A DNA stretch of 64,000 nucleotides. Source: Candidatus Nomurabacteria bacterium (GTDB taxonomy: Bacteria; Patescibacteriota; Minisyncoccia; Phycocordibacterales; UBA918). The position numbers were made by a program, and so were the translations under genes. A model generated the notes under the pieces. It saw nothing but the letters and a program-made list of their open reading frames with translations. It was not told the DNA's origin and did no database searches. Where the stretch lies: assembly GCA_023898565.1 (NCBI GenBank), contig CP060228.1, forward strand, positions 624,594-688,593, written 5' to 3'. Positions 1 through 64,000 of this stretch are shown here, one piece after another (position 1 is the stretch's first letter; each line of letters opens with the position of its first letter).

Positions 1-238
1 CGGGAAGCGAGTGTCCAGCGATGCCAAGTTTACCAGAGAGGTATTGAAAGAGCATGGCCATGCCGCTAGCCATCCAGATTACCCAAAGCAGGTCGTAGTT
101 AAATGTGGAGCCAGCGCCGATATTGGTCCCCCAATTGCCTGGGTCAATGTAGGCAACGCTCACTATGAGACCAGAGCCGGCAAACATCCAGAGTTGCCGA
201 TTAGTAAGAAAATTCCAAGAATGAAGTAGACGTTTCAT
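1..238 (-). CDS. mntH: NRAMP-family divalent metal (Mn2+/Fe2+) transporter, N-terminal part; the gene runs off the window start
   Basis: Minus-strand ATG at ~238 translates [75 protein letters not shown]... with the NRAMP DPGN signature. There is no stop before coordinate 1, so it is absent from the ORF track. Confidence 0.7.
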
Positions 239-516
239 GTAATAGTAAAGTTAATAAGTTAATAAGTTGGTATCCAATTTGTTTCTGTAAGAAAAGTGTC
301 CGAGTGTCTTGTCGAAAGTGTTAAAAGATGACACACAAAACTGTCAGGACTTTTGTTTTGGTAGGAGATGGCTCGGTGAGCCGAAAACAACACGCCCATG
401 TTGTCAGATTGTATCGGTTGCGTCAAGGGATGTTTGTCACAGCTGTTATGTTATGTACGATTAAACAAACAAGTCGGTACAAAAAAGTCCGAGATAAACT
501 CGGACTTTTTATACTG

Positions 517-588
517 TGATCCCACGGAGAATCGAACTCCGATTACCAGAATGAAAACCTGGTGTCCTAGCCGTTAGACGATGGGACC
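517..588 (-). tRNA. tRNA-Glu (anticodon UUC)
   Basis: The reverse complement GGTCCCATCGTCTAACGGCTAGGACACCAGGTTTTCATTCTGGTAATCGGAGTTCGATTCTCCGTGGGATCA folds as a cloverleaf. The anticodon loop is TTTTCAT and the T-arm is GGAGTTCGATTCTCC. It closely resembles E. coli tRNA-Glu. Confidence 0.8.
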
Positions 589-660
589 AAAATCTATGTG
601 CCGCACATAATACCAAACTATTGAAAAAATGCTAGTCCTTGGGTGGTGGTTGTACGAAAG

Positions 661-692
661 AAACGGCCGGCCCCGAAGGGGCCGGCCGTTTC
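661..692. terminator. bidirectional intrinsic terminator hairpin
   Basis: AAACGGCCGGCCCC-GAAG-GGGGCCGGCCGTTT gives a 14-bp perfect stem flanked by an A-run and a T-run. It lies between tRNA-Glu and the 705..1133 gene. Confidence 0.6.
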
Positions 693-704
693 TTAAACAA
701 GAAT

Positions 705-1133
705 CTACGCATTGAGCTTTACGGTTTGGTTTGGCCTGGCGCGTTCCTTTTCGACCAACTCACTGAATGGGACGGCCATCATTGGAGATTTGATGTGTCG
801 CACGGCAGTGCGATGTAGGAACTCGTCTTGTGGCATGGCGAAGCCAATTCTGATTGAGCCAAGCTCTTTTGGGGTTAAGGTAATCGTCAAGAGACTTTGA
901 TGGCTGTATGACTTTACATCGATGTGTTCGATGTTTAGTGTGTGGGGATCGTAGATAATGTTGAGATGTTTAATTTGATTTTCGGTGAGCGGATACTGCA
1001 GGAGGAAGTTTACAGTTTCGCTCGTTCCGCGATGTAGAGTTAAATCGTGGAAGAAGTTGAAGCGGCGAACGTAGGGGCTCGCGAGGAGGTTATCGTCAGT
1101 GACGAAAAGAGAATAGAAACGAATCATAGGCAT
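705..1133 (-). CDS. hypothetical protein (142 aa)
   Basis: ORF-track ORF with no recognisable motif. A TTGACA-16-TAGCAT-like promoter sits ~100 nt upstream on the minus strand (~1241-1275). Confidence 0.4.
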   Translation of the reverse strand: MPMIRFYSLFVTDDNLLASPYVRRFNFFHDLTLHRGTSETVNFLLQYPLTENQIKHLNIIYDPHTLNIEHIDVKSYSHQSLLTITLTPKELGSIRIGFAMPQDEFLHRTAVRHIKSPMMAVPFSELVEKERARPNQTVKLNA

Positions 1134-1558
1134 TGGGCGCTGTGCGCGATTAACGCTGATAATTCGCTCAACGTTGTCTTGCGTATGAAGAATCGTGAAA
1201 TTCTGGGGAAGCTACTGCGTGCAGTCTGGTGACGGTTCGCTATACGACTAGTTTTATGCTATACCGACTGCAAAAGTTGTCAAGAGATAGAAAACGCTGT
1301 TTTGCACTGGTTTTTACACCCAGTTTTGCACGACTTATATACACACTTGTGCACAGTTTATACACAGAAGTACCTTGAAATAAGGTTTTTTGTGTAGTAT
1401 TGACTAATTTCCCTGGTGTGAGAACCTATATGTAGGTTTGCGGGGTGGTGAAGTATCTTAATACTTATGCTCGAGGCTACGAGCAAAGCCCGCAAGCCGA
1501 AGCTCTACGTTGTACAAAGTAAAAGCGCCCTGGAGGGGGCGCTTTTACGTATTGATAT

Positions 1559-1594
1559 AAAACACCGGCGGCCCGAAGGGCCGCCGGTGTTTTA
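1559..1594 (-). terminator. intrinsic terminator of trxB; a second hairpin lies at ~1521-1546
   Basis: AAACACCGGCGGCCC-GAAG-GGCCGCCGGTGTTTT immediately downstream of the trxB stop on the minus strand. Confidence 0.6.
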
Positions 1595-1684
1595 TGTGTG
1601 GTTGTGCGCCGACAATTTTTTCTAGGAAAGGAAAAAATTGCTGGGGGAAATTCACAATAGTCGCTTACGCTCGTTTGTTCATTT

Positions 1685-2623
1685 CTATTTAGCTTTCAGT
1701 GTCACGTAGATGTCTTCGAGAGCACGTACAGCATCGCCAGCCGCGATGTTGTTTTGGTGATAATGCACATTAGTGCAGTCGCCAGCCGCCCAGATATTTG
1801 GAGCTGATGTTTTCTGTGTCCACGGATCAATCACGATGCGTTTGTAGTTGTCGAGTTCAACAAGTCCAGAAGCGAAGGCTGTGTTTGGTACCATGCCGAT
1901 TTCAACAAAAATACCCGTGACTGGAATAGTTTTTTCTTCGCCGGTCTTGGTGTTTTTGTAAGTGATGCCGTTCACAAACGTATCACCGTCTACTGATACT
2001 GTTTCTGCGTTAAGAATTCCTGTCATGTTCTCATGTGCCAGTACTTTTTCTACCGTAACCGGATCAGCCTTGAACGCGTCGCTGTACTGCAGGAGCGTGA
2101 CACTTTTGGTGTAGGCAAGGAGTTGTGCGGCTGTTTCAAAGCCAGCGTTGCCACCACCAATGACTACCACATCTTGTCCGGCAAATACTGGGCCGTCACA
2201 GCTGGCACAGTAGGTGAGTCCTTTATGCTCAAAGGTGTCGGCACCAGGCACTCCAAGTTTGCGCCGTTGTGAACCGGCACAAATCAAAACTGCTTTCGTG
2301 TGATGTGTGCTGCCGTCGCTGAGGGTTGCTTCATAACCACCGTCTGTTTTGGTGAGCCCACTTACTGTTTGATCACCAATAATGCTCACGTGTTCGCCCG
2401 CGTAGGTTTCAAGGTGAGTCTTTAGATTTTTAGCGAGGTCGTTACCGCTTATAGAGGGCGTACCAATCCAGTTTTGGATATCAGTTGAGACGGTGCTTTG
2501 GCCACCCCATTCTTTAGTAACAAAAAGCGTCTTAAGTTGCTTACGAGAAGCATAGACACCGGCTGCGGTTCCAGCTGGTCCTCCACCAATGATGAGTAAG
2601 TCGTACATATTCAGATTAATCAA
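1685..2623 (-). CDS. trxB: thioredoxin-disulfide reductase
   Basis: FAD motif DLLIIGGGPAGTAAGVYA, redox-active CASCDG, NADPH motif VVVIGGGNAG. Confidence 0.9.
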   Translation of the reverse strand: MINLNMYDLLIIGGGPAGTAAGVYASRKQLKTLFVTKEWGGQSTVSTDIQNWIGTPSISGNDLAKNLKTHLETYAGEHVSIIGDQTVSGLTKTDGGYEATLSDGSTHHTKAVLICAGSQRRKLGVPGADTFEHKGLTYCASCDGPVFAGQDVVVIGGGNAGFETAAQLLAYTKSVTLLQYSDAFKADPVTVEKVLAHENMTGILNAETVSVDGDTFVNGITYKNTKTGEEKTIPVTGIFVEIGMVPNTAFASGLVELDNYKRIVIDPWTQKTSAPNIWAAGDCTNVHYHQNNIAAGDAVRALEDIYVTLKAK

Positions 2624-2723
2624 TTTACAAATTGCTCACGTAGGATACCACGAAGTGATGGCAAAACGAAAAAGCGCCGTAGGCGCTTTTTCGAGAGTAG
2701 GGTGGTTTCGTGAATAAACTCGC

Positions 2724-3974
2724 TTATTTAAGTTTTGAACGGCGAAGGAAAGCTGGTACTGCACCCCAGTCATCGTCATCGTCATCGTCTGCTGCATCAA
2801 TTGGCTTTGGATCTCGTTTTGGAGCAGGAGTAGGCTCTGCTTTGGTTGCGGGTGTAGGAGCAACGTCTACTTTCGGCGCCTCCCGCTTTGGAAGGGAATT
2901 AAAGATGCGGCCACGAACAGGTTCGCTGTCTTCCTCTTCCTTTTCTTCTTCTCGTGCTCGTGGCTCAGGAGCGCTTGGAGCACGTCGCGCAATACTATAA
3001 CTACCGCTACCGTCTGATTCTTCAGGGAATCCGGTTGCGATCACCGTAACCTTGAGCTCATTCTTTTTTAGTTTTTCATCCTTGATAGCACCAAAAATAA
3101 CGCGAGCTTGTGGATCGATTGATTCAGTAATTACACGAGCAGCATCTTGAATTTCGAGCATTCCTAGGTCATCTCCGCCAGCGATAGCAAAGAGAACACC
3201 CTTTGCTCCAGTGATTGACACTTCAAGGAGAGGAGAGTTGATAGCCGCGCGAGCAGCTTCTTCAGCTCGCTTTTCTCCAGATGATACACCGACGCCCATC
3301 AGTGCTGATCCGGCATTTTCCATAACAGAACGAATGTCAGCAAAGTCAACGTTGATGATACCTGGCATGGTGATGAGGTCTGAGATGCCTTCTACCGCTT
3401 GCTTTAGAATGTTGTCGCACTGCTCAAACGCATTTCTCACTGTAGTCTCCTTATCAACAATCGCTAGCAAACGATCGTTTGGAATAATGATAAGTGCGTC
3501 TACTTCTTGCTTTAGCTCTTCAATACCTTGAAGGGCAAGACGCATACGCTCTTGTCCTTCAAACAGAAATGGTTTGGTGACTACGCCAACAGTGAGTGCT
3601 CCGCTGTCGCGAGCAATCTTGGCGACTACGGGTGCTGCTCCGGTACCGGTGCCGCCACCCATACCCCCAGTAATGAAGATCATGTCTGAACCCTTGATTG
3701 AGTTATTGATTTCCTCACGGGTTTCTTCCGCTGCACGCCGCCCCATGTCTGGATTTCCGCCAGCGCCGAGGCCACGAGTCAAATTCTTGCCGATGTGAAT
3801 TTTTTTCTTAGCAAGCGAATGATGCAGGTCCTGAGCGTCGCTGTTTATTGCAATAAATTCAACACCTTTCACTTTCGATGCCACCATGTGATTCACGGCG
3901 TTGCCGCCTGAGCCGCCGACACCAACTACGCGAATGCGTGCGAATGACTCTACGTCTGATCTAATTTGTTCCAT
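2724..3974 (-). CDS. ftsZ: cell division GTPase FtsZ with an acidic poly-Asp C-terminal tail
   Basis: [15 protein letters not shown] and the tubulin signature [13 protein letters not shown]. It lies downstream of ftsA. Confidence 0.95.
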
Positions 3975-4107
3975 ACAGAATTAATGTGTCTTGTTCACGC
4001 ACCCACCCCTGAGTACGATATTTAATAACAGATATATCATACACGTCACAAAATTATCTGTCACGATATTGACATAATTGACTTTCATGTAATTGACAAT
4101 AACAGTG

Positions 4108-5277
4108 TTATGGGAGGAATTGGCTAAGCCAGGAAAGGATATTTCGCTTGGTGTGTTTCACTATGCCAATGGTTGAGCTTTCCTCAGTATCACTTGCTCC
4201 CCACATGCAGAGGCCGTAGGCAACTGCCCAGGAAGCGTCACGGAGTTTGGTGCTTTTGCCAATATCGAGAGTAGCGATACGGGCTGGGAGTTCAAGTGAC
4301 TGTTTGGCAATCTCAGTGGTGTTGCTCACGCTTGCTCCTCCGCCAGTAAGAATAATACCAGCGGGTAGAAGTCCATCACGCTTAATTTTTTTTAAGTGAT
4401 TATCAATGAGGCTAAAAATATTTTTGAGTCGGTCCTGTACAATTTCGTCCAGCTTCTTTTTTGAAAAAGTTGCACTCGTCATAGCGCCGCGTTTAATTTT
4501 CTCAGCATCTTCGAGTGGGATTCTGAGGCCAAGGGCAATGTCGTTGGTGATGTCGCTTGATCCAGTAGGAAATATTTTGAGTGAGATTGGCGTGGAATCT
4601 TCAAAAACAACAATCGAAGTTGTTTCAGAGCCGATATTTGCCAAGATGCAACCAGCCCGCTTTTGTGCTTTGGAGAGCATGACAAAGCTGGCTGCTAGCG
4701 GAGAAGCAATAACATCTTCAACGTACACACCAAGACTTTCGATTGTCGCAATGAGATCATTCACGTGCTGCTCAAAAGTAGTGATGAAAAGGCTGTCGAC
4801 TTCAAGTTTGGTTCCCTTGAGACCTTGCGGGCGACCAAGCACTTCAGTGTTGTCAATAAGGTAACGCAGTGGAATGCTGTGGAGAATGCGACGATTGGGG
4901 ATGTGATCCATGATGCGCTCCTCGCTATCAGCCATGACTTTGTCGAGGTCTGAGGTGACAATCTCAGAGTCAGCTCGAGAGGGGATAATTTCACCATGTG
5001 AATAGATTTCCTCTAGCCCAATGCTGCCGATGGCTACGTGGGCACGCTTGATAGTAATACCAGCGTTTTTCTCTGCCTGTGCGAGCGCACTTTTGATACT
5101 ACGCGCCACTTCATTTTCCTGAAGGATGTAACCATTTTTGAGACCTCGACTCTCGGCGAGTCCGGTGCCGATGATTTCGGGCTTCATCACCCCGGAACCT
5201 TTTTTGGGCAGGCGAGCAACCGCCACTTTTACGTGGTAGGTGCCTACGTCGATACCGGTGATGATGTGATCAGTCAT
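4108..5277 (-). CDS. ftsA: cell division protein FtsA (actin-like ATPase)
   Basis: N-terminal ITGIDVGTYHVKVAVA actin fold and the canonical ftsA-ftsZ order. Confidence 0.9.
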   Translation of the reverse strand: MTDHIITGIDVGTYHVKVAVARLPKKGSGVMKPEIIGTGLAESRGLKNGYILQENEVARSIKSALAQAEKNAGITIKRAHVAIGSIGLEEIYSHGEIIPSRADSEIVTSDLDKVMADSEERIMDHIPNRRILHSIPLRYLIDNTEVLGRPQGLKGTKLEVDSLFITTFEQHVNDLIATIESLGVYVEDVIASPLAASFVMLSKAQKRAGCILANIGSETTSIVVFEDSTPISLKIFPTGSSDITNDIALGLRIPLEDAEKIKRGAMTSATFSKKKLDEIVQDRLKNIFSLIDNHLKKIKRDGLLPAGIILTGGGASVSNTTEIAKQSLELPARIATLDIGKSTKLRDASWAVAYGLCMWGASDTEESSTIGIVKHTKRNILSWLSQFLP

Positions 5278-5279
5278 GG

Positions 5280-5696
5280 CTATGAAATATTGAACGCTTT
5301 AAGGAACTTACGCTCGAGTGTATCCATTGTATCGCCATGGTCATGGCCTTTCAAATGGAGGCAGCCGTGGATAAATAGAAAAGCAACGTATCCCTCCTTC
5401 GAGAGATCAAATTTATGAGCTTCTTTATCGGCTACTTTAGGGCAGATGAAGATTTCGCCAGTTTGCTCATCGAGGGGGAACGAAAGAACGTTGGGGGTAT
5501 AGGTTTTCTTTCGGTAGGAAATATTAAGTGCAGCAGCACGGGCCTTTCCAACAAACATAAGCGACAGCTCGTATTTTTTGCCAAGAATTTTATTTTTTAT
5601 CTCCTCATACGGTAGTTTGGCAGGGTAGGTTTTGACGGTGCTCTGAACTGAAAACGTTTCCATAAGTGTGGTCATTATACATGGCTTCAGATACAA
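5280..5696 (-). CDS. ybeY: rRNA maturation endoribonuclease YbeY
   Basis: Zinc motif HGCLHLKGHDH matches the YbeY H-x3-H-x5-H signature. Its stop is 2 nt from the ftsA start. Confidence 0.85.
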   Translation of the reverse strand: MYLKPCIMTTLMETFSVQSTVKTYPAKLPYEEIKNKILGKKYELSLMFVGKARAAALNISYRKKTYTPNVLSFPLDEQTGEIFICPKVADKEAHKFDLSKEGYVAFLFIHGCLHLKGHDHGDTMDTLERKFLKAFNIS

Positions 5697-5737
5697 AAAC
5701 AGCCGTGTTTTTACACGGCTGTTTTGGAATAATAGTC

Positions 5738-5983
5738 TTATCGACGACGTCCACGAAATTCTTGTACCTTTCCGAGCTTTACGAGCTTCTCGTACACTTC
5801 GCGCTTTTCAAGCTTCTTAAGCTTAGCAGTGCGTTGTACGTTCTTGCTTTTAGTACGAGTGAAATATCGGCCACCGCGTACCTTCGGAATGATCCCAGCC
5901 CCTTGTACGCGCTTTGTGAAGCGACGGATGACATTGGCGCTGCTCTCGTTATTATTCTTTTCTACTTCAACATTGGTTGCCAT
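5738..5983 (-). CDS. rpsU: 30S ribosomal protein bS21
   Basis: From the internal Met: MATNVEVEKNNNESSANVIRRFTKRVQGAGIIPKVRGGRYFTRTKSKNVQRTAKLKKLEKR... is S21-like. The 56-aa N-terminal extension in the ORF track looks spurious. Confidence 0.75.
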   Translation of the reverse strand: MATNVEVEKNNNESSANVIRRFTKRVQGAGIIPKVRGGRYFTRTKSKNVQRTAKLKKLEKREVYEKLVKLGKVQEFRGRRR

Positions 5984-6026
5984 AGTGGCAAGAGCATACC
6001 ATTTGGTGATGATAGATGCAAGCGTT

Positions 6027-7202
6027 TTAGGCAGTAATGGCAGCCTTTCGCTTGAGGCGCTTAATGAGCGTCTCGTGGTCGATGTACTCTTGATTGCGCA
6101 GGTCCATATCGCGGAAAATAACGGTGTTCTCAACGAATTCCTTTTGGCCAATAATAAGTGTGTACTTTACGCCACGGGCTTCAGCTTCACGGAGTTGGGT
6201 AGAGAGTGAGTCGCTGGCGAGATTATGGAAAACAGGAACACCTGCTCTACGGAGTGAATCAATGAGCAGAAGACTGCGGATTTTTGGTCCAAAACCAAGC
6301 TGTACAACGAAGACAGCTGGTGTGGCTGGCTTTAAGCGTGGAGCACGGCTTGGTGCTTTGCTGTTTTTTAGTATCACGACGGCGCCCACAGCCGGCGTGC
6401 GGGTCTTGGTGGTGCGATAGACGAATTCATCAAACCGGCCACCGCGAGCGGTGAGTGGTACCTCTGTGCCCTCCTCGTTGGTTATATCAATTGAAAAAAT
6501 TGCGTCGGAGTAACACTCGTGGTGACCGAGCATTTTTGGATCAATCTCGTATGGTGTTTCGCTCATATCAAGATATTCGATTATTTCGCGGAAATGCTTC
6601 CGACTTGGATCGCTTAAGTATTCTAGCGGGTTAGGGCTACGAAAGGCGAGTTCGTGGTCTTCGGAAACGAGCTGTGACAGTGCTGCGAGCGGGTGCTCAC
6701 GCATGAGATCACGAGCCGCTGGCGGCATGGCGTCCATGCGTTTTTTAAGGAAGTTCGCGAGCTCGCGACTGTAGCGAGTAAGTGAGTCATTGTCTCCGAG
6801 TGAGTTAATGCGGACAGTGTGATCTACGTATCCGAGGTCGCTTACTAGGGCGCGAGTAGCATGAATAAGAATTGCCTCTGCGATACTGCGGTCTACGTTG
6901 AAGATGTGAAATGTCACGGCTGTTTCACCGGTTTCGGGAACCTGCTCAAATGAGTAGAGAAGTACAGGCTTTTCAAGTGCATGCAGCTTTTCATCACAGT
7001 AGGTTGCTACGCCAGAGCTCAGTAGTCCATGATGAGCATCAAAATTTCGGTTTGAATCATTGACTGAGTGAATCATCACCTTTTCACACTGTTTGCACTC
7101 AGGAGCTTTGCGTAGCTGGTCGATAGTCTGGAAGCCAAAATGCTCGGCAGTGTGATTTGCGACTTTGAGAAACTCCGTTGGTGAAAGTTGTGACATATGC
7201 AA
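6027..7202 (-). CDS. hisS: histidyl-tRNA synthetase-like class II aaRS with degenerate motifs 1 and 2
   Basis: Aligns to E. coli HisRS over HGLL, INSLGD (cf LNSIGS), TARGGRFDEFV (motif 3, cf AGGRYDGLV), TPAVGAVV and the C-terminal anticodon-binding domain VFVVQLG...LIIGQKEF. RPEGT and FRHERPQ are not recognisable. Confidence 0.75.
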   Translation of the reverse strand: MHMSQLSPTEFLKVANHTAEHFGFQTIDQLRKAPECKQCEKVMIHSVNDSNRNFDAHHGLLSSGVATYCDEKLHALEKPVLLYSFEQVPETGETAVTFHIFNVDRSIAEAILIHATRALVSDLGYVDHTVRINSLGDNDSLTRYSRELANFLKKRMDAMPPAARDLMREHPLAALSQLVSEDHELAFRSPNPLEYLSDPSRKHFREIIEYLDMSETPYEIDPKMLGHHECYSDAIFSIDITNEEGTEVPLTARGGRFDEFVYRTTKTRTPAVGAVVILKNSKAPSRAPRLKPATPAVFVVQLGFGPKIRSLLLIDSLRRAGVPVFHNLASDSLSTQLREAEARGVKYTLIIGQKEFVENTVIFRDMDLRNQEYIDHETLIKRLKRKAAITA

Positions 7203-7218
7203 TGATTTAGGTGAATTG

Positions 7219-7863
7219 TTAATTGATATACGTCTTAGGGTCGGTCAACTCTTCGGTAATAGTGACAGAGCCAGGTAAATAATTGAATTCGCTAGGTGGA
7301 AAGAGCCGAAGGAATGCGCGGCCAACAATGCGTTCTTCTTGCAGAACACCCCAAGCTCTGGAGTCTGAGCTGTTGTCACGGTTGTCTCCCATTACAAAAT
7401 ATTCACGGTCACCGAGGGTTTCGGTTAGCGCGTCAGTTGGAGCCATTGATTTGATATATGGCTCATCAATAATGAAGCCTTCTGGGTGTTCGGCGTTGGT
7501 GATGGTTACCACAGCGTTTGCTATGTCAATCTTGTCTCCAGGCACTCCTATAATGCGCTTGATAAAGAATTTTGAAGGGTCGCGCGGATAGCGAAAAATA
7601 ACCACGTCTCCGCGTGCGGGCTGATGCAGGTAGTAGCTTATTTGATCAACAATAATGTATTCACCACTGTGGAAGGTGTTCTCCATGGACGCGCCAGACA
7701 CGATAAACGGCTGTGCGATAAACATGCGAATTGGGATGACAATTAAAATCGCTATGATGGAAAAGCGAACGATTTCGGTGAGTGGGTGCTCTTTATGTTC
7801 AGCTTCAACATTCTCATTGTGAGAAGTGTCAATTGGAGGTTCTTGGTGTGAAAAATCTGACAT
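7219..7863 (-). CDS. lepB: signal peptidase I
   Basis: N-terminal TM segment, catalytic GASMENT (Ser), KRIIGVPGD (Lys) and the GDNRDNSSDSRAWG box. Confidence 0.9.
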   Translation of the reverse strand: MSDFSHQEPPIDTSHNENVEAEHKEHPLTEIVRFSIIAILIVIPIRMFIAQPFIVSGASMENTFHSGEYIIVDQISYYLHQPARGDVVIFRYPRDPSKFFIKRIIGVPGDKIDIANAVVTITNAEHPEGFIIDEPYIKSMAPTDALTETLGDREYFVMGDNRDNSSDSRAWGVLQEERIVGRAFLRLFPPSEFNYLPGSVTITEELTDPKTYIN

Positions 7864-7920
7864 AAAAAGTTACTACGTTGGCACTAGTATACGAAAATTT
7901 TTAAGTGAAAACAAATTTTT

Positions 7921-7962
7921 GGAAATATGCGTGTCGCACAAAGTGCGGCACGCATATTTCCA
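7921..7962. terminator. 19-bp near-perfect hairpin between lepB and the upstream membrane-protein gene
   Basis: GGAAATATGCGTGTCGCAC-AAA-GTGCGGCACGCATATTTCC with a T/A-rich flank. Confidence 0.5.
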
Positions 7963-7997
7963 AAAGAAAACGCACCCAATCGGGTGTGTGAATGATT

Positions 7998-8576
7998 TTA
8001 GTATCGCAATAAGTAGCGATGCAATAGGCTATACGGCAACGCTGCACTGATGGTTGTGCAGCAGAAACAGCTGCAGCCAGCGATGAGTAGAGTTTGATCG
8101 CTACTAGGGAAGCTGACCATGAATAATGAACTGAGTGCGCAAGATCCAATCGCAGCGGCCAGCAGAAGTATTTGTGGCTTTGGTCGGAATAAAGTACCAA
8201 TTATCCCACCCCCAAGACCACTGAGAATCAAAAGTAGTTGAGTGACTTCAATGAAAAACTGACGTTCTGTCGGTGAGTTATCCGCTTTTCCCAGTTCAAA
8301 CCAAATTGGTATTGGTATTTGTAAAGGTGTTGCGCCAGCAGCAGCGATCATTGCTGGCGATACTGGGGGTGGCGTGGATAGTTCGGCATACGAACGGTTG
8401 ATGATCATCGCTTCAGCGCAGAAAATAAGCAGCGAACCGAAGAGAAAGAGACAGTTGCGAGATATACGCTTGACTGTGAACTCATACAAAATCATGTTTG
8501 TAAGCCTGCTCACGGTATTCTCCTTAGAGTGGACTGGTCTGGTTGATAGCGTACGCATCTGTCTGAGTGTCGTCAA
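7998..8576 (-). CDS. hypothetical polytopic membrane protein
   Basis: 192-aa ORF with several hydrophobic segments; the start is uncertain. Confidence 0.35.
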   Translation of the reverse strand: MTTLRQMRTLSTRPVHSKENTVSRLTNMILYEFTVKRISRNCLFLFGSLLIFCAEAMIINRSYAELSTPPPVSPAMIAAAGATPLQIPIPIWFELGKADNSPTERQFFIEVTQLLLILSGLGGGIIGTLFRPKPQILLLAAAIGSCALSSLFMVSFPSSDQTLLIAGCSCFCCTTISAALPYSLLHRYLLRY

Positions 8577-8622
8577 TGGGTTGCTATTTCGCAGGTGCCA
8601 CCGTTGCTGCTAAAATAAACAC

Positions 8623-9210
8623 ATGCACTATATAGTCCCACTCGGTAATCCAGGCGATAAGTATCAAGACACTCGCCATAATGTCGGTTGGCAAGCGATA
8701 GATTTTTGTATTGGTGCTTGGCGTTTGCCGTCTTTGGTGGAGTCGGGTGGACTGTCAGGACGTCTTACCGAAGGGGTGGTGCAAGGTGGCGAAGTAACGA
8801 TTCTCTATCCAACCACCTTTATGAATAATTCTGGCAGCGCTGTGCAGAAGTTGGTACCGAAAGGTGCGACAGGACAGCTGATTGTGATACATGATGACGT
8901 TGATTTGCCGCTTGGTGAAATAAAAGTTACGCAAGGGAAGGGGGCCGGTGGCAATAACGGGGTGTCGTCGATTATTGAAAAGCTTGGCTCGAAGGATTTT
9001 GTGCGGGTGCGCATCGGGATTGCGCCAAAGAGTTTTTGGACTGGGAAGACGAAGCGGCCCACTGGAGGCGGCCCACTGGAGCGCTTTGTGCTTAAAGCGT
9101 TTACAAGTAGCGAACAAAAGCAGTTGGTAGAAGTGTTTCCACAAGTGCAGCGGGCGATTGAGACCATTGTGGCTGACGGTGTGACGAAGGCGATGAATCA
9201 GTGTAATTAA
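8623..9210 (+). CDS. pth: peptidyl-tRNA hydrolase
   Basis: MHYIVPLGNPGDKYQDTRHNVGW with the catalytic His in the NPG..Y..TRHN context. Confidence 0.9.
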   Translation: MHYIVPLGNPGDKYQDTRHNVGWQAIDFCIGAWRLPSLVESGGLSGRLTEGVVQGGEVTILYPTTFMNNSGSAVQKLVPKGATGQLIVIHDDVDLPLGEIKVTQGKGAGGNNGVSSIIEKLGSKDFVRVRIGIAPKSFWTGKTKRPTGGGPLERFVLKAFTSSEQKQLVEVFPQVQRAIETIVADGVTKAMNQCN

Positions 9211-9293
9211 AAAATTGCGTGACCGTAGGTCACGCAATTTGATGCTCTGTGCCACAATCTAAAAAAAGAATGAATGTAGGTAGATTATCTTCC

Positions 9294-9515
9294 TTAGTCG
9301 TTCTCATTCTCGTATCGGTAGTGCAGCCAGAGATCGCCGAATGATTCTTCGGTGGTTTTTAAAAACATTACCCAGACGCCGTAAATGGTTAGTACGATAA
9401 AGGTTTCGTTTGGAACTCCAGTTGCGTTGAGCAGTATGGCTGAGGCTGTGTAAAGAGCGCTGATGGTAAAGAATATGCCAATAACGCACCAGTCATCGAA
9501 GGGATCATATTCCAT
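9294..9515 (-). CDS. small membrane protein (73 aa), hypothetical
   Basis: Two hydrophobic helices. On the minus strand there is a TTGACT-17-TAAGTT promoter-like sequence and a GGAG SD 8 nt before the ATG. The gene follows the rpsA terminator. Confidence 0.45.
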   Translation of the reverse strand: MEYDPFDDWCVIGIFFTISALYTASAILLNATGVPNETFIVLTIYGVWVMFLKTTEESFGDLWLHYRYENEND

Positions 9516-9576
9516 GATTATTCTCCAAAGTTTCCGGTGGTAACTTAAGTGTATTTGGGTGATTAGTCAATGTAGT

Positions 9577-9621
9577 AAAACAAACCGGCCGGGACCCTTT
9601 GGGTCCCGGCCGGTTTGTTTT
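9577..9621. terminator. 18-20-bp perfect hairpin terminator after rpsA
   Basis: AAACAAACCGGCCGGGACCC-TTTG-GGTCCCGGCCGGTTTGTTT. Confidence 0.65.
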
Positions 9622-9634
9622 AGTTCACCAACGC

Positions 9635-10741
9635 TTACGCGTTGCCTTCCTTGAATGAAAGGGTCATCTTCTGTTCAGATGGCTCGAAGAGCGTAATCTT
9701 GAACTTGTAGACATTACCGAGTGAAAGAGCAGCCTTGAGCTTCTCTTCAGTTTCAAATTCTGAAACGTGAACGAGACCTGCTACACCTTCTTCGATTGAT
9801 GCAAGTGCACCGTGCTTGTTGTACTTAATCACAACTGCGTCTACTACCTGGTCCTTCTGGTACTTCTTACCAGCTGTTACCCATGGGTTTTCTTTAAGCT
9901 GCTTGATTGAGAGTGAGATCTTGTCATCCTTCACTTCAATCACCTTTACGCTTACCTTATCACCCACCTTGTAGAGCGCCTTGGTGTCTTCTACGAGACC
10001 CCAGTCGAGTTCAGAGATGTGTACGAGACCTTCAAGACCTGGTTCGAGCTTAACGAATACACCAAAGTCTACAGCGCCAGTAACTTCACCTTCTACGACG
10101 TTACCAACTTCGTACTTGTTTACCTTCTCTTCCTTTTCCTGCTTTTCTTCAAGCCCCTTCTCAGAGAAGATAAGCTTGTGTTCTTTAGGATCAGCCGTGA
10201 TCATTACTACTGAAAGGTGCTTACCAACGAGTTCGTTGAGCGCAGTAAGGATCTTGTCCTTGTCGCCATCAGTAACGCGTGGGTAATTTTCAGCTGAAAG
10301 CTGTGATGCAGGGAGGAATCCCTGGATGCCCTGCCAGTCGATGATAAGACCGCCTTTGTTGGCTTCCTTCACCTCGAGGCTAAGAACAGTAGCGTTCTTA
10401 ACAGCTGCTTCGGCATCAGCCCAGATGAGTGCCTGACGAGCTTCCTTGAGTGAGAGCTCAATGTAGCCATCTTCGTTGTCGGTAGTTACTACCTTAGCGT
10501 CGATGCTGTCGCCTACATTCACCTTGCGAAGAATATCGCGGGCGTTCATGTATTCACGACCATAAATAAGACCAGTACCAAATGGGGTAACGTCGATGTA
10601 CACGCGAGCGCGTCCAATCGCTGATACGACACCTGATACGATTTCTCCATCCTTTGGAGCAGCTGGTGTTTCGGCCAAAACCTTGTCCATCACACCTGAA
10701 GCGACAGCAGCGCTGTCGCTGGATTTTCCAAATCCAAACAT
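9635..10741 (-). CDS. rpsA: 30S ribosomal protein S1, short form with 4 S1 domains
   Basis: Repeated S1/OB motifs, for example GEVTGAVDFGVFVKLEPGLEGLVHISEL. Confidence 0.9.
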   Translation of the reverse strand: MFGFGKSSDSAAVASGVMDKVLAETPAAPKDGEIVSGVVSAIGRARVYIDVTPFGTGLIYGREYMNARDILRKVNVGDSIDAKVVTTDNEDGYIELSLKEARQALIWADAEAAVKNATVLSLEVKEANKGGLIIDWQGIQGFLPASQLSAENYPRVTDGDKDKILTALNELVGKHLSVVMITADPKEHKLIFSEKGLEEKQEKEEKVNKYEVGNVVEGEVTGAVDFGVFVKLEPGLEGLVHISELDWGLVEDTKALYKVGDKVSVKVIEVKDDKISLSIKQLKENPWVTAGKKYQKDQVVDAVVIKYNKHGALASIEEGVAGLVHVSEFETEEKLKAALSLGNVYKFKITLFEPSEQKMTLSFKEGNA

Positions 10742-10908
10742 TGTATTTCTTTGTTATTTCCGACGACACGCGTCCGCGCAACTGTTGCTCGTGGCCATGT
10801 CCATGAGCGCGGGGTTAAACGTGTGTCGCTAGAAGCTATTAATTACCTAAAAGGTGTGCAAAATATAGCAGAACGTAGGGAATTGTCGAGGGTGCGTGAG
10901 TCAGAAAG

Positions 10909-11001
10909 CCGAGCCGCCTCCAGTTTTTCACACGCTCCGATGTTTGCCGAGTAGCTTGGGCGCACATTCTCCGCGGACGCTCAAAACTGGAGGCGGCTCG
11001 G
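10909..11001. repeat. conserved ~93-nt hairpin element, copy A: a 19-bp perfect outer stem enclosing a conserved core
   Basis: Stem CCGAGCCGCCTCCAGTTTT / AAAACTGGAGGCGGCTCGG. The core begins TCACACGCTCCGATGTTT and ends CTCCGCGGACGCTCA, identical to copy B at 12365-12453 while the outer stems differ. Confidence 0.6.
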
Positions 11002-11008
11002 TTCGGAC

Positions 11009-11040
11009 AAAAAAGAGCGCGATACTTGCGTATCGCGCTC
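11009..11040 (-). terminator. intrinsic terminator (minus strand) of the 11065..11436 unit
   Basis: Minus sense: GAGCGCGATAC-GCAA-GTATCGCGCTC followed by TTTTTTG. Confidence 0.65.
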
Positions 11041-11064
11041 AAAGCAGAAGAACAGATGAAGTTT

Positions 11065-11436
11065 TTAGACGAGCTCAAATCGGGTCGGTTCGGACCGCCG
11101 CAAGTTGCGGCGATTGCATCGCTGATTGCGACTGTTGGATTCGTGCGCACGCTTTGTCCAGTGGTGGAGCGTGTTGCGTTCGATAGACCAAAGGCGAGCC
11201 TCAAGCCCGTTTTCGATCATGCGAACTTCCTTCTTTCGAGCACAGCTTGAGCCGCTGAAGCTCGGTTCACGAACTTCCTTGCCGGCCACCACTTCAGTCG
11301 TGATGGCCTCGACAGGCTTGGCCGGGTGACGCTTCTTTTTGAGCGTCACCCGAGCCCGATTTTTCGGATTCAGGCGGAGAACTTCCGGCATGTGTTGCTG
11401 AAGGGCGGGGTCAGTGCTGTAGAAGGTGGTGTACAT
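11065..11436 (-). CDS. hypothetical basic protein (123 aa) with a consensus promoter and SD
   Basis: Lys/Arg-rich, no recognisable domain. It is preceded on the minus strand by AGGAGA-5nt-ATG and a TTGACA-16-TATAAT promoter. An antisense 65-aa ORF (11056-11250, +) overlaps it. Confidence 0.45.
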   Translation of the reverse strand: MYTTFYSTDPALQQHMPEVLRLNPKNRARVTLKKKRHPAKPVEAITTEVVAGKEVREPSFSGSSCARKKEVRMIENGLEARLWSIERNTLHHWTKRAHESNSRNQRCNRRNLRRSEPTRFELV

Positions 11437-11481
11437 CTTCGTCTCCTGTGGTATGAGCTATGGAACAAATTGATTTTTATT

Positions 11482-11509
11482 ATTATACACAAAATTTACA
11501 TATTGTCAA
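11482..11509 (-). promoter_or_regulatory. consensus sigma70 promoter (TTGACA-16 nt-TATAAT) on the minus strand
   Basis: Minus-sense TTGACAATATGTAAATTTTGTGTATAAT. TSS predicted ~11475, about 40 nt upstream of the ATG at 11436. Confidence 0.6.
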
Positions 11510-11542
11510 TACTAATATATAAAAATAGTGATGTTTTGCATA

Positions 11543-11574
11543 GAAAAAGCCCTGCACACGTGGTGTGCAGGGCT
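11543..11574 (-). terminator. intrinsic terminator (minus strand) ending the GC-rich island transcript
   Basis: Minus sense: AGCCCTGCACAC-C-ACGTGTGCAGGGCT followed by TTTTT. Confidence 0.6.
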
Positions 11575-11579
11575 GGTCC

Positions 11580-12340
11580 AGGTTTCTCTCATCAGGCAGC
11601 TAGGGCCATGTCATGGAGCCGTCCTCCAGTTTGGTCCCTGCATCAAACAGCAGGGCGTCATTTTCTGTCACTGCGCCGACGATGGCGCTTATCCGGAATA
11701 GAACTTGCTCATGGAGACTCACTCCTGTTGGCGGGTTCACGGGGAGGCGCTCCCGCGGCGAGACTCATCTAGAGTTCGCGGCGGGAGCAGGATTGACGGC
11801 CGATTGCCGAATTGCCGGGCCTATGAGAAGGCGCGGCAGCGGCGAGCGAGGCCGTCAGAGGTAGCACATGGCGCACACTTCATCCGTGCGCCATATACCA
11901 GGCCGGACACCGGGGCTAGGAAGCGCCGGCGACCTTGGTAGCGGTGGCGGTGGTCAGCAGGTCGAAAAAAACGTTCTCTTGTGCGCCTTGCGGCGGATCG
12001 GTCAGATGCTTCATGGTGCTTCTCCTTTTCCCTTGCGGGAGTTGTATGCTCGCGCTGGCCATCGTGGCGAGTGCGAGCGGTTGAAAACCTAAACTATTTT
12101 GTTCTGAAAGATCTCATACCCTACGGGGCGGGGAAGTACACATTGTGGCGCAAACTGCAGTCTGATTAGTCAAACTCATGCAGGACTAGAGAAGTCTCTC
12201 TAGAAAACATGGGTCGACAGCCGAGACGTAGTCTCAAGCACAATATGTAGTTCTACCACGCGCCCCGTAGGGGGTTTCGTGTTCGCGCGAGTAATACTCA
12301 GCGAGCGAAAACTTATAAAAGGATAGCATACATAAATTAT
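11580..12340 (-). other. GC-rich (~62% GC) ORF-poor island of ~760 nt, bracketed on the minus strand by a promoter-like site (~12320-12350) and the 11543-11574 terminator; candidate structured RNA or micro-ORF locus
   Basis: Only short overlapping Arg-rich ORFs on either strand. Many local hairpins (CTAGAGA-AGTC-TCTCTAG; GAGAC-GUA-GTCTC). A 12-bp long-range helix CCCTACGGGGCG (12118-12129) pairs with CGCCCCGTAGGG (12262-12273). Flanking DNA is ~47% GC. Confidence 0.35.
11906..12014 (-). CDS. 36-aa micro-ORF with a strong SD (MKHLTDPPQGAQENVFFDLLTTATATKVAGAS), below the ORF-track size cutoff
   Basis: Minus-sense AAGGAGAAGCACC-ATG and a TAG stop; it lies inside the GC island. Confidence 0.2.
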
Positions 12341-12364
12341 TTGTCAAGGGTTTTGTGTCTTATC

Positions 12365-12453
12365 CTGGCGCGGCTAATTCCTCACACGCTCCGATGTTTT
12401 CAGAGACACTCTGGCACTTTCTCCCCGCGGACGCTCAGAATTAGCCGCGCCAG
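12365..12453. repeat. conserved ~89-nt hairpin element, copy B: a 16-bp perfect outer stem with the same core ends as copy A
   Basis: Stem CTGGCGCGGCTAATTC / GAATTAGCCGCGCCAG. The core ends TCACACGCTCCGATGTTT and CTCCCCGCGGACGCTCA match copy A; the variable middle forms the hairpin CAGAG-ACA-CTCTG. Confidence 0.6.
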
Positions 12454-12526
12454 AGGGACTACCACGCATAGTCGCTGCTTCTCTGACTGTCGCACGCAGT
12501 GGGTCTGGTTTGCGCAGGTTGCTGGT

Positions 12527-12569
12527 CGGGCAGAAATTTTGGCAGGCGGAGCCCCAAAATTTCCGCCCG
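12527..12569 (+). promoter_or_regulatory. 16-bp hairpin in the leader of the MBL-hydrolase gene
   Basis: CGGGCAGAAATTTTGG-CAGGCGGAGCC-CCAAAATTTCCGCCCG. A second small hairpin, CGGTA-TACT-TACCG, ends 3 nt before the ATG at 12599. Confidence 0.4.
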
Positions 12570-12598
12570 CGGCACCTTTACGGTATACTTACCGCATT

Positions 12599-13219
12599 AT
12601 GGTCATTACATATCACGGTGGTCAGTGTTTTAAAGTTTCGTTTGGTGACACGACCTTGGCTTTTAACCCAATTTCCAAAAAATCCAAACTTAGTCCAGTT
12701 AAGTTCGGTTCAGACGCTGCCTTTGTGTCGCTCTGGCACGAGGATTTTAATGGTGTAGATCAAGTAGCCCATGGTGCTAAGCAGCCGTTTGTGGTTGATG
12801 GTCCGGGTGAATACGAAATCGGCCAAGTAGTAGCGCATGGTTTTGGCGTCAAAACTATGTATGATAAGGAAGAAGCGTACAATACGATTTTTCAAGTAAA
12901 GCTCGAGGATATCAATATGGTATTTCTTGGTGCGCTCAGCGAGCCAGAGATTGACCCAAAGATTCTGAGTGAATTTGGTGATATTGATATTCTTTTTGTC
13001 CCAATTGGCGGCGGTGATGTGCTTGAGGCGCCACAGGCGTCTAAGCTTGGTGTGAAGCTCGAAGCGAAGCTGGTGATTCCAATGCACTACAATGACACAG
13101 CGCTTAAAGCTTTTCTTAAGGAAGAAAGCAAGGACGGATTAAAGCCAGTAGATAAACTCACTGTCAAAAAGAAGGACGTTCAGGCAATGTCTGGTGATGT
13201 GGTGGTATTAAAGGCATAG
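12599..13219 (+). CDS. metal-dependent hydrolase, MBL (beta-lactamase) fold
   Basis: MVITYHGGQCFKVSFGDTTLAFNP...DILFVPIGG resembles the UPF0173/YtkL-like MBL-fold family. The ORF-track start at 12341 is a TTG extension across the repeat element, so I trimmed it to the ATG at 12599. Confidence 0.7.
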   Translation: MVITYHGGQCFKVSFGDTTLAFNPISKKSKLSPVKFGSDAAFVSLWHEDFNGVDQVAHGAKQPFVVDGPGEYEIGQVVAHGFGVKTMYDKEEAYNTIFQVKLEDINMVFLGALSEPEIDPKILSEFGDIDILFVPIGGGDVLEAPQASKLGVKLEAKLVIPMHYNDTALKAFLKEESKDGLKPVDKLTVKKKDVQAMSGDVVVLKA

Positions 13220-13221
13220 TC

Positions 13222-13695
13222 ATGATCAAGCGATTTCTGCGACATTTACGACAACAACCTAAGGGTGTTCGGGACAACATCGCGCTTGGTGTCGCAGTAT
13301 CTTTCACGGCTGTGGTGGTGTTTGGGTGGATGTATAGTTTACCAATGAAGATCGCTGATCGAATGGAAAGACTTGCTTCTGGTAATGAAGAAAAGCCTGG
13401 ATTTACTGCTTTGTTTAAAGGTATTAAAGATCAGGTTGCTGAAGTGGCCGACGCAGTTGATACTGATGAAGCAGCAGTAATTCAGCTTGAAAGAGAAGTG
13501 GTTGGTGAGGATTATCAAATAGTAATGCCAAATGCCGCTCAAGTAGAATTCTCTAGTACCACTACGTCTTCGACAAAAAATGCTCAGTTAAACGTAGCTA
13601 CTTCTACCGACTCAGCAACAACGTCGCTACGCGCCATTAGAATCGTTACTACCAATACAACCAGCACCTCGTCAACCGCCTCGAGTACGCGCTAG
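13222..13695 (+). CDS. hypothetical membrane-anchored protein with a Ser/Thr-rich C-terminus
   Basis: N-terminal TM segment (ALGVAVSFTAVVVFGWMY) and a C-terminal TTTSSTKN...TSTSSTASST tail. Confidence 0.5.
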   Translation: MIKRFLRHLRQQPKGVRDNIALGVAVSFTAVVVFGWMYSLPMKIADRMERLASGNEEKPGFTALFKGIKDQVAEVADAVDTDEAAVIQLEREVVGEDYQIVMPNAAQVEFSSTTTSSTKNAQLNVATSTDSATTSLRAIRIVTTNTTSTSSTASSTR

Positions 13696-13742
13696 TGTGC
13701 TATAATCGCTATCATTTTATTCATATTCTGAACTAATTTTCT

Positions 13743-16214
13743 ATGCCGAAAAAGACCACTGCACCCGAAGTTCCTGAAGTGCCAAAGCAAGGAATTGTCG
13801 CTCAAAGCATCACCAGTGAAATGGAGAATGCGTACCTCGACTACGCGATGTCGGTAATTACGCAGCGCGCACTTCCTGATGTGCGTGACGGACTAAAGCC
13901 GGTGCACCGCCGCATTCTGTATTCGATGCGTCTCAATGGCTTGACCGCATCAGCCAAATTTCGCAAGTCGGCGACGGTAGTAGGAGACGTGCTTGGTAGT
14001 TTTCACCCGCACGGTGACGCCTCGGTATATGAGGCGATGGTAAAGCTCGCACAGCCATTTTCGACACGCTATCCGCTCGTGATTGGTCAGGGTAACTTCG
14101 GTTCGATCGACGGCGACAGCGCTGCGGCCTATCGTTACACTGAGGCTAAAATGTCACGCATTTCTGAAGAAATGCTTCGAGATCTGGAAAAAGACACAGT
14201 CAACTGGCGTCCAAACTACGACGGTACCAAAAAGGAGCCCGAAGTATTGCCAGCGGCGGCACCAAACCTTTTGTTGCTTGGTTCGCTTGGTATTGCAGTG
14301 GGTATGGCGACCAATATCCCGCCACACAATCTCCGCGAAGTCGCCAATGCAACCGCGCATCTTATTGATGATCCAGACGCGACAACCGAGGATCTTTTGA
14401 AGCATGTGCAGGGGCCAGATTTTCCAACCGGCGCGATTGCGTTCGATAAAAAGGCGATTTCGCAAGCCTACACCAACGGCCGTGGCGGTGTGGTAGTGCG
14501 TGGTGAGGCTGAGATTGTCGAAGACAAGCGGGGCGCCTTCTCTATCGTAATCACTTCGATTCCGTATCGCGTCAACAAGGCCGATATGCAGGAGAAGATT
14601 GCTAATCTCGTGCGCGAAAAGAAAATTGAAGGTATTCGCGAAATGCGTGACGAATCAACCGACGATATCCGTGTGGTGATTGAGCTCAAGACCGGCGCCC
14701 AGCCACAGACCGTGCTCAATAAGCTCTACAAGCACACGCAGCTAGAAGACACCTTCCACTACAACATGGTGGCGCTCGTTGATGGCGTGCCGCAAACACT
14801 CTCGCTAAAGGCAATTCTCCAGGAGTATGTAAAGCACCGCGCTGAGGTGATTCGTCGCCGTACGCAGTACGATTTAAATAAAGCCAAAGACCGCGAGCAT
14901 ATCTTGCTAGGTCTTAAGAAGGCGCTTGATCACATTGATAAGATTATCAAATTGATTCGTGCCGCCAAGGACGTGCCAACTGCGCACGCCGCACTTATGA
15001 AGGAGTTCAAATTCTCTGCGATTCAGGCACAGGCGATTCTTGATATGCGACTTCAGAAGCTTGCTGGACTTGAACGCAAGAAGATTGAAGACGAACTCAA
15101 GGCGGTGCAGAAGCTGATTAAGGAGCTTGAAGCGATTTTGAAGAGCAAAGCTAAGATGATGAGTATCGTAAAGTCTGAACTCCTCGAAGTGGCTGAGAAG
15201 TACGGTGATGATCGTCGTACGAAGATTGTAAAGGGAGGCGTGAAGCAGCTTTCGCAAGAAGATCTGATTCCAGACGAAGAGTCAGTGCTCGTACTTACCC
15301 AAGGGGGCTACGTCAAGCGTACCAATCCATCTGAATACAAGGTGCAGAAGCGCGGCGGTGTCGGCGTAGTTGATCTCAATACTAAGGAAGAAGACGTGGT
15401 AACTACGCTTATTACCACGTCAGCCCACAGCGATCTCCTCTTCTTCACTGACTTCGGTAAGGTCTATCAGTGCAAGATGTTTGAAATTCCTGAGGGCCGC
15501 AAGGCGACCAAGGGTAAGTCAATTATGAACTTCCTCTCAATGGCGGCTGAAGAGCGCGTAACGTCAGTCTTGGCAGTGCGCAAGGAAGATTGGGAAGGTG
15601 ACTGGTCACTCATGATGGTCACCAAGAACGGTGTCGCTAAGAAGAGCGACGCGGCTGCCTTTAAGGACGTTCGCCGCAGTGGTCTTATTGCGATTACGCT
15701 TAAAGACGACGATTCACTCATTGCTGCGATGTTTGTGGGTGCGAAAGACGAAGTGTCGCTCATTACGGAGAAGGGCCAGTCTATCCGCTTCAAGGAAAGT
15801 GATGTACGTCAGATGGGCCGCACCGCCTCTGGTGTGGGCGCCATGAAGCTTTCTAAGGGTGATGTGATTGTCTCAGCTGATGTGATTCAGGGCGGTGAGA
15901 AAGATAAGCAGGTTTTGGTAGTAACCGAGCATGGGTATGGTAAGGCAACGCCAGCAAAGGAATTTAAGGTCCAAAATCGCGGCGGCTCAGGTATTAAGGC
16001 GGCTAAGGTGACTGATAAGACTGGTAAGATCGTGCGCGGACTTATTATTACCGATGAAGAGCAGGCGGAAGGCGAGCTTGTGATCATGAGTAAGAAGGGG
16101 CAAGTGATTAAGTTGCCACTGAAGGATGTGCCGGCCCTCGGACGTGATACGCAGGGCGTGCGCGTAATGAAGATGCGAGCAGGAGATTCTATCGCTAGCG
16201 TGGTGTTTGTTTAA
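13743..16214 (+). CDS. gyrA: DNA gyrase subunit A
   Basis: [33 protein letters not shown] with the active-site Tyr region, plus C-terminal beta-pinwheel repeats. Confidence 0.9.
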
Positions 16215-16226
16215 CACGCACTTGTG

Positions 16227-16352
16227 CCATCGGGCGGACTAATTTTCAGGCACGAATCAAGTTCTCCGCTCGCTTTCCGGTTTTAATAAAGAGGCTTCGC
16301 CTCTTGACAAAAACCGGGCTCCGCGAGGCCCGAAAATTAGTTCGTCCGATGG
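16227..16352 (+). ncRNA. candidate structured RNA element downstream of gyrA: a 21-bp closing helix with G-U pairs around two internal hairpins
   Basis: CCATCGGGCGGACTAATTTTC ... GAAAATTAGTTCGTCCGATGG with two G-U wobbles. Internal hairpins are CCGGTTTT..AAAACCGG and AGAGGC-TTC-GCCTCT. An intrinsic terminator follows at 16377-16409. Confidence 0.35.
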
Positions 16353-16376
16353 CTGAAGATGTATTGAGGGAGAAAT

Positions 16377-16409
16377 GCGGCGGGACCTTCGGTCCCGCCG
16401 CTGTCTTTT
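16377..16409 (+). terminator. intrinsic terminator
   Basis: GCGGCGGGACC-TTCG-GTCCCGCCGC followed by TGTCTTTT. Confidence 0.65.
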
Positions 16410-16454
16410 CACATAAACCAAAAATTCCACCTATCTCTGGTGTATAATAATCGC

Positions 16455-17003
16455 ATGAATACACCAATTGGCGGTCGGTTTGTCATGCCGGATGTGGTCG
16501 CATCACATTTTCACCTTAATGAGGGTGATTTAGTAGCAGATTTTGGCGCTGGTAGCGGTTTTTTCTTAAAAGCGCTTTCAAAAGCCGTGGCCGATACTGG
16601 TCGGGTTTATGCTTGTGAAATTCAGAAGCAATTGGTAGAAAAACTTGGTGAACTGGCGCGACTTCAAGGGCTTGGTAATGTGTATCCGCTTTGGTGTGAC
16701 CTTGAAGAAACAAACGGCATTAAAATCGGCACTGGTGAATTGGATGCGGCAATTTTGGTCAACACCCTCTTTTTGATTGAAGATAAGCAAGCTGCTGTAA
16801 AAGAAATGGGTCGCGCACTACGTAGCGGGGGTAAGTTTTTTGTTATTGACTGGACTGAGTCATTCGCTGGCATGGGGCCACAGCCACAAAATGTCATAAC
16901 TGCATCAGAGGCGACAGTGCTATTTGAGGCGAATGGATTTGTGCTTGAGCGTGAGTTTCCGACTGGTGATCATCACTATGGATTAGCTTTTCGTAAGATA
17001 TGA
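16455..17003 (+). CDS. class I SAM-dependent methyltransferase
   Basis: Motif I DFGAGSGFF. The ORF-track start at 16440 is GTG; the ATG at 16455 is preceded by TGGTGTATAAT (an extended -10) 6 nt upstream, which suggests a leaderless mRNA. The stop overlaps the next start (ATGA). Confidence 0.7.
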   Translation: MNTPIGGRFVMPDVVASHFHLNEGDLVADFGAGSGFFLKALSKAVADTGRVYACEIQKQLVEKLGELARLQGLGNVYPLWCDLEETNGIKIGTGELDAAILVNTLFLIEDKQAAVKEMGRALRSGGKFFVIDWTESFAGMGPQPQNVITASEATVLFEANGFVLEREFPTGDHHYGLAFRKI

Positions 17004-18310
17004 AACTCAGACCCTTTGAATTAGCATTGGTGGTTATCTTTGGTGGCATGATGATGGCGGCACTCATTATGCTTAAGGTGTATCAGCCGCCGGCAGATCC
17101 CAATGATCCTGCCGTGGTCTTTGATGGTCAGGTAACTATTTGGGGTGTGTTGCCGAGTGGTGAAATTGGTAGTTACCTTGGAGAGCTTGCCGGCGAAAAT
17201 CCTGCCTATGGACAAATTACATATCGTCAGTATTCTCCAGAAGAATTCAATTCAGTATTGGTCAATGCTTTGGCTGATGGTCGGGGTCCAGATTTGCTCC
17301 TTATTTCTCATGAGCAACTCGTACAGATGCGCCCGCGCATTCAACCAATTTCATATGAATCATACCCACTTCGTGATTTTAAAAACAATTACATTGACGG
17401 AGCGGAGATTTTTGCACTGAGTGATGGTCTCTACGGAATGCCTATTGCGGTTGATCCGTTGGTGATGTACTGGAATCGAAATGTTCTCTCTAACGAAGGC
17501 TTTTTGACTGCGCCAAAAACATGGGAGAGCTTGGTGAATGTTATGTTTCCAGCATTGATTGATCGAGGATTTGACCGAGTGATCAACCGCAGCGTGGTGG
17601 CTATGGGCGAATACGGAAACGTACGTAATGCTTTTGGAATCGTTTCCGCATTGTTGATACAGCAAGGTTCACAGGGTGTGGTTGACGTAGATGGAGAATA
17701 CCGTATTCGTCTGCGAAATTCTGTCGCAGCAGACGTTGATCCTTTGTATGCCGCCGCTGATTTCTACACTCGATTTAGCCGTCCAAACAACTCTTTGTAT
17801 TCATGGAATCGTTCTTTTGTGGAGGATCGTCAACAGTTCATCGGTGAGGATTTAGTGTTTTATTTTGGTTACGGAAGTGAAGCGAGTCAAATTGAACGCA
17901 TTAATCCAAATCTTAGTTTTGATATTGCAGAAATGCCACAAGGTGAATCTGCCACGCTCAGACGAACGTATGGTCGGTACTACGCATTGGTCGCGTTAAA
18001 ATCATCAGATAATTTAAACGGTGCTTTGGCTGTAATGTCAAACCTGGCCACTTCGGAGAGGTCAGCTGAAATTGCAAGGCGCATCAAGATGGTGCCGGTA
18101 TACCGGAGCTTGGTTGCTGCAGGTAGTAACGACACAATTGGCCGAGTAACATATTATACGGCACCAGTAACGTTTGGCTGGCTTAATCCAGATTTGCAGG
18201 CTTCAGAGGCGTATTTTGAAGCTGCAATGCAAGACATCAACGAAAACAGATCATCGGTAGATGGTGGGGTGTCTGATTTGGTGGGACGTTTGTCAGCTGA
18301 GTATAAATAA
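17000..18310 (+). CDS. membrane-anchored extracellular solute-binding protein-like (SBP family 1-like)
   Basis: N-terminal TM segment, then VTIWGVLPSGEIGSYLGELAGENPAYGQITYRQYSPEEFNSVLVNALADGRGPDLLLISHEQL, which resembles an SBP_bac_1 N-lobe. No permease or ATPase genes are nearby. Confidence 0.5.
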   Translation: MKLRPFELALVVIFGGMMMAALIMLKVYQPPADPNDPAVVFDGQVTIWGVLPSGEIGSYLGELAGENPAYGQITYRQYSPEEFNSVLVNALADGRGPDLLLISHEQLVQMRPRIQPISYESYPLRDFKNNYIDGAEIFALSDGLYGMPIAVDPLVMYWNRNVLSNEGFLTAPKTWESLVNVMFPALIDRGFDRVINRSVVAMGEYGNVRNAFGIVSALLIQQGSQGVVDVDGEYRIRLRNSVAADVDPLYAAADFYTRFSRPNNSLYSWNRSFVEDRQQFIGEDLVFYFGYGSEASQIERINPNLSFDIAEMPQGESATLRRTYGRYYALVALKSSDNLNGALAVMSNLATSERSAEIARRIKMVPVYRSLVAAGSNDTIGRVTYYTAPVTFGWLNPDLQASEAYFEAAMQDINENRSSVDGGVSDLVGRLSAEYK

Positions 18311-18316
18311 AGTGTT

Positions 18317-18697
18317 ATGACTAACTATGTAGAGTTATTAAAGAAGCAGGTTGTATCGAAGAGCGCTTCGGTGATGGTCGCGATTCTTGCTCTTACGCCG
18401 CTTGTCTCTTCAGCCCAGATTAAATTTAATTTAAAATCACCGCTTGATCCCAGTATCGTTACTGTTGAAGGTTTGTTGGTGGCAATTCTTAATGTGTTCA
18501 TTGTGATTGCTACGCCGATTATTGTACTGTTTATTATATACGCCGGTTTTATGTATGTGACAGCCAGAGGAAACGCCCAGCAGGTTGAGCAGGCTACAAG
18601 AGCGTTAACATACGCAGTCATTGGAGGGGTCATCTTGCTCGGTGCGGTGGCTATAGCCGGTATTGTTAAAGGTGTGGTTGATGCGTTTGCGGCTTAA
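18317..18697 (+). CDS. TrbC/VirB2-like type IV secretion pilin family protein, paralog 1
   Basis: Signal/TM segment plus the shared core VIATPIIVLFIIYAGFMYVTARGNAQQVEQA and a second TM helix, as in the CPR T4SS-pilin family. Confidence 0.6.
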   Translation: MTNYVELLKKQVVSKSASVMVAILALTPLVSSAQIKFNLKSPLDPSIVTVEGLLVAILNVFIVIATPIIVLFIIYAGFMYVTARGNAQQVEQATRALTYAVIGGVILLGAVAIAGIVKGVVDAFAA

Positions 18698-18717
18698 TGT
18701 AGTTCGTACACAGTAGT

Positions 18718-18984
18718 ATGTCTGAGCCTTTTAAAAATCCTCTCACCTTTACGTCGATCACTGAAATGATTGTTGCTATCATGAATGTGGTGATTATCAT
18801 TGCTACGCCGATTATCGTTTTCTTTTTAATTTACGCCGGTTTTATGTATGTGACTGCGCAAGGGAATCCGCAGAAGATCGAGATTGCTTCTCGATCGTTA
18901 CTGTACGGTATTATTGGCGGCGTTATTATTTTGGGATCGGTAGCGATTTTGGCGATTGTCAAAAATGTTGTCGGCGCATTTTAA
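18718..18984 (+). CDS. TrbC/VirB2-like pilin family protein, paralog 2
   Basis: IIATPIIVFFLIYAGFMYVTAQGNPQKIEIA is nearly identical in core to paralog 1. Confidence 0.6.
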   Translation: MSEPFKNPLTFTSITEMIVAIMNVVIIIATPIIVFFLIYAGFMYVTAQGNPQKIEIASRSLLYGIIGGVIILGSVAILAIVKNVVGAF

Positions 18985-19002
18985 TACAGATAATTAAAAA
19001 AT

Positions 19003-19254
19003 ATGAAACCAACTACCTATTCAGAACTTGTGGAACTCATCATTAATATTATAAATCTAGCCATTCCAGCTCTCTTTGGTGTTGTCTTTGTGTTTTTTAT
19101 CTGGAAAATGATTGATTCTTGGGTGATTCGTGGTGGCGAAGAATCAGCGCGTGAGGCAGGGAATAAGTACGCTGTTGCAGCAGTGATTGCATTTGTGCTC
19201 ATGATTAGCGCGTGGGGCATCGTAGCGCTCATCAAAGATTCTATTTTTGGATAG
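19003..19254 (+). CDS. small two-TM protein, divergent member of the pilin-like array
   Basis: 83 aa with two hydrophobic helices flanking a charged loop (RGGEESAREAGNK). It sits within the array. Confidence 0.45.
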   Translation: MKPTTYSELVELIINIINLAIPALFGVVFVFFIWKMIDSWVIRGGEESAREAGNKYAVAAVIAFVLMISAWGIVALIKDSIFG

Positions 19255-19256
19255 GT

Positions 19257-19646
19257 ATGAGTACAGTACGCGTGTGGTCTGTGATAGCAATGAGTGCCTT
19301 TGTTTGGCCGTATTCAGTTGCGCATGCGCAAATTGCGAATTCTAGCAATGGTGGATCGCTCCAGTCGTTGCTCATTAATATTTTACATTTTATTAACTCA
19401 ACGATTATCCCCTTTATTATCGGTATTGGGTTTTTATACTTCGTGTGGGGTGTCTTCCTCTACTTTATTGTCGGCGGTGCAGACGAGGAAAAGCGAGCTA
19501 AAGGGCGAAGTTATGTGGTCTCAGCGACAGTGGGATTTGTGGCGATCATTATCTTTTTCGGTGTTATTAACATGCTTGTTTCAAGTACTGGTCTTGAGGG
19601 AGAGTCGCTCCAGTACATGCCGGTAATCCCGCTTATTGGCTCATAG
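19257..19646 (+). CDS. TrbC/VirB2-like pilin family protein, paralog 3
   Basis: Signal peptide ...SVAHA, then IIPFIIGIGFLYFVWGVFLYFIVGGADEEKRAKGRS and a second TM helix. Start trimmed to the ATG at 19257. Confidence 0.6.
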   Translation: MSTVRVWSVIAMSAFVWPYSVAHAQIANSSNGGSLQSLLINILHFINSTIIPFIIGIGFLYFVWGVFLYFIVGGADEEKRAKGRSYVVSATVGFVAIIIFFGVINMLVSSTGLEGESLQYMPVIPLIGS

Positions 19647-19741
19647 TGATATCAGTGTATAACTCTTACAAGATGACTTTTTTTGTCCTATACTATATAG
19701 GTAGACGTTATAACGTTGTTAATTTATAAATATAAATACGT

Positions 19742-20131
19742 ATGAAAAAAATCGGATATCTAGCTGCAAGTGCAAGCACGTTGTTGCTGCCAGCACTTGC
19801 GTCCGCTCAGCTTGCTAATTCCACTAATGGTGATGGTGGGGCGCTGCAGGATTTGATGCAGAACATCCTAGAGTTTGTAAATGGAACCATTATTCCATTC
19901 ATTGTTGGTATCGGCTTCCTTGTATTCGTATGGGGAATGTTCAAGTACTTCATTGCGGGTGGTGCAAATGATGATGCTAAGGAGCAGGGAAAGAGCCTTA
20001 TGATTTATGCGACTCTTGGCTTCGTGCTTATCATTGTATTCTGGGGTATCGTCAATCTTCTTGCTGATACTACTGGTCTTGCTGAAGACTACAACAACAA
20101 CTACACACCAACAGTGGTTGTTCCTAGCTAA
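19742..20131 (+). CDS. TrbC/VirB2-like pilin family protein, paralog 4
   Basis: Signal peptide ...ALASAQ, then IIPFIVGIGFLVFVWGMFKYFIAGGANDDAKEQGKS and a second TM helix. Confidence 0.6.
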   Translation: MKKIGYLAASASTLLLPALASAQLANSTNGDGGALQDLMQNILEFVNGTIIPFIVGIGFLVFVWGMFKYFIAGGANDDAKEQGKSLMIYATLGFVLIIVFWGIVNLLADTTGLAEDYNNNYTPTVVVPS

Positions 20132-20133
20132 TT

Positions 20134-20191
20134 GCTTGCTATATCAACAAAAAGCGCTGGCAAGCCAGCGCTTTTTGTTGATATAGCAAGC
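20134..20191. terminator. 28-bp perfect palindromic hairpin between convergent genes
   Basis: GCTTGCTATATCAACAAAAAGCGCTGGC-AA-GCCAGCGCTTTTTGTTGATATAGCAAGC. Confidence 0.6.
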
Positions 20192-20211
20192 TCCTGCTTT
20201 TTGTGATGGTC

Positions 20212-20919
20212 TTACCAAAACTTCTTGGGTAAGACACGGTACTTTAAGAGCACCAGACCGGCCTCGAGCGCATCCTTGAAGATAATTTTTTTTCCCTCTT
20301 CGGGACTGCGAGGGGTGTATGAGATAGGAAGTTCAGTAATGTTGTAACCGTTGCGTAGCAGCTTTGCGGTTACTTCTGGGCAAAAGCTGAAACGTTCTTC
20401 TTTGAGTTTTAATGTTTGCAAAATATCACGTCGTATCAGCTTGTAGCAAGTTGGTTCGTCGGTAATCTGGCTCCCATATAGAATATTGGTGAGCAAAGAA
20501 AGTGATATGCCTCCATAGTAAAAAATAGTTCTTTTTTCGATATGTAGGTTGCTTTTTGCTCCCAATCGACGTGATCCGTACACAGCTGGTAAATCATGCT
20601 CTACCGCATATTTTAGAAGCGCAGCAATGTCACGTGAATCATATTCTAAATCGGCGTCTTGGATAACTACATACTCACCAGAAGCTGCTGCCAGGCCGGT
20701 CCGGATGGCACCGCTTTTCCCTCGATTTCTTTTGTGTTCAATGAGGGTGATAGGGTGGCTAGATTTTTTAAGGAGCGCAATGGTGGCGTCTGTTGATCCG
20801 TCGTCAACCACAATAATTTCTTTTTTGATACTGCCAAAATCAACAGCACATAATGCGTCCAGCATTTGTTCGATTGTACCTTCTTCATTATAGGCGGGAA
20901 TGATAATTGAGAGTTTCAT
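20212..20919 (-). CDS. GT2-family polyprenyl-phosphate glycosyltransferase (DPM1/GtrB/ArnC-like)
   Basis: MKLSIIIPAYNEEGTIEQ...VVDDGSTDAT...VIQDADLEYD carries the GT-A DXD motifs. Confidence 0.85.
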   Translation of the reverse strand: MKLSIIIPAYNEEGTIEQMLDALCAVDFGSIKKEIIVVDDGSTDATIALLKKSSHPITLIEHKRNRGKSGAIRTGLAAASGEYVVIQDADLEYDSRDIAALLKYAVEHDLPAVYGSRRLGAKSNLHIEKRTIFYYGGISLSLLTNILYGSQITDEPTCYKLIRRDILQTLKLKEERFSFCPEVTAKLLRNGYNITELPISYTPRSPEEGKKIIFKDALEAGLVLLKYRVLPKKFW

Positions 20920-20953
20920 TTGGTTCAGTACTATTGATACATTTTACTATAAA

Positions 20954-21370
20954 CTATACTTTCATGTCCCCAAAGGCATAAAATTTAATGAGTAAAAAGT
21001 TAATCATAAAACTAAAACCAAGTGCGATGATTTTGCTCATCATGACGGGAAAAAGAAACAGTTCAACACAGATTACGACTGTGCCGAGGTTTGCTAAAAA
21101 GCCGACCGCACTTGAGGCAAAGTGTTTTACAAATGTAGCGCCAAAAGAACTTTTGCGCGAGAAGATAAGGAGGTTTGATAGTAAAAAATTGGTGATAGTG
21201 CCGGTTACAAACCCTCCTGAAACTGCAAAAGTGTAGTGCCAAGGCACTGTCTCCAATAGGGCGTATACAGTAGACAGGTCAATCACTGCCGCCATGCCAG
21301 CCACGAAAAAGTACGCAGCAAATTGCTTGCTTACATAGCGGGTACAGATAAATTGATACAACGCTCGCAT
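20954..21370 (-). CDS. GtrA-family small membrane protein (glycolipid flippase-like)
   Basis: 138 aa, four TM segments, C-terminal INFLLIKFYAF resembling the GtrA signature. Adjacent to the GT2 gene. Confidence 0.7.
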   Translation of the reverse strand: MRALYQFICTRYVSKQFAAYFFVAGMAAVIDLSTVYALLETVPWHYTFAVSGGFVTGTITNFLLSNLLIFSRKSSFGATFVKHFASSAVGFLANLGTVVICVELFLFPVMMSKIIALGFSFMINFLLIKFYAFGDMKV

Positions 21371-21403
21371 AATGTTCTGTCTTTACTATGTTACTATGTT
21401 ACT

Positions 21404-23134
21404 ATGTGGCTTAAAAAATATGGTGTGTACGGAGTAGTTTTTATGATTGTCTTCGTATTTTTATTGTGTGCAAAATATCCATTCGCTAATTTTAGCGGCA
21501 CTCGAGATTCATATTATCATACTGGCCATTCGATGGCGTATAAGTTTCACACCCCGTTTAACTATCCGCAGCTGACGTATCTAAATGAATACCCTTCAGA
21601 TCCGTGGTGGGGCTATCACCAGCTTTTGGCTCTGAGCTATACCGGTCTTGAGCAAGGTGATATTAAAGCAATAGTCACCAGGACAATCCTGCTGCATATT
21701 TTTTTGAGTTCGCTACTTATTGTGAGTATTACGCTGTTGGCAGTTGAGTACTACAGACATATGCAGCCTCTATACAAGCGTCTGTTACGTGTGCACAGCA
21801 TTCCGGACGCGCAAACGATCATCTCTGCCGCAACAGTTGCGAAGGTTGTCCTTCCAGTTTTGTTTTTTTTAACGTCGCTCCTGTTTTTGTATCGCGCAAC
21901 TTTTATGGAGCGACCACACGTGCTCATGATCATGTTTGTGGTCATGGGGATGTATTTTTTGCTTAAGCGGCAGTATTGGTGGTTGTCTCTGATGGCAGTT
22001 TTGTCGGTTCTCTGCTATTCGATGTCACTCTTTATATTTTTGCCAGCGACGGTCACGCTGGTTGGTTGGTTGCTTGTGGATCGGTCAAAAACAGGTTTGG
22101 TGGAGGCGATGAAGCCGTTTTGGTATACGGTATTCGGTTTTGTGATTGGGGTGTTACTACATCCGGCGTCGTGGGGGTATTTGCTAAATGGAGTGTTTTT
22201 CCATGCGTTTGCCATACTGCAGAGCTTTTCTTGGTTTATTGATTCTGAATTATCAGTGTTGGGTATACCGGGTGAAATGATGTACAATAAATCGTTAACA
22301 TTTAGTGCTCCGTTGGTTATTCTTACTACCGTATTTACGGGCATAGTATGGCACCGTTTGGTATCGGGTAGAAAGGAATTTCAAGTTTTATCAAGACAAC
22401 ATCGGTCATTGTTTACTATTGAGGCGGGTTTTTCAGTAGTGGCGTTAGCACTCGGACTCGCATCTTTTTTTGTATTGAGAACAGCAGAATACAGCTCACC
22501 GTTTTTATCGGTAGGTTTTGTTGCTTTCTTTTTCGGTTTCCTTTTGCCGGTACTAAAGTTGCTGCATGAAAAAATTATCGAGGATAAGAGCGAGTTCTCA
22601 TCGTTTTACAGACAAGCAGTTCGGGTGTCTGTGGTGTGGTATCGTTCATCTTTACTAAGAGGATTGTTTGTGGTGTGTATTTGCCTCCTCATTGTTTCTG
22701 TATTTACCTATGGCAAAACAAGAGCAAATCTTTACCCGATGGATCGGTTATTAGGTGCGAATAATTTCTTGGCAGGAGAAGAGGGTCGCGGAGTTATTTT
22801 AGGTAATGATTTTGCGTCTTATGCGCAAGGGTCATTCCAAACTCCTGACCACCTATATGCACAGGGCATGGATCCGCGAATGACGTATTTTTTCGATGAG
22901 CAGGTAGGTTTTTGTGTCAACGCTTTTCTGAGAGCAGTCAGAACAGACGGTGTACATTTTGACGGTGATGCGTGTATGCCAGAAGTAGTAGAGCGATTTA
23001 ATATTACCCACTTTTTGCTCGACGGTACTGACGCTACTGATTCTGTGCTCAACTATTACGAAGAACGACTTAATCTAGAATTGGTTTACCAAGACGAAAA
23101 GTACCCGCAAGTAAAAGTGTATAGGGTAGAGTAG
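21404..23134 (+). CDS. large polytopic membrane protein, putative GT-C fold glycosyltransferase (GtrC/YfhO/PMT-like third component)
   Basis: About 577 aa with ~12 predicted TM segments. It is divergent from the gtrA-like/GT2 pair. The ORF-track start at 21323 is TTG; the ATG at 21404 follows a TTACTATG x3 tandem. Confidence 0.45.
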   Translation: MWLKKYGVYGVVFMIVFVFLLCAKYPFANFSGTRDSYYHTGHSMAYKFHTPFNYPQLTYLNEYPSDPWWGYHQLLALSYTGLEQGDIKAIVTRTILLHIFLSSLLIVSITLLAVEYYRHMQPLYKRLLRVHSIPDAQTIISAATVAKVVLPVLFFLTSLLFLYRATFMERPHVLMIMFVVMGMYFLLKRQYWWLSLMAVLSVLCYSMSLFIFLPATVTLVGWLLVDRSKTGLVEAMKPFWYTVFGFVIGVLLHPASWGYLLNGVFFHAFAILQSFSWFIDSELSVLGIPGEMMYNKSLTFSAPLVILTTVFTGIVWHRLVSGRKEFQVLSRQHRSLFTIEAGFSVVALALGLASFFVLRTAEYSSPFLSVGFVAFFFGFLLPVLKLLHEKIIEDKSEFSSFYRQAVRVSVVWYRSSLLRGLFVVCICLLIVSVFTYGKTRANLYPMDRLLGANNFLAGEEGRGVILGNDFASYAQGSFQTPDHLYAQGMDPRMTYFFDEQVGFCVNAFLRAVRTDGVHFDGDACMPEVVERFNITHFLLDGTDATDSVLNYYEERLNLELVYQDEKYPQVKVYRVE

Positions 23135-23154
23135 TATAAAGTTGAGAACCTTCC

Positions 23155-23568
23155 ATGTGGTATCATTTTAGAATGAAACAGTTCTTGCGTACGCATCTCT
23201 ACTTATTTTTGCTTTTTGTTTTGCCGGCAGTAACATTCGCAGCGCCGCCGCCGGGGACGACTGAGGCACAAGCGTTTGTTGACAAGCTCAACTCAGTAAT
23301 TTTGTTCCCAACCATTGCACTTCTCAGTGCCGTGGCGTTCTTTGTATTTTTGTGGGGAACTGCTCAGTACTTCATGAACGCAAATAATGACGCAGCCCGG
23401 GAGCAAGGGGTGAAGCACATCACTTGGGGAATTATTGGCTTGGTAGTGATGTTATCTGCATTTGCTATCTTGGAGCTTGCTACCACAACTGTCGGATTGA
23501 GTAATGAGCTCGATTGCGCTAATGATCCAGCAAACTGCGCCAATAATCCATTTGTGGTGCCTACGTAG
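23155..23568 (+). CDS. TrbC/VirB2-like pilin family protein, paralog 5, with a Cys-containing C-terminal tail
   Basis: Signal peptide, then ALLSAVAFFVFLWGTAQYFMNANNDAAREQGVKH and a second TM helix; the tail contains CANDPANCANNP. Confidence 0.55.
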   Translation: MWYHFRMKQFLRTHLYLFLLFVLPAVTFAAPPPGTTEAQAFVDKLNSVILFPTIALLSAVAFFVFLWGTAQYFMNANNDAAREQGVKHITWGIIGLVVMLSAFAILELATTTVGLSNELDCANDPANCANNPFVVPT

Positions 23569-23591
23569 TGGTGTATAAAAGAAGGCCCGAG

Positions 23592-23622
23592 CGCTTGCGC
23601 TCGGGCCTTTTTAAAAGAACGT
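23592..23622. terminator. hairpin terminator
   Basis: AAGGCCCGAGCGC-TT-GCGCTCGGGCCTT followed by a T-run. Confidence 0.6.
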
Positions 23623-23632
23623 GAAGGAGAGG

Positions 23633-24550
23633 CTACGTCGCCGGTACCGCTTTCACAAAGATAGTTACCTTTGTGATGTCCGGGGTTTTACCCCAGCCAC
23701 TCGTGTACTCGTACTGTACCGACAGACGCAGTGCCAAACGGTACACACCTTGGATGCTGCCGGAATAAGTGAACGGCTTTTCGATTATGGCATAATCCTC
23801 TACCTTGAGGCTACGATGTTTGTGCTGCTCCTTAAATTCAGGAGCAAAATCGTAGACCAGTCTGTGGCCCGGGACCGGTGCTAAGAAGAACTCTTTCGTG
23901 TCGTTACAGACCACGATGTTTTGTCCTTCCGGGAAGACGTCAATGATGCCGCCTTCTTTGCCACAGCCGGCTGGCTTGTCGCCAAAGGCTACCTCGACCG
24001 CGCGAACAATTTTCTCGTCCGCATCGGTCATTGCCAAGGTTACACCGCCGAGAGTTCCAACGACCATGAACACTGCTGCGCCTCCGAACAGAATGATGAG
24101 CAGAAGTCCGATGTTGCCCAGCAAAATATCTACCAGACTATCGTTCCGCCATTTCTTCGGTCCTTTCGGTTTTTTCGGCCACACCATCCAGAGGATGAAA
24201 AGGCCGATGCCGACGGCGACTAAGTCAATCCACCAGCGGTTGGGCTCTACCTCAGCGGGGCTGAAGTGAAGTGCAGTGCCGGTGGGTGTGCTGGCGAACC
24301 AGGTGCCGACTTCGTTAAGGATGTTGGTCCAGTTTGCATATACTGCCAAGAAGGCAGCAACGGCAAGCAAGATTTTCAGCCACTTCAGCTTCATCAGTGA
24401 ACCGATGGAGCTGTTGATATTGCTTCTCAGATTCCCGGTCAAGGTTGGACCGGGTTTCGTACCTTGGGTGCGGAACAAACGATTGATGAATGTTCCGGCC
24501 ATGATGAGTGCTCCGCAGAACACCAGAAACACGATCCAGCCTGTACTCAT
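23633..24550 (-). CDS. hypothetical membrane protein: N-terminal multi-TM half plus a C-terminal soluble domain
   Basis: 305 aa. It lies 12 nt downstream of the SPFH gene on the same strand, so they are probably an operon. Confidence 0.5.
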   Translation of the reverse strand: MSTGWIVFLVFCGALIMAGTFINRLFRTQGTKPGPTLTGNLRSNINSSIGSLMKLKWLKILLAVAAFLAVYANWTNILNEVGTWFASTPTGTALHFSPAEVEPNRWWIDLVAVGIGLFILWMVWPKKPKGPKKWRNDSLVDILLGNIGLLLIILFGGAAVFMVVGTLGGVTLAMTDADEKIVRAVEVAFGDKPAGCGKEGGIIDVFPEGQNIVVCNDTKEFFLAPVPGHRLVYDFAPEFKEQHKHRSLKVEDYAIIEKPFTYSGSIQGVYRLALRLSVQYEYTSGWGKTPDITKVTIFVKAVPAT

Positions 24551-24562
24551 GATGTGTTACTC

Positions 24563-25723
24563 CTATTTTCTGAGACTAGTTATGAGTGCGGTAATGAGAG
24601 TGCTGACATCGCCTCCTTTTGCTACCGCATCGACCAGCGCTCGATTTTCAAGAATCGCTTTTTGCAGAGTTGGGTCAAGGTTCATGAGAACTTTGGCCAT
24701 ACTTTCTTGGCCAGCTGCTACGCCTTGATCGCTCAAGGCGCGGGCACGACCTTCTTGACGTCCGATTGCCGGAGCATGCAATTTGCTACGTTGCTCAGGC
24801 GGCAATTCATCCTCGAAATCTGTAATGTCGATCTTGAGAATGATGATGCCGAGGTCGGCCAGTTTCTTGCCCGAGTAGCTGCAGTTGTCGATGGTGTCAA
24901 AGACGTAATCTTTAACACCCTTTTGAATGAGAGTTGCCACCAGGCTGGTGATTGCCTCCTTGGTATCGTTTGCTTTTTGCTTGGCCCAGATTTGCTTGTC
25001 GATATTGCCGATGACATCGTCGAGCGTTACTTTACTGCGGACGACATTTCGTGCTACCGACTTGAGCGCCTGGTCGAGCAAGACGTTCCAAGACTCCGTG
25101 AGATACAGTGCCTCTTCAATCTTGTCCGGGTCAATCATGACCTGGGCCGAGCCTTCAACGGTGAAGGGGACGGTTTGAATCTCTGCTCCGGCGTACTCGA
25201 AGTACCAGGTAAATGGCGCAACGCGTACGTGGTTGGAGTAGTACCCCGGTTCATCTTCTTTGATGACTCGGTAGACTCGTTTTCCGCCCTCTTCTTTCAC
25301 TTTGTATCGTGGCAAATCATACGTCTTCGGCTCAGTGAAATACGGCACGTAAACGTGCACTTTCGCAATGTTCCAGACGTATTGTTTGTACAACATCCAC
25401 AGACCGAAAAGAGCGTCAGAATGCACCGGCCCGCTTGCTTCGCCGTCGATAGCGTAGAAGAACCGGCCGGAATAGTCGATAGCAACTTTACGACCGGTGC
25501 CAACCTCGATGAACATTGAGATCTTATTGGGCTGATTAGGATCGTGCAGCAGCTTGTCTTTCATGAAAGGTGAAAGGAGGGCAAAAACCAAGATGGCCAG
25601 TGCAACTCCCGAGATTGCTGCTACTACAGACAGCCAGATGGTGAGCCAGATTTCGCTAGTCAGCGCAGCTACAACACCGAGCAGAGACATGACGATTATG
25701 AATCCGCCAAAGATGACGTTCAT
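24563..25723 (-). CDS. SPFH/band-7 (stomatin/flotillin/HflKC-like) domain membrane protein
   Basis: N-terminal TM helices. The core VMIDPDKIEEALYLTESWNVLLDQALKSVARNVVRSKVTLDDVIGNIDKQI matches the SPFH pattern, followed by a coiled-coil-like tail. Confidence 0.55.
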   Translation of the reverse strand: MNVIFGGFIIVMSLLGVVAALTSEIWLTIWLSVVAAISGVALAILVFALLSPFMKDKLLHDPNQPNKISMFIEVGTGRKVAIDYSGRFFYAIDGEASGPVHSDALFGLWMLYKQYVWNIAKVHVYVPYFTEPKTYDLPRYKVKEEGGKRVYRVIKEDEPGYYSNHVRVAPFTWYFEYAGAEIQTVPFTVEGSAQVMIDPDKIEEALYLTESWNVLLDQALKSVARNVVRSKVTLDDVIGNIDKQIWAKQKANDTKEAITSLVATLIQKGVKDYVFDTIDNCSYSGKKLADLGIIILKIDITDFEDELPPEQRSKLHAPAIGRQEGRARALSDQGVAAGQESMAKVLMNLDPTLQKAILENRALVDAVAKGGDVSTLITALITSLRK

Positions 25724-25948
25724 GATGTTTCTCCTTCAATTTTCAAAGCAGCGTGTTTGCTGCGAACAATTTTGGCTGGGAAAGCCCCAGCTGAATCTGC
25801 TAGTATAATATCATAAATAAATTAAAAAGTCAAGTTATAGTGTATTGGTACAGGGCTATAAATAAGGCTACTTTTAAGCTATTTGCTTAAAAGTAGTGAA
25901 TTTGGAGTGAGACTAGATTAAATATGGCCTTGGTTAGCTTCGTGTGGT

Positions 25949-27007
25949 ATGATTTGCGCCATGAAAAAGTCTACAGGACGGGATTTGCGAAGTCGTGAGC
26001 AAAAGCGCAAAGATGCTGCGCTTGATACGCGCGAGCGTACCACTGTGTCGTTTTATCGGTATGTAAAGGTGGCCGACCCGAAGGAGTTTCGCGCGCGTTT
26101 GCTGGCGAAGTGGGGCGAACTGGGCTGTATGGGGCGCATTTATGTTGCGACCGAAGGAATTAATGCTCAGATGAATGTACCAAAGGAAAATTGGGAAGCG
26201 TTTGATACCTGGGTGCAGGCGCAGCCGGAGCTTGCGGGTATTCCATACAAAATCGCTGTTGAAGAGGGCGAAGCGCCATCATTCTTTAAGCTGACGGTAA
26301 AAGTGCGTGAAAAGATTGTGGCTGATGGGCTCGATGACGCGTCATTTGACGTGACTAATACCGGCGAGTATCTCACTGCTGCGCAAATGAATGAATACAT
26401 CGACGATCCAGATGCGGTTGTGTTTGATATGCGTAATAACTACGAGGCTGAAGTGGGGCATTTCAAAAATGCGATTACACCCGATGATTTTGTGACGTTT
26501 CGTGATGAACTGAAGCGTACGCCTGAGCTACTGCGGATTCATCAGAATAAGAAGATTGCTATTTATTGTACTGGCGGGATTCGTTGTGAGAAGGCGAGTG
26601 CATGGCTGAAGCATAACGGCTTCAAGGATGTAAAGCATCTCAAAGGCGGTATTATTGACTACAAGCGTCAGGTGGAGGAAGAGGGGATTGAGAATAAGTT
26701 CATGGGTAAGAACTTTGTGTTTGATGAGCGTCTTGGTGAACGCATCAGCGATGATGTTATCTCGACTTGTCATATCTGCCGAAAGACCAAGAGCGATACG
26801 CACTACCACTGCAAGAATCAGATTTGCCACTCGCTGTATATCGGTTGTGATGAGTGCGTGACGAAGCGAGGTGGCTACTGTAGTCGCACTTGCCAGGCGG
26901 TAGATAAACTGCCAGCTAAGACGAAGAAGACACTGGCGCGCTGGTACAACACGTACGTGCGTAAGCGTAAGCCGTTTACGAAGACACGTTGGCGTAGTGA
27001 AAAATGA
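25949..27007 (+). CDS. trhO: rhodanese-domain tRNA U34 hydroxylase TrhO (YceA/UPF0176)
   Basis: VSFYRYVKV...GRIYVATEGINAQMNV, the rhodanese active site YCTGGIRCEKAS, and a C-terminal Cys-rich CxxC...C tail. Confidence 0.8.
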   Translation: MICAMKKSTGRDLRSREQKRKDAALDTRERTTVSFYRYVKVADPKEFRARLLAKWGELGCMGRIYVATEGINAQMNVPKENWEAFDTWVQAQPELAGIPYKIAVEEGEAPSFFKLTVKVREKIVADGLDDASFDVTNTGEYLTAAQMNEYIDDPDAVVFDMRNNYEAEVGHFKNAITPDDFVTFRDELKRTPELLRIHQNKKIAIYCTGGIRCEKASAWLKHNGFKDVKHLKGGIIDYKRQVEEEGIENKFMGKNFVFDERLGERISDDVISTCHICRKTKSDTHYHCKNQICHSLYIGCDECVTKRGGYCSRTCQAVDKLPAKTKKTLARWYNTYVRKRKPFTKTRWRSEK

Positions 27008-27058
27008 GGAGGGTGAGTAAAGCCGCGATTCTCGAAGAGAATCGCGGCTTTATCTTTG

Positions 27059-27140
27059 TGCGCAGGAGAGGACTTGAACCTCCACGGATTGCTCCACTAG
27101 TGCCTAAAACTAGCGCGTATACCAATTTCGCCACCTGCGC
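27059..27140 (-). tRNA. tRNA-Leu (anticodon UAG), long variable arm
   Basis: The reverse complement GCGCAGGTGGCGAAATTGGTATACGCGCTAGTTTTAGGCACTAGTGGAGCAATCCGTGGAGGTTCAAGTCCTCTCCTGCGCA has the anticodon loop TTTAGGC. Confidence 0.8.
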
Positions 27141-27255
27141 GTGTGCGTGGCGAGTATAGCAGAGAATAGGGAAGAATGCGAGGGGTGGAAGCGGTGGGTG
27201 ATGTAGAAAAAACGGCAGATTTTCCAGAGGAAAATCTGCCGTTTTTTCTGTGTTG

Positions 27256-27328
27256 TCCGCCCACTAGGACTCGAACCTAGGACCTTACGGTTAAGAGCCG
27301 TCTGCTCTACCAGCTGAGCTATGGGCGG
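27256..27328 (-). tRNA. tRNA-Lys (anticodon CUU)
   Basis: The reverse complement CCGCCCATAGCTCAGCTGGTAGAGCAGACGGCTCTTAACCGTAAGGTCCTAGGTTCGAGTCCTAGTGGGCGGA has the anticodon loop CTCTTAA. Confidence 0.75.
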
Positions 27329-27365
27329 ATACCAAATATTGGTGCGCAGAGTGTAGCGCATTATT

Positions 27366-27695
27366 GTGATTTCTGCAACAGCTTTTGTTATCATTCAAGT
27401 ATACAGTATGTGGGAAATTATTTTAGAAAAATACCATGAGTTGCAGTGGCCAGTTTTTACAGGTTTGATTTTTGGGTATGTGGTAGTGGATGGGTTGTAT
27501 GCGTACTATACGCTCGCGGTTGCTCGACATAACGCGGCGGTATCTGCGCACACTAGTGCGATACTGCATATCCTCTTAGCAGTTGGGGTGCTTAGTTATG
27601 TGGAGAATTTTTTGTATATTATTCCAATTGCTATTGGGTCTTGGGTTGGAACGTATCTGGTGGTACAGCGGGAAGCAAAAGCCGGCAAGCGATAG
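27366..27695 (+). CDS. small membrane protein (109 aa), hypothetical
   Basis: Three hydrophobic helices, followed by a 13-bp hairpin terminator AAGCCGGCAAGC-GATA-GCTTGCCGGCTT (27679-27710). It is embedded between tRNA genes. Confidence 0.5.
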   Translation: MISATAFVIIQVYSMWEIILEKYHELQWPVFTGLIFGYVVVDGLYAYYTLAVARHNAAVSAHTSAILHILLAVGVLSYVENFLYIIPIAIGSWVGTYLVVQREAKAGKR

Positions 27696-27715
27696 CTTGC
27701 CGGCTTTTGCTTCTA

Positions 27716-27804
27716 GTGCCCGGGGCGGGAATTGAACCCGCACGCCGTTTGAATAGGCAAGGGATTTTAAGTCCCTCGTGTCTACCGATTTCACCACCCG
27801 GGCA
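27716..27804 (-). tRNA. tRNA-Leu (anticodon UAA), long variable arm
   Basis: The reverse complement GCCCGGGTGGTGAAATCGGTAGACACGAGGGACTTAAAATCCCTTGCCTATTCAAACGGCGTGCGGGTTCAATTCCCGCCCCGGGCA has the anticodon loop CTTAAAA. Confidence 0.8.
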
Positions 27805-27830
27805 CACTACATCGCACGCGATGTACGTGA

Positions 27831-27902
27831 GTCCTGGGCGGGAATCGAACCCGCGCATGGCGGTTTTGCAGACCGCAGCGTTACCACTTCGCCACCAGGA
27901 CT
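27831..27902 (-). tRNA. tRNA-Cys (anticodon GCA)
   Basis: The reverse complement GTCCTGGTGGCGAAGTGGTAACGCTGCGGTCTGCAAAACCGCCATGCGCGGGTTCGATTCCCGCCCAGGACT has the anticodon loop CTGCAAA. Confidence 0.8.
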
Positions 27903-27985
27903 TATGAAAATGTACGGTGTACTGTAGCATTATTATCTGGCTCTGACAAAAGCTGCTACTTAATAAATTCTGGTATAATTTTGTA

Positions 27986-28474
27986 ATGAAAGAAACAGTT
28001 AATTGGCGACATAATAAAAAGGTCCGCCTCGCAATTATTGTAGGATTATTGGTGATTGTTGGAATTATCGCTTTGCTTTTTGAAAAGGCAAGAATCTGGA
28101 TGATTGGTGTAGCGATATTACTATTCGCTGCACTTGGTCTTGAAGTTACAAATACTGATGTTGACATGGGCACTCTCGTGGAAACTCGTTCAGTATCAGA
28201 CTCTATGATTGAGCGAGATGAGTCTGGCAATCTAGAAGCATCAGCTGAGGGTGGTTTCCTTACTTCAATTCTGCGTGATAAGGAGGGTAATGAGGTGGCA
28301 GAAGGTACTCCTGGAGCAAAGCGAACTGACGAATACAATTGTGATGATTTTGCTACACAGGCAGAAGCACAGATCTTCTTTGATAATGCTGGCGGGGTTG
28401 CGGGTGATGTAAATCGTCTCGATGGAAACAAAGACGGCGTGCCGTGTCAAAGTTTGCCAAAAGGTGCAAATTAG
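27986..28474 (+). CDS. membrane-anchored Excalibur (extracellular calcium-binding) domain protein
   Basis: N-terminal TM helices and a C-terminal DVNRLDGNKDGVPCQSLP Excalibur motif (DxDxDGxxCE-like). TGGTATAAT sits 6 nt before the ATG. Confidence 0.7.
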   Translation: MKETVNWRHNKKVRLAIIVGLLVIVGIIALLFEKARIWMIGVAILLFAALGLEVTNTDVDMGTLVETRSVSDSMIERDESGNLEASAEGGFLTSILRDKEGNEVAEGTPGAKRTDEYNCDDFATQAEAQIFFDNAGGVAGDVNRLDGNKDGVPCQSLPKGAN

Positions 28475-28522
28475 GACAGTTTGGTATACTGAAAGTCCTT
28501 AATCGTCATAATTGTAGACGTT

Positions 28523-28930
28523 ATGTCATATAAAATTGAAGAGGTTGAAGGTATTGGTCCAGAATACGGATCAAAATTACGAGAGGTTGATATTCAGACT
28601 ACTGAAGACCTACTCCGACGCTGTGGAGACAAGAAGGGTCGTGAAGGAGTATCGACAGAAACAGGTATTTCTGAAAAGCATCTCCTGGAATGGGTAAATC
28701 TTTCAGACTTGATGCGCATCAATGGTGTCGGTGAGGAGTTTGCTGATTTGCTTGAAGAGGCTGGTGTAGACACGGTGAAGGAGCTGAAGAACCGAAACGC
28801 AGAGAATCTAGCTGCAGCGATGGCTGAAGTAAATGAGAAGAAGAATCTTACGCAGCGTGTTCCATCAGCTGAGACAGTTCAAAAATGGATTGATGAGGCA
28901 GGGAAAATGGAGCCGATGGTGAGTCATTAG
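28523..28930 (+). CDS. DUF4332-family protein with two helix-hairpin-helix motifs
   Basis: IEEVEGIGPEYGSKLREVDIQTTEDLL and INGVGEEFADLLEEAGVDTVKELK are HhH repeats. Confidence 0.6.
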   Translation: MSYKIEEVEGIGPEYGSKLREVDIQTTEDLLRRCGDKKGREGVSTETGISEKHLLEWVNLSDLMRINGVGEEFADLLEEAGVDTVKELKNRNAENLAAAMAEVNEKKNLTQRVPSAETVQKWIDEAGKMEPMVSH

Positions 28931-28969
28931 GAATAAATAAAAAAGGCGCCCGCGAAGCGGGCGCCTTTT

Positions 28970-29329
28970 TTATGCTGCTGTCTCGTCTCCTTTCTTCTTC
29001 GCGTCTTCAATTTCTCGTACAAGCTCGTCCATGTATTGACGGTGTTTTTCACCAGCATCAATCATGAATTCGAGGTGGGGGATGTGACGCAACTTCGATT
29101 TCTGCTTAAGAAAATTACGTAAGTTGGTGCCGTTTCGTTTGAGGAAAATCTGCGCATCGGATTCGCGGCCGTCAGGAATGGTGGTGAAAAAAATAATCGC
29201 GCGGCGCAGGTCTGGTGACACATCAACACTCGTAATCGTGATGAGTGGGTCGGTGTTGGCTTCTTGGCGCACAAAAGTAGCGGCAAGTTCCTGAAGGAGT
29301 TCGGTCACTCTAATCTTTCGGTCCTGCAT
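28970..29329 (-). CDS. rbfA: ribosome-binding factor A
   Basis: 119-aa KH-like RbfA pattern (RVTELLQEL...ITITSVDVSPDLRRAIIFFT), immediately downstream of infB. Confidence 0.8.
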   Translation of the reverse strand: MQDRKIRVTELLQELAATFVRQEANTDPLITITSVDVSPDLRRAIIFFTTIPDGRESDAQIFLKRNGTNLRNFLKQKSKLRHIPHLEFMIDAGEKHRQYMDELVREIEDAKKKGDETAA

Positions 29330-29330
29330 A

Positions 29331-30857
29331 CTAGCTAATTACCGTATCAAATGGCTTGAGGTAGTCGCCTGGAGCAATTTCTGCCTTGGTTTCAAGCTGC
29401 ATACCAAATTCACCCTCAGTCACTTGCTGAACGTCAGATTTCTGCTGCTGGAGGTTTTTGATGGTACCTTTCCCGATCTCGATATCGCGACGCATAATCT
29501 TTACTCGCTGGTTCATCTTGATAACCCCTTCGTCGACACGGCCGCCGAGTACGTGGGTCATTTTTTGTACGCTAAAGTGCTTGAGGATTTTTACGAGACC
29601 AGTCTCAATCTGTTCCTCTTGCTTTGGCGTGCGGTTCTTAAGTGCGGTTTCAAGCCACTCAGAGAGTTCATAGATAATATCGAAGGTGTCGATCTCAACA
29701 TCGAGACGTTCGGCAAGGTCTTTGGCAGCGCGGTCTACTTTTACATTGAAGCCAACGATAATAGCGTCGTCAGTAGCGCTTACATTCTGTACATCGTTTA
29801 CACTAATATCTCCAACACCCTTGTCGATAATCTTTACGACAATACGATCTGACTCAAACTTCTCGAGTTCGTGCTCAATCGCGTCGAGAGTGCCGAGTAC
29901 GTCGGCCTTGATGAGAATTGGTACAACGGGAAGCTTACTGCGCTTTACCGGAATAGTTGGCGCAGTTTCACTATTTTCAGCTGCTACCATCGCTTCAGCT
30001 TCCTTTTTGCTTGCAACCGTCACAAAGGTACTGCCAACTTCAGGAATTTCAGTGAATCCCACAATCCGCACTGGTGCAGACAGCCCGGCTTCTTTTACTG
30101 GTTTGCCTTGGAAATCTTCCATGATTCGTACTGGTGAGAAGCTTTTGCCCGACACGACGAACTGACCGCTCTTAAGCGTGCCGTTCTCTACGATGAGTGT
30201 AGCAGTATTGCCGCGCTTTGGATCCATCTTGCCTTCGATGATTTTCCCGGTTGCTGGTGCGCTGGTGTCGCCAGAGAGTTCGGCGAGGTCTGCCGCGAGT
30301 ACGACGAGGTCGAGGAGGTCGTCAATACCAGTGCCAGCTTTAGCAGAAATTGGTGCCCACGGAATATCGCCTCCCATTCCTTCGATGTAGATTTCGTTCT
30401 CAATGAGGGTGGCTTGCGTGCGCGGGATGTCGGCACCTGGCTTGTCGATTTTGTTGATGGCTACTACATACGGGATGTCAGCAGCCTTGATAGACTCAAG
30501 TGCTTCGAGCGTTTGCGGCTTCACGCCATCTTCGGCAGACACCATAAGAATAGCGACGTCAGCAACATCAGCACCGCGTAGGCGCATCTTCTGGAACGCG
30601 GCATGTCCTGGGGTGTCGAGGAAGGTGATGTGTTCTTCAGCGCCTTCTTTTGTTTTGTGCGGTACAACATACGCTGAGAGATGCTGAGTGATACCACCAG
30701 CTTCGCCGTCGACGATGTTGCTCTTACGAATTGTATCGAGAAGGGTAGACTTGCCGTGGTCAATGTGACCCATTACCACCACTACTGGTGGTCGCTTGAT
30801 AATATTTGAAGCTGCCTGCTTAGATTTTTTAGCCATATGTATACTTTTGCGCCGCAC
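29331..30857 (-). CDS. infB: translation initiation factor IF-2, short form lacking the long N-terminal region
   Basis: G-domain [25 protein letters not shown] and NKIDK, followed by the beta-barrel and C-terminal domains. The first codon in the track is GTG; the ATG at ~30836 (MAKKSKQ) is the likely start. Confidence 0.9.
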
Positions 30858-30999
30858 GCGTTAAAACACCCATGGGGTGTCTTCTGGTAAATAATTGGGG
30901 TGGAGTATAGCAGATATGTGCGATTTTATCCAGAAAAATCAATAAAATTTTGCAAGTTTCATCTTTACTAAAAAATAAATTTGTGTCACTCTAAATGTC

Positions 31000-32217
31000 A
31001 TGAAATGGTGGGGTAGTAAAAAAGAGCAGAGCGAGCGGGTGTATCTCGACTGGGCGGCAGCGACGCCGCTTTTGCCGGAGGCAAAAGCGGCGATGGAGCC
31101 GTACCTTGGCGACGTGTTTGGTAATGCGAGCGCGATTCATAAAGAAGGTCAGGTGGCAAAGCGCGCGCTTGAGGAGGCGCGCGAGAAAGTGGCTCGGGCG
31201 CTGCAGGTCCGGCCAGAGTTTGTGACCTTTACTGGTGGTGGAACAGAAGGAAATAATCTTGCAATTATGGGGACGATTATGCGCTTGCGGGCAAATTGTC
31301 GTGAGTTTTCTGATATGGAGATTATTACGACCGCGATTGAGCATCCTTCAATTACTGAAACCATGCGCGCGCTCGAGCGTCGTGGGGTAGTGATTAAGCA
31401 GGCACCAGTAGACGAAACAGGAAAAGTGAAGGTGGCAGAGTTTAAAAAACTGCTTACCGAAAAGACGGTGTTGGTGTCGCTCGCGTACGCTAATAGCGAG
31501 ATTGGGGTGATACAGCCGCTGCATCATATAAAGAAGCATATAAAAGAGGCAGCGGCTGCCTTTAAGACAGAAATTAGGCTGCACGTGGACGCAGCGCAGG
31601 CGCCGCTTTGGCTGTCATGTCAGTTTGATACGACAAGTGCAGACTTGTTGGTGCTTGATACAGCCAAGTGCTGCGGGCCGAAAGGGGCGGGTGTCTTGGT
31701 GCGGGCGCGAGGTATCGAGCTTGCGCCGTATCAGTTTGGTGGTGGTCAGGAAGCGGGGCTACGTCCGGGGACTGAAAATGTTGCGTCGGCGGCAGGGGCG
31801 GCGGTAGCGATTGAGGTGGCGCAAGAGGATTGGCGTGCGCGAGCGGAGCGAGCGCGCACAATCCGCGATACTGGAATTGCGGCAATTATGGCTGCCGTAC
31901 CACAGGCGATTTTGAATGGTCCAACGGGTGAGGAGCGACTGGCAAACAATATAAATATTTCTATTCCGGGGCTTGATACTGAGTATGCAGCGGTCTGGCT
32001 TGATGCACGCGGCTTTGCGGTTAGTACTAAGTCGGCGTGTGCTGGCGCGGGCGGCGGCGAGAGCGTGGTGGTGCGAACCATTTCAGACGATGCCGCCCGC
32101 GCCTCTTCCACCCTCCGCTTCACCATCGGCCCCTCTACAACCGTCGAAGACCTGCAAAAACTAGCGGCTGCCCTCAAGGAGCATGTGGCGCTAATGAGTG
32201 ATTTGACCTCAAGCTAA
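31000..32217 (+). CDS. cysteine desulfurase (class V aminotransferase, NifS/IscS-like)
   Basis: VYLDWAAATPLLPEAKAAM, a PLP-lysine region, and the C-terminal Cys loop SACAGAGGGESV. Confidence 0.8.
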   Translation: MKWWGSKKEQSERVYLDWAAATPLLPEAKAAMEPYLGDVFGNASAIHKEGQVAKRALEEAREKVARALQVRPEFVTFTGGGTEGNNLAIMGTIMRLRANCREFSDMEIITTAIEHPSITETMRALERRGVVIKQAPVDETGKVKVAEFKKLLTEKTVLVSLAYANSEIGVIQPLHHIKKHIKEAAAAFKTEIRLHVDAAQAPLWLSCQFDTTSADLLVLDTAKCCGPKGAGVLVRARGIELAPYQFGGGQEAGLRPGTENVASAAGAAVAIEVAQEDWRARAERARTIRDTGIAAIMAAVPQAILNGPTGEERLANNINISIPGLDTEYAAVWLDARGFAVSTKSACAGAGGGESVVVRTISDDAARASSTLRFTIGPSTTVEDLQKLAAALKEHVALMSDLTSS

Positions 32218-32329
32218 TTCCGTTGCAATATACGAAGACCTGGTACGTATTACTGAATGTAAGATGCTGTTCTGGATAGCCTAGCCGCCCGAATGACTGC
32301 CAGTGTCGTATAATGAAAACATAGATTTT

Positions 32330-35044
32330 ATGCCGAATTTTCACAATTTTACAACCAAAGCCAAAGAAGCGATTCGCAAAGCGCACGAGCTTGCTATCGA
32401 GCGCGGACAAAACCATGTCAGTCCAGTGCACCTTATGACTGCACTCGCGATGCAAGATGAGAGCGCAGTGATTGCGATTCTTGACCGACTTGATATCGAT
32501 ATTATTGCCTATACAGACTTGCTCCTTGAAGCACTTGAGATGCCGGAGGCACAAACCACCATCTCACAGTCGTATCAGTTGTATCTCACGCCAGAGCTAG
32601 CTAAAGCGCTGGAGTTTTCTGGTACCTTTGCCGAACAGCTTGGCGATTCGTATGTAGGTGTGGAGCATCTTTTCGTTGCCACACTAGAACATCCTGGTCC
32701 AGCGATTGAAATCATGCAGCGGGTTGGTATTGATAAACTGCGTGTGATGGAAGCGATTAAAGAGCTGCGTGAAAGTGATGTGCAGGATGCACAGCAGCCA
32801 AAGAAGTATCGTACGCTCGCCAAATACACGCGCAATCTCACTAAGATGGCGCAAGAGAACAAAGTCGACCCAGTGATTGGGCGCGATGTGGAGATTCAGC
32901 GCGTGATTCAGATTTTGTCTCGTCGCACAAAGAATAACCCAGTTCTCATCGGAGAAGCGGGAGTTGGAAAGACAGCGATTGCAGAAGGATTGGCGCAGCA
33001 GATTGTGCTCGGGCAGGTGCCAGAGTCAGTCAAAGAAAAGGAAATCCTTATGCTGGATCTCGGGCTGTTGGTCGCAGGGACTAAGTTCCGTGGTGAGTTT
33101 GAAGAGCGTCTCAAGGCGGTGATGAAAGAGGTGGAAGCGGCGGCTGGACGCATCATTCTCTTTATTGATGAACTCCATACGATTGTCGGGGCGGGGCAAG
33201 CTGACGGCTCGATGGACGCGTCTAATATGCTGAAGCCCGCTTTGGCGCGTGGTGAGATTCGTATTATTGGAGCGACAACTTTGAAGGAATATCAAAAGCA
33301 TATTGAGCGCGACCCAGCGCTCACGCGTCGCTTCCAGCCGGTGTATGTAAATGAGCCAAATCAAGAAGATGCGGTAGCGATTTTGCGCGGCTTGGCAGAG
33401 AAGTATGAGCTTTTCCACGGCGTACGTATTACCGATGATGCGATTCTCGCAGCTGTTAATCTTTCGTCTCGCTATATTACTGATCGTTTCTTGCCTGATA
33501 AGGCAGTGGACTTGGTCGACGAAGCTGCATCAGCACTCCGTATTTCACTTGAAAACAAGCCAGACGAACTCGTGGAGACAGATCGAAAAATTCGTCGTCT
33601 AGAGATTGAACGTGAGGCACTTCGTAAAGAAGTGGAGATTGCGGCTAACAAAAAGAAAATCAAAGCTCGTATCAAAGAAATTGAGCACGAAATTGGCGAG
33701 TATAAAGAAACGACCTCAAACCTCGAGACAAAATGGAATAATGAAAAAGAGGCGCTTGGTGAAATCAGTAAGCTGAAGAAGGAACTAGAAGAGCTTCGTG
33801 TCGAAGCTGACAATGCCGAGGCCACTGCTGACCTCATTCGCGCAGCAGAGATTCGCTACGACACGATCCCAGCGGTTCAGAAAGAACTCGATACAAAACT
33901 AAAGCGACTCAAGAAGCTGCAGCGCAGCCGACGCCTACTTAAGGAAGAAGTGACTGAAGAAGATATTGCGGCGGTGGTGTCACGTTGGACAGGTATTCCG
34001 GTCTCGCGCATGCTTGAAGCTGAAGTAGAGAAGTTAGCGCGTATGGAAGAAGTGCTACACGAAAAGGTGGTGGGACAAAACCATGCTGTAAAGCTCGTGT
34101 CAGACGCAATTAAGCGCGCTCGAGCCGGTATCTCAGACCCAAATCGGCCAATCGGCTCATTCCTCTTTCTTGGACCAACTGGTGTTGGTAAGACCGAGCT
34201 CTCGCGCGCCCTTGCAGAATTTATGTTTGATGATCCTGATGCACTCCTTCGCATCGACATGTCTGAATTTATGGAGAAGCACTCGGTGTCTAAGCTGATT
34301 GGTTCGCCGCCGGGCTATGTGGGACATGATGAAGGTGGTGGACTCACCGAAAAGATTCGTCGTCGTCCGTACGCCGTGATTTTGCTCGATGAGGTAGAAA
34401 AGGCGCATCCTGAAGTGTTTAATATTTTGCTTCAGGTACTCGACTCAGGACATCTCACCGACGCCAAGGGTCGCAAGGTAAACTTCAAGAATACGGTCAT
34501 TATCATGACGTCTAATATCGGCGCTGAGCATATTGACCGTATGTCCACCTTTGGTTTTGCCGATGATCATGGTGAATCAGCCCAGTTTGTGCAGGCGAAG
34601 GATAAGGTGATGGAAAGTCTCAAGCAGTACTTCCGTCCAGAATTCCTCAATCGTCTTGATGAAATCATTGTCTTCGAGCTACTCACGCCTGAGGTGATCG
34701 CTGAGATTGTAAAACTCCAGATGGAAGAAGTGACTGACCGACTTCATAAGAAAGAAATTAAACTTAGCGTGACCGATGAGGTGCTCGAATATCTCGCTAA
34801 GGAAGGTTACGATCCAAAGTTTGGTGCACGTCCACTGCGTCGTCTCATTCAGAGCAAGATTCTTACGCCTGTCGCCAATATGATGGTGGGCGAGGGAATG
34901 CTCCAAGGTGGAACGGTAAATGTCTGCATGAAGAAGGGTGAATTAGTCTTTGATGTAAAGAAAACTGGCCGTCGTAAGGTTGCTGCGAAAAAGACTGCAA
35001 AAACAAAAACGGAAGTGAGAAAAAAAGAAGCCGTAACCGCATAG
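32330..35044 (+). CDS. clpB: AAA+ disaggregase ClpB
   Basis: N-domain repeats, two Walker A boxes ([15 protein letters not shown] and [15 protein letters not shown]), and a long coiled-coil M-domain between NBD1 and NBD2. Start trimmed to the ATG at 32330. Confidence 0.9.
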
Positions 35045-35087
35045 AGAAAAACCGCCTGTCAGGGCGGTTTTTGATAAATGGTTTTGG

Positions 35088-35681
35088 TTAGGAGATCTCT
35101 CCTTGTTGTGGATGAAAGAGACGCCCTGGTTTACCAAATTCCGACAAGACAGTAAACCAGCCACCTGCCAGTGGAATAATGGAAACGTAGCGAAGTGGTA
35201 CGATTTCCTCGGCGGTTTGCCTGTCGAGCCAACCTTGCTTGCCGTTTTTGTAGACTGCAATATGGTCTTCGGCCCATTCGATTGACGCATAGCCATCATC
35301 GCCGATAACAGCGTGGTCACTTACTCGAAAAATGAAGCAACGCTTATGTTGGTCTACAAGATGGAAGAGTTCTTCTGATATTTCGAGAATGGAGTAGTAC
35401 CGAGCGGCGCCTAGTATCACTTGTTTACTTGGTATGTGAAACAGACCGCGGAATTCACCGCATTGTAGCTCGAGATACAGTCGACTTTTCTTTCGGGTGG
35501 GACGAATGCTGGTGTAGAGCAGTTTAGCAACAAGCTTGCCTTGATGCAGATCAAACAGGCCCCATTTGCTCGTACTGCTTTTTACCGCTATAAGGCCATC
35601 GGTTGCAATTTCATTACTGAAGTCCTTGAAGTCGACGTATTTTTTAGACAACCGCTCAAGCTGTGTGGGGGTTGAGCTCAT
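35088..35681 (-). CDS. WG-repeat protein, hypothetical
   Basis: Repeated K/G-W-G-hydrophobic-hydrophobic-D/N modules (SKWGLFDLHQGKL, GKQGWLDRQTAEEI, AGGWFTVLSEFGK). Confidence 0.5.
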   Translation of the reverse strand: MSSTPTQLERLSKKYVDFKDFSNEIATDGLIAVKSSTSKWGLFDLHQGKLVAKLLYTSIRPTRKKSRLYLELQCGEFRGLFHIPSKQVILGAARYYSILEISEELFHLVDQHKRCFIFRVSDHAVIGDDGYASIEWAEDHIAVYKNGKQGWLDRQTAEEIVPLRYVSIIPLAGGWFTVLSEFGKPGRLFHPQQGEIS

Positions 35682-35818
35682 GATTTGTCCTCATGAAAAA
35701 AGTTTGGAAAGAGCTGCCTCTGCTGGCACTTATAACTAAGTCTAACCACGATGTCAATAAACTATTGTTCTATCTCCAGATTTAGCTAAAAGTCCCCTGA
35801 ATGGGGACTTTTCGTGTG

Positions 35819-35901
35819 TGCGCCGGGCTGGATTCGAACCAGCGTAGACATATGTCAACGGATTTACAGTCCGTCGCGATTGACCGCTCCGCCACCGACG
35901 C
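35819..35901 (-). tRNA. tRNA-Tyr (anticodon GUA), long variable arm
   Basis: The reverse complement GCGTCGGTGGCGGAGCGGTCAATCGCGACGGACTGTAAATCCGTTGACATATGTCTACGCTGGTTCGAATCCAGCCCGGCGCA has the anticodon loop CTGTAAA. A hairpin terminator lies at ~35789-35812. Confidence 0.8.
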
Positions 35902-36067
35902 AGATACGTGATTGTCTCAAGGATTGTGCTTGAGTTGCAACAAAATAGCATATTTATTTCGTTTTTCAAAGCTTTAGTCACTCGGTGGTGTGGGTTGTGG
36001 ATGAGACAATGATCTGTATGACTAGGTGCTATACTAAATATATATTTGGTAATTTTATTTGAGAATT

Positions 36068-36928
36068 ATGAGATTTCTTCCTGTTATCGCGCTTATTGTG
36101 CTGCTGTTTGTATCTCCTGATGCATCTGTTGGCGCAGGATTGGCACCAAACTGTGCTGGCGCAACATGTGGCTCTTGTGATGTGGTGGCGATGGCAAACA
36201 ACATCGTGAAGTGGCTCATTGGGGTGCTCTTTGTGATTTTTGCCATTATGGTCGCTGCGGGTGGTTTTGGCTTAGTAACGTCTGGAGGAAATCAGGCTGC
36301 TAAGGAAGCAGCCAAGAGTCGTATTAGTAACGCTATTATCGGTATCGTGCTTGTGCTCGCAGCGTGGCTTTTGGTCGATACGCTTATGCGAGCATTGCTT
36401 TCAGGTACTGAAGGTAAGATTAATGGGAATTTCTGGTATACCATTGAGTGCACCCAGCAAACAGCTACTGAAGATGTGCCAAGCGAGGAAATCAAAATGC
36501 CAGAGGATGCAAATGGTGATCCGGTAGCTGACTGTAGTAACCCCGCTTCCTTAATTGCGAAGTTTAATGGGTCACCACAAGGGGTGGAGGATAATCCAGC
36601 ACTGAGGACCATGATTAATTGCTACCTAGCGGACCCGGGGATTGCTGCCTTGGTTGATACTTCTAAAATATTCACATATGACCAGTCACATCCTATTTGT
36701 GCCAACACTAACGGTAATCCAGTCTGTGGACCATGTAGTCACAGTCGCGGCTCATGTCACTATGGTCGAGGAAGTGGTAAAGGTGCACAGGCGGTTGACT
36801 TTAATGCTAAAGGTAACGCCGAAAATGAACTCTACAAGCTGATAAAGGCTAAACAAGGCGTGTGTGGTGGTAAGCTTAATCCTGAAGGAAATCATACACA
36901 CATCAGTCTTGATACTTGTGGAAGCTAA
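36068..36928 (+). CDS. fusion protein: TrbC/VirB2-like pilin N-module plus a C-terminal LAS-family (M15/VanY/YcbK-like) zinc peptidase domain
   Basis: N-terminal signal peptide and ANNIVKWLIGVLFVIFAIMVAAGGFGLVTSGGNQAAKEAAKSRISNAIIGIVLVLAAWLLV (pilin core). C-terminal ...CHYGRGSGKGAQAVDFNAKG...NPEGNHTHISLDTCGS fits an H-x(n)-D ... H-x-H zinc ligand pattern. The ORF-track start at 36059 is TTG, so I trimmed it to 36068. Confidence 0.55.
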   Translation: MRFLPVIALIVLLFVSPDASVGAGLAPNCAGATCGSCDVVAMANNIVKWLIGVLFVIFAIMVAAGGFGLVTSGGNQAAKEAAKSRISNAIIGIVLVLAAWLLVDTLMRALLSGTEGKINGNFWYTIECTQQTATEDVPSEEIKMPEDANGDPVADCSNPASLIAKFNGSPQGVEDNPALRTMINCYLADPGIAALVDTSKIFTYDQSHPICANTNGNPVCGPCSHSRGSCHYGRGSGKGAQAVDFNAKGNAENELYKLIKAKQGVCGGKLNPEGNHTHISLDTCGS

Positions 36929-36980
36929 GAAAAAGCGGCCCGAAGGGCCGCTTTTGATATCTAGTGTAAGGTGAATTTTG

Positions 36981-37051
36981 CGGGTCCACTCCGACTCGAA
37001 CGGAGGACGGCGGTTTTGGAGACCGCTGTTTTACCACTAAACTATAGACCC
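36981..37051 (-). tRNA. tRNA-Trp (anticodon CCA)
   Basis: The reverse complement GGGTCTATAGTTTAGTGGTAAAACAGCGGTCTCCAAAACCGCCGTCCTCCGTTCGAGTCGGAGTGGACCCG has the anticodon loop CTCCAAA. A hairpin AAAAAGCGGCC-CGAA-GGGCCGCTTTT lies at 36929-36955. Confidence 0.8.
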
Positions 37052-37111
37052 AAGTGGCACTCAAATTGAGTGCACCAATACTAGCCGATGTGGCGCGTAA
37101 GCGCAACTTGT

Positions 37112-38008
37112 TTATTCGGCGAGGAAGTCGCTTACGCGCCGCAAAATCGCTTCGCGATTTTGCGGCGCAAACCACTCAATTTCTTCATCTCGCTTCAGCC
37201 ATGTCAGTTGACGCTTGGCAAATTGTCGAATCTTGGTGTTCAGAACTTCAGTCATTTCTGATTCGCTCAGTTCGCCTTGGAGATGTCTCGCTAAGTAGCG
37301 ATATTCAAGGCCTATATCTTCCATGCGCTGGTAGTTGACTCCAGCTCCATGCAGATTTCTTGCCTCAACAATCATGCCACTCTTAAGGCGACTGATGAGG
37401 CGCCTGTAAATAGTATCGTGTAAGATTTCTTTTTCGATATCAATACCGAGTATTAGCCACTCATATGGGGACTCCGTTTCAGTTGGCAGAGGAACATTCC
37501 CGAGAGTGTGAATGATTTCAAGTGCGCGAATGAGGCGACGGCGGTTGTGTGTGTCGATAGTAGCAGCTCTCACAGAGTCTTTCTCAAGTAGCATTTCCAT
37601 CAAGGTGGCGTTCGAGAGGTTTCCAAGAGACTCTCGAAAAGTCTCGTCTGGCTCGACTGGTGCTGAGGTGCTTTTGCCTCGTAAGAGATCGAGATAGAAA
37701 AAGGAGCCGCCGGCGACAATCGGGGTGCGGCCGCGCTTCAGGATATCCTGAAGCGCGGCCGCACCGTCACGCGCAAAATCCGCCCCGGTGTACACATCCA
37801 TGGGGTCACAGATATCCAAGAGATGATGTGGCACCCCGTCCATTTCGTCTGTAGTGACTTTCCCTGTGCCTAGGTCCATTCCTCTGTATACTTGGCGTGA
37901 ATCAGCCGAAATCACCTCGCCGTTATACTTTTTGGCAAGTTCGATAGAAAGTGATGTTTTGCCGGAGGCGGTTGGGCCAACGACAGCGATTACTTTGGGC
38001 TTTGTCAT
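37112..38008 (-). CDS. miaA: tRNA dimethylallyltransferase
   Basis: P-loop VIAVVGPTASGKTSLSIELA and the motif ISADSRQVYRGMDIGT. Confidence 0.9.
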   Translation of the reverse strand: MTKPKVIAVVGPTASGKTSLSIELAKKYNGEVISADSRQVYRGMDLGTGKVTTDEMDGVPHHLLDICDPMDVYTGADFARDGAAALQDILKRGRTPIVAGGSFFYLDLLRGKSTSAPVEPDETFRESLGNLSNATLMEMLLEKDSVRAATIDTHNRRRLIRALEIIHTLGNVPLPTETESPYEWLILGIDIEKEILHDTIYRRLISRLKSGMIVEARNLHGAGVNYQRMEDIGLEYRYLARHLQGELSESEMTEVLNTKIRQFAKRQLTWLKRDEEIEWFAPQNREAILRRVSDFLAE

Positions 38009-38076
38009 ACGGGGAGTGTATCAGAAAAGTGGCAGTTTGTGGTATGATGCGGCCGTTAATGTTCTAAAATTTCGCT

Positions 38077-38673
38077 ATGGAAGAAGTAATCTACGAATCA
38101 GTTGACCTGTTTACCATTGGTGATGAAGTGCCGGAAGAACTGGCGTTTCCAATCTACCACAATGATGATATTGGCGAGCTTAGTTTTGAGTCGCTTCGAG
38201 GCAAATGGGTAATTTTGATGTTTTATCCTAAGGACTTTACGTTTGTCTGTCCGACTGAGCTTGGAGAAATGGCTTCACTCTACGAAGAATTTACCAAGGA
38301 AGGGGCAGAGATTGTATCTGTTTCTACCGATACTCCAGAGGTGCACAAAGCCTGGCATGACGTGTCACCGGCCATAAAGACTATCAATTTCCCGATGGCA
38401 GCTGATCCGAGTCACTTACTTTCAGATTTGTTTGGTGTGTTGGACGCTGAAGAAGGAGTGGCACGTCGGGGGACGTTCATTATTTCTCCGGACGGTGTGA
38501 TTAAGGGGGTGGAGATTACTGATGATGCAATTGGGCGCAGTGCAAAGGAAACACTTCGTAAGTTTAAGGCAGCAAAGTACGTAGGTGAGCATCCAAGCAA
38601 TGTATGTCCAGCGAGTTGGAACGAAGGTGATGAAACGCTTACACCAGGCGTAGATATGGTAGGGAAGATTTAA
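38077..38673 (+). CDS. 2-Cys peroxiredoxin (AhpC/Tsa family)
   Basis: Peroxidatic Cys in FTFVCPTE and the resolving Cys in NVCPASW. Confidence 0.9.
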   Translation: MEEVIYESVDLFTIGDEVPEELAFPIYHNDDIGELSFESLRGKWVILMFYPKDFTFVCPTELGEMASLYEEFTKEGAEIVSVSTDTPEVHKAWHDVSPAIKTINFPMAADPSHLLSDLFGVLDAEEGVARRGTFIISPDGVIKGVEITDDAIGRSAKETLRKFKAAKYVGEHPSNVCPASWNEGDETLTPGVDMVGKI

Positions 38674-38721
38674 GGGATGGAGAAGTAAAAGAGCGCCGGC
38701 GAAGCCGGCGCTCTTTTATCT

Positions 38722-38803
38722 GTGCCTCGGGAGGGAGTCGAACCCTCAAGCCTTGCGGCATACGATTTTGAGTCGTACGTGTATACCAATTCCACCACCG
38801 AGG
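38722..38803 (-). tRNA. tRNA-Leu (anticodon CAA), long variable arm
   Basis: The reverse complement GCCTCGGTGGTGGAATTGGTATACACGTACGACTCAAAATCGTATGCCGCAAGGCTTGAGGGTTCGACTCCCTCCCGAGGCA has the anticodon loop CTCAAAA. A terminator hairpin lies at 38687-38717. Confidence 0.8.
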
Positions 38804-38960
38804 CAGGTGTGATGTGAGGATGAGTGTAGCAGATTATGGCGGAAATGAGAACTATTTGAGATGAGCTGCGCCTATTTCGCTGTGCATAACTCACCTGTGT
38901 TAGAATACTCTTATATCGAGTGTTGGACGCTCGGAGGTATTTGAACGATAGTTTTTTCCT

Positions 38961-40250
38961 ATGGCATTTCAAGGTGATTCAATTTATTGGGTAGAAGTAG
39001 AAAAGGTAGTTCCGAATCCGTTTCAACCCCGACGCGAATTTGATCAGGCAAAGCTGCAAGAGCTGTCTGATTCTATTCGCATGTACGGTGTGTTGCAGCC
39101 GCTCACAGTGACACGGAAAGAGATTCAGCGCGAAGATGGTACGTTTTACTCAGAGTATGAGCTCATCGCTGGTGAGCGTCGTTTGCGTGCGAGTAAACTG
39201 GCTGGCGTTGCACAAGTGCCGGTGATTATTCGTGAAGGTGAGCAAAATGAACAAGAAAAGCTTGAGCTTGCGATCATCGAAAACCTCCAGCGTGAAGACT
39301 TAAATGCCGTAGACCGTGCCATTGCCTTTAAGCAACTGGCTGACATGTTTGGTCTCTCTCACGCACAGGTGGCACAGAAAATGGGCCGTAGTCGTGAATA
39401 TGTCTCCAACTCTATCCGTCTCCTTGGTCTTCCAGAACATATGCTGCAGGCGCTTAAAACCGGTGAAATGATGGAGGGGCATGCTCGCACACTCCTTATG
39501 CTTACCGATCGTCCTGAAGAACAGGAGGTCGTCTTTCGGGAAATTCTTCTCAAGAAGCTTTCGGTGCGTGAAGTAGAGCGTATTGTACGCAAGATTGCGA
39601 CCGATAAGGTGCGCAAAAAGAACCCAGGTGAGTTTGATGCAAATCTAATTGATTTTGAAAAGCGCTTTACTGAAACTTTGGGTACACGCGTCCAGATTCA
39701 AAAGACTGATTTTGGCGGCAAGCTAACCATCGATTATTTTTCTGAAGATGATTTGGAGAGTATTTTGAAGCGCATCAAAGATGAGGTGGCGGAGCAGTCA
39801 GGGGGCGCGACGGCAGTTGCTGCACTTGCTGCAGCGACACCGCTTGAAATGTCCGCCAGGGAATCTGTCGTGGCAACGGAGACGCCGACAGAGTCTGCTG
39901 TACACCAGGCTACTGCCGAACATATTCTCTCATCACACATACGAGAAGACTCAGCTGAAAAGGTCTGGCAGCCGATTATGCCATCGCCAGAAAATGACTC
40001 GACTCCTCTGACGCCAGTTCAGACTCAGACTATGTCCGAATATAAGTCGGCTGAGCCAGTTTTACCGGTCGAGCAAGACCAATATGCAACAACAACAGCA
40101 CATTCAGTGGTAGAGCCACCAACACCTCTGATGAGTGCCGACGAACAAACACCAGAGCCAAAAGAGACCAGTCTTTCTGACGTGCAACACACACCGGAAC
40201 CAGTTGCTGACGATAGTGATTTGTACTCAATTCGAAACTTTGGTGTTTAA
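38961..40250 (+). CDS. parB: ParB/Spo0J partition protein with a long low-complexity acidic Pro/Thr-rich C-terminal extension
   Basis: ParB box GERRLRAS and an HTH, followed by ~140 aa of low-complexity tail. Confidence 0.8.
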   Translation: MAFQGDSIYWVEVEKVVPNPFQPRREFDQAKLQELSDSIRMYGVLQPLTVTRKEIQREDGTFYSEYELIAGERRLRASKLAGVAQVPVIIREGEQNEQEKLELAIIENLQREDLNAVDRAIAFKQLADMFGLSHAQVAQKMGRSREYVSNSIRLLGLPEHMLQALKTGEMMEGHARTLLMLTDRPEEQEVVFREILLKKLSVREVERIVRKIATDKVRKKNPGEFDANLIDFEKRFTETLGTRVQIQKTDFGGKLTIDYFSEDDLESILKRIKDEVAEQSGGATAVAALAAATPLEMSARESVVATETPTESAVHQATAEHILSSHIREDSAEKVWQPIMPSPENDSTPLTPVQTQTMSEYKSAEPVLPVEQDQYATTTAHSVVEPPTPLMSADEQTPEPKETSLSDVQHTPEPVADDSDLYSIRNFGV

Positions 40251-41806
40251 AGTTCGTGTTCGACTGCGTTTCGTATACGCCGCCGTGCCAAAGAAGTTTT
40301 TGCAAAGTCGAGCCATTTTGGGCTCGGTTTTGCTGATTTACGGGTTTCAATTTCCACAATGTCGCCATTTTTGAGCACTGTTTCAAGCGAAACGAGCTTT
40401 CGGTTTACCTTTGCGCCAGAGGTGTGATCTCCTACTTCTGAGTGAATAGCATAGGCGAAGTCAATCGGAGTGGCGCCGACAGGGAGGTCGACCACATCGC
40501 CAGTTGGAGTAAAGACAAAAATACGATTTGAGAAGAAGTCAGACTGGGCATCTGCCACAAACTCGCTGGTTGGATTTTTGGTGTCTGGGTTGTAGGTTTG
40601 GCCAATCTGTGAAATCCAGCGGGGGATTTTGTGCTGGTGGGAGGTTTCTTCTGATATGGCTTTCACGGTCTCCGCTTCTTCAGTTTCGATGTCTCGTTTT
40701 GAAAATGGTTTAAAGAGGCTTGGGATTAGGGTTGAGAACATCGAGGGTTTTTTAGGAGGGAGTGGATCACTGACAGCTGGCTGCTTATAAAACACATGCG
40801 AAGCGACACCAAATTCAGCTTCTTGGTGCATTTGCTTGGTGCGAATCTGAATCTCCATGATAACTCCATTTGGAGTAGTGACGGTGGTGTGGATTGACTG
40901 ATAGCCGTTTGGTTTTGGAAACGCAATGTAGTCTTTTACTCGCTGTGGTAGTGGTCGCCAGAGATCATGGATAATGCCGAGCGCTCGGTAGCAGTCTTCG
41001 ACGGTTGTGACTACAACGCGCATGGCCATCAAGTCGTACACATCATCAATATTCCACTCCTTACGTTTGAGTTTGTGGTACAGACTGTAAAGACCTTTAA
41101 CACGATAGGAAGTTTGAAAATTGAGTAGATTACGGTCAGCCAGGCGTTTTTGCAGAATTTTTCGTTCGCGTTCGAGCACTTCTTTGGCGTTGCCAAAACG
41201 CTTGATAAGTAGTTCGGTAACACGTTTGGCGTCTTCTGGATAAACGTACGGGAAAGCTAAGTCTTCGAGCTCTTTACGCAACTTACCCATTCCGAGCCGG
41301 TGCGCCACTGGAACGTAAATTTCTAGCGTTTCTCTGGCAATGCGCTGCTGTTTTTCGGCTGGCACGTGGTGTAGTGTCTCCATGTTGTGGAGACGGTCCA
41401 CGAGCTTAATGATAAGCACGCGAATATCTTGGCTGGTAGCAACAAACAACTTCCGTAAACTTTCGTTGTGACGGTCGGTGCCGTAGTAGCGCACTGAGCT
41501 GAGTTTCGTAACGCCTTCGACGAGAAAAAGTACTTCATCACCAAATTCACGTTTTAAATCATCGTCGGTTACCTCGGTGTCCTCGATGGTATCATGAAGC
41601 AGTCCTGCGCAAATGGTGCGCGGCCCCATGCCCATAGCGGCGAGCTTGTATCCGACAGCAGCTGTGTGAATCATGTAGGGATCGCCAGAATAACGTTTAT
41701 GGTCCTTGTGAGCTTCCGCAGCAAAGCTGTAGGCTTTACGAACTAGTTCACGATCAGTGTCGCTCGGGTGATTGAGTTGGGCAATAATTTCATCTGCTGA
41801 GTGCAT
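40247..41806 (-). CDS. bifunctional (p)ppGpp synthetase/hydrolase (RelA/SpoT homolog), compact form
   Basis: HD hydrolase motif (LLHDTIEDT) and the synthetase domain (YQSIHTTV), with a short C-terminal region. Confidence 0.85.
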   Translation of the reverse strand: MHSADEIIAQLNHPSDTDRELVRKAYSFAAEAHKDHKRYSGDPYMIHTAAVGYKLAAMGMGPRTICAGLLHDTIEDTEVTDDDLKREFGDEVLFLVEGVTKLSSVRYYGTDRHNESLRKLFVATSQDIRVLIIKLVDRLHNMETLHHVPAEKQQRIARETLEIYVPVAHRLGMGKLRKELEDLAFPYVYPEDAKRVTELLIKRFGNAKEVLERERKILQKRLADRNLLNFQTSYRVKGLYSLYHKLKRKEWNIDDVYDLMAMRVVVTTVEDCYRALGIIHDLWRPLPQRVKDYIAFPKPNGYQSIHTTVTTPNGVIMEIQIRTKQMHQEAEFGVASHVFYKQPAVSDPLPPKKPSMFSTLIPSLFKPFSKRDIETEEAETVKAISEETSHQHKIPRWISQIGQTYNPDTKNPTSEFVADAQSDFFSNRIFVFTPTGDVVDLPVGATPIDFAYAIHSEVGDHTSGAKVNRKLVSLETVLKNGDIVEIETRKSAKPSPKWLDFAKTSLARRRIRNAVEHEL

Positions 41807-41895
41807 CTTTTCATTCTAGAGACAGAAGGGGAAAAAGACAAGGAGGAGGGGGTATAAAACGGCCCGAACCTACAAGGTTCGGGCCGTTTTTGAGT

Positions 41896-44253
41896 TTACT
41901 GCTTTAGTAGCTCCATCGCCACTTCAAGCGTAATATCTTCAGTCTTGATATTGTCTGGAATGCCGATGCGCTTAAAGCCTTTTTTCAGATAGCGTCCTGA
42001 TTTTGATTCAAACACGTTCACGAGCTTACGAGTTTTTGGGTTCACACCCAGTTCTTTGAGCAGCTTTTCTCCCTTTCGGAGCTGCTTTGGTTCAGCAAGA
42101 ATTTCGAGTGCGCGTTCGTAAGTGATGGTGTATGGATCGTCTTCGCCCTTCAGTGAACGGAAATCACCAGCGTGCCCAATGTACGGCCCGTACTGACCCG
42201 TGTTGGCAATAATCGGCTCTTCGGTCTTTGGATGGAGGCCAAGTTCACGCGGGAGTAAGAGGAATTTTACTGCGTCTTTGAGTGTGACATCTTCAGGCTT
42301 CATGCCAGCTGGCAGTGAGGCGCGCTTAGGGGTTGGGGTTTTCTTGCCCTTTACTTTCTCTGGTGTGGAGCCGAGCTGCACGTATGGGCCAAAGCGACCG
42401 TTGAGTACGAAGATTGGTTCTCCTGTTTCTGGATGGTTGCCGATTGGTTCATCAGCCTTTACTTCAGAACCATCGATGAGGCGGGCACCCTCACAATCTG
42501 GGTAGCGACTACATGAGAGGAAGGTGCCGTTGCGGCCAAGTTTCTTCACCATGTTGGCGCCACAGTCTGGGCAAGGGAACTCTTTTGGTCCAGGGCCAAG
42601 CGTGGTGAGCTTCTCGATATCTTCTTTAGCGGCTACAGCCTTGGTGAATGGTGTGTAAAAATCCTTGAGGGTTTTGAGGTAGGTGCGGTCACCAGTGGCA
42701 ATCTCATCAAGTTCGTCTTCCATTTCAGAGGTAAAGTCATCGCTGATGTAGTCAGCAAAGTGTTCTTCGAGGAAGGTGGATACTACATCGCCAGTGTCGG
42801 TCGGAATGAGCGTGCGACCTTCTTTTTCAACATAACCACGCTGCACAATGGTATTCATGATTGAGGCGTAGGTAGACGGGCGACCGATACCGCGCTTTTC
42901 AAGTTCTTTAATGAGACCGGCTTCAGTGTAGCGGTTTGGTGGTTGGGTTTGTTTAGCTTCGATATCGACGCTTTTGCAAGAAAGCATGTCGCCTTTGGCG
43001 AGCTTTGGCACTTCGGTATCTTCGCCGCGCGCGCGTGGGTCGGCTTTAAGCCAGCCGTCAAAAATGACGCGGGAACCATTCACTGCAAAGTCAGGAATAG
43101 TTTCTTTGCTGTCGGTGACATTGGTGATGAGCTTGGTGCGCTTTAAGGTCGCGTCGGCCATTTGTGATGCGACCGCCCGCTCCCAGATGAGTTCATAGAG
43201 TGCTTTTTGATCTCCGGTAGAGCCGGCCTGGTGTTTGCCAAAGTTAGTCGGCCGAACCGCTTCGTGAGCCTCTTGTGCGTTCTTACTCTTGCTTTTGTAC
43301 GTGCGTGGCTGGACGTACGACTCACCATACTCTTTATGAAGGAGAGCAATGATTTGCTTCTGTGCTTGAGCTGAAAGGGTGGTGCTGTCAGTACGCATGT
43401 AGGTGATGTGACCGGCTTCGTAGAGTTTTTGCGCCGCGCCCATGGTGCGAGACGGTGAGAAGCCTAGGCGAGTGCTGGCGGTCTGCTGGAGCGTCGAGGT
43501 AGTAAACGGTGGGCGCGGCGCACGCTTCGCCTCAGTTTCTTTAATATCAGAAATTACCCAGTCGTGTTTTTCGCCGACTGTCTTAATACGCTCCGCTTCT
43601 TTTACGTCAGTCGGCTCAGTGCTACAAGTAAACGGTATAACCGCTTTACTGTCCTTCAGATTCGCCGTCAGCACAAAATAATCTTCCGGAATAAAAGCGC
43701 GGATTTCACGCTCACGCTCCATTACGATACGTAGTGCTGGCGACTGCACGCGACCAGCCGAGAGGCCATAGCGCACTTTTTTCCAGATGAGACCAGACAG
43801 GTCGTAGCCCACCAAGCGGTCGAGCACACGACGCGCTTCCTGCGCTTCTTTGAGATTTTCATCAATCTTGCGCGGATGCTCAATCGCTTCCTGGACGGCG
43901 TCCTTGGTAATTTCATTAAACGCCACACGCTTGAGGTTTTTGTTGTGTGGCTTCAGTAGCTCGGCCACATGCCAGGCAATCGCTTCACCTTCACGGTCGG
44001 GGTCGGAAGCAAGTAGCACCTCGTCGGCCTTTTCTGCAGCCTTTTGCAGTCCCTCAATTACCTTCGCCTTACCCGGAGAAATAATATAGCGCGGCACAAA
44101 CCCGCCCTCGATGTCGACGGCGTCTTTGTTGGTCTTTGGCAGGTCGCGGACATGGCCAATAGAAGACAGTACTTTATAGCCAGTACCGAGATATTTCTCG
44201 ATAGTTTTGGCCTTGGCTGGCGACTCTACGATTACGAGGGTTTGCTTGCTCAT
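41896..44253 (-). CDS. topA: DNA topoisomerase I
   Basis: TOPRIM domain LVIVESPAKAKTI..., the active-site Tyr region, and C-terminal zinc-ribbon motifs (CPDCG...C). Confidence 0.9.
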   Translation of the reverse strand: MSKQTLVIVESPAKAKTIEKYLGTGYKVLSSIGHVRDLPKTNKDAVDIEGGFVPRYIISPGKAKVIEGLQKAAEKADEVLLASDPDREGEAIAWHVAELLKPHNKNLKRVAFNEITKDAVQEAIEHPRKIDENLKEAQEARRVLDRLVGYDLSGLIWKKVRYGLSAGRVQSPALRIVMEREREIRAFIPEDYFVLTANLKDSKAVIPFTCSTEPTDVKEAERIKTVGEKHDWVISDIKETEAKRAPRPPFTTSTLQQTASTRLGFSPSRTMGAAQKLYEAGHITYMRTDSTTLSAQAQKQIIALLHKEYGESYVQPRTYKSKSKNAQEAHEAVRPTNFGKHQAGSTGDQKALYELIWERAVASQMADATLKRTKLITNVTDSKETIPDFAVNGSRVIFDGWLKADPRARGEDTEVPKLAKGDMLSCKSVDIEAKQTQPPNRYTEAGLIKELEKRGIGRPSTYASIMNTIVQRGYVEKEGRTLIPTDTGDVVSTFLEEHFADYISDDFTSEMEDELDEIATGDRTYLKTLKDFYTPFTKAVAAKEDIEKLTTLGPGPKEFPCPDCGANMVKKLGRNGTFLSCSRYPDCEGARLIDGSEVKADEPIGNHPETGEPIFVLNGRFGPYVQLGSTPEKVKGKKTPTPKRASLPAGMKPEDVTLKDAVKFLLLPRELGLHPKTEEPIIANTGQYGPYIGHAGDFRSLKGEDDPYTITYERALEILAEPKQLRKGEKLLKELGVNPKTRKLVNVFESKSGRYLKKGFKRIGIPDNIKTEDITLEVAMELLKQ

Positions 44254-44336
44254 ATATTAGGTGAGATTAATAATTAGTTTTATTGAGGCTAATAAATACT
44301 AGTCAGCGTAGATTCTGTCAACTTCTTTGTAGCACA

Positions 44337-45200
44337 CTAGCGTGTTCGTCGATATATATTTTGCTCTGAAACAATGCAGCCTTGAAGTTCGAGTAACATG
44401 AGTGTCTGGGAGGCTTCGGCAGTAGGAATGGCTAGTTTTCTGATTAGTTCGTCTCTGTGGACGGGTTCTTGGAGAAGGTCAAGTATTCTCGCTTCGGCTG
44501 GGGACAAGTCGAGTGTGTTTTGGGTTGGAGTATCAGAATCGTGCGGAATATTAAGTGCTTCGAGAATGTCTGCAGCACAGGTAACGGGTGTCGCACCAAG
44601 CTTGAGGAATTGGTGTACACCAGCACTATTGGCGGAAAATATACTGCCCGGCACCACTAAAAGTTCACGATTATAGTCGGCGGTCATTCTTGCGGTAATC
44701 AAGGTACCGGATTTTTCTGCTGCCTCTACGAGCAAAGTAGCTTTGCTAATGCCTGCCACCAGGCGATTGCGTTGCGGGAATGACCATTTGGTGGCGCGGA
44801 AGTCAGGAGTAAATTCTGATAATAGTCCACCACCAGATTCTAAAATACGGTGAGCGAGTCGCTTGTGGCTACTCGGATAGAGTACATCATCACCAAGGCC
44901 GCTGCCGGGGATGGCGAGGGTATACATATTATTAGAGAGTGCTGCTTCGTGTGCAAGCGAGTCGATGCCAAGCGCCAGGCCAGATACAATGCCGATAGGG
45001 TAGTTGTGCAGGCCGCCGACTAGTTCGTTAAGCACTTGTTTGCCGTAGGTGGTGTATTTGCGAGAACCGACGATGGAGAGGAGAGTGAGGTCGGCGGCCG
45101 GCAGTTGTCCTCGGTAATTGAGGGTGGTAGGCGGCTGCGGAATTTCCCGCAGGCCTGCGGGAAATTCCGCAGCTGGGACGTCTTTAATCTCAAAGTGCAT
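44337..45200 (-). CDS. dprA: DNA processing protein DprA (Smf)
   Basis: Rossmann-like core IVGSRKYTTYGKQVLNELV...IVSGLALGIDSLAHEAAL. Confidence 0.8.
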   Translation of the reverse strand: MHFEIKDVPAAEFPAGLREIPQPPTTLNYRGQLPAADLTLLSIVGSRKYTTYGKQVLNELVGGLHNYPIGIVSGLALGIDSLAHEAALSNNMYTLAIPGSGLGDDVLYPSSHKRLAHRILESGGGLLSEFTPDFRATKWSFPQRNRLVAGISKATLLVEAAEKSGTLITARMTADYNRELLVVPGSIFSANSAGVHQFLKLGATPVTCAADILEALNIPHDSDTPTQNTLDLSPAEARILDLLQEPVHRDELIRKLAIPTAEASQTLMLLELQGCIVSEQNIYRRTR

Positions 45201-45279
45201 GGCTAAATGCTAGCACACACTTGAAACCAGCGCGGATACTTTGTTCGACGTGCGTGCTATCATATTTATAACGATATTT

Positions 45280-48066
45280 ATGTCTGAACGTTTACCAAAT
45301 AGTTCACTGAGTGACGTCCCTAACTACAGCAATCTTGGTGGTGATATTGTCTTGAGTGCTGAATCTGTACAGCAAACAGAAGCTGAAAAAATAACCGCCT
45401 TGAGTGAGGCTGTTCATGCTGCCTCAGATAAAATCACTGCACTCAAGGAACAGCGGTTCAAGACAATTGAAAACGGCAAAAAAACAGAACTAACTGACCA
45501 AATAGACACGTTACAAGATTATATTGACAAACTATGTGCTGAAAAATCTGATTTGACCGCTGACGATACAGCTGCCATTGAAAATGAGCTTCGGCAACAC
45601 TTAGATTTTGAAGCGGCGAAAGAGTACGACGAAATGTCGCCAGAGGATTTTGATGACTTATTAACGGCCGAAGAAATTGAACAAGAAACCCTGCGGCACT
45701 ACGAGGCCTTTTTAGCGAAACAGAGAAATGAAGACGAAAACTTGCCAGTACTGACCGACATAGATGAGGAGGCTACTCGAAGTTATCAAGAGAGACACAG
45801 TGTTGATGATGGGATTCCTGTGCTGACTGATGTGATTAAAGACGGCGAAGATGATATTCAGGTGTCTCCCAAAAGAGTCGAAACAGGCAACAGTATCGAT
45901 AATTCTGAAGACGTGGCGGCGTTGTTCGGTGAGGCTGGTCGACAGGAAACAGTGGCAAAGATTACGGTCGAGGAACAAATCTCAGTTGCAAAGTATCTGA
46001 TTAAACAGATTGACAAGGGGGTTCAGGACAATATCATCTCAACTGCTGCCGCGGATGCTGCGGTAGCTGAACTCGAGAATCGTATTTATGGACTTGAGCG
46101 GCAGTTGTCCGGCGAGACTTCAAACAAGAATGCCGTGTTGAAAAAAACAGACGAAGTACTGCGTCAATTAGCTCGTCGGAACGGAACGTACACAGTGCCG
46201 GAGGTCACTACTGAAAACCAAGAAACACCGATGCACGAAATGACTCCAGAAGCAGAGGCAGAGCAGGAGCAGGAAGTGCGTGAGTTTGAGCAGGAGGCGA
46301 TTCCGCTCAGTGAATATACGACAGCAAAAAAGGAATTCAAAGCAGCAAAGCGTGTGTACTTAGAAGCTTTGGAGAAACAGTACCGTAAGCGCAATGTACT
46401 TTCAAAAATGGGAGAAACTTTTGGCGTGGGCCAGAAGCGAGCATTTACTCCAGAGGAGCAGGTTGCGTACGACACGTACATGGCAGCCAGTAAGAAATTT
46501 TACGAATACACTAAAGCCACTGGCGTGTATGACAAACTCCAGGTACGCATGATTGCGCGCTTAGAACGGCAGCATGAAAAGGGATTGTCATTAGAGCATG
46601 AGACGCCACTGGCGGTAGCGCCGTTAGTAGCTGATCGATTTGTGTTTAATCCAGCACAGGCACGCCTTGATGTGCAATCTGGTTTTTTGCCTGAGTCGGT
46701 GCAGGATGTGAAGAAGCGTCTGCTGCGGTGGGTGAAACAACACCCGTACGTAAGTGTTGCAGCGGGTGGAGCGCTCACTACATACGGACTCACGGTCAAT
46801 GCTCCTGGCGTGCTTGCAGCTGCGGCGAGCGGCATGATGGGTCGGCGATTTATTGTAGACCGGAAGGCGGCCGCGCTTGATGATACGGGCGAACAGGTTG
46901 TCGATGATTTACAAAGTGAAGCGTTACCTGACCTCGAACAGCTAGAAGCTCGTTATTTTACAGATGCTCGTCGGCTCGCTATTTCCCGTAATCGTAATCG
47001 GGCAGTTGCTTCAGCGCTCGGACTTTCAGCCGCAGCTGCTGCGGAGTCACTGCTTGGTGATCCGGATTTTACTCAAGCGTCTGAAGTAGTTAATGAGCCT
47101 GGTGATGACCGTGGTCAAGAGTTGCGCATGCCGGAATCAATTGCTGACAAGCTGGCTCGCGCTGATCGGGTAGCACCAATGTCTCCAGAGCATATCGCTC
47201 AGTTTGAGAGAATGGAAAACAGTGGAATCTTAAGCGCTGATTCATGGAGTCGGGCGGCTGCGCCACAGACAGATACGGTTGGTTCGCCGGCCGGGATTGA
47301 AAATCCAAATTGGGTCAAACCAGGAATCGATGCCGAATTAGGTGTTGTTTCTGACGGAGGCACCAACGCACTGCCTGGTGTGGTGCAGCCGGGGATTGAC
47401 TACGCTGCATCAGGTGCTGTGCCGGCCCCAGCATCATCGTCGATTGAATCCGTGCCAGTGCCACCGGCTCCAGCTACTCCTGCTCCGGCTCCTGTCGTAG
47501 AGACTGGTCCGAATCATCCTGCGCCTGTTGCTGAGTTGCAACCTCAATCGGTCGAGTCTGGTCCAGTCCAAGCGGTTACTGATGAGGCGCGAGTATCGGG
47601 TCGGGCCGAAATTTTGGCTGAACGAACCCATCTCGATTCTGTTGCAGCGCTTGAGCGGATACATGGATACCAGCCACGAGTGGCAGCGGGGCTAGATGCG
47701 CTGGTTACGACACCGATTGCCGGCCAAGATATCACGCATCACATGTATGCGGAGATGGTTAAGGCCTACGAGGCTGGAATGTTTAATTTGCCTGCAACGA
47801 GAGCTGAGTATGTGAGTCATAATCCGACGGCATTTTTTAGTTTTATTGAAGAACACGCAAAGGAATTAACCAATAATAAGTTCAGTGCCTTCTTAGGTGG
47901 ATCAGACTCGCTTGGTCTGTCGCCAGACGAATGGAAAGCGCTCGGCTTTAGTAGTGGTGACCCACAGGTTATTTCACCAGCAGATAAGATTCAGACAGGG
48001 AAATTAATCAAGCTCATTCTTGAAAATGCGGCTGAGGAAATTAACGGCAAATTAAAACCAAGTTAA
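45280..48066 (+). CDS. large hypothetical protein (~929 aa): acidic coiled-coil N-half, Pro/Ala-rich linker, C-terminal domain of unknown function
   Basis: No recognisable catalytic motifs. The ORF-track start at 45241 is TTG, so I trimmed it to the ATG at 45280. Confidence 0.5.
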   Translation: MSERLPNSSLSDVPNYSNLGGDIVLSAESVQQTEAEKITALSEAVHAASDKITALKEQRFKTIENGKKTELTDQIDTLQDYIDKLCAEKSDLTADDTAAIENELRQHLDFEAAKEYDEMSPEDFDDLLTAEEIEQETLRHYEAFLAKQRNEDENLPVLTDIDEEATRSYQERHSVDDGIPVLTDVIKDGEDDIQVSPKRVETGNSIDNSEDVAALFGEAGRQETVAKITVEEQISVAKYLIKQIDKGVQDNIISTAAADAAVAELENRIYGLERQLSGETSNKNAVLKKTDEVLRQLARRNGTYTVPEVTTENQETPMHEMTPEAEAEQEQEVREFEQEAIPLSEYTTAKKEFKAAKRVYLEALEKQYRKRNVLSKMGETFGVGQKRAFTPEEQVAYDTYMAASKKFYEYTKATGVYDKLQVRMIARLERQHEKGLSLEHETPLAVAPLVADRFVFNPAQARLDVQSGFLPESVQDVKKRLLRWVKQHPYVSVAAGGALTTYGLTVNAPGVLAAAASGMMGRRFIVDRKAAALDDTGEQVVDDLQSEALPDLEQLEARYFTDARRLAISRNRNRAVASALGLSAAAAAESLLGDPDFTQASEVVNEPGDDRGQELRMPESIADKLARADRVAPMSPEHIAQFERMENSGILSADSWSRAAAPQTDTVGSPAGIENPNWVKPGIDAELGVVSDGGTNALPGVVQPGIDYAASGAVPAPASSSIESVPVPPAPATPAPAPVVETGPNHPAPVAELQPQSVESGPVQAVTDEARVSGRAEILAERTHLDSVAALERIHGYQPRVAAGLDALVTTPIAGQDITHHMYAEMVKAYEAGMFNLPATRAEYVSHNPTAFFSFIEEHAKELTNNKFSAFLGGSDSLGLSPDEWKALGFSSGDPQVISPADKIQTGKLIKLILENAAEEINGKLKPS

Positions 48067-48068
48067 TC

Positions 48069-48365
48069 ATGCAGCAGTCACTAACAGAAAAAGTTGCGCA
48101 GTTGCTGACTTTGGAAAACATGCCAGAGTCGCAGCAGTTGGCAGTGTGCGAGCGAGTGGGCAGTATCGCACTCGAGGCGGCGCTAAATCGACAATTAGTT
48201 TCCTTAACACCCGAACAAGTTGCTGAGCTTGAGTTGTACCTTGATGTGCATGATGATTCCGCAAACATTTTTTCATTTCTGATTGAACGTTATCCAATGC
48301 TCGAGACGTATTTTGAGGAAGAAGTGATGGCACTGCAGCTCGAGATTATATCGATTATGTCATAG
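48069..48365 (+). CDS. small acidic helical protein (98 aa), hypothetical; 2 nt after the preceding stop
   Basis: It is translationally coupled to the 929-aa ORF. Confidence 0.45.
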   Translation: MQQSLTEKVAQLLTLENMPESQQLAVCERVGSIALEAALNRQLVSLTPEQVAELELYLDVHDDSANIFSFLIERYPMLETYFEEEVMALQLEIISIMS

Positions 48366-48500
48366 TGAGAAACAGCCCTAGGTATAGGGTTGTTTTCGTG
48401 TATAATCAGCGAATTAATCATAATCGCGGCGGGGGTGATTATTGCGCCGGATATTTTCTTTAGAAAATATCCGGCGCAAGAAACATCCGCTCAAAATTTC

Positions 48501-49763
48501 ATGTTAGATATAAAATTCATCCGAGAAAACTTAGACGTAGTCAAAATGGCGGCCAAGAAGAAGAAGTCGTCGATTGACCTCGATCGACTAGTCGCCGTGG
48601 ATGATTCCCGCCGCGATTTGATGCAACGTCTTGAAGAAAAACGGGCTGAGCAAAATAAGGTGTCAGACGGTATTCCGACTGCTCAAGATTCAGCAGTTCG
48701 CCAGCAACTCATCGAGCAAATGCAGGGGCTCAAGGCCGAGATTCAAAAAGAAGAAGAGGCGCTAAAGCCAGTGATGGAAGAGTGGCAGGCGCTGATGCTT
48801 CAGGTACCTAATGTGCCAGATATGTCTGTACCCGATGGTGACAGTGATGCTGATAATGAAGAAGTGAAAACGTGGGGCGAGCAGACTAAGTTTCCGTTTG
48901 AAGCGAAAGATCATGTCGAGCTCATGCAAAAGCATGGCATGGTAGATTTTGAGCGTGGTGCGAAGGTGCATGGTTTCCGTGGGTACTACCTCTTAGGTGA
49001 CGGCGCTAAGCTTTCTTGGGCGATTTGGAACTACGCCAATCAATTCTTTATGGAAAAGGGCTTTACGCCTGTATTGCCACCAGCGGTAGTGCGTAAATCA
49101 AATCTCTACGGTACCGGTCACTTACCAAATGATGCTGATGATGTGTATCGTACCCAGGACGAGGATTACCTTATTGGTACGAGCGAGGTGTCGGTTATGG
49201 GGTATTATGCTGACGAGATTATCGATAAAGAGCTTTTCCCGGTTAAATTCCTTGGTTTCTCACCATGCTTCCGTCGTGAAGCGGGCAGTCATGGGAAGGA
49301 TACTCGCGGTTTAATTCGCGTCCATGAATTCTACAAGCTCGAGCAAGTAATGCTTTGTGAGGCGTCACACGAAGAGAGTGTTCGTTGGCACGAGTGGATT
49401 AATCGCAATACTGAAGAGTTTATCGAGTCGCTTGGTATTCCATATCGTACCGTATTGAACTGCGGTGGTGACCTCGGGCAAGGACAGGTGAAGAAGTATG
49501 ATGTTGAGCTCTGGGTGCCTGGTGAACATACGTACCGTGAGATTAGCTCAGCGTCATACTTCCACGACTTCCAGACTCGTCGCTTCAATATTCGCTATCG
49601 CGACGCAGAAGGGAAGGTGCGCTACGCTCACTCACTCAACTGTACGGCTATTCCAACGCCACGCATTCTCGTGTCGCTGATGGAAAACTTCCAGCAGGAA
49701 GATGGAGCCATTAAGATTCCCGAGAAGTTGGTGCCGTATTTTGGTAAGGACAAGATTGGATAA
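48501..49763 (+). CDS. serS: seryl-tRNA synthetase
   Basis: N-terminal coiled-coil MLDIKFIRENLD..., class II motif 2 GFSPCFRREAGSHGKDTRGLIRVHEF, and motif 3. The ORF-track start at 48390 is TTG, so I trimmed it to 48501. Confidence 0.9.
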   Translation: MLDIKFIRENLDVVKMAAKKKKSSIDLDRLVAVDDSRRDLMQRLEEKRAEQNKVSDGIPTAQDSAVRQQLIEQMQGLKAEIQKEEEALKPVMEEWQALMLQVPNVPDMSVPDGDSDADNEEVKTWGEQTKFPFEAKDHVELMQKHGMVDFERGAKVHGFRGYYLLGDGAKLSWAIWNYANQFFMEKGFTPVLPPAVVRKSNLYGTGHLPNDADDVYRTQDEDYLIGTSEVSVMGYYADEIIDKELFPVKFLGFSPCFRREAGSHGKDTRGLIRVHEFYKLEQVMLCEASHEESVRWHEWINRNTEEFIESLGIPYRTVLNCGGDLGQGQVKKYDVELWVPGEHTYREISSASYFHDFQTRRFNIRYRDAEGKVRYAHSLNCTAIPTPRILVSLMENFQQEDGAIKIPEKLVPYFGKDKIG

Positions 49764-49829
49764 GGTGAAAAAAGCGGCGGGCCCCTTTGGGGCCCGCCGC
49801 TTTTTTCTAATCCATGCTACGATACCACT

Positions 49830-50711
49830 ATGAAAAAACTCCGAAGACTTGATCCGAATACGGTGGTGCTACTCAAGCATATTGGTTTAGGGGTCGTTAT
49901 GGTCGGAGTGGTTGCGCTTATTGTGACTGGTATTTGGTATGGCACTCGGGTACCGTCACTTACTATTACCAAGGTGGAAGCGGTTGGTGGTGAAACAATT
50001 GATACCAAATCAATCGTGCGCATTGCAGAAAGCAAACTTGAAGGTGAGTACATTGGACTCATCCCGCATCGATTTGTCTGGCTATATCCTGATGACCTAA
50101 TTAAGGAGGAGATTAGGTCGATTGATCGTATACACAATGTTCAGCTCTGGCGCAGCGATACTACGTTGCGCATTACATTTGATGAGTACGTGCCTGCTGC
50201 ACTCTGGTGCACTGCTGTTGCAACAGAAAATTGTGTGTTTGTGGATGCTGCTGCGTATGCATTTTCAAGTGCGCCACGTTTAGATGGTGGTTCATTCCTA
50301 CGCTTCATCACCACTGATAAGCCAGCTACAGTAGGTGAGATGATGCTGGACAAGGAAACTTATCACATTGCTCGAGAGCTCGAGCAGCTCCTGGCAACAA
50401 AGGGGTGGTTTGTGTCACAAATTGAAATTGATCAAGTCGGTGATGCTTTCTTGACCTTGGCGGAGGGTGGAGAATTGAAAACTGCACTTGATAGTTCCCC
50501 ACAAGAAACAGTCGACAATCTTTTTGTTGTTCTCACGTCCAAAGAATTTACACACTTACGACCAGGCAATTTTGTCTATATTGATTTGCGTTTTGGCAAT
50601 AAAGTTTTTGTAAAAGAAAAAGAAACCACCCCTGAGGGGGTGGAAGAGATAGGTCAGTACTCACCGCTTGATGAAGCGAGGGAGCTTGGCTCCGATGAGC
50701 ATGGTCAGTAA
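49830..50711 (+). CDS. FtsQ/DivIB-like cell division protein (TM plus POTRA)
   Basis: N-terminal TM segment, then LTITKVEAVGGETIDTKSIVRIAES...LWRSDTTLRITFDEYVPAALW, which matches the FtsQ POTRA pattern. It is not adjacent to ftsA/ftsZ. Confidence 0.5.
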   Translation: MKKLRRLDPNTVVLLKHIGLGVVMVGVVALIVTGIWYGTRVPSLTITKVEAVGGETIDTKSIVRIAESKLEGEYIGLIPHRFVWLYPDDLIKEEIRSIDRIHNVQLWRSDTTLRITFDEYVPAALWCTAVATENCVFVDAAAYAFSSAPRLDGGSFLRFITTDKPATVGEMMLDKETYHIARELEQLLATKGWFVSQIEIDQVGDAFLTLAEGGELKTALDSSPQETVDNLFVVLTSKEFTHLRPGNFVYIDLRFGNKVFVKEKETTPEGVEEIGQYSPLDEARELGSDEHGQ

Positions 50712-50957
50712 GCTGATTTAACAGCCCGGTAAAAATGAAGTATGCGTAGGAGGCTTCACTACAGCCGCCAAGACCTTTACAGATCAGGTACAGCCAGAAT
50801 GAGCCCAACGCAAAGGCTGCTGCAATGAAGGCAACCGCGAGGAAGAGCACTCCGAGCAAACGTTTCATGTTGGTAGCTCCTAAGAAACTTTGTTATTAAT
50901 AACACAAAAAACATGTTTTGTAAAATAAGAGCCGCCCGATATTCGGGCGGCGTAGTG

Positions 50958-51359
50958 TTATCGTAGTCGAAGCCAGAAGCGCTTGAGTGCAGCAATGACC
51001 GTCACAAGCAGAAGTAAGTAGACGGCGGTATGGACAGGATGTGAGGCTTGGTTAGTCAGAGACTTTGCACTTCCAGGCAATTGTGTAATGGTCCAACACA
51101 AAGTTCCGAGACTGACTACAAGGAACAGGTCAGTGATGAGAATGAGATTCAAACGGCTTTTGGGCGACATGATGATCTCCGGTCGATTGTCTTCTAGTGT
51201 AATATCATGAGGTGATTTTAATGTAAAGAAACCGCCTAACAAGAAGGCGGTTTCAGACTCAGCAATGTCACTTAATTTCTTCTCTTTTTCATAAAATGCG
51301 TGTCTAACCAGGTATAGACCAGGTTGTTCCATTTCCAGAAAATCGTTTGACCTTCCCAA
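50958..51359 (-). CDS. small hypothetical membrane protein, start uncertain
   Basis: Part of a run of four short minus-strand membrane ORFs (50548-52043), some of which overlap. Confidence 0.35.
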   Translation of the reverse strand: MGRSNDFLEMEQPGLYLVRHAFYEKEKKLSDIAESETAFLLGGFFTLKSPHDITLEDNRPEIIMSPKSRLNLILITDLFLVVSLGTLCWTITQLPGSAKSLTNQASHPVHTAVYLLLLVTVIAALKRFWLRLR

Positions 51360-51595
51360 AATAGACAGTCTACAACACCGTATGCAGCCAGAGTAAAGCT
51401 GACGAGGCAGAGAGAAATCCAGATACCCAGGAGGCCGATGAGGATTACTCCAATAAGATAATTTACGAAGAGGTTACTCTGCGTGAGTGGTTCGAGGGGC
51501 AGGATCAGTAGACAGGCGAGTATTGACGAAAGTAGGGAGATGATGAGTACAACCAATCCCTTAATTGACTGCTCAATTCTGGTTGTGGTGTCCAT
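51272..51595 (-). CDS. small hypothetical membrane protein (107 aa)
   Basis: Three hydrophobic helices. Confidence 0.4.
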   Translation of the reverse strand: MDTTTRIEQSIKGLVVLIISLLSSILACLLILPLEPLTQSNLFVNYLIGVILIGLLGIWISLCLVSFTLAAYGVVDCLFWEGQTIFWKWNNLVYTWLDTHFMKKRRN

Positions 51596-51689
51596 GATTG
51601 CTTCCTTATAAAAAACATTCTGTCTACTACGATTGCATGTTTAGATACTTTTGGCAAAAAGCAAAAGGCGCCGACCTTTGGTCGGCGCC

Positions 51690-52043
51690 TTACATTTTCC
51701 GGCGAATTAAGCGCCAGCGTAGCTGCGGTTTCCAGCGTGGCACTATTGCCCAGAGGCAGCCGCAGTATATGTTGAGCACACCGCCCACAAAAACAAAGAG
51801 GCTAATGATGAGAATTCCGATATACGGAAGTGTCATATCAACCAAGCTCGCAATTCTGAGGATGTATTCGTTGGCTAATAGTTGTAAGACTCCCGTGCAG
51901 TACACCAGAATTCCTTGCCATCTGATAGTGGTGATTTTTTCTCCAAACTCATTATATTTTTCCAAGGTGCTCTCCTTGCAAATATTACTCCTGCCAGTAC
52001 AATGCCACGACAATGAATTTTTGGCAAAAGTTACCAAAACCAC
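51690..52043 (-). CDS. small hypothetical membrane protein, followed by a hairpin terminator at 51664-51691
   Basis: The terminator AAGGCGCCGACC-TTTG-GTCGGCGCCTT sits immediately 3' of the stop. Confidence 0.4.
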   Translation of the reverse strand: MVLVTFAKNSLSWHCTGRSNICKESTLEKYNEFGEKITTIRWQGILVYCTGVLQLLANEYILRIASLVDMTLPYIGILIISLFVFVGGVLNIYCGCLWAIVPRWKPQLRWRLIRRKM

Positions 52044-53098
52044 TGCATGTTGTAGCGCCGATGGCAGATGTTACCGACGCAGCCTTTCGTCGGATGATTG
52101 CGAAGTATAGCGCGCACGAGCGAGCGGATGGTTTGGTGGGTGGGCCGGACGTGATGTGGACGGAGTTTGTGGCTGCTGACGGGCTCGTGCGCGCGACACC
52201 AGAAGGGAAAGAGAAGTTGATGGCTGATCTTATCTACGCCGAGGAAGAAAGGCCAATTGTGGCGCAGCTGTTTACGAGCAATCCCGAACATATGGAGTAC
52301 GCAGCAAAGCTTTGTCGCGATTTAGGTTTTGACGGTATCGATATAAATATGGGCTGCCCTGACCGAGCGATTGAGCGCCAAGGCTGTGGCTCGGCCATGA
52401 TTAAGACGCCAGATGTGGCACGGGAAATTATTCGTGCCGCGAAGCGTGGTGCGGGCGATATTCCGGTGACGGTAAAAACCCGCGTGGGGTATGGACATGA
52501 TCAGCTTGAGGAGTGGCTGCCGGTTCTTCTAGAAGAAGAACCGGCAGCCGTGACTATTCATGCACGGACAAGAAAAGAAATGAGTAAAGTACCAGCGCAG
52601 TGGGAGCGGGTGAAGCGAGCGGTGGAGATTCGTGATGCGCTTAAGTCGGAAGCACTGATTTTAGGGAACGGTGATGTGTTGTCGCTTGATGATGCGCGCC
52701 GGAAAGCGGAGCTTTCCGGCGCTGATGGTGTGATGATTGGCCGCGCCCTATTTGGCAATCCATGGTTTTTCCATCCGACCAAACGCCTGCCAGTACGACT
52801 CACTGCTTTGCCAACTGCCGGCGTAGACCGTGATACGATTCATGAGCAAGATACAGCCGACGAAACTCTTGAATACATTACGCTAGAGGAGCGACTGCGG
52901 GTAATGGTGGAGCATACGAAGCTGTTTGCAGAATTGCTACCGTTTAAAAATTTCTCCGTGATGAAGAAGCACTACAAAGCGTACGTGAACTCATTTCATG
53001 GTGCGGCGGAACTGCGCGCAGAACTGATGGAGCAAAACACGCCGGAAGAGATTGAGATGGTGGTCGAGCGGTTCCTTTCGACTACAGACTGTGCATAG
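52013..53098 (+). CDS. tRNA-dihydrouridine synthase
   Basis: VAPMADVTDAAFRRM and an FMN-binding TIM-barrel pattern with the catalytic Cys in NMGCP. Confidence 0.85.
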   Translation: MNFWQKLPKPLHVVAPMADVTDAAFRRMIAKYSAHERADGLVGGPDVMWTEFVAADGLVRATPEGKEKLMADLIYAEEERPIVAQLFTSNPEHMEYAAKLCRDLGFDGIDINMGCPDRAIERQGCGSAMIKTPDVAREIIRAAKRGAGDIPVTVKTRVGYGHDQLEEWLPVLLEEEPAAVTIHARTRKEMSKVPAQWERVKRAVEIRDALKSEALILGNGDVLSLDDARRKAELSGADGVMIGRALFGNPWFFHPTKRLPVRLTALPTAGVDRDTIHEQDTADETLEYITLEERLRVMVEHTKLFAELLPFKNFSVMKKHYKAYVNSFHGAAELRAELMEQNTPEEIEMVVERFLSTTDCA

Positions 53099-53136
53099 TG
53101 CACGTGCGAATATTGTGTAGCGCTGTACACTAGATA

Positions 53137-53421
53137 GTGATGAATGAGGTGTTACACGCAAATATATTTTTCCTGATTGCGAGTATTGCGACGGTGGTAT
53201 TTTGTATTTTTATTTGTTTCATTTTGTTTCATGTACTCAAGATTGTGGCGAGTCTTCGTCGTATCATTGAGCGAATTGAAGCGGGAAGTGAAGCAATTGC
53301 GCAAGATATGGCACATGTGCGCGAGCTTGTAGCAGGCGGCGGCATTATTGCTCGGGTGGGACGCTTCTTCATGGGGTCTACGCGCGGTCGCAGAAAAAGT
53401 CGTTCGTACGATGATGAATAA
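53137..53421 (+). CDS. small membrane protein, hypothetical
   Basis: One TM helix followed by a charged tail. Confidence 0.4.
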   Translation: MMNEVLHANIFFLIASIATVVFCIFICFILFHVLKIVASLRRIIERIEAGSEAIAQDMAHVRELVAGGGIIARVGRFFMGSTRGRRKSRSYDDE

Positions 53422-53438
53422 TTTTAATACTAAGTACT

Positions 53439-53897
53439 ATGGCAGCAAAAAAGAAAGTAGTGAAGAAAGTGGAAGAAATGACTCCGGCTCAGAAGATTGG
53501 CGTGGGTGTTGGTCTGACTGCAGCTGCAGTAGCAGCCGCTGGTGCCTATTTCCTTTATGGCAGCAAAAATGCTGCTAAGAATCGAAAGACCGTAAAGAGT
53601 TGGGCACTCAAGGCTAAAGCAGAAGTGCTCGAGAAGCTTGAGGATGCAAAAGAAATGACTCGTGAAGAGTATGAAGAACTTATCGCGGCAGTCGCCGGCA
53701 CGTATGCTGGTGTGAAGTCGGCTACCAAATCTGATTTGAAGGAGTTCAAGTCAGAAATGCTCGATCACTGGAAAACAATCGAAAAGATGGCGAAGCCAAA
53801 GAAGAAGGCGGCGAAAAAGGCTGTAAAGAAAGCCGTGAAGAAAGTTGCCAAGAAGGTAACAAAAACTGCGAAGAAGGCAGAAAAGAAAGTTGCGTAA
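53439..53897 (+). CDS. Lys/Ala-rich histone H1-like protein with an N-terminal TM segment
   Basis: The C-terminus KPKKKAAKKAVKKAVKKVAKKVTKTAKKAEKKVA is built from (A/V)KK repeats. Confidence 0.5.
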   Translation: MAAKKKVVKKVEEMTPAQKIGVGVGLTAAAVAAAGAYFLYGSKNAAKNRKTVKSWALKAKAEVLEKLEDAKEMTREEYEELIAAVAGTYAGVKSATKSDLKEFKSEMLDHWKTIEKMAKPKKKAAKKAVKKAVKKVAKKVTKTAKKAEKKVA

Positions 53898-53959
53898 GCT
53901 ATGCACAGAAAAACCGGCGCGGGCCCTTTGGGCCCGCGCCGGTTTTGTATCATAGTAGT

Positions 53960-54766
53960 ATGAAACGACTGCTTGTAGCCTTTTTCCTTCTCGCTGCTTT
54001 GGTGGTTGTTAGTGATCCTTCCAAAATAAAAGCATCGACCCCAGTTCCGCTCGCGGCGGCGGAACGAGCAGTGGTCACCAAGATGGTTACGCCTGCCGTA
54101 AGTGCTAAAGCGTACACGGTATTTGATGTGACAACGGGAGAGATTTTGCTATCTAAAGACGCAGACGAAGAACTACCAATTGCTTCAGTCACCAAGCTTT
54201 TTACTGCTGCCGCTGCGCTCGAACTGTCGCCTGATGAGGAGGTTGTTGTTTCAGCGGCTGATGTGGCCACTGAAGGGCGGGCCGGCAAGCTCAAAGCTGG
54301 TGATGAATATAGTGTTCACGAGCTCCTCTTTCCGCTCCTCTTGGAGTCTTCCAACGATGCTGCAGCTGCACTCTCGCGTGTGACTGGGCCGATTGCAGTC
54401 GGCTCGCATTCGCTCGCCGACACCTCTGGCCTCTCCGACGCCAATATCGCCTCAGCTCGAGAGCTAGCGACGGCGGTACGTGAGTTGTACTTCACCAAGC
54501 CACACCTCTTCGATATCACCAAGCTTTCGCAAAAAGTAGGGGAGTACACCGGCTGGATCAATAACTCTCCGGTGCGAGACTTACCCGGCTACCAAGGTGG
54601 CAAGCATGGCTATACAGTGGCCGCGGGCCGTACTTTGGCAGCTATTTTTAGTGAGGATGCACTCCAAGGTCGGACAGTCGGCTATATTGTACTTGGTAGC
54701 GATGATGTGCGTAGTGATGTGGAGCTGCTGCGGGCGAGCGTGGAGGAGGCGGTACGACTGCAGTAA
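53960..54766 (+). CDS. D-alanyl-D-alanine carboxypeptidase (S11/PBP5-like, low-molecular-weight PBP)
   Basis: Signal peptide, SVTK (SxxK) and SSN-like motifs. The ORF-track start at 53945 is TTG, so I trimmed it to 53960. Confidence 0.75.
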   Translation: MKRLLVAFFLLAALVVVSDPSKIKASTPVPLAAAERAVVTKMVTPAVSAKAYTVFDVTTGEILLSKDADEELPIASVTKLFTAAAALELSPDEEVVVSAADVATEGRAGKLKAGDEYSVHELLFPLLLESSNDAAAALSRVTGPIAVGSHSLADTSGLSDANIASARELATAVRELYFTKPHLFDITKLSQKVGEYTGWINNSPVRDLPGYQGGKHGYTVAAGRTLAAIFSEDALQGRTVGYIVLGSDDVRSDVELLRASVEEAVRLQ

Positions 54767-54786
54767 AATTTGCTATACTGTGTGCC

Positions 54787-55818
54787 ATGTCAGTCACTGC
54801 AGCACTCTATCGTAAGTATCGTCCGCAAAGCTTTGCCGACGTTCGAGATCAAGATCATATCGTTTCTGTTTTAGAAGGCGCTATCAAGAAAGGGGAAATT
54901 CCCCACGCAATGCTCTTTTCAGGCACGCGCGGTACCGGAAAGACCACCTTGGCAAGACTCTTTGCTAAGGCGATTGGTACGTCGGATATAGACTTGTATG
55001 AAATCGACGCTGCTTCAAATCGTGGTATCGACGATGTGCGTGAACTCAAGGAAGCCGTGCACACGCTCCCGTATGAGTCCGAACACAAGGTGTACATTAT
55101 CGACGAGGTGCATATGCTCACCAAGGAGGCCTTTAACGCACTCCTTAAGACTCTTGAAGAGCCGCCGGTGCATGTCGTTTTTATTCTCGCAACTACCGAG
55201 GAGGATAAGCTACTGGATACCATTCTGTCTCGCTGTCAGGTCTTCCGCATGCACTCACCGTCGCGTGCTGTTTTGGCTGCCACGGTGACTGACGTAGCAG
55301 CGAAAGAAGGCTTTACACTAAGTCCTGACGCAGCGGACATGATTGCGCTCGCAGCCGACGGCTCATTTCGTGACGCGCTTGGCGTGACACAAAAGGTAAT
55401 TATGGCTTCTGGTGACGCGATTGGCAGCGTGGACGAAGTTGCGGCTATTATTGGTGCGCCAAAGACTGCAATTATGACTTCACTGCTTGAAGCCTTGCAT
55501 ACCAAAGACAGAGCGACTGCTCTAACGGCGGTAGGAGAGGCGGTTGAGAGCGGAGTAGACATGAAGCTCTTTGTTCGCTTGCTTCTCGAGCAAGTACGGG
55601 CGATTATGCTGATTCGTAACGTACCTGCTAAAAAGGACGCTATTCTAACTGCTTTTGGTGAGGATGTGCGCGAAAAGCTCGCGTTGTACGCAGGCGGAGC
55701 TTCTCCAATTAACTCTCATGCCCTTTTGCGTCTCTTAGAGGCAGCCGAATTAGTGTCTCGCTCGCCGATTCCACAAGCACCGCTTGAGATTGCATTGATA
55801 GATATTGCCGAGAAATAG
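54787..55818 (+). CDS. dnaX: DNA polymerase III subunit gamma/tau, gamma-length form (343 aa)
   Basis: YRKYRPQSFADV, Walker A GTRGTGKTT, DEVHMLT and SRCQ. Confidence 0.85.
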   Translation: MSVTAALYRKYRPQSFADVRDQDHIVSVLEGAIKKGEIPHAMLFSGTRGTGKTTLARLFAKAIGTSDIDLYEIDAASNRGIDDVRELKEAVHTLPYESEHKVYIIDEVHMLTKEAFNALLKTLEEPPVHVVFILATTEEDKLLDTILSRCQVFRMHSPSRAVLAATVTDVAAKEGFTLSPDAADMIALAADGSFRDALGVTQKVIMASGDAIGSVDEVAAIIGAPKTAIMTSLLEALHTKDRATALTAVGEAVESGVDMKLFVRLLLEQVRAIMLIRNVPAKKDAILTAFGEDVREKLALYAGGASPINSHALLRLLEAAELVSRSPIPQAPLEIALIDIAEK

Positions 55819-55819
55819 T

Positions 55820-56434
55820 ATGGAGATTTATTTTGTGCGCCATGGGCAGACTGATGGCAATCTTTCTCGTCGTCATCAGATTGATACTACAGAACTCACG
55901 TTTACCGGTCGCGAGCAGGCCGTGGCAGCCGCTAAAAAAATTAAAGCGCTTGAACCGACACATATTATTACCAGCTCACTCGTGCGCGCGATTGAAACGG
56001 CGCGGGAAATCGGCAACGAGTGCTCTATGGTGCCGGAGGTTTCTGGTCACTTCGTAGAAATCATCCGCCCGGACAGCATGGTTGGTGTACATCATTTTAG
56101 TTTTACATCACTGTGGTTTTATGTGCAGTGGTATTTTGGAAGAGATACAGCCAAGACACTCGGTGGAGAATCATACAGAGATTTACGCAATCGGATTGAA
56201 CGAGCCAAGTCTGCCCTCGCGGAGTTGCCTCAAGATGCACGGGTGGTGGTGGTCTCACACGGCGTGTTTATCAATTTCTTTTTGATTCATATGTGTGATG
56301 GGCGTTGGATGTCGCCACTTCGAGCCTTGCGGGCACTTAAGAGTATTCTCCATATGCCCAACACTAAAATTACAAAAATATCTTATGACCCAGCAGTGTC
56401 AGATAATGTTTGTGCTTGGGCTGTCGATAGATAG
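55820..56434 (+). CDS. histidine phosphatase superfamily protein (phosphoglycerate mutase-like)
   Basis: MEIYFVRHGQTDGN is the RHG catalytic motif. The track's TTG start at 55805 overlaps the dnaX stop. Confidence 0.75.
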   Translation: MEIYFVRHGQTDGNLSRRHQIDTTELTFTGREQAVAAAKKIKALEPTHIITSSLVRAIETAREIGNECSMVPEVSGHFVEIIRPDSMVGVHHFSFTSLWFYVQWYFGRDTAKTLGGESYRDLRNRIERAKSALAELPQDARVVVVSHGVFINFFLIHMCDGRWMSPLRALRALKSILHMPNTKITKISYDPAVSDNVCAWAVDR

Positions 56435-56472
56435 CTTGAAAGTTCTCAAATTTCTGGCAGTATAGTGCCACT

Positions 56473-56501
56473 GGGGCGAAATTGCTTCGCAATTTCGCCC
56501 C
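56473..56501. terminator. 13-bp hairpin terminator
   Basis: GGGGCGAAATTGC-TTC-GCAATTTCGCCCC. Confidence 0.6.
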
Positions 56502-56661
56502 GCCAAACAAATTGCCAGATCGTCTAATGGAATGAAATCACAGATTTCATTCTTGGCCAGCGCTCGGAACATGAATATAAGCAAGCTCATATTCAGTTCC
56601 TCGCTTGACCAAGTCAGGACTACCGTCCTCTCATTAGGCGACCAGGCAGCAAAGTAAACTT

Positions 56662-56731
56662 TGCCCGATCGTCTAATGGTAGGACTCTGGTTTCTGGCAC
56701 CAGCTATCGAGGTTCGAATCCTTGTCGGGCA
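56662..56731 (+). tRNA. tRNA-Gln (anticodon CUG) with a U1-A72 pair and G73
   Basis: TGCCCGATCGTCTAATGGTAGGACTCTGGTTTCTGGCACCAGCTATCGAGGTTCGAATCCTTGTCGGGCAG. The T-arm is nearly identical to that of E. coli tRNA-Gln. Confidence 0.75.
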
Positions 56732-56809
56732 GCTCGCTAATTTATCCTTATTTATCAATACTAAAATATAGCACCATCAGGACTGTGGAACTTTTGGTAT
56801 ACTTAAGTT

Positions 56810-57136
56810 ATGAATGAAAATATTCCAACAAACGAAGGTAATGTTGAAAAGTTTCCAAACGAGCGGGAGATTTTAAATCTTTTCGAGGAAATTATCGGTG
56901 GCGATTTTGAAATATCTCGACAGCTAGAAGATGAAGGTGGTTTGTATATACTCGAAGTACGTACAAAAGATGAGATTGGTGACGTGGTTCAGTACAACTA
57001 CATACGAGCAGGTAAGTATCCAGAGGGGAGCTCCTCAGAGACGGTGATTGATGTGATTTATTATGATGGTGACATTCCTGTTGGTGGACACCCTGTGAAA
57101 AAGTACAAAGAGGGTGTTTGGGTAGATGAAGTTTAA
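56810..57136 (+). CDS. hypothetical protein (108 aa)
   Basis: No recognisable motif. Confidence 0.45.
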   Translation: MNENIPTNEGNVEKFPNEREILNLFEEIIGGDFEISRQLEDEGGLYILEVRTKDEIGDVVQYNYIRAGKYPEGSSSETVIDVIYYDGDIPVGGHPVKKYKEGVWVDEV

Positions 57137-57364
57137 GACAGTAAAAAAGTTCGAACATTGTTCCAAACAGCCAGTACTCTCTCAGCCGTCCACGTGGCTG
57201 AACGTAAGGGGTCACGACAGCGTTTGATGCGCAGGTAGTCGCCCAGACGAATATAAAAAACTTTCTTAAGTCACCTTCAACAGCAAAGTTTTGCATGTCG
57301 GATATGGAAGATTTGGGCGACGACCAAGTAATTCGGTTGTAAATAATGTGCTATTCTTTTTCTA

Positions 57365-58177
57365 ATGAAGCCAGAAGATATCGAGTCTGAAAACAGATTA
57401 AAAAAGCACTTTACTGAAGTGACCTCATTGTCAAAGTATTTGACTTTATTATTATTCATCGCTATGCCATTTATAGGTGGTTGGGTTGGATATGCTTACG
57501 CTCCAGAAAAAGTAGTTGAGGTAGAAAAGGTAGTGATCAAGGAGGTGTCAGTGGAGGTTCCTGTAACTGATATTGTGTCGGATGGAGGCATGGTGAAGGA
57601 AGACGCTTATGATTGGTGTATCCGAAATGGTGGTGTCGACAGGACATTGAGTTTTAATGCTCCCAAAGTGTGTATTTTAAAAAATAAGGCATACAAATTT
57701 AACTGTGTCAGCAACAATAAATACTTTGTTATTCAAAACAGCGTAAGTGGAGGATATGCAAATATCGTTGTTAAGCAAAAAGGTTCGTCGGAGCAAATCT
57801 TCCCTTGCGAGTATTCTGTTGATGCTGGTGATTTTGTAATAGAGAGTGAGGGCCCGGACTATCTTTTTGCATTGGAAGGTAACCACCTGCTCGTTGATAG
57901 TGGTACCGGACCTGCTCCTCGAGGTCTGACGGTCTATGATCTTCTTACTGAGACAAAAGTTTTCGACGATTCTTACTTGGGTCCAGTGGGTATCAAAGAC
58001 GGGCAAGTAACCTACTGGACCACTTCTGCTACCGAAGCTTCAGAAAGCAATTGTCCTGAATATTCTGAGATAAATAATAATTATTTGACGCCTGCTATTG
58101 ATGATCATGTTATGCTTGATTTGGCGACTTTGTCTAAGATTAAATTGGGAGACAGTAGGTGTTCAGCACGACAATAG
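57365..58177 (+). CDS. hypothetical secreted/membrane-anchored protein (270 aa)
   Basis: N-terminal TM segment and a Cys-containing ectodomain. TGCTATTCT (an extended -10) lies 7 nt before the ATG. Confidence 0.5.
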   Translation: MKPEDIESENRLKKHFTEVTSLSKYLTLLLFIAMPFIGGWVGYAYAPEKVVEVEKVVIKEVSVEVPVTDIVSDGGMVKEDAYDWCIRNGGVDRTLSFNAPKVCILKNKAYKFNCVSNNKYFVIQNSVSGGYANIVVKQKGSSEQIFPCEYSVDAGDFVIESEGPDYLFALEGNHLLVDSGTGPAPRGLTVYDLLTETKVFDDSYLGPVGIKDGQVTYWTTSATEASESNCPEYSEINNNYLTPAIDDHVMLDLATLSKIKLGDSRCSARQ

Positions 58178-58250
58178 TCCCAACTTCATCCCAAACAGCC
58201 AGCACTACAACTCTCTTCACGCGCAGCGGCAAAATGGGTAGAATAGACGC

Positions 58251-58817
58251 ATGTTGTTTTTTTATTTGCAGGAGATTAATTTCGCGCTTGCGCTTGGAGG
58301 CTTGGCGTTGCTGACCGCGACCATGCTCCTCTACGTCGATTTTTTTGTTTATAAGGGCAAATATTTTGCTGCAAAGCTTAGGCGGTGTCTCTGGTACATT
58401 CCGATGTTTATCACGGTGACTTCGGTCGCACTGTCGCTTCTGTACTCGGAGTATTTTGGGTTTGTGCCGTGTTCGCTTTGTTGGTTGCAGCGCATTGCGA
58501 TTTATCCGCAGGCGCTCCTGTCAATTATGGCTCTTAAGGTTAGGGATACTGTGTATTTTCCGTTGTATGGAATTGGGTTGTCGATTTTTGGTTTCTTGGT
58601 GGCTGCCTACCAGTACATGTACCAGATGATACCGAAAGAAAAACTAGAGTCTGGAGTTTTGCCGTGTCTGGTAGACGGAAGCGGAGCAGACTGTGCAGAA
58701 AAGATTATTAACGAATTTGGGTTTGTGACATTTCCGTTTATTTCAGCGGTTACGCTGGCGTTTCTCATTGTAGTATATCTGTATCTGCGAAAATTTGGTG
58801 AGGTGAAAGGAGGGTAA
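58251..58817 (+). CDS. DsbB/BdbC-family disulfide bond formation protein
   Basis: Four TM segments with the redox pair in VPCSLCWLQR; a second Cys pair lies in the later loop. Confidence 0.7.
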   Translation: MLFFYLQEINFALALGGLALLTATMLLYVDFFVYKGKYFAAKLRRCLWYIPMFITVTSVALSLLYSEYFGFVPCSLCWLQRIAIYPQALLSIMALKVRDTVYFPLYGIGLSIFGFLVAAYQYMYQMIPKEKLESGVLPCLVDGSGADCAEKIINEFGFVTFPFISAVTLAFLIVVYLYLRKFGEVKGG

Positions 58818-58884
58818 GACTGGAACGGGCCAGCTGTCGCGTCAGTAGATAAGCCTGGCATCAATCTCTGGTATACTTTTTGTA

Positions 58885-59172
58885 ATGAATAAGATTAGCG
58901 AACAAGCAGCGCGAGTGGAAGCGGAGATTAAAAAGCTTGAGGCTATGGGTGGTTCGATCACAGGTATGGGGAAGCAGGTGCGTGATTCGGTGTTTGCGCG
59001 CTTCCCGGTAGTGTTTGTTCTTCTGTCGACTTTTGGTTTGGTGGCGACTTTATACGGGTTTGAGAAAGTGATTGATGAAGTTGATTTCTTTGCGGAACAC
59101 CCGTTTATGATTTTGCTCGCTGGATTGATTTCGCTTGCGCTTACCGGAACGCTTTATAAAAAATTGAATTAA
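58885..59172 (+). CDS. small membrane protein (95 aa), hypothetical
   Basis: TGGTATACT lies 7 nt before the ATG, which suggests a leaderless mRNA. Confidence 0.45.
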   Translation: MNKISEQAARVEAEIKKLEAMGGSITGMGKQVRDSVFARFPVVFVLLSTFGLVATLYGFEKVIDEVDFFAEHPFMILLAGLISLALTGTLYKKLN

Positions 59173-59225
59173 ACTTTAGTTTCCTGCAGCGTTGCTTCGC
59201 GTTGGCTCTGGTATAGTAGAGGAGT

Positions 59226-59393
59226 ATGGAACAAAAACATTACATTTGCCTTGGCGGATGCCGTGGTGTGTCAGAACATCCGGGGGTGTGCCAGGCGCCT
59301 GATTGTGAGAATCATCAGCACGAACTTATCGAATGTCACTGTACTGATGGGTTGCATAATAATTTTGAACCAGTCGAGTCGGATGTTGAATAG
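59226..59393 (+). CDS. unannotated 55-aa Cys/His-rich putative metal-binding protein (MEQKHYICLGGCRGVSEHPGVCQAPDCENHQHELIECHCTDGLHNNFEPVESDVE)
   Basis: GGAG SD 4 nt before the ATG, 6 Cys and 6 His. It is followed by a hairpin plus T-run at ~59395-59425. The 69-aa alternative frame at 59251-59460 in the track looks like noise. Confidence 0.45.
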   Translation: MEQKHYICLGGCRGVSEHPGVCQAPDCENHQHELIECHCTDGLHNNFEPVESDVE

Positions 59394-59456
59394 CAAAAAC
59401 GGGCCCTGGGCCTGTTTTTGTTTGACTGAAAGTGATGGAGGTCGTACGCTACGTGG

Positions 59457-60719
59457 ATGAATAAAACTGATGGCGGTGAACGAACTATCTGGGACGTGGT
59501 GGTAGTAGGTGGTGGGCCAGCGGGGATGATGGCGGCGGCAACAGCCGCCGCCTCTGGTGCCTCGGTGCTCCTCTTGGAAAAGAATAATCGCTTAGGCAAG
59601 AAGCTCTCCATTACTGGTGGAGGACGGTGTAATATCACCAACAATAAGCCAGTTGTGCGCGACATGCTGGCGTCATATAAAGATGAAGGTAAGTTTCTGT
59701 TTTCTACCTTTTCGCAGCATGGTGTTGTGGAATCGCTGGCGTGGTTTTTGGATCGCGGCATGGCTGTAAAAGAAGAAAACGAAGGGCGCTTGTTTCCGGC
59801 AAGCGAATCAGCCGAAGACGTGTGTCGATTACTGGAAACGGAATTGCAGAAGCAGGCGGTGGCCGTGCTTTCAAATCAGACGGCACTTCGTATCTCTAAG
59901 AATCAGGTTGAGCAACACTTTGTCGTTGAGACAGAGGCAAATGTATTCCAGGCAAAACGGTGTGTGCTTGCCACTGGTGGCTATGCTCGCCCTGATACTG
60001 GTTCGACGGGTGATGGTTTTCTTTGGTTGCAGTCCTTTGGGCACACGATTCACAAAAATAGCGGCGCTTTGGTGCCAGTAGTGCTTCGCACTGTTTGGAC
60101 AAAGTCACTCAGCGGTCTCACACTGCCGGAAGTGGGGGTGAGCGTATGGGTGGATGGAAAAAAACAGTTTGCCAAAACCGGGCGTGTGCTTTTTACACAC
60201 GTTGGTCTCTCTGGTCCGCTTATTTTAAACATGAGTAAACAAATCGGTGATTATCTGTCTGAGGGCTCGGTAGAGCTTCGATTCAATTTGTTTCCCGGTG
60301 TCGATGCTGGTGTGCTGAAATTACAGCTCACAGAATTACTGACGTCAAACAAAAAGCTGCAGAACGCTTTGGCGGAAGTGCTTCCGGCTCAGCTGGTGCG
60401 AGGGTTGCTTGGTGAGCTTGGTATTGACGGTGAAACACCGTGCCATAGTGTCGAGCGGGAAGTGAGAGGGTTGCTGTTGCAGGCGTTCCAAAGCATGCCG
60501 CTTGTGGTGGATGGACTGCTCGGAGAAGATAAGGCGATTGTTTCTTCAGGTGGAGTGGAGTTAACTGAAATCGACTTCAAAACCATGTCATCAAAATTGA
60601 TACCAGGGCTGCATGTGGTGGGAGATCTTTTGAATATCAACCGACCGTCTGGTGGGTACAGCTTGCAGTTGTGCTGGAGTACTGGGTATGTGGCAGGGCT
60701 GCATGCGGCAAGGGGGTGA
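59457..60719 (+). CDS. FAD-dependent oxidoreductase, HI0933/BaiN (YhiN) family
   Basis: Dinucleotide motif VVVVGGGPAGMMAA, then GRCNITN. Confidence 0.75.
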   Translation: MNKTDGGERTIWDVVVVGGGPAGMMAAATAAASGASVLLLEKNNRLGKKLSITGGGRCNITNNKPVVRDMLASYKDEGKFLFSTFSQHGVVESLAWFLDRGMAVKEENEGRLFPASESAEDVCRLLETELQKQAVAVLSNQTALRISKNQVEQHFVVETEANVFQAKRCVLATGGYARPDTGSTGDGFLWLQSFGHTIHKNSGALVPVVLRTVWTKSLSGLTLPEVGVSVWVDGKKQFAKTGRVLFTHVGLSGPLILNMSKQIGDYLSEGSVELRFNLFPGVDAGVLKLQLTELLTSNKKLQNALAEVLPAQLVRGLLGELGIDGETPCHSVEREVRGLLLQAFQSMPLVVDGLLGEDKAIVSSGGVELTEIDFKTMSSKLIPGLHVVGDLLNINRPSGGYSLQLCWSTGYVAGLHAARG

Positions 60720-60740
60720 GAGTTTGGTACACTATAGAAT

Positions 60741-60989
60741 ATGTCCGCTCGAGTTTCACAAGGTGTAGTGCACAGAGTGCCGAACGATATGCGGGTAATG
60801 CTGACGTCGGCACCGGAAGTGTTGACGGCTTGGAATAAGCTCACGCCACTGGCGCGCAACGAATGGATTTGTTGGACAACTTCGGTAAAGAAGGCGGAGA
60901 CTAGGGCGCAGCATATTGAGCGAGTGCGAGCTGATATGTTAAAAGGCAAACGTCGGCCGTGTTGTTGGCCAGGGTGTCCGCATCGATAG
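60741..60989 (+). CDS. YdeI/OmpD-associated family small protein
   Basis: TAWNKLTPLARNEWICWTTSVKKAETRAQHIERV fits the family pattern. Confidence 0.5.
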   Translation: MSARVSQGVVHRVPNDMRVMLTSAPEVLTAWNKLTPLARNEWICWTTSVKKAETRAQHIERVRADMLKGKRRPCCWPGCPHR

Positions 60990-60990
60990 C

Positions 60991-61026
60991 AAAAGCCGGC
61001 AAACGCGCAGCGTTTGCCGGCTTTTG
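60991..61026. repeat. terminator-hairpin repeat copy 1; an identical 37-mer occurs at 63107-63143
   Basis: CAAAAGCCGGCAAACGCGCAGCGTTTGCCGGCTTTTG. A variant with a different loop lies at 27679-27710. Confidence 0.7.
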
Positions 61027-61041
61027 CTATACTAATAGTAT

Positions 61042-61428
61042 ATGAAGTGGGCAGCTGCATTAATCGGACTATTTTTCTTAGGAGGCATTCAACTAGGTTT
61101 GTTTGTGTTGTCTGTCGACAGGGGCGAAATGAGCGCGGGTGAGAGTGATTGCCCGTTCATGGCTAACCATGAAGTGTGGTGTCCGATGGATTTGTTTGAT
61201 CACATAAGTGCCTGGCAGGCTAACTTCGTTACTTTAGTACCATCGGTTATGGTATTTTTCGGACTTGTTACGGTTGGGGTGTTGCCACTTTTTTTAATCT
61301 CAGTAATCAGGCCCGATTCTCCAAGACAGGTTTCCCCCACGGCACGTCACTGGCGAGATATTCATAATCCTCTTAGGGAGCTGTTTGCTAGCGGTGTTTT
61401 ACATCCTAAGGTGTACCTACAATCTTAG
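61042..61428 (+). CDS. hypothetical membrane protein (128 aa)
   Basis: Two or three TM helices. It lies between the terminator repeat and the multicopper oxidase gene. Confidence 0.45.
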   Translation: MKWAAALIGLFFLGGIQLGLFVLSVDRGEMSAGESDCPFMANHEVWCPMDLFDHISAWQANFVTLVPSVMVFFGLVTVGVLPLFLISVIRPDSPRQVSPTARHWRDIHNPLRELFASGVLHPKVYLQS

Positions 61429-61457
61429 TTTATTTTTTAAAGGATAACTAAGAGAAT

Positions 61458-63095
61458 ATGAAATACATAGTAAGTATTATTGTAGCTGCGTTTATTATTG
61501 GTGGCGCTGTCATGCTTTCAAAGCAAGCGCCAAGAGAATTGCTCTATGGTGTTGAGGAAGGGAGAATGGAACTGTTTGACGAACATGACGTACCTTTGGT
61601 ACAGCCAACAGAAGTCGTAGAGCTCAAAGATGGTGACGCGTTTGATTTGACGGCTTCAATTGTGAAGCAGGAAGTTGGTAATCGAGTAGTAAAGCGTTTG
61701 GCATACAATGGACAGATTCCAGGGCCGGTCATTAAGGTAGAAAAGGGTGCAAAAGTGACTATTAATTTTACGAATAAAATTGACATGGATACCGCACTTC
61801 ATTCGCACGGATTGCGCGGTGATTGGAAAATGGATGGGGCGGTACCGATAACCCCACCGGTCGCAATCGGCAAATCGTTTTCGTATGAGCTCGAATTCCC
61901 CGATGCTGGCGTGTATTGGTATCATCCACACGTGCGAGAAGATTACCAGCAAGAGCTCGGTCTCTATGGGAATTTTATTGTGGAGGAGGAACAGTATTGG
62001 AACCAAGTGGCAGCAGAAGAATATCTGATTGTGGACGATATTTTAGAAGACGGGAGATTTTATAGCGACGTGATCACCAATACGCTTATGGGTCGGTACG
62101 GTAACAAGTTGCTCATAAATGACCAGGCTGACTATGAACTCTCCGTTTCTGCTGGTAATGTAACAAGACTTTTTATTACCAACGTGGCCAATACTCGGAC
62201 TTTCGACCTAGCGTTTCCTGGTGCTGAAGTGAAGAAGGTGGGTGGAGATTTGGGTCGGATTGAGCATGAGGAGTTGATAAGTCATCAGATAATTGCGCCA
62301 GCTGAGCGATATGTGCTTGAGGTGGTGTATGCGGAGCCAGGTGAATACATCATTGAACATCGTGGTCAGTTACTTGGTAAGGTTGCTGTGAGTGAGTCAC
62401 ACGAAGGTGTGTCTGATGACTTTTCTGTGCTTAGAGATAATGTAGATGATTATGCGGCTATTCGTACAAATTTTGCTTCGTATTTGGGAGCAGAGCCAGA
62501 CAAACAGCTTCGTCTTACCATGCACATGAAAGGCATGGGCGGCGGAATGATGAGTGGCGGAATGATGAGTGGCGGCGAAGGGGTAGTGAATCTGATGGGC
62601 ATGGAGATGACTCACGAACAAGCAGTAGAGCATTGTGAGATGATGCCGCAAATGGCTGGCTGCGAGCCGTATTTAAGTGCTGAAGGTCATGTAAGCGACG
62701 GTATCGAGTGGGAAGATACTATGCAAATGATGAATAATACAAGTACAGATGAAACGCTTGAATGGGTGATTGAAGATACTGCTACCAAGCTCCAGAATGA
62801 AAAGATTGACTGGCAATTTAGAGCGGGAGATATGGTAAAAGTGCGGGTGTATAACGATCCAGAAAGCATGCATCCAATGCAGCATCCGCTACACTTCCAT
62901 GGCCAGCGTTTTGTGGTGTTGGCGCGTGATGGTGCTCCAAATGATAATCTGCAGTGGAAGGATACGGTCTTAATTCCGCAAGGTCAGACTGTCGATCTCT
63001 TGGTGGATATGAGCAATCCTGGCAACTGGATGGCGCACTGCCACATTGCTGAACATTTACATGCCGGCATGATGTTTCAGTTTAAGGTTGAGTAG
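61458..63095 (+). CDS. multicopper oxidase (CueO/laccase-like) with a Met-rich insert
   Basis: Copper ligands HSHGL, WYHPH and HCHIAEHLHAGMM; the Met-rich loop is MHMKGMGGGMMSGGMMSGGEGVVNLMGMEM. Confidence 0.85.
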   Translation: MKYIVSIIVAAFIIGGAVMLSKQAPRELLYGVEEGRMELFDEHDVPLVQPTEVVELKDGDAFDLTASIVKQEVGNRVVKRLAYNGQIPGPVIKVEKGAKVTINFTNKIDMDTALHSHGLRGDWKMDGAVPITPPVAIGKSFSYELEFPDAGVYWYHPHVREDYQQELGLYGNFIVEEEQYWNQVAAEEYLIVDDILEDGRFYSDVITNTLMGRYGNKLLINDQADYELSVSAGNVTRLFITNVANTRTFDLAFPGAEVKKVGGDLGRIEHEELISHQIIAPAERYVLEVVYAEPGEYIIEHRGQLLGKVAVSESHEGVSDDFSVLRDNVDDYAAIRTNFASYLGAEPDKQLRLTMHMKGMGGGMMSGGMMSGGEGVVNLMGMEMTHEQAVEHCEMMPQMAGCEPYLSAEGHVSDGIEWEDTMQMMNNTSTDETLEWVIEDTATKLQNEKIDWQFRAGDMVKVRVYNDPESMHPMQHPLHFHGQRFVVLARDGAPNDNLQWKDTVLIPQGQTVDLLVDMSNPGNWMAHCHIAEHLHAGMMFQFKVE

Positions 63096-63106
63096 GTAGG
63101 TTTGCT

Positions 63107-63143
63107 CAAAAGCCGGCAAACGCGCAGCGTTTGCCGGCTTTTG
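63107..63143. repeat. terminator-hairpin repeat copy 2, identical to 60991-61026
   Basis: CAAAAGCCGGCAAACGCGCAGCGTTTGCCGGCTTTTG immediately after the multicopper oxidase stop. Confidence 0.7.
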
Positions 63144-63245
63144 TAATACTACTCATCATTTCGTGTAGTAATATCTAGAGAAATGCAGTCTTTCTTTAAT
63201 TACTAATCTGCCAACCGTTACAATACGTTGGCAATAACGAATCGT

Positions 63246-64000
63246 ATGAAATTATTCTCTTTTATTGGACGCTATAAGTGGTATGTCGGTACGGTGGTCA
63301 TCATGGCTGGCGGGCTTTATTTTTATAATCAGGACACCACTGATACAGAAGCAGTCACTAATTTCTACGTTGTAGATACCGTTGAACGTGGTGAGGTGAC
63401 GTCAGGTATTCAGACCACGGGTGATATTGTAGCTGCTCAGAAGCTTGATATTGATGTGTATAAGCAGCTGAGTCGAATCGATGAAGTAAATGTCCAAAAT
63501 GGTAGTCATGTCGAAGTCGGAGATGTCTTGCTGTCTTTTGATAAGAGTGATGCGTATGTAGATACACAGTCAGCGCGTGTGGCGGTGGCTGAAGCGGCAC
63601 TCGCACTTGAGGAAGAGCAGGCAAGTGCCGTGACACCAAGTACACAAATTCGCACGAAAGAAAATCAAATTGCTGGCTATGAAAAAACTATCAGTGACGC
63701 TACGGCCGACATTGCTGATGCGTATGTGGACTTTTTGAACGAGGATTTGGAAGTGGTAGCGCATCCAGATAAGGCAGCTGTGTTATCGGAGCGCACCGAG
63801 CCGCAACTGTCTGGGCGGTATGTCAGCAATATTGAAGGAGTGTACGTGATTGAAGTGTATGGTTCTGGTGCAGATTCTGGGTTTTCGTATCGACTCTCAG
63901 GTCTTGAGACAGCGACAGAGGAAGTGATATTTGGAAAAGCAATGGATATCGGAACGCGTGGACTGAAGGTGACATTCCCAAGTGGTACTAAAAATGGTGA
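63246..64000 (+). CDS. HlyD-family periplasmic adaptor (membrane fusion protein), 5' part; the gene runs off the window end
   Basis: MKLFSFIGRYKWYVGTVVIMAGG (TM), then a beta-barrel/coiled-coil region GDIVAAQKLDI...VEVGDVLLSFD. No stop in the window. Confidence 0.55.
   Translation, partial: MKLFSFIGRYKWYVGTVVIMAGGLYFYNQDTTDTEAVTNFYVVDTVERGEVTSGIQTTGDIVAAQKLDIDVYKQLSRIDEVNVQNGSHVEVGDVLLSFDKSDAYVDTQSARVAVAEAALALEEEQASAVTPSTQIRTKENQIAGYEKTISDATADIADAYVDFLNEDLEVVAHPDKAAVLSERTEPQLSGRYVSNIEGVYVIEVYGSGADSGFSYRLSGLETATEEVIFGKAMDIGTRGLKVTFPSGTKNG

Follow-up and report, generated by a model that had tools for sequence, protein, structure and literature searches.

A probable three-component glycosylation module with an orphan GT-C family inside a pilin array of a Candidatus Nomurabacteria bacterium

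Three genes at positions 20212-23134 of the 64-kb stretch of Candidatus Nomurabacteria DNA analyzed here (the window) interrupt an array of small pilin genes, which raises the question of whether they make up a glycosylation system acting outside the cytoplasm and, if so, what it modifies. An earlier note on this DNA had proposed a GtrA/GT2/GT-C triad at this place, and both the family matches and the predicted structure of the 21404-23134 product bore this out; the genes for a GT2 glycosyltransferase, a GtrA-like protein and a large membrane protein were confirmed at these coordinates. When the window ORFs were scanned against Pfam, the genes around the triad proved to be housekeeping genes, and no ORF matched VirB4, VirB6 or VirD4.

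The small genes flanking the triad encode six PF18895 T4SS_pilin proteins, all on the + strand: paralogs 1 (18317-18697), 2 (18718-18984), 3 (19003-19254), 4 (19257-19646) and 5 (19742-20131) precede the triad and paralog 6 (23173..23568, with an alternative ATG at 23155) follows it. Five of the six score above the PF18895 cut-off of 26.6 bits (E 1.5e-7 for paralog 6); paralog 4, at 21.3 bits, is under it, aligns with the others and is strongly matched by a local HMM of the paralogs. Each paralog has two hydrophobic helices. On these features the flanking genes encode TrbC/VirB2-like, putatively pilus-forming proteins (PF18895/PF04956). As the array counts six genes and not five, the triad lies between paralogs 5 and 6, and not between 4 and 5 as had been proposed. 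Similarly, the Cys/Asn/Pro-rich C-terminal tail (LDCANDPANCANNPFVVPT) is indeed carried by the pilin after the triad, the last of the array, which is paralog 6 and not paralog 5. In strain L001, the gene call for this pilin begins at the MKQ codon, and a GTG replaces the ATG upstream of it. Signal peptides are present in paralogs 4 and 5, whose mature N-termini are rich in Asn, Ser and Gly and contain N-x-S/T sites; no such sites were found in paralogs 1, 2, 3 and 6.

Paralogs 1-5 (18317..20131, +) form a neighbouring transcription unit. A perfect 27-bp hairpin (20134..20191; -47.6 kcal/mol, z -9.8) lies between the converging pilin-5 and GT2 genes and is probably a bidirectional terminator parting the pilin operon from the GT2-GtrA unit. 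At the other end, 20-38 bp separate the gene for the large protein from that for pilin 6; the 38-nt spacer contains no hairpin, and the two genes are probably co-transcribed. A 15-bp G+C-rich hairpin followed by a T run (23579..23612; -28 kcal/mol, z -4.9) lies after pilin 6 and is the probable end of this transcript as well as of the converging 305-aa gene.

The GT2 gene (20212..20919, -) encodes a soluble protein of 235 aa that matches PF00535 (E 9.5e-36), carries the motifs DDG at residue 39 and DAD at residue 88, and has no TM segment (maximum hydropathy 1.22). Its partial NCBIfam matches (AglJ, PpgS, ArnC and Dol-P-hexose transferase) all fall under the curated cut-offs, and for every NCBIfam equivalog the score is far below. 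The best full-length matches among PDB sequences are P. furiosus DPMS (5mlz; residues 1-210, E 6e-15), ArnC and GtrB sll0501, all polyprenyl-phosphate sugar synthases. From its sequence, the product is predicted to be such a synthase, consisting of a DPMS/ArnC/GtrB-like catalytic domain without TM helices of its own, and at the level of family and clade it would qualify as the GT2 of a GtrABC-type system. The second gene (20954..21370, -) encodes a small membrane protein of 138 aa of the GtrA/DPMS-TM family (PF04138, 'GtrA/DPMS transmembrane domain', E 9e-15), hydrophobic at about residues 17-39 and 84-132 and predicted from the PF04138 match to span the membrane four times. Its family, length and hydrophobic segments are those expected of the small membrane protein of a GtrABC-type system, with a putative flippase role; it may be the membrane partner of the GT2, as in a split DPMS, or a lipid-sugar flippase.

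The third gene (21404..23134, +), whose ATG at 21404 matches that of NCBI protein P0001, encodes a protein of 576 aa that gave no sequence match in Pfam, NCBIfam or the PDB; a profile search of PDB sequences also returned nothing relevant. The AF2 model, built from a 59-sequence alignment (pLDDT 91.5, pTM 0.92), has about 11 TM helices, close to the previous count of ~12, along with one membrane-associated helix and a soluble, external C-terminal domain of 135 aa (residues 442-576). All 12 Foldseek matches with E<=1e-3 are GT-C enzymes (probability 1.00), including PglB (5.6e-7), AglB, STT3A/B (TM-score up to 0.59), DPY19 (4e-6) and ALG9 (8e-5), and transporter matches have a probability of at most 0.15. 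The structure prediction, which the earlier note had called for to tell a GT-C fold from VirB6, returned GT-C only, with neither VirB6/TrbL nor a transporter reaching significance. This GT-C assignment is one of predicted structure, at TM-scores of 0.37-0.59 and 11-14% sequence identity; the protein is a member of an unannotated, CPR-restricted family of predicted GT-C-fold glycosyltransferases.

The conserved residues of the 576-aa protein point to the outer face of the membrane. Among positions conserved at 80% or more, 26 are external, 4 lie in TM helices and none falls among the 97 cytoplasmic residues (Fisher p 3e-4), as counted on our own topology model, which combines hydropathy with the positive-inside rule and with DSSP helices taken from the predicted structure. 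The nearly invariant D35 (motif DDPYYH) opens the first external loop, after TM1, and is a candidate catalytic or substrate-binding residue together with H39, D66, H72, R164, R170, Y205, E291, R359, E362, Y363 and G488-M-D490-x-R492. As modelled, the fold and the placing of conserved residues outside or in TM helices would fit the outer-face GT-C of a GtrABC-type system. Membership of described families was rejected at the sequence level. For GT66 (STT3/PglB/AglB), neither the 576-aa protein nor any of 59 relatives matched PF02516; the C-terminal domain has no WWDxG, the motif conserved there being the one at 488-492, and the sole WW of the protein lies in external loop 1, with only W68 conserved. 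For PMT (GT39), DPY19 (GT98) and YfhO, no match to PF02366, PF13231, PF10034 or PF09586 was found at E<=0.1 for the window protein and E<=0.01 for the 59 relatives.

The GT-C family is small: an exhaustive HMMER search of 1.84 billion proteins found 68 representatives, and every named source is CPR. It appears to be an orphan family that is so far confined to CPR/Patescibacteria. Viral contigs scanned with one peptide motif yielded no phage relative. In all sampled lineages except L010, a GT2 gene adjoins the GT-C homologue, in an order that differs between lineages and often with overlapping stop and start codons. The enzyme pair is therefore a conserved unit, and the arrangement seen in the window is not due to chance. 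The GtrA gene adjoins both partners in L007/L012, L019 and L008 as well; being a neighbour in only ~4 of 17 lineages, it is not an obligatory one. The cassette GT2<-GtrA<- ->GT-C is present at another chromosomal site in L007/L012 and L019, so that the clustering and joint inheritance of GtrABC-type systems are seen here for the GT2/GT-C pair and, in four lineages and at two chromosomal sites, for the full triad. A PMM-like gene near family members in L009, L020 and L022 gives a weak hint towards mannose.

The module also varies between strains. Nucleotide identity of the flanks is 100%, yet that of the GT-C is only 72% and is distributed as a mosaic. No differences were seen in the N-terminal part of the GT2 or in most of GtrA, and GT-C residues 276-576 share about 57% amino-acid identity, with dS saturated and a dN/dS of about 0.14 where dS can be estimated (residues 276-441). 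The C-terminal half of the GT-C has thus been swapped for a diverged allele between strains with identical flanks.

Combined, these observations make it likely that the triad is a three-component extracytoplasmic glycosylation system with an orphan GT-C family. In such a system, the soluble GT2, docked at the membrane by the 4-TM GtrA/DPMS-TM protein, would move one sugar from a nucleotide sugar onto polyprenyl phosphate at the cytoplasmic face. The lipid-linked sugar would then be flipped across the membrane, by GtrA or another protein, and the 576-aa GT-C, with its conserved residues on the outer face, would pass it to an acceptor at the cell surface. The GT-C would be the variable component that determines specificity. 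As for the acceptor, we lean by analogy towards a surface protein because the nearest structural neighbours, OST and DPY19, modify proteins. In the lineage of the window, the first candidates are pilin paralogs 4-6, which bear signal peptides.

Tentatively, the module could instead modify a cell-wall or membrane glycopolymer or a glycolipid, its place within the pilin array being incidental; models for this are GtrABC and O-antigen, CsbB/GtcA/YfhO and teichoic acids, PpgS/Rv3632/Rv3779 and arabinogalactan, or ArnC/ArnT and lipid A. The three-part layout is a hallmark of such systems (PMC11127046), the cassette relocates as a unit to unrelated chromosomal sites, and its constant donor-side genes and strain-variable GT-C resemble serotype-converting gtr loci. 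In addition, the family members of L023 and L024 sit among other envelope genes (PMT-family GT-C, DUF2304, sulfotransferase and LPG_synthase_TM). The structural neighbours nevertheless argue for a protein acceptor: the glycan- or lipid-modifying EmbB/C and AftB come at Foldseek E 0.1-0.3, compared to 1e-6 to 1e-7 for OST and DPY19, and ArnT is absent among the best 50 matches listed. Furthermore, no polysaccharide or teichoic-acid biosynthesis genes are present in the 64-kb window, and no envelope glycopolymer was found in the available literature for these organisms.

Whether the acceptor is a pilin was judged mainly from gene neighbourhoods. A dedicated pilin glycosylation system, in which the GT-C modifies the VirB2/TrbC-like pilins of the array, likely on tails exposed at the N- or C-terminus of paralogs 4-6, is doubtful. 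It is favoured by the position inside the array, by the close and hairpin-free junction of the GT-C gene with pilin 6 followed by a strong terminator, by the protein substrates of OST and DPY19 and by the N-x-S/T sites of paralogs 4 and 5. Moreover, distant relatives in L023 and L024 (23-27% identical) have PF18895 arrays 3-6 kb away. The GT-C neighbourhoods outside the lineage add up to about 146 kb, for which these two arrays compare with a rough expectation of about 0.02. That figure takes as its basis the 441 arrays of a study of roughly 3,035 assemblies (PMC12102498) and so mixes in another array definition and a different taxon mix. L024, however, is not an independent observation since its synteny with the window extends further (rbfA-infB nearby), and the 27-bp hairpin parts pilins 1-5 from the module. 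The absence of N-x-S/T sites from four of the paralogs also weighs against pilins as dedicated targets. The strain differences of pilin 5 cluster in its Asn/Ser/Gly-rich tail, inside the recombination tract of the GT-C; being physically linked to that tract, they are uninformative on function. In the closest relatives outside the lineage of the window (37-39% identity), the cassette is found in identical form between nusG and rplK, and the nearest 7 kb contain no pilin. In all, four family loci whose flanks reach at least 4-8 kb in both directions are without pilins, L008, L020 and L022 among them. Synteny with non-pilin genes, which the earlier note had named as evidence against a pilin module, is thus a feature of this family, which overall is not tied to pilins; on the side of the proposal are the arrays near L023 and L024 and the proximity of pilin 6. 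Given pilin-free loci elsewhere and arrays at L023, L024 and the window, the neighbourhood link to pilins is recurrent but facultative. It is unlikely, as a further step, that VirB2-like pilins of Patescibacteria receive the sugar from the GT-C on their exposed tails and that the swapped alleles vary the sugar or the site, giving strain-specific pilus surfaces.

Single-sugar transfer by the GT-C is the preferred reading of the large protein itself. A polymerase or ligase of Wzy/EpsG/WaaL type, acting on lipid-pyrophosphate-linked oligosaccharides, is highly improbable: two of 59 family members have weak EpsG (PF14897) matches (best E 2.7e-4), but no Wzy or WaaL structure is among the best 50 Foldseek matches listed, and the constant partner is a DPMS/GtrB-like GT2, maker of a monophosphate-linked single sugar, and neither a phosphoglycosyltransferase nor a Wzx flippase. 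A role of the large protein as a T4SS channel component (VirB6/TrbL-like) or as a transporter for the pilins, with GT2 and GtrA as unrelated neighbours, is suggested only by its polytopic nature and pilin-gene surroundings and is effectively refuted by the model, by Foldseek (GT-C matches, no VirB6/TrbL), by the lack of a match to PF04610 or other Pfam families and of a T4SS ATPase among the window ORFs tested, and by the synteny survey, in which the family is coupled to a GT2 nearly everywhere, mostly without pilins or T4SS genes.

Loading of a sugar onto a lipid, flipping and transfer by a GT-C outside is a well-known mechanism, and the module itself is therefore unsurprising. The novelty lies in the GT-C family, which has no relative by sequence in Pfam, NCBIfam or among solved structures and would probably rank as a new family of glycosyltransferases. 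The surface chemistry of host-attached, ultra-small bacteria is nearly unexplored, and a conserved, strain-variable surface-glycosylation module offers a concrete handle on it in CPR. The module lies beside VirB2-like pilin arrays in three lineages, and a cultivated relative has an array of this kind that is essential (PMC12102498). The remark that glycosylation of bacterial VirB2/TrbC-type pilins had not been described agrees with the available literature (PMC9905601); if pilins were the target, the picture of unglycosylated bacterial conjugative-type pilins would be overturned. Were the pilin tails modified as set out above, they would provide the first case of glycosylation in a bacterial T4SS-type pilin, the module would be the first glycosylation system of CPR bacteria to be placed functionally, and the strain-specific pilus surfaces of these episymbionts would serve host recognition or phage evasion.

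The array and the module can each be compared with known systems. Patescibacteria have VirB2-like pilin arrays of 2-11 divergent genes, sometimes interrupted by non-pilin genes (PMC12102498), and the six PF18895 genes of the window fit this description; within the window they are not beside virB4, and glycosylation genes as interrupters are not described in the main text of that paper. In P. furiosus DPMS (5mlz), a GT2 catalytic domain is fused to a GtrA-like 4-TM domain; the two genes of the window together correspond to this architecture as separate polypeptides, at low identity. DPY19 (a GT98 C-mannosyltransferase) and PMT (GT39) are GT-C enzymes that put one mannose from Dol-P-Man, the product of a DPMS-type GT2, onto proteins. 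DPY19 is among the top structural matches (TM-score 0.53), PMT structures reach only Foldseek E 0.4-0.7, and the window GT-C differs from both in lacking PF10034, PF02366 and PF13231. The best structural matches are with STT3/PglB/AglB (E 5.6e-7 to 1e-5), which share an inside N-terminus, a long first external loop opening with a conserved Asp and an extracytoplasmic C-terminal domain. Unlike these, the window protein lacks PF02516 and has G-M-D-x-R in place of WWDxG, and its partner GT2 implies a monophosphate-linked monosaccharide donor and not a pyrophosphate-linked oligosaccharide.

CsbB/GtcA/YfhO is a Gram-positive teichoic-acid glycosylation system and PpgS/Rv3632/Rv3779 is a mycobacterial arabinogalactan GalN system; both follow the same logic of GT2, small membrane protein and GT-C in monoderm envelopes. 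The window GT2 partially matches PpgS (E 6e-15, below the cut-off), and the GT-C differs in having no match to YfhO (PF09586) or any other family. In GtrABC of Shigella and Salmonella, following the concept of Mann and Whitfield, GtrA and GtrB are conserved and the GT-C is serotype-specific (PMC11127046). The window GT2 lacks the C-terminal TM helices of GtrB, its GT-C is not detectably related in sequence to any type of GtrC, and the host is a CPR bacterium. To our knowledge, CPR bacteria have no LPS. The likeness to GtrABC lies in the gathering of a predicted GT2 polyprenyl-phosphate sugar synthase, a GtrA-family protein and a GT-C in one cluster, and in donor-side genes that are constant between strains next to a GT-C that varies.

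Three genes proposed in the earlier note as a glycosylation triad were confirmed at their positions: a 235-aa GT2 protein (20212-20919, minus strand) matching PF00535 (E 9.5e-36), with DDG and DAD motifs and without a hydrophobic segment; a 138-aa GtrA-like protein (20954-21370, minus strand) matching PF04138, the 'GtrA/DPMS transmembrane domain' (E 9e-15; DPMS, dolichol-phosphate-mannose synthase); and a large polytopic protein of 576 aa (21404-23134, plus strand). The small genes flanking the triad encode PF18895 T4SS_pilin proteins, six of which were counted in the array (paralogs 1 to 5 at 18317-20131, paralog 6 at 23173-23568). The same note had placed the triad between pilins 4 and 5 and had described a Cys/Asn/Pro-rich tail on pilin 5; such a tail is present (the C-terminus of pilin 6 is LDCANDPANCANNPFVVPT), and the numbering had to be corrected, the triad being located between paralogs 5 and 6 and the tail being carried by the sixth. 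The first ATG of pilin 6 (23155) reads GTG in a sister strain, in which the gene call begins at the second Met (MKQFLR...); the start is likely at 23173, from which the signal peptide is more typical.

Apart from an identical hypothetical protein of a Candidatus Nomurabacteria MAG, a word-index homology search with the 576-aa protein returned a single relative (72% identity). HMMER, run exhaustively against 1.84 billion cluster representatives, was used instead and yielded 68 relatives at E<=1e-3, of which the named ones are all hypothetical proteins from Parcubacteria, Kaiserbacteria, Nomurabacteria or unclassified bacteria. None of 59 aligned family members matched GT-C Pfam families, the family profile retrieved nothing relevant from PDB sequences, and the window protein itself had no meaningful match in Pfam, NCBIfam or the PDB (phmmer); the searches turned up no more than proteins of designed helical type and, for two family members, weak matches to EpsG. 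By sequence, the protein does not belong to GT66, GT39, GT98 or YfhO and lacks the WWDxG motif of oligosaccharyltransferases (OST). A search for related loci with a 14-sequence alignment recovered 2 loci in genomes and 4 in metagenomes; one motif from this alignment gave no locus on viral contigs, and phage carriage is unsupported by that motif. Judged from these searches, the family appears to be undescribed and restricted to CPR bacteria. A Cys found in 85% of members, which belongs to a C-x4-C-like pair in the outer domain, is a Val at residue 517 of the window protein (about 22952), and a disulfide common to most relatives may be absent from the window allele.

A single-sequence AlphaFold model was unusable (pLDDT 44) and was replaced with a model based on the alignment of 59 sequences (pLDDT 91.5, pTM 0.92). 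When this model was compared to the PDB using Foldseek, all 12 matches at E<=1e-3 were GT-C enzymes, with a probability of 1.00 each. They comprised PglB (E 5.6e-7, TM-score 0.37, TM-scores being normalised to the query), AglB (E ~2e-6, 0.51-0.54), human and yeast STT3 (E 3e-6 to 1e-5, up to 0.59), the DPY19 C-mannosyltransferase (E 4e-6, 0.53) and ALG9 (E 8e-5, 0.42-0.43). The next matches down included ALG3, EmbB/C, AftB and PMT (E 0.1-0.7), transporters had a probability <0.15, and VirB6 and TrbL were absent from the matches. The structure prediction suggested in the earlier note to discriminate between GT-C and VirB6 favours GT-C, and fold and synteny together led to the rejection of VirB6 or a transporter as its identity. 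A topology built from the helices of the predicted model, hydropathy and the positive-inside rule places the N-terminus inside, followed by ~11 TM helices, with an external loop 1 of 58 residues and an acidic C-terminal domain of 135 residues that is likewise outside. Of the 30 positions conserved in at least 80% of sequences, this topology puts 26 in external segments, 4 in TM helices and none among the 97 cytoplasmic residues (Fisher p 3e-4). The conserved set includes D35 (DDPYYH, right after TM1), R164, R170-P171, Y205, E291, R359-x-x-E362-Y363 and, in the C-terminal domain, G488-M-D-x-R. GT-C enzymes use an Asp at the start of external loop 1 as well as Arg and Glu residues on the outer side, a pattern that the conserved Asp, Arg and Glu of the window protein seem to resemble. 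The modelled fold identifies the 576-aa protein as a GT-C glycosyltransferase.

The best full-length matches of the GT2 protein among solved structures were the P. furiosus DPMS (residues 1-210, E 6e-15), ArnC and GtrB, all of which load sugar onto polyprenyl phosphate; NCBIfam matches to AglJ, PpgS, ArnC and a Dol-P-hexose transferase were all partial and sub-threshold. GtrB and ArnC have a TM helix whereas the window GT2 has none. DPMS also has PF04138 as its TM domain, so that GT2 and GtrA may represent a DPMS-type synthase split into two polypeptides, in which GtrA would be the membrane anchor or a lipid-binding subunit. Alternatively, GtrA may be a classical flippase, a role described as unproven for these proteins (PMC11127046). 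Family matches and the fold model bear out the assignment of the triad as a GtrA/GT2/GT-C module, and all the defining features of a three-component system that can be assessed in silico were found. The evidence best supports a three-component extracytoplasmic glycosylation system: GT2 with GtrA would make a polyprenyl-phosphate monosaccharide, this lipid-linked sugar would be flipped across the membrane, and the GT-C protein would transfer the sugar outside the cell.

To what extent the module is conserved was assessed at loci carrying homologues of the GT-C protein (L001 to L024; identities are those of GT-C to the window protein). The loci of the 72% relative (L001-L006) are the same as the window locus, pilins included, and come from the same lineage. 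At L007 and L012 (39%) and L019 (37%), GT2 and GtrA, divergent from GT-C, are located between (secE-)nusG and rplK without pilins; the triad is therefore a movable cassette that moves as a unit. The cassette occupies 5127-9245 in L007/L012 and 1165-5463 in L019, and this insertion separates two genes that are direct neighbours in most bacteria. L008 (28%) carries GT-C, GT2 and GtrA between a methyltransferase and a Fic gene, without pilins. GT2 adjoins GT-C, frequently with a stop/start overlap, in L009, L013-L018 and L021, whose contigs are short and uninformative for pilins; it is not adjacent in L010, and a single GT2 is flanked by two GT-C paralogs in L020 (4387-8806) and L022 (5506-9914), these three loci being devoid of pilins. 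Across the survey, GT2 and GT-C form a conserved unit. L023 contains a small glycosylation island (3718-11243) with two GT2/GT-C pairs, DUF2304, a methyltransferase and a classical PMT-family GT-C, and three PF18895 genes are found ~3 kb from the first pair. In L024, rbfA-infB is followed by GT-C, GT2, a sulfotransferase, LPG_synthase_TM, Band_7, a 264-aa protein and six PF18895 genes. With a local pilin HMM (E<=0.01), pilins were detected in no surveyed locus apart from L023 and L024.

Two other genes recur near GT-C. A class I methyltransferase gene adjoins GT-C divergently in L008, L010, L022 and L023, and one is located at 16440-17003 in the window; these methyltransferases share no phmmer similarity at E<=1e-3, and the gene was therefore rejected as a component of the system. 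A HAD-family protein that is conserved and weakly matches phosphomannomutase (PF03332) is encoded near GT-C in three lineages (L009 3358-4056, L020 14707-15456, L022 10966-11709), and no homologue was found in the window; its presence beside three family members hints weakly at mannose as the sugar.

The triad lies in a chromosomal stretch with housekeeping genes around it (gyrA, infB, rbfA, clpB, topA, ftsZ, ftsA and several tRNAs), and the window ORFs scanned against Pfam gave no match to VirB4, VirB6 or VirD4. Genes for the class I SAM methyltransferase and a 436-aa protein overlap by 4 bp at 16440-18310 (plus strand), downstream of a strong terminator (16377-16401), and appear to head the pilin operon; the 436-aa protein has one N-terminal TM helix as an anchor and a weak MalE-like match (E 7e-4), and its gene stops 6 bp before pilin 1. 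A perfect 27-bp inverted repeat (20134-20191; -47.6 kcal/mol, z -9.8) between the converging pilin 5 and GT2 genes is probably a bidirectional terminator; it was not picked up by a consensus terminator scan and is the richest spot for indels between strains. A 15-bp G+C hairpin followed by a T run (23579-23612) is directly 3' of pilin 6, no significant structure is present in the 20-38-nt spacer from GT-C to pilin 6, and a 33-bp spacer separates the divergent GtrA and GT-C genes. The hairpins, the structure-free spacer and the divergence point to three likely transcription units: pilins 1-5 preceded by the methyltransferase and the 436-aa protein; the minus-strand pair of GtrA and GT2; and GT-C with pilin 6.

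Converging on the pilin array, 23633-25723 (minus strand) encodes two proteins, one of 305 aa with 4 TM helices and one of 386 aa with a membrane anchor; a homologue of the latter carries the JGI name HflC-like. The equivalent position is filled by a 264-267-aa protein and a Band_7 (SPFH) protein in L023 (1091-3549) and L024 (13252-15487); comparison with these was negative by BLASTP and weak by hhalign (E 0.004, probability 8%). A seventh T4SS_pilin-domain protein (36059-36928, plus strand; PF18895, E 6.8e-11), flanked by tRNA-Tyr and tRNA-Trp 12 kb off the array, is unusually long (289 aa), with ~180 additional C-terminal residues. Beside dprA and topA, a 941-aa ORF (45241-48066, plus strand) has no Pfam match at E<=0.001.

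Strain variation was analyzed by aligning the window to L001, a locus found with unchanged gene content on contigs from six different samples. Nucleotide identity is 100% over 15426-19625, 76-95% over 19626-20425 (pilin 5 plus the GT2 3' end), about 100% over 20426-21025, 59-96% over 21026-23223 and 99-100% over 23224-25800, the variable region corresponding to 6240-9800 of L001. The module interior differs by up to 41% of nucleotides between the two populations despite near-identical flanks. On the donor side, the first 185 residues of GT2 and the greater part of GtrA are identical in both strains; in GT-C, above all the last TM helices and the outer domain are swapped, and residues 276-576 share ~57% amino-acid identity. 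Combined, these comparisons indicate a recombination mosaic that imported a diverged allele, centred on the C-terminal half of GT-C. The window allele is known from a single MAG, and the mosaic may instead originate from an assembly chimera. Positive selection or accelerated change in situ on GT-C was rejected, as dS across residues 276-576 is saturated and dN/dS is about 0.14 in the part that permits an estimate of dS (residues 276-441); for the background gene infB, dS is 0.34 and dN 0.004. Ten strain differences in pilin 5 are concentrated in its mature N-terminal tail (ANSTNGDGG vs GDTNNGDAG); they share the recombination tract of GT-C and are therefore no proof of function.

Because the nearest structural neighbours, OST and DPY19, modify proteins, we slightly favour a protein acceptor. 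That the pilins are this target, as the earlier note had proposed, is a live but minority hypothesis that we consider rather unlikely. The recurrence of arrays near GT-C in L023 and L024 speaks for it: among the ~7 lineages whose flanks reach at least ~4-8 kb on both sides, 3 have a pilin array no more than 8 kb away. Outside the window lineage, 2 arrays were observed in ~146 kb of GT-C neighbourhoods for about 0.02 expected from the 441 arrays reported in roughly 3,035 assemblies (PMC12102498), an enrichment that is suggestive and not rigorous, the array definition and taxon mix differing from those of that survey and the synteny between L024 and the window extending more widely. The nearest relatives, L007/L012 and L019, do not conserve the pilin link. 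Glycosylation has not been described for bacterial conjugative pili, and archaeal CedA1 pili showed only diffuse density (PMC9905601); pilin glycosylation, if true, would be new.

In conclusion, the triad is a known kind of system carried by an undescribed, CPR-restricted GT-C family, and its allelic mosaic is notable. Conserved gtrA and gtrB genes associated with a serotype-specific GT-C display the same pattern (PMC11127046).
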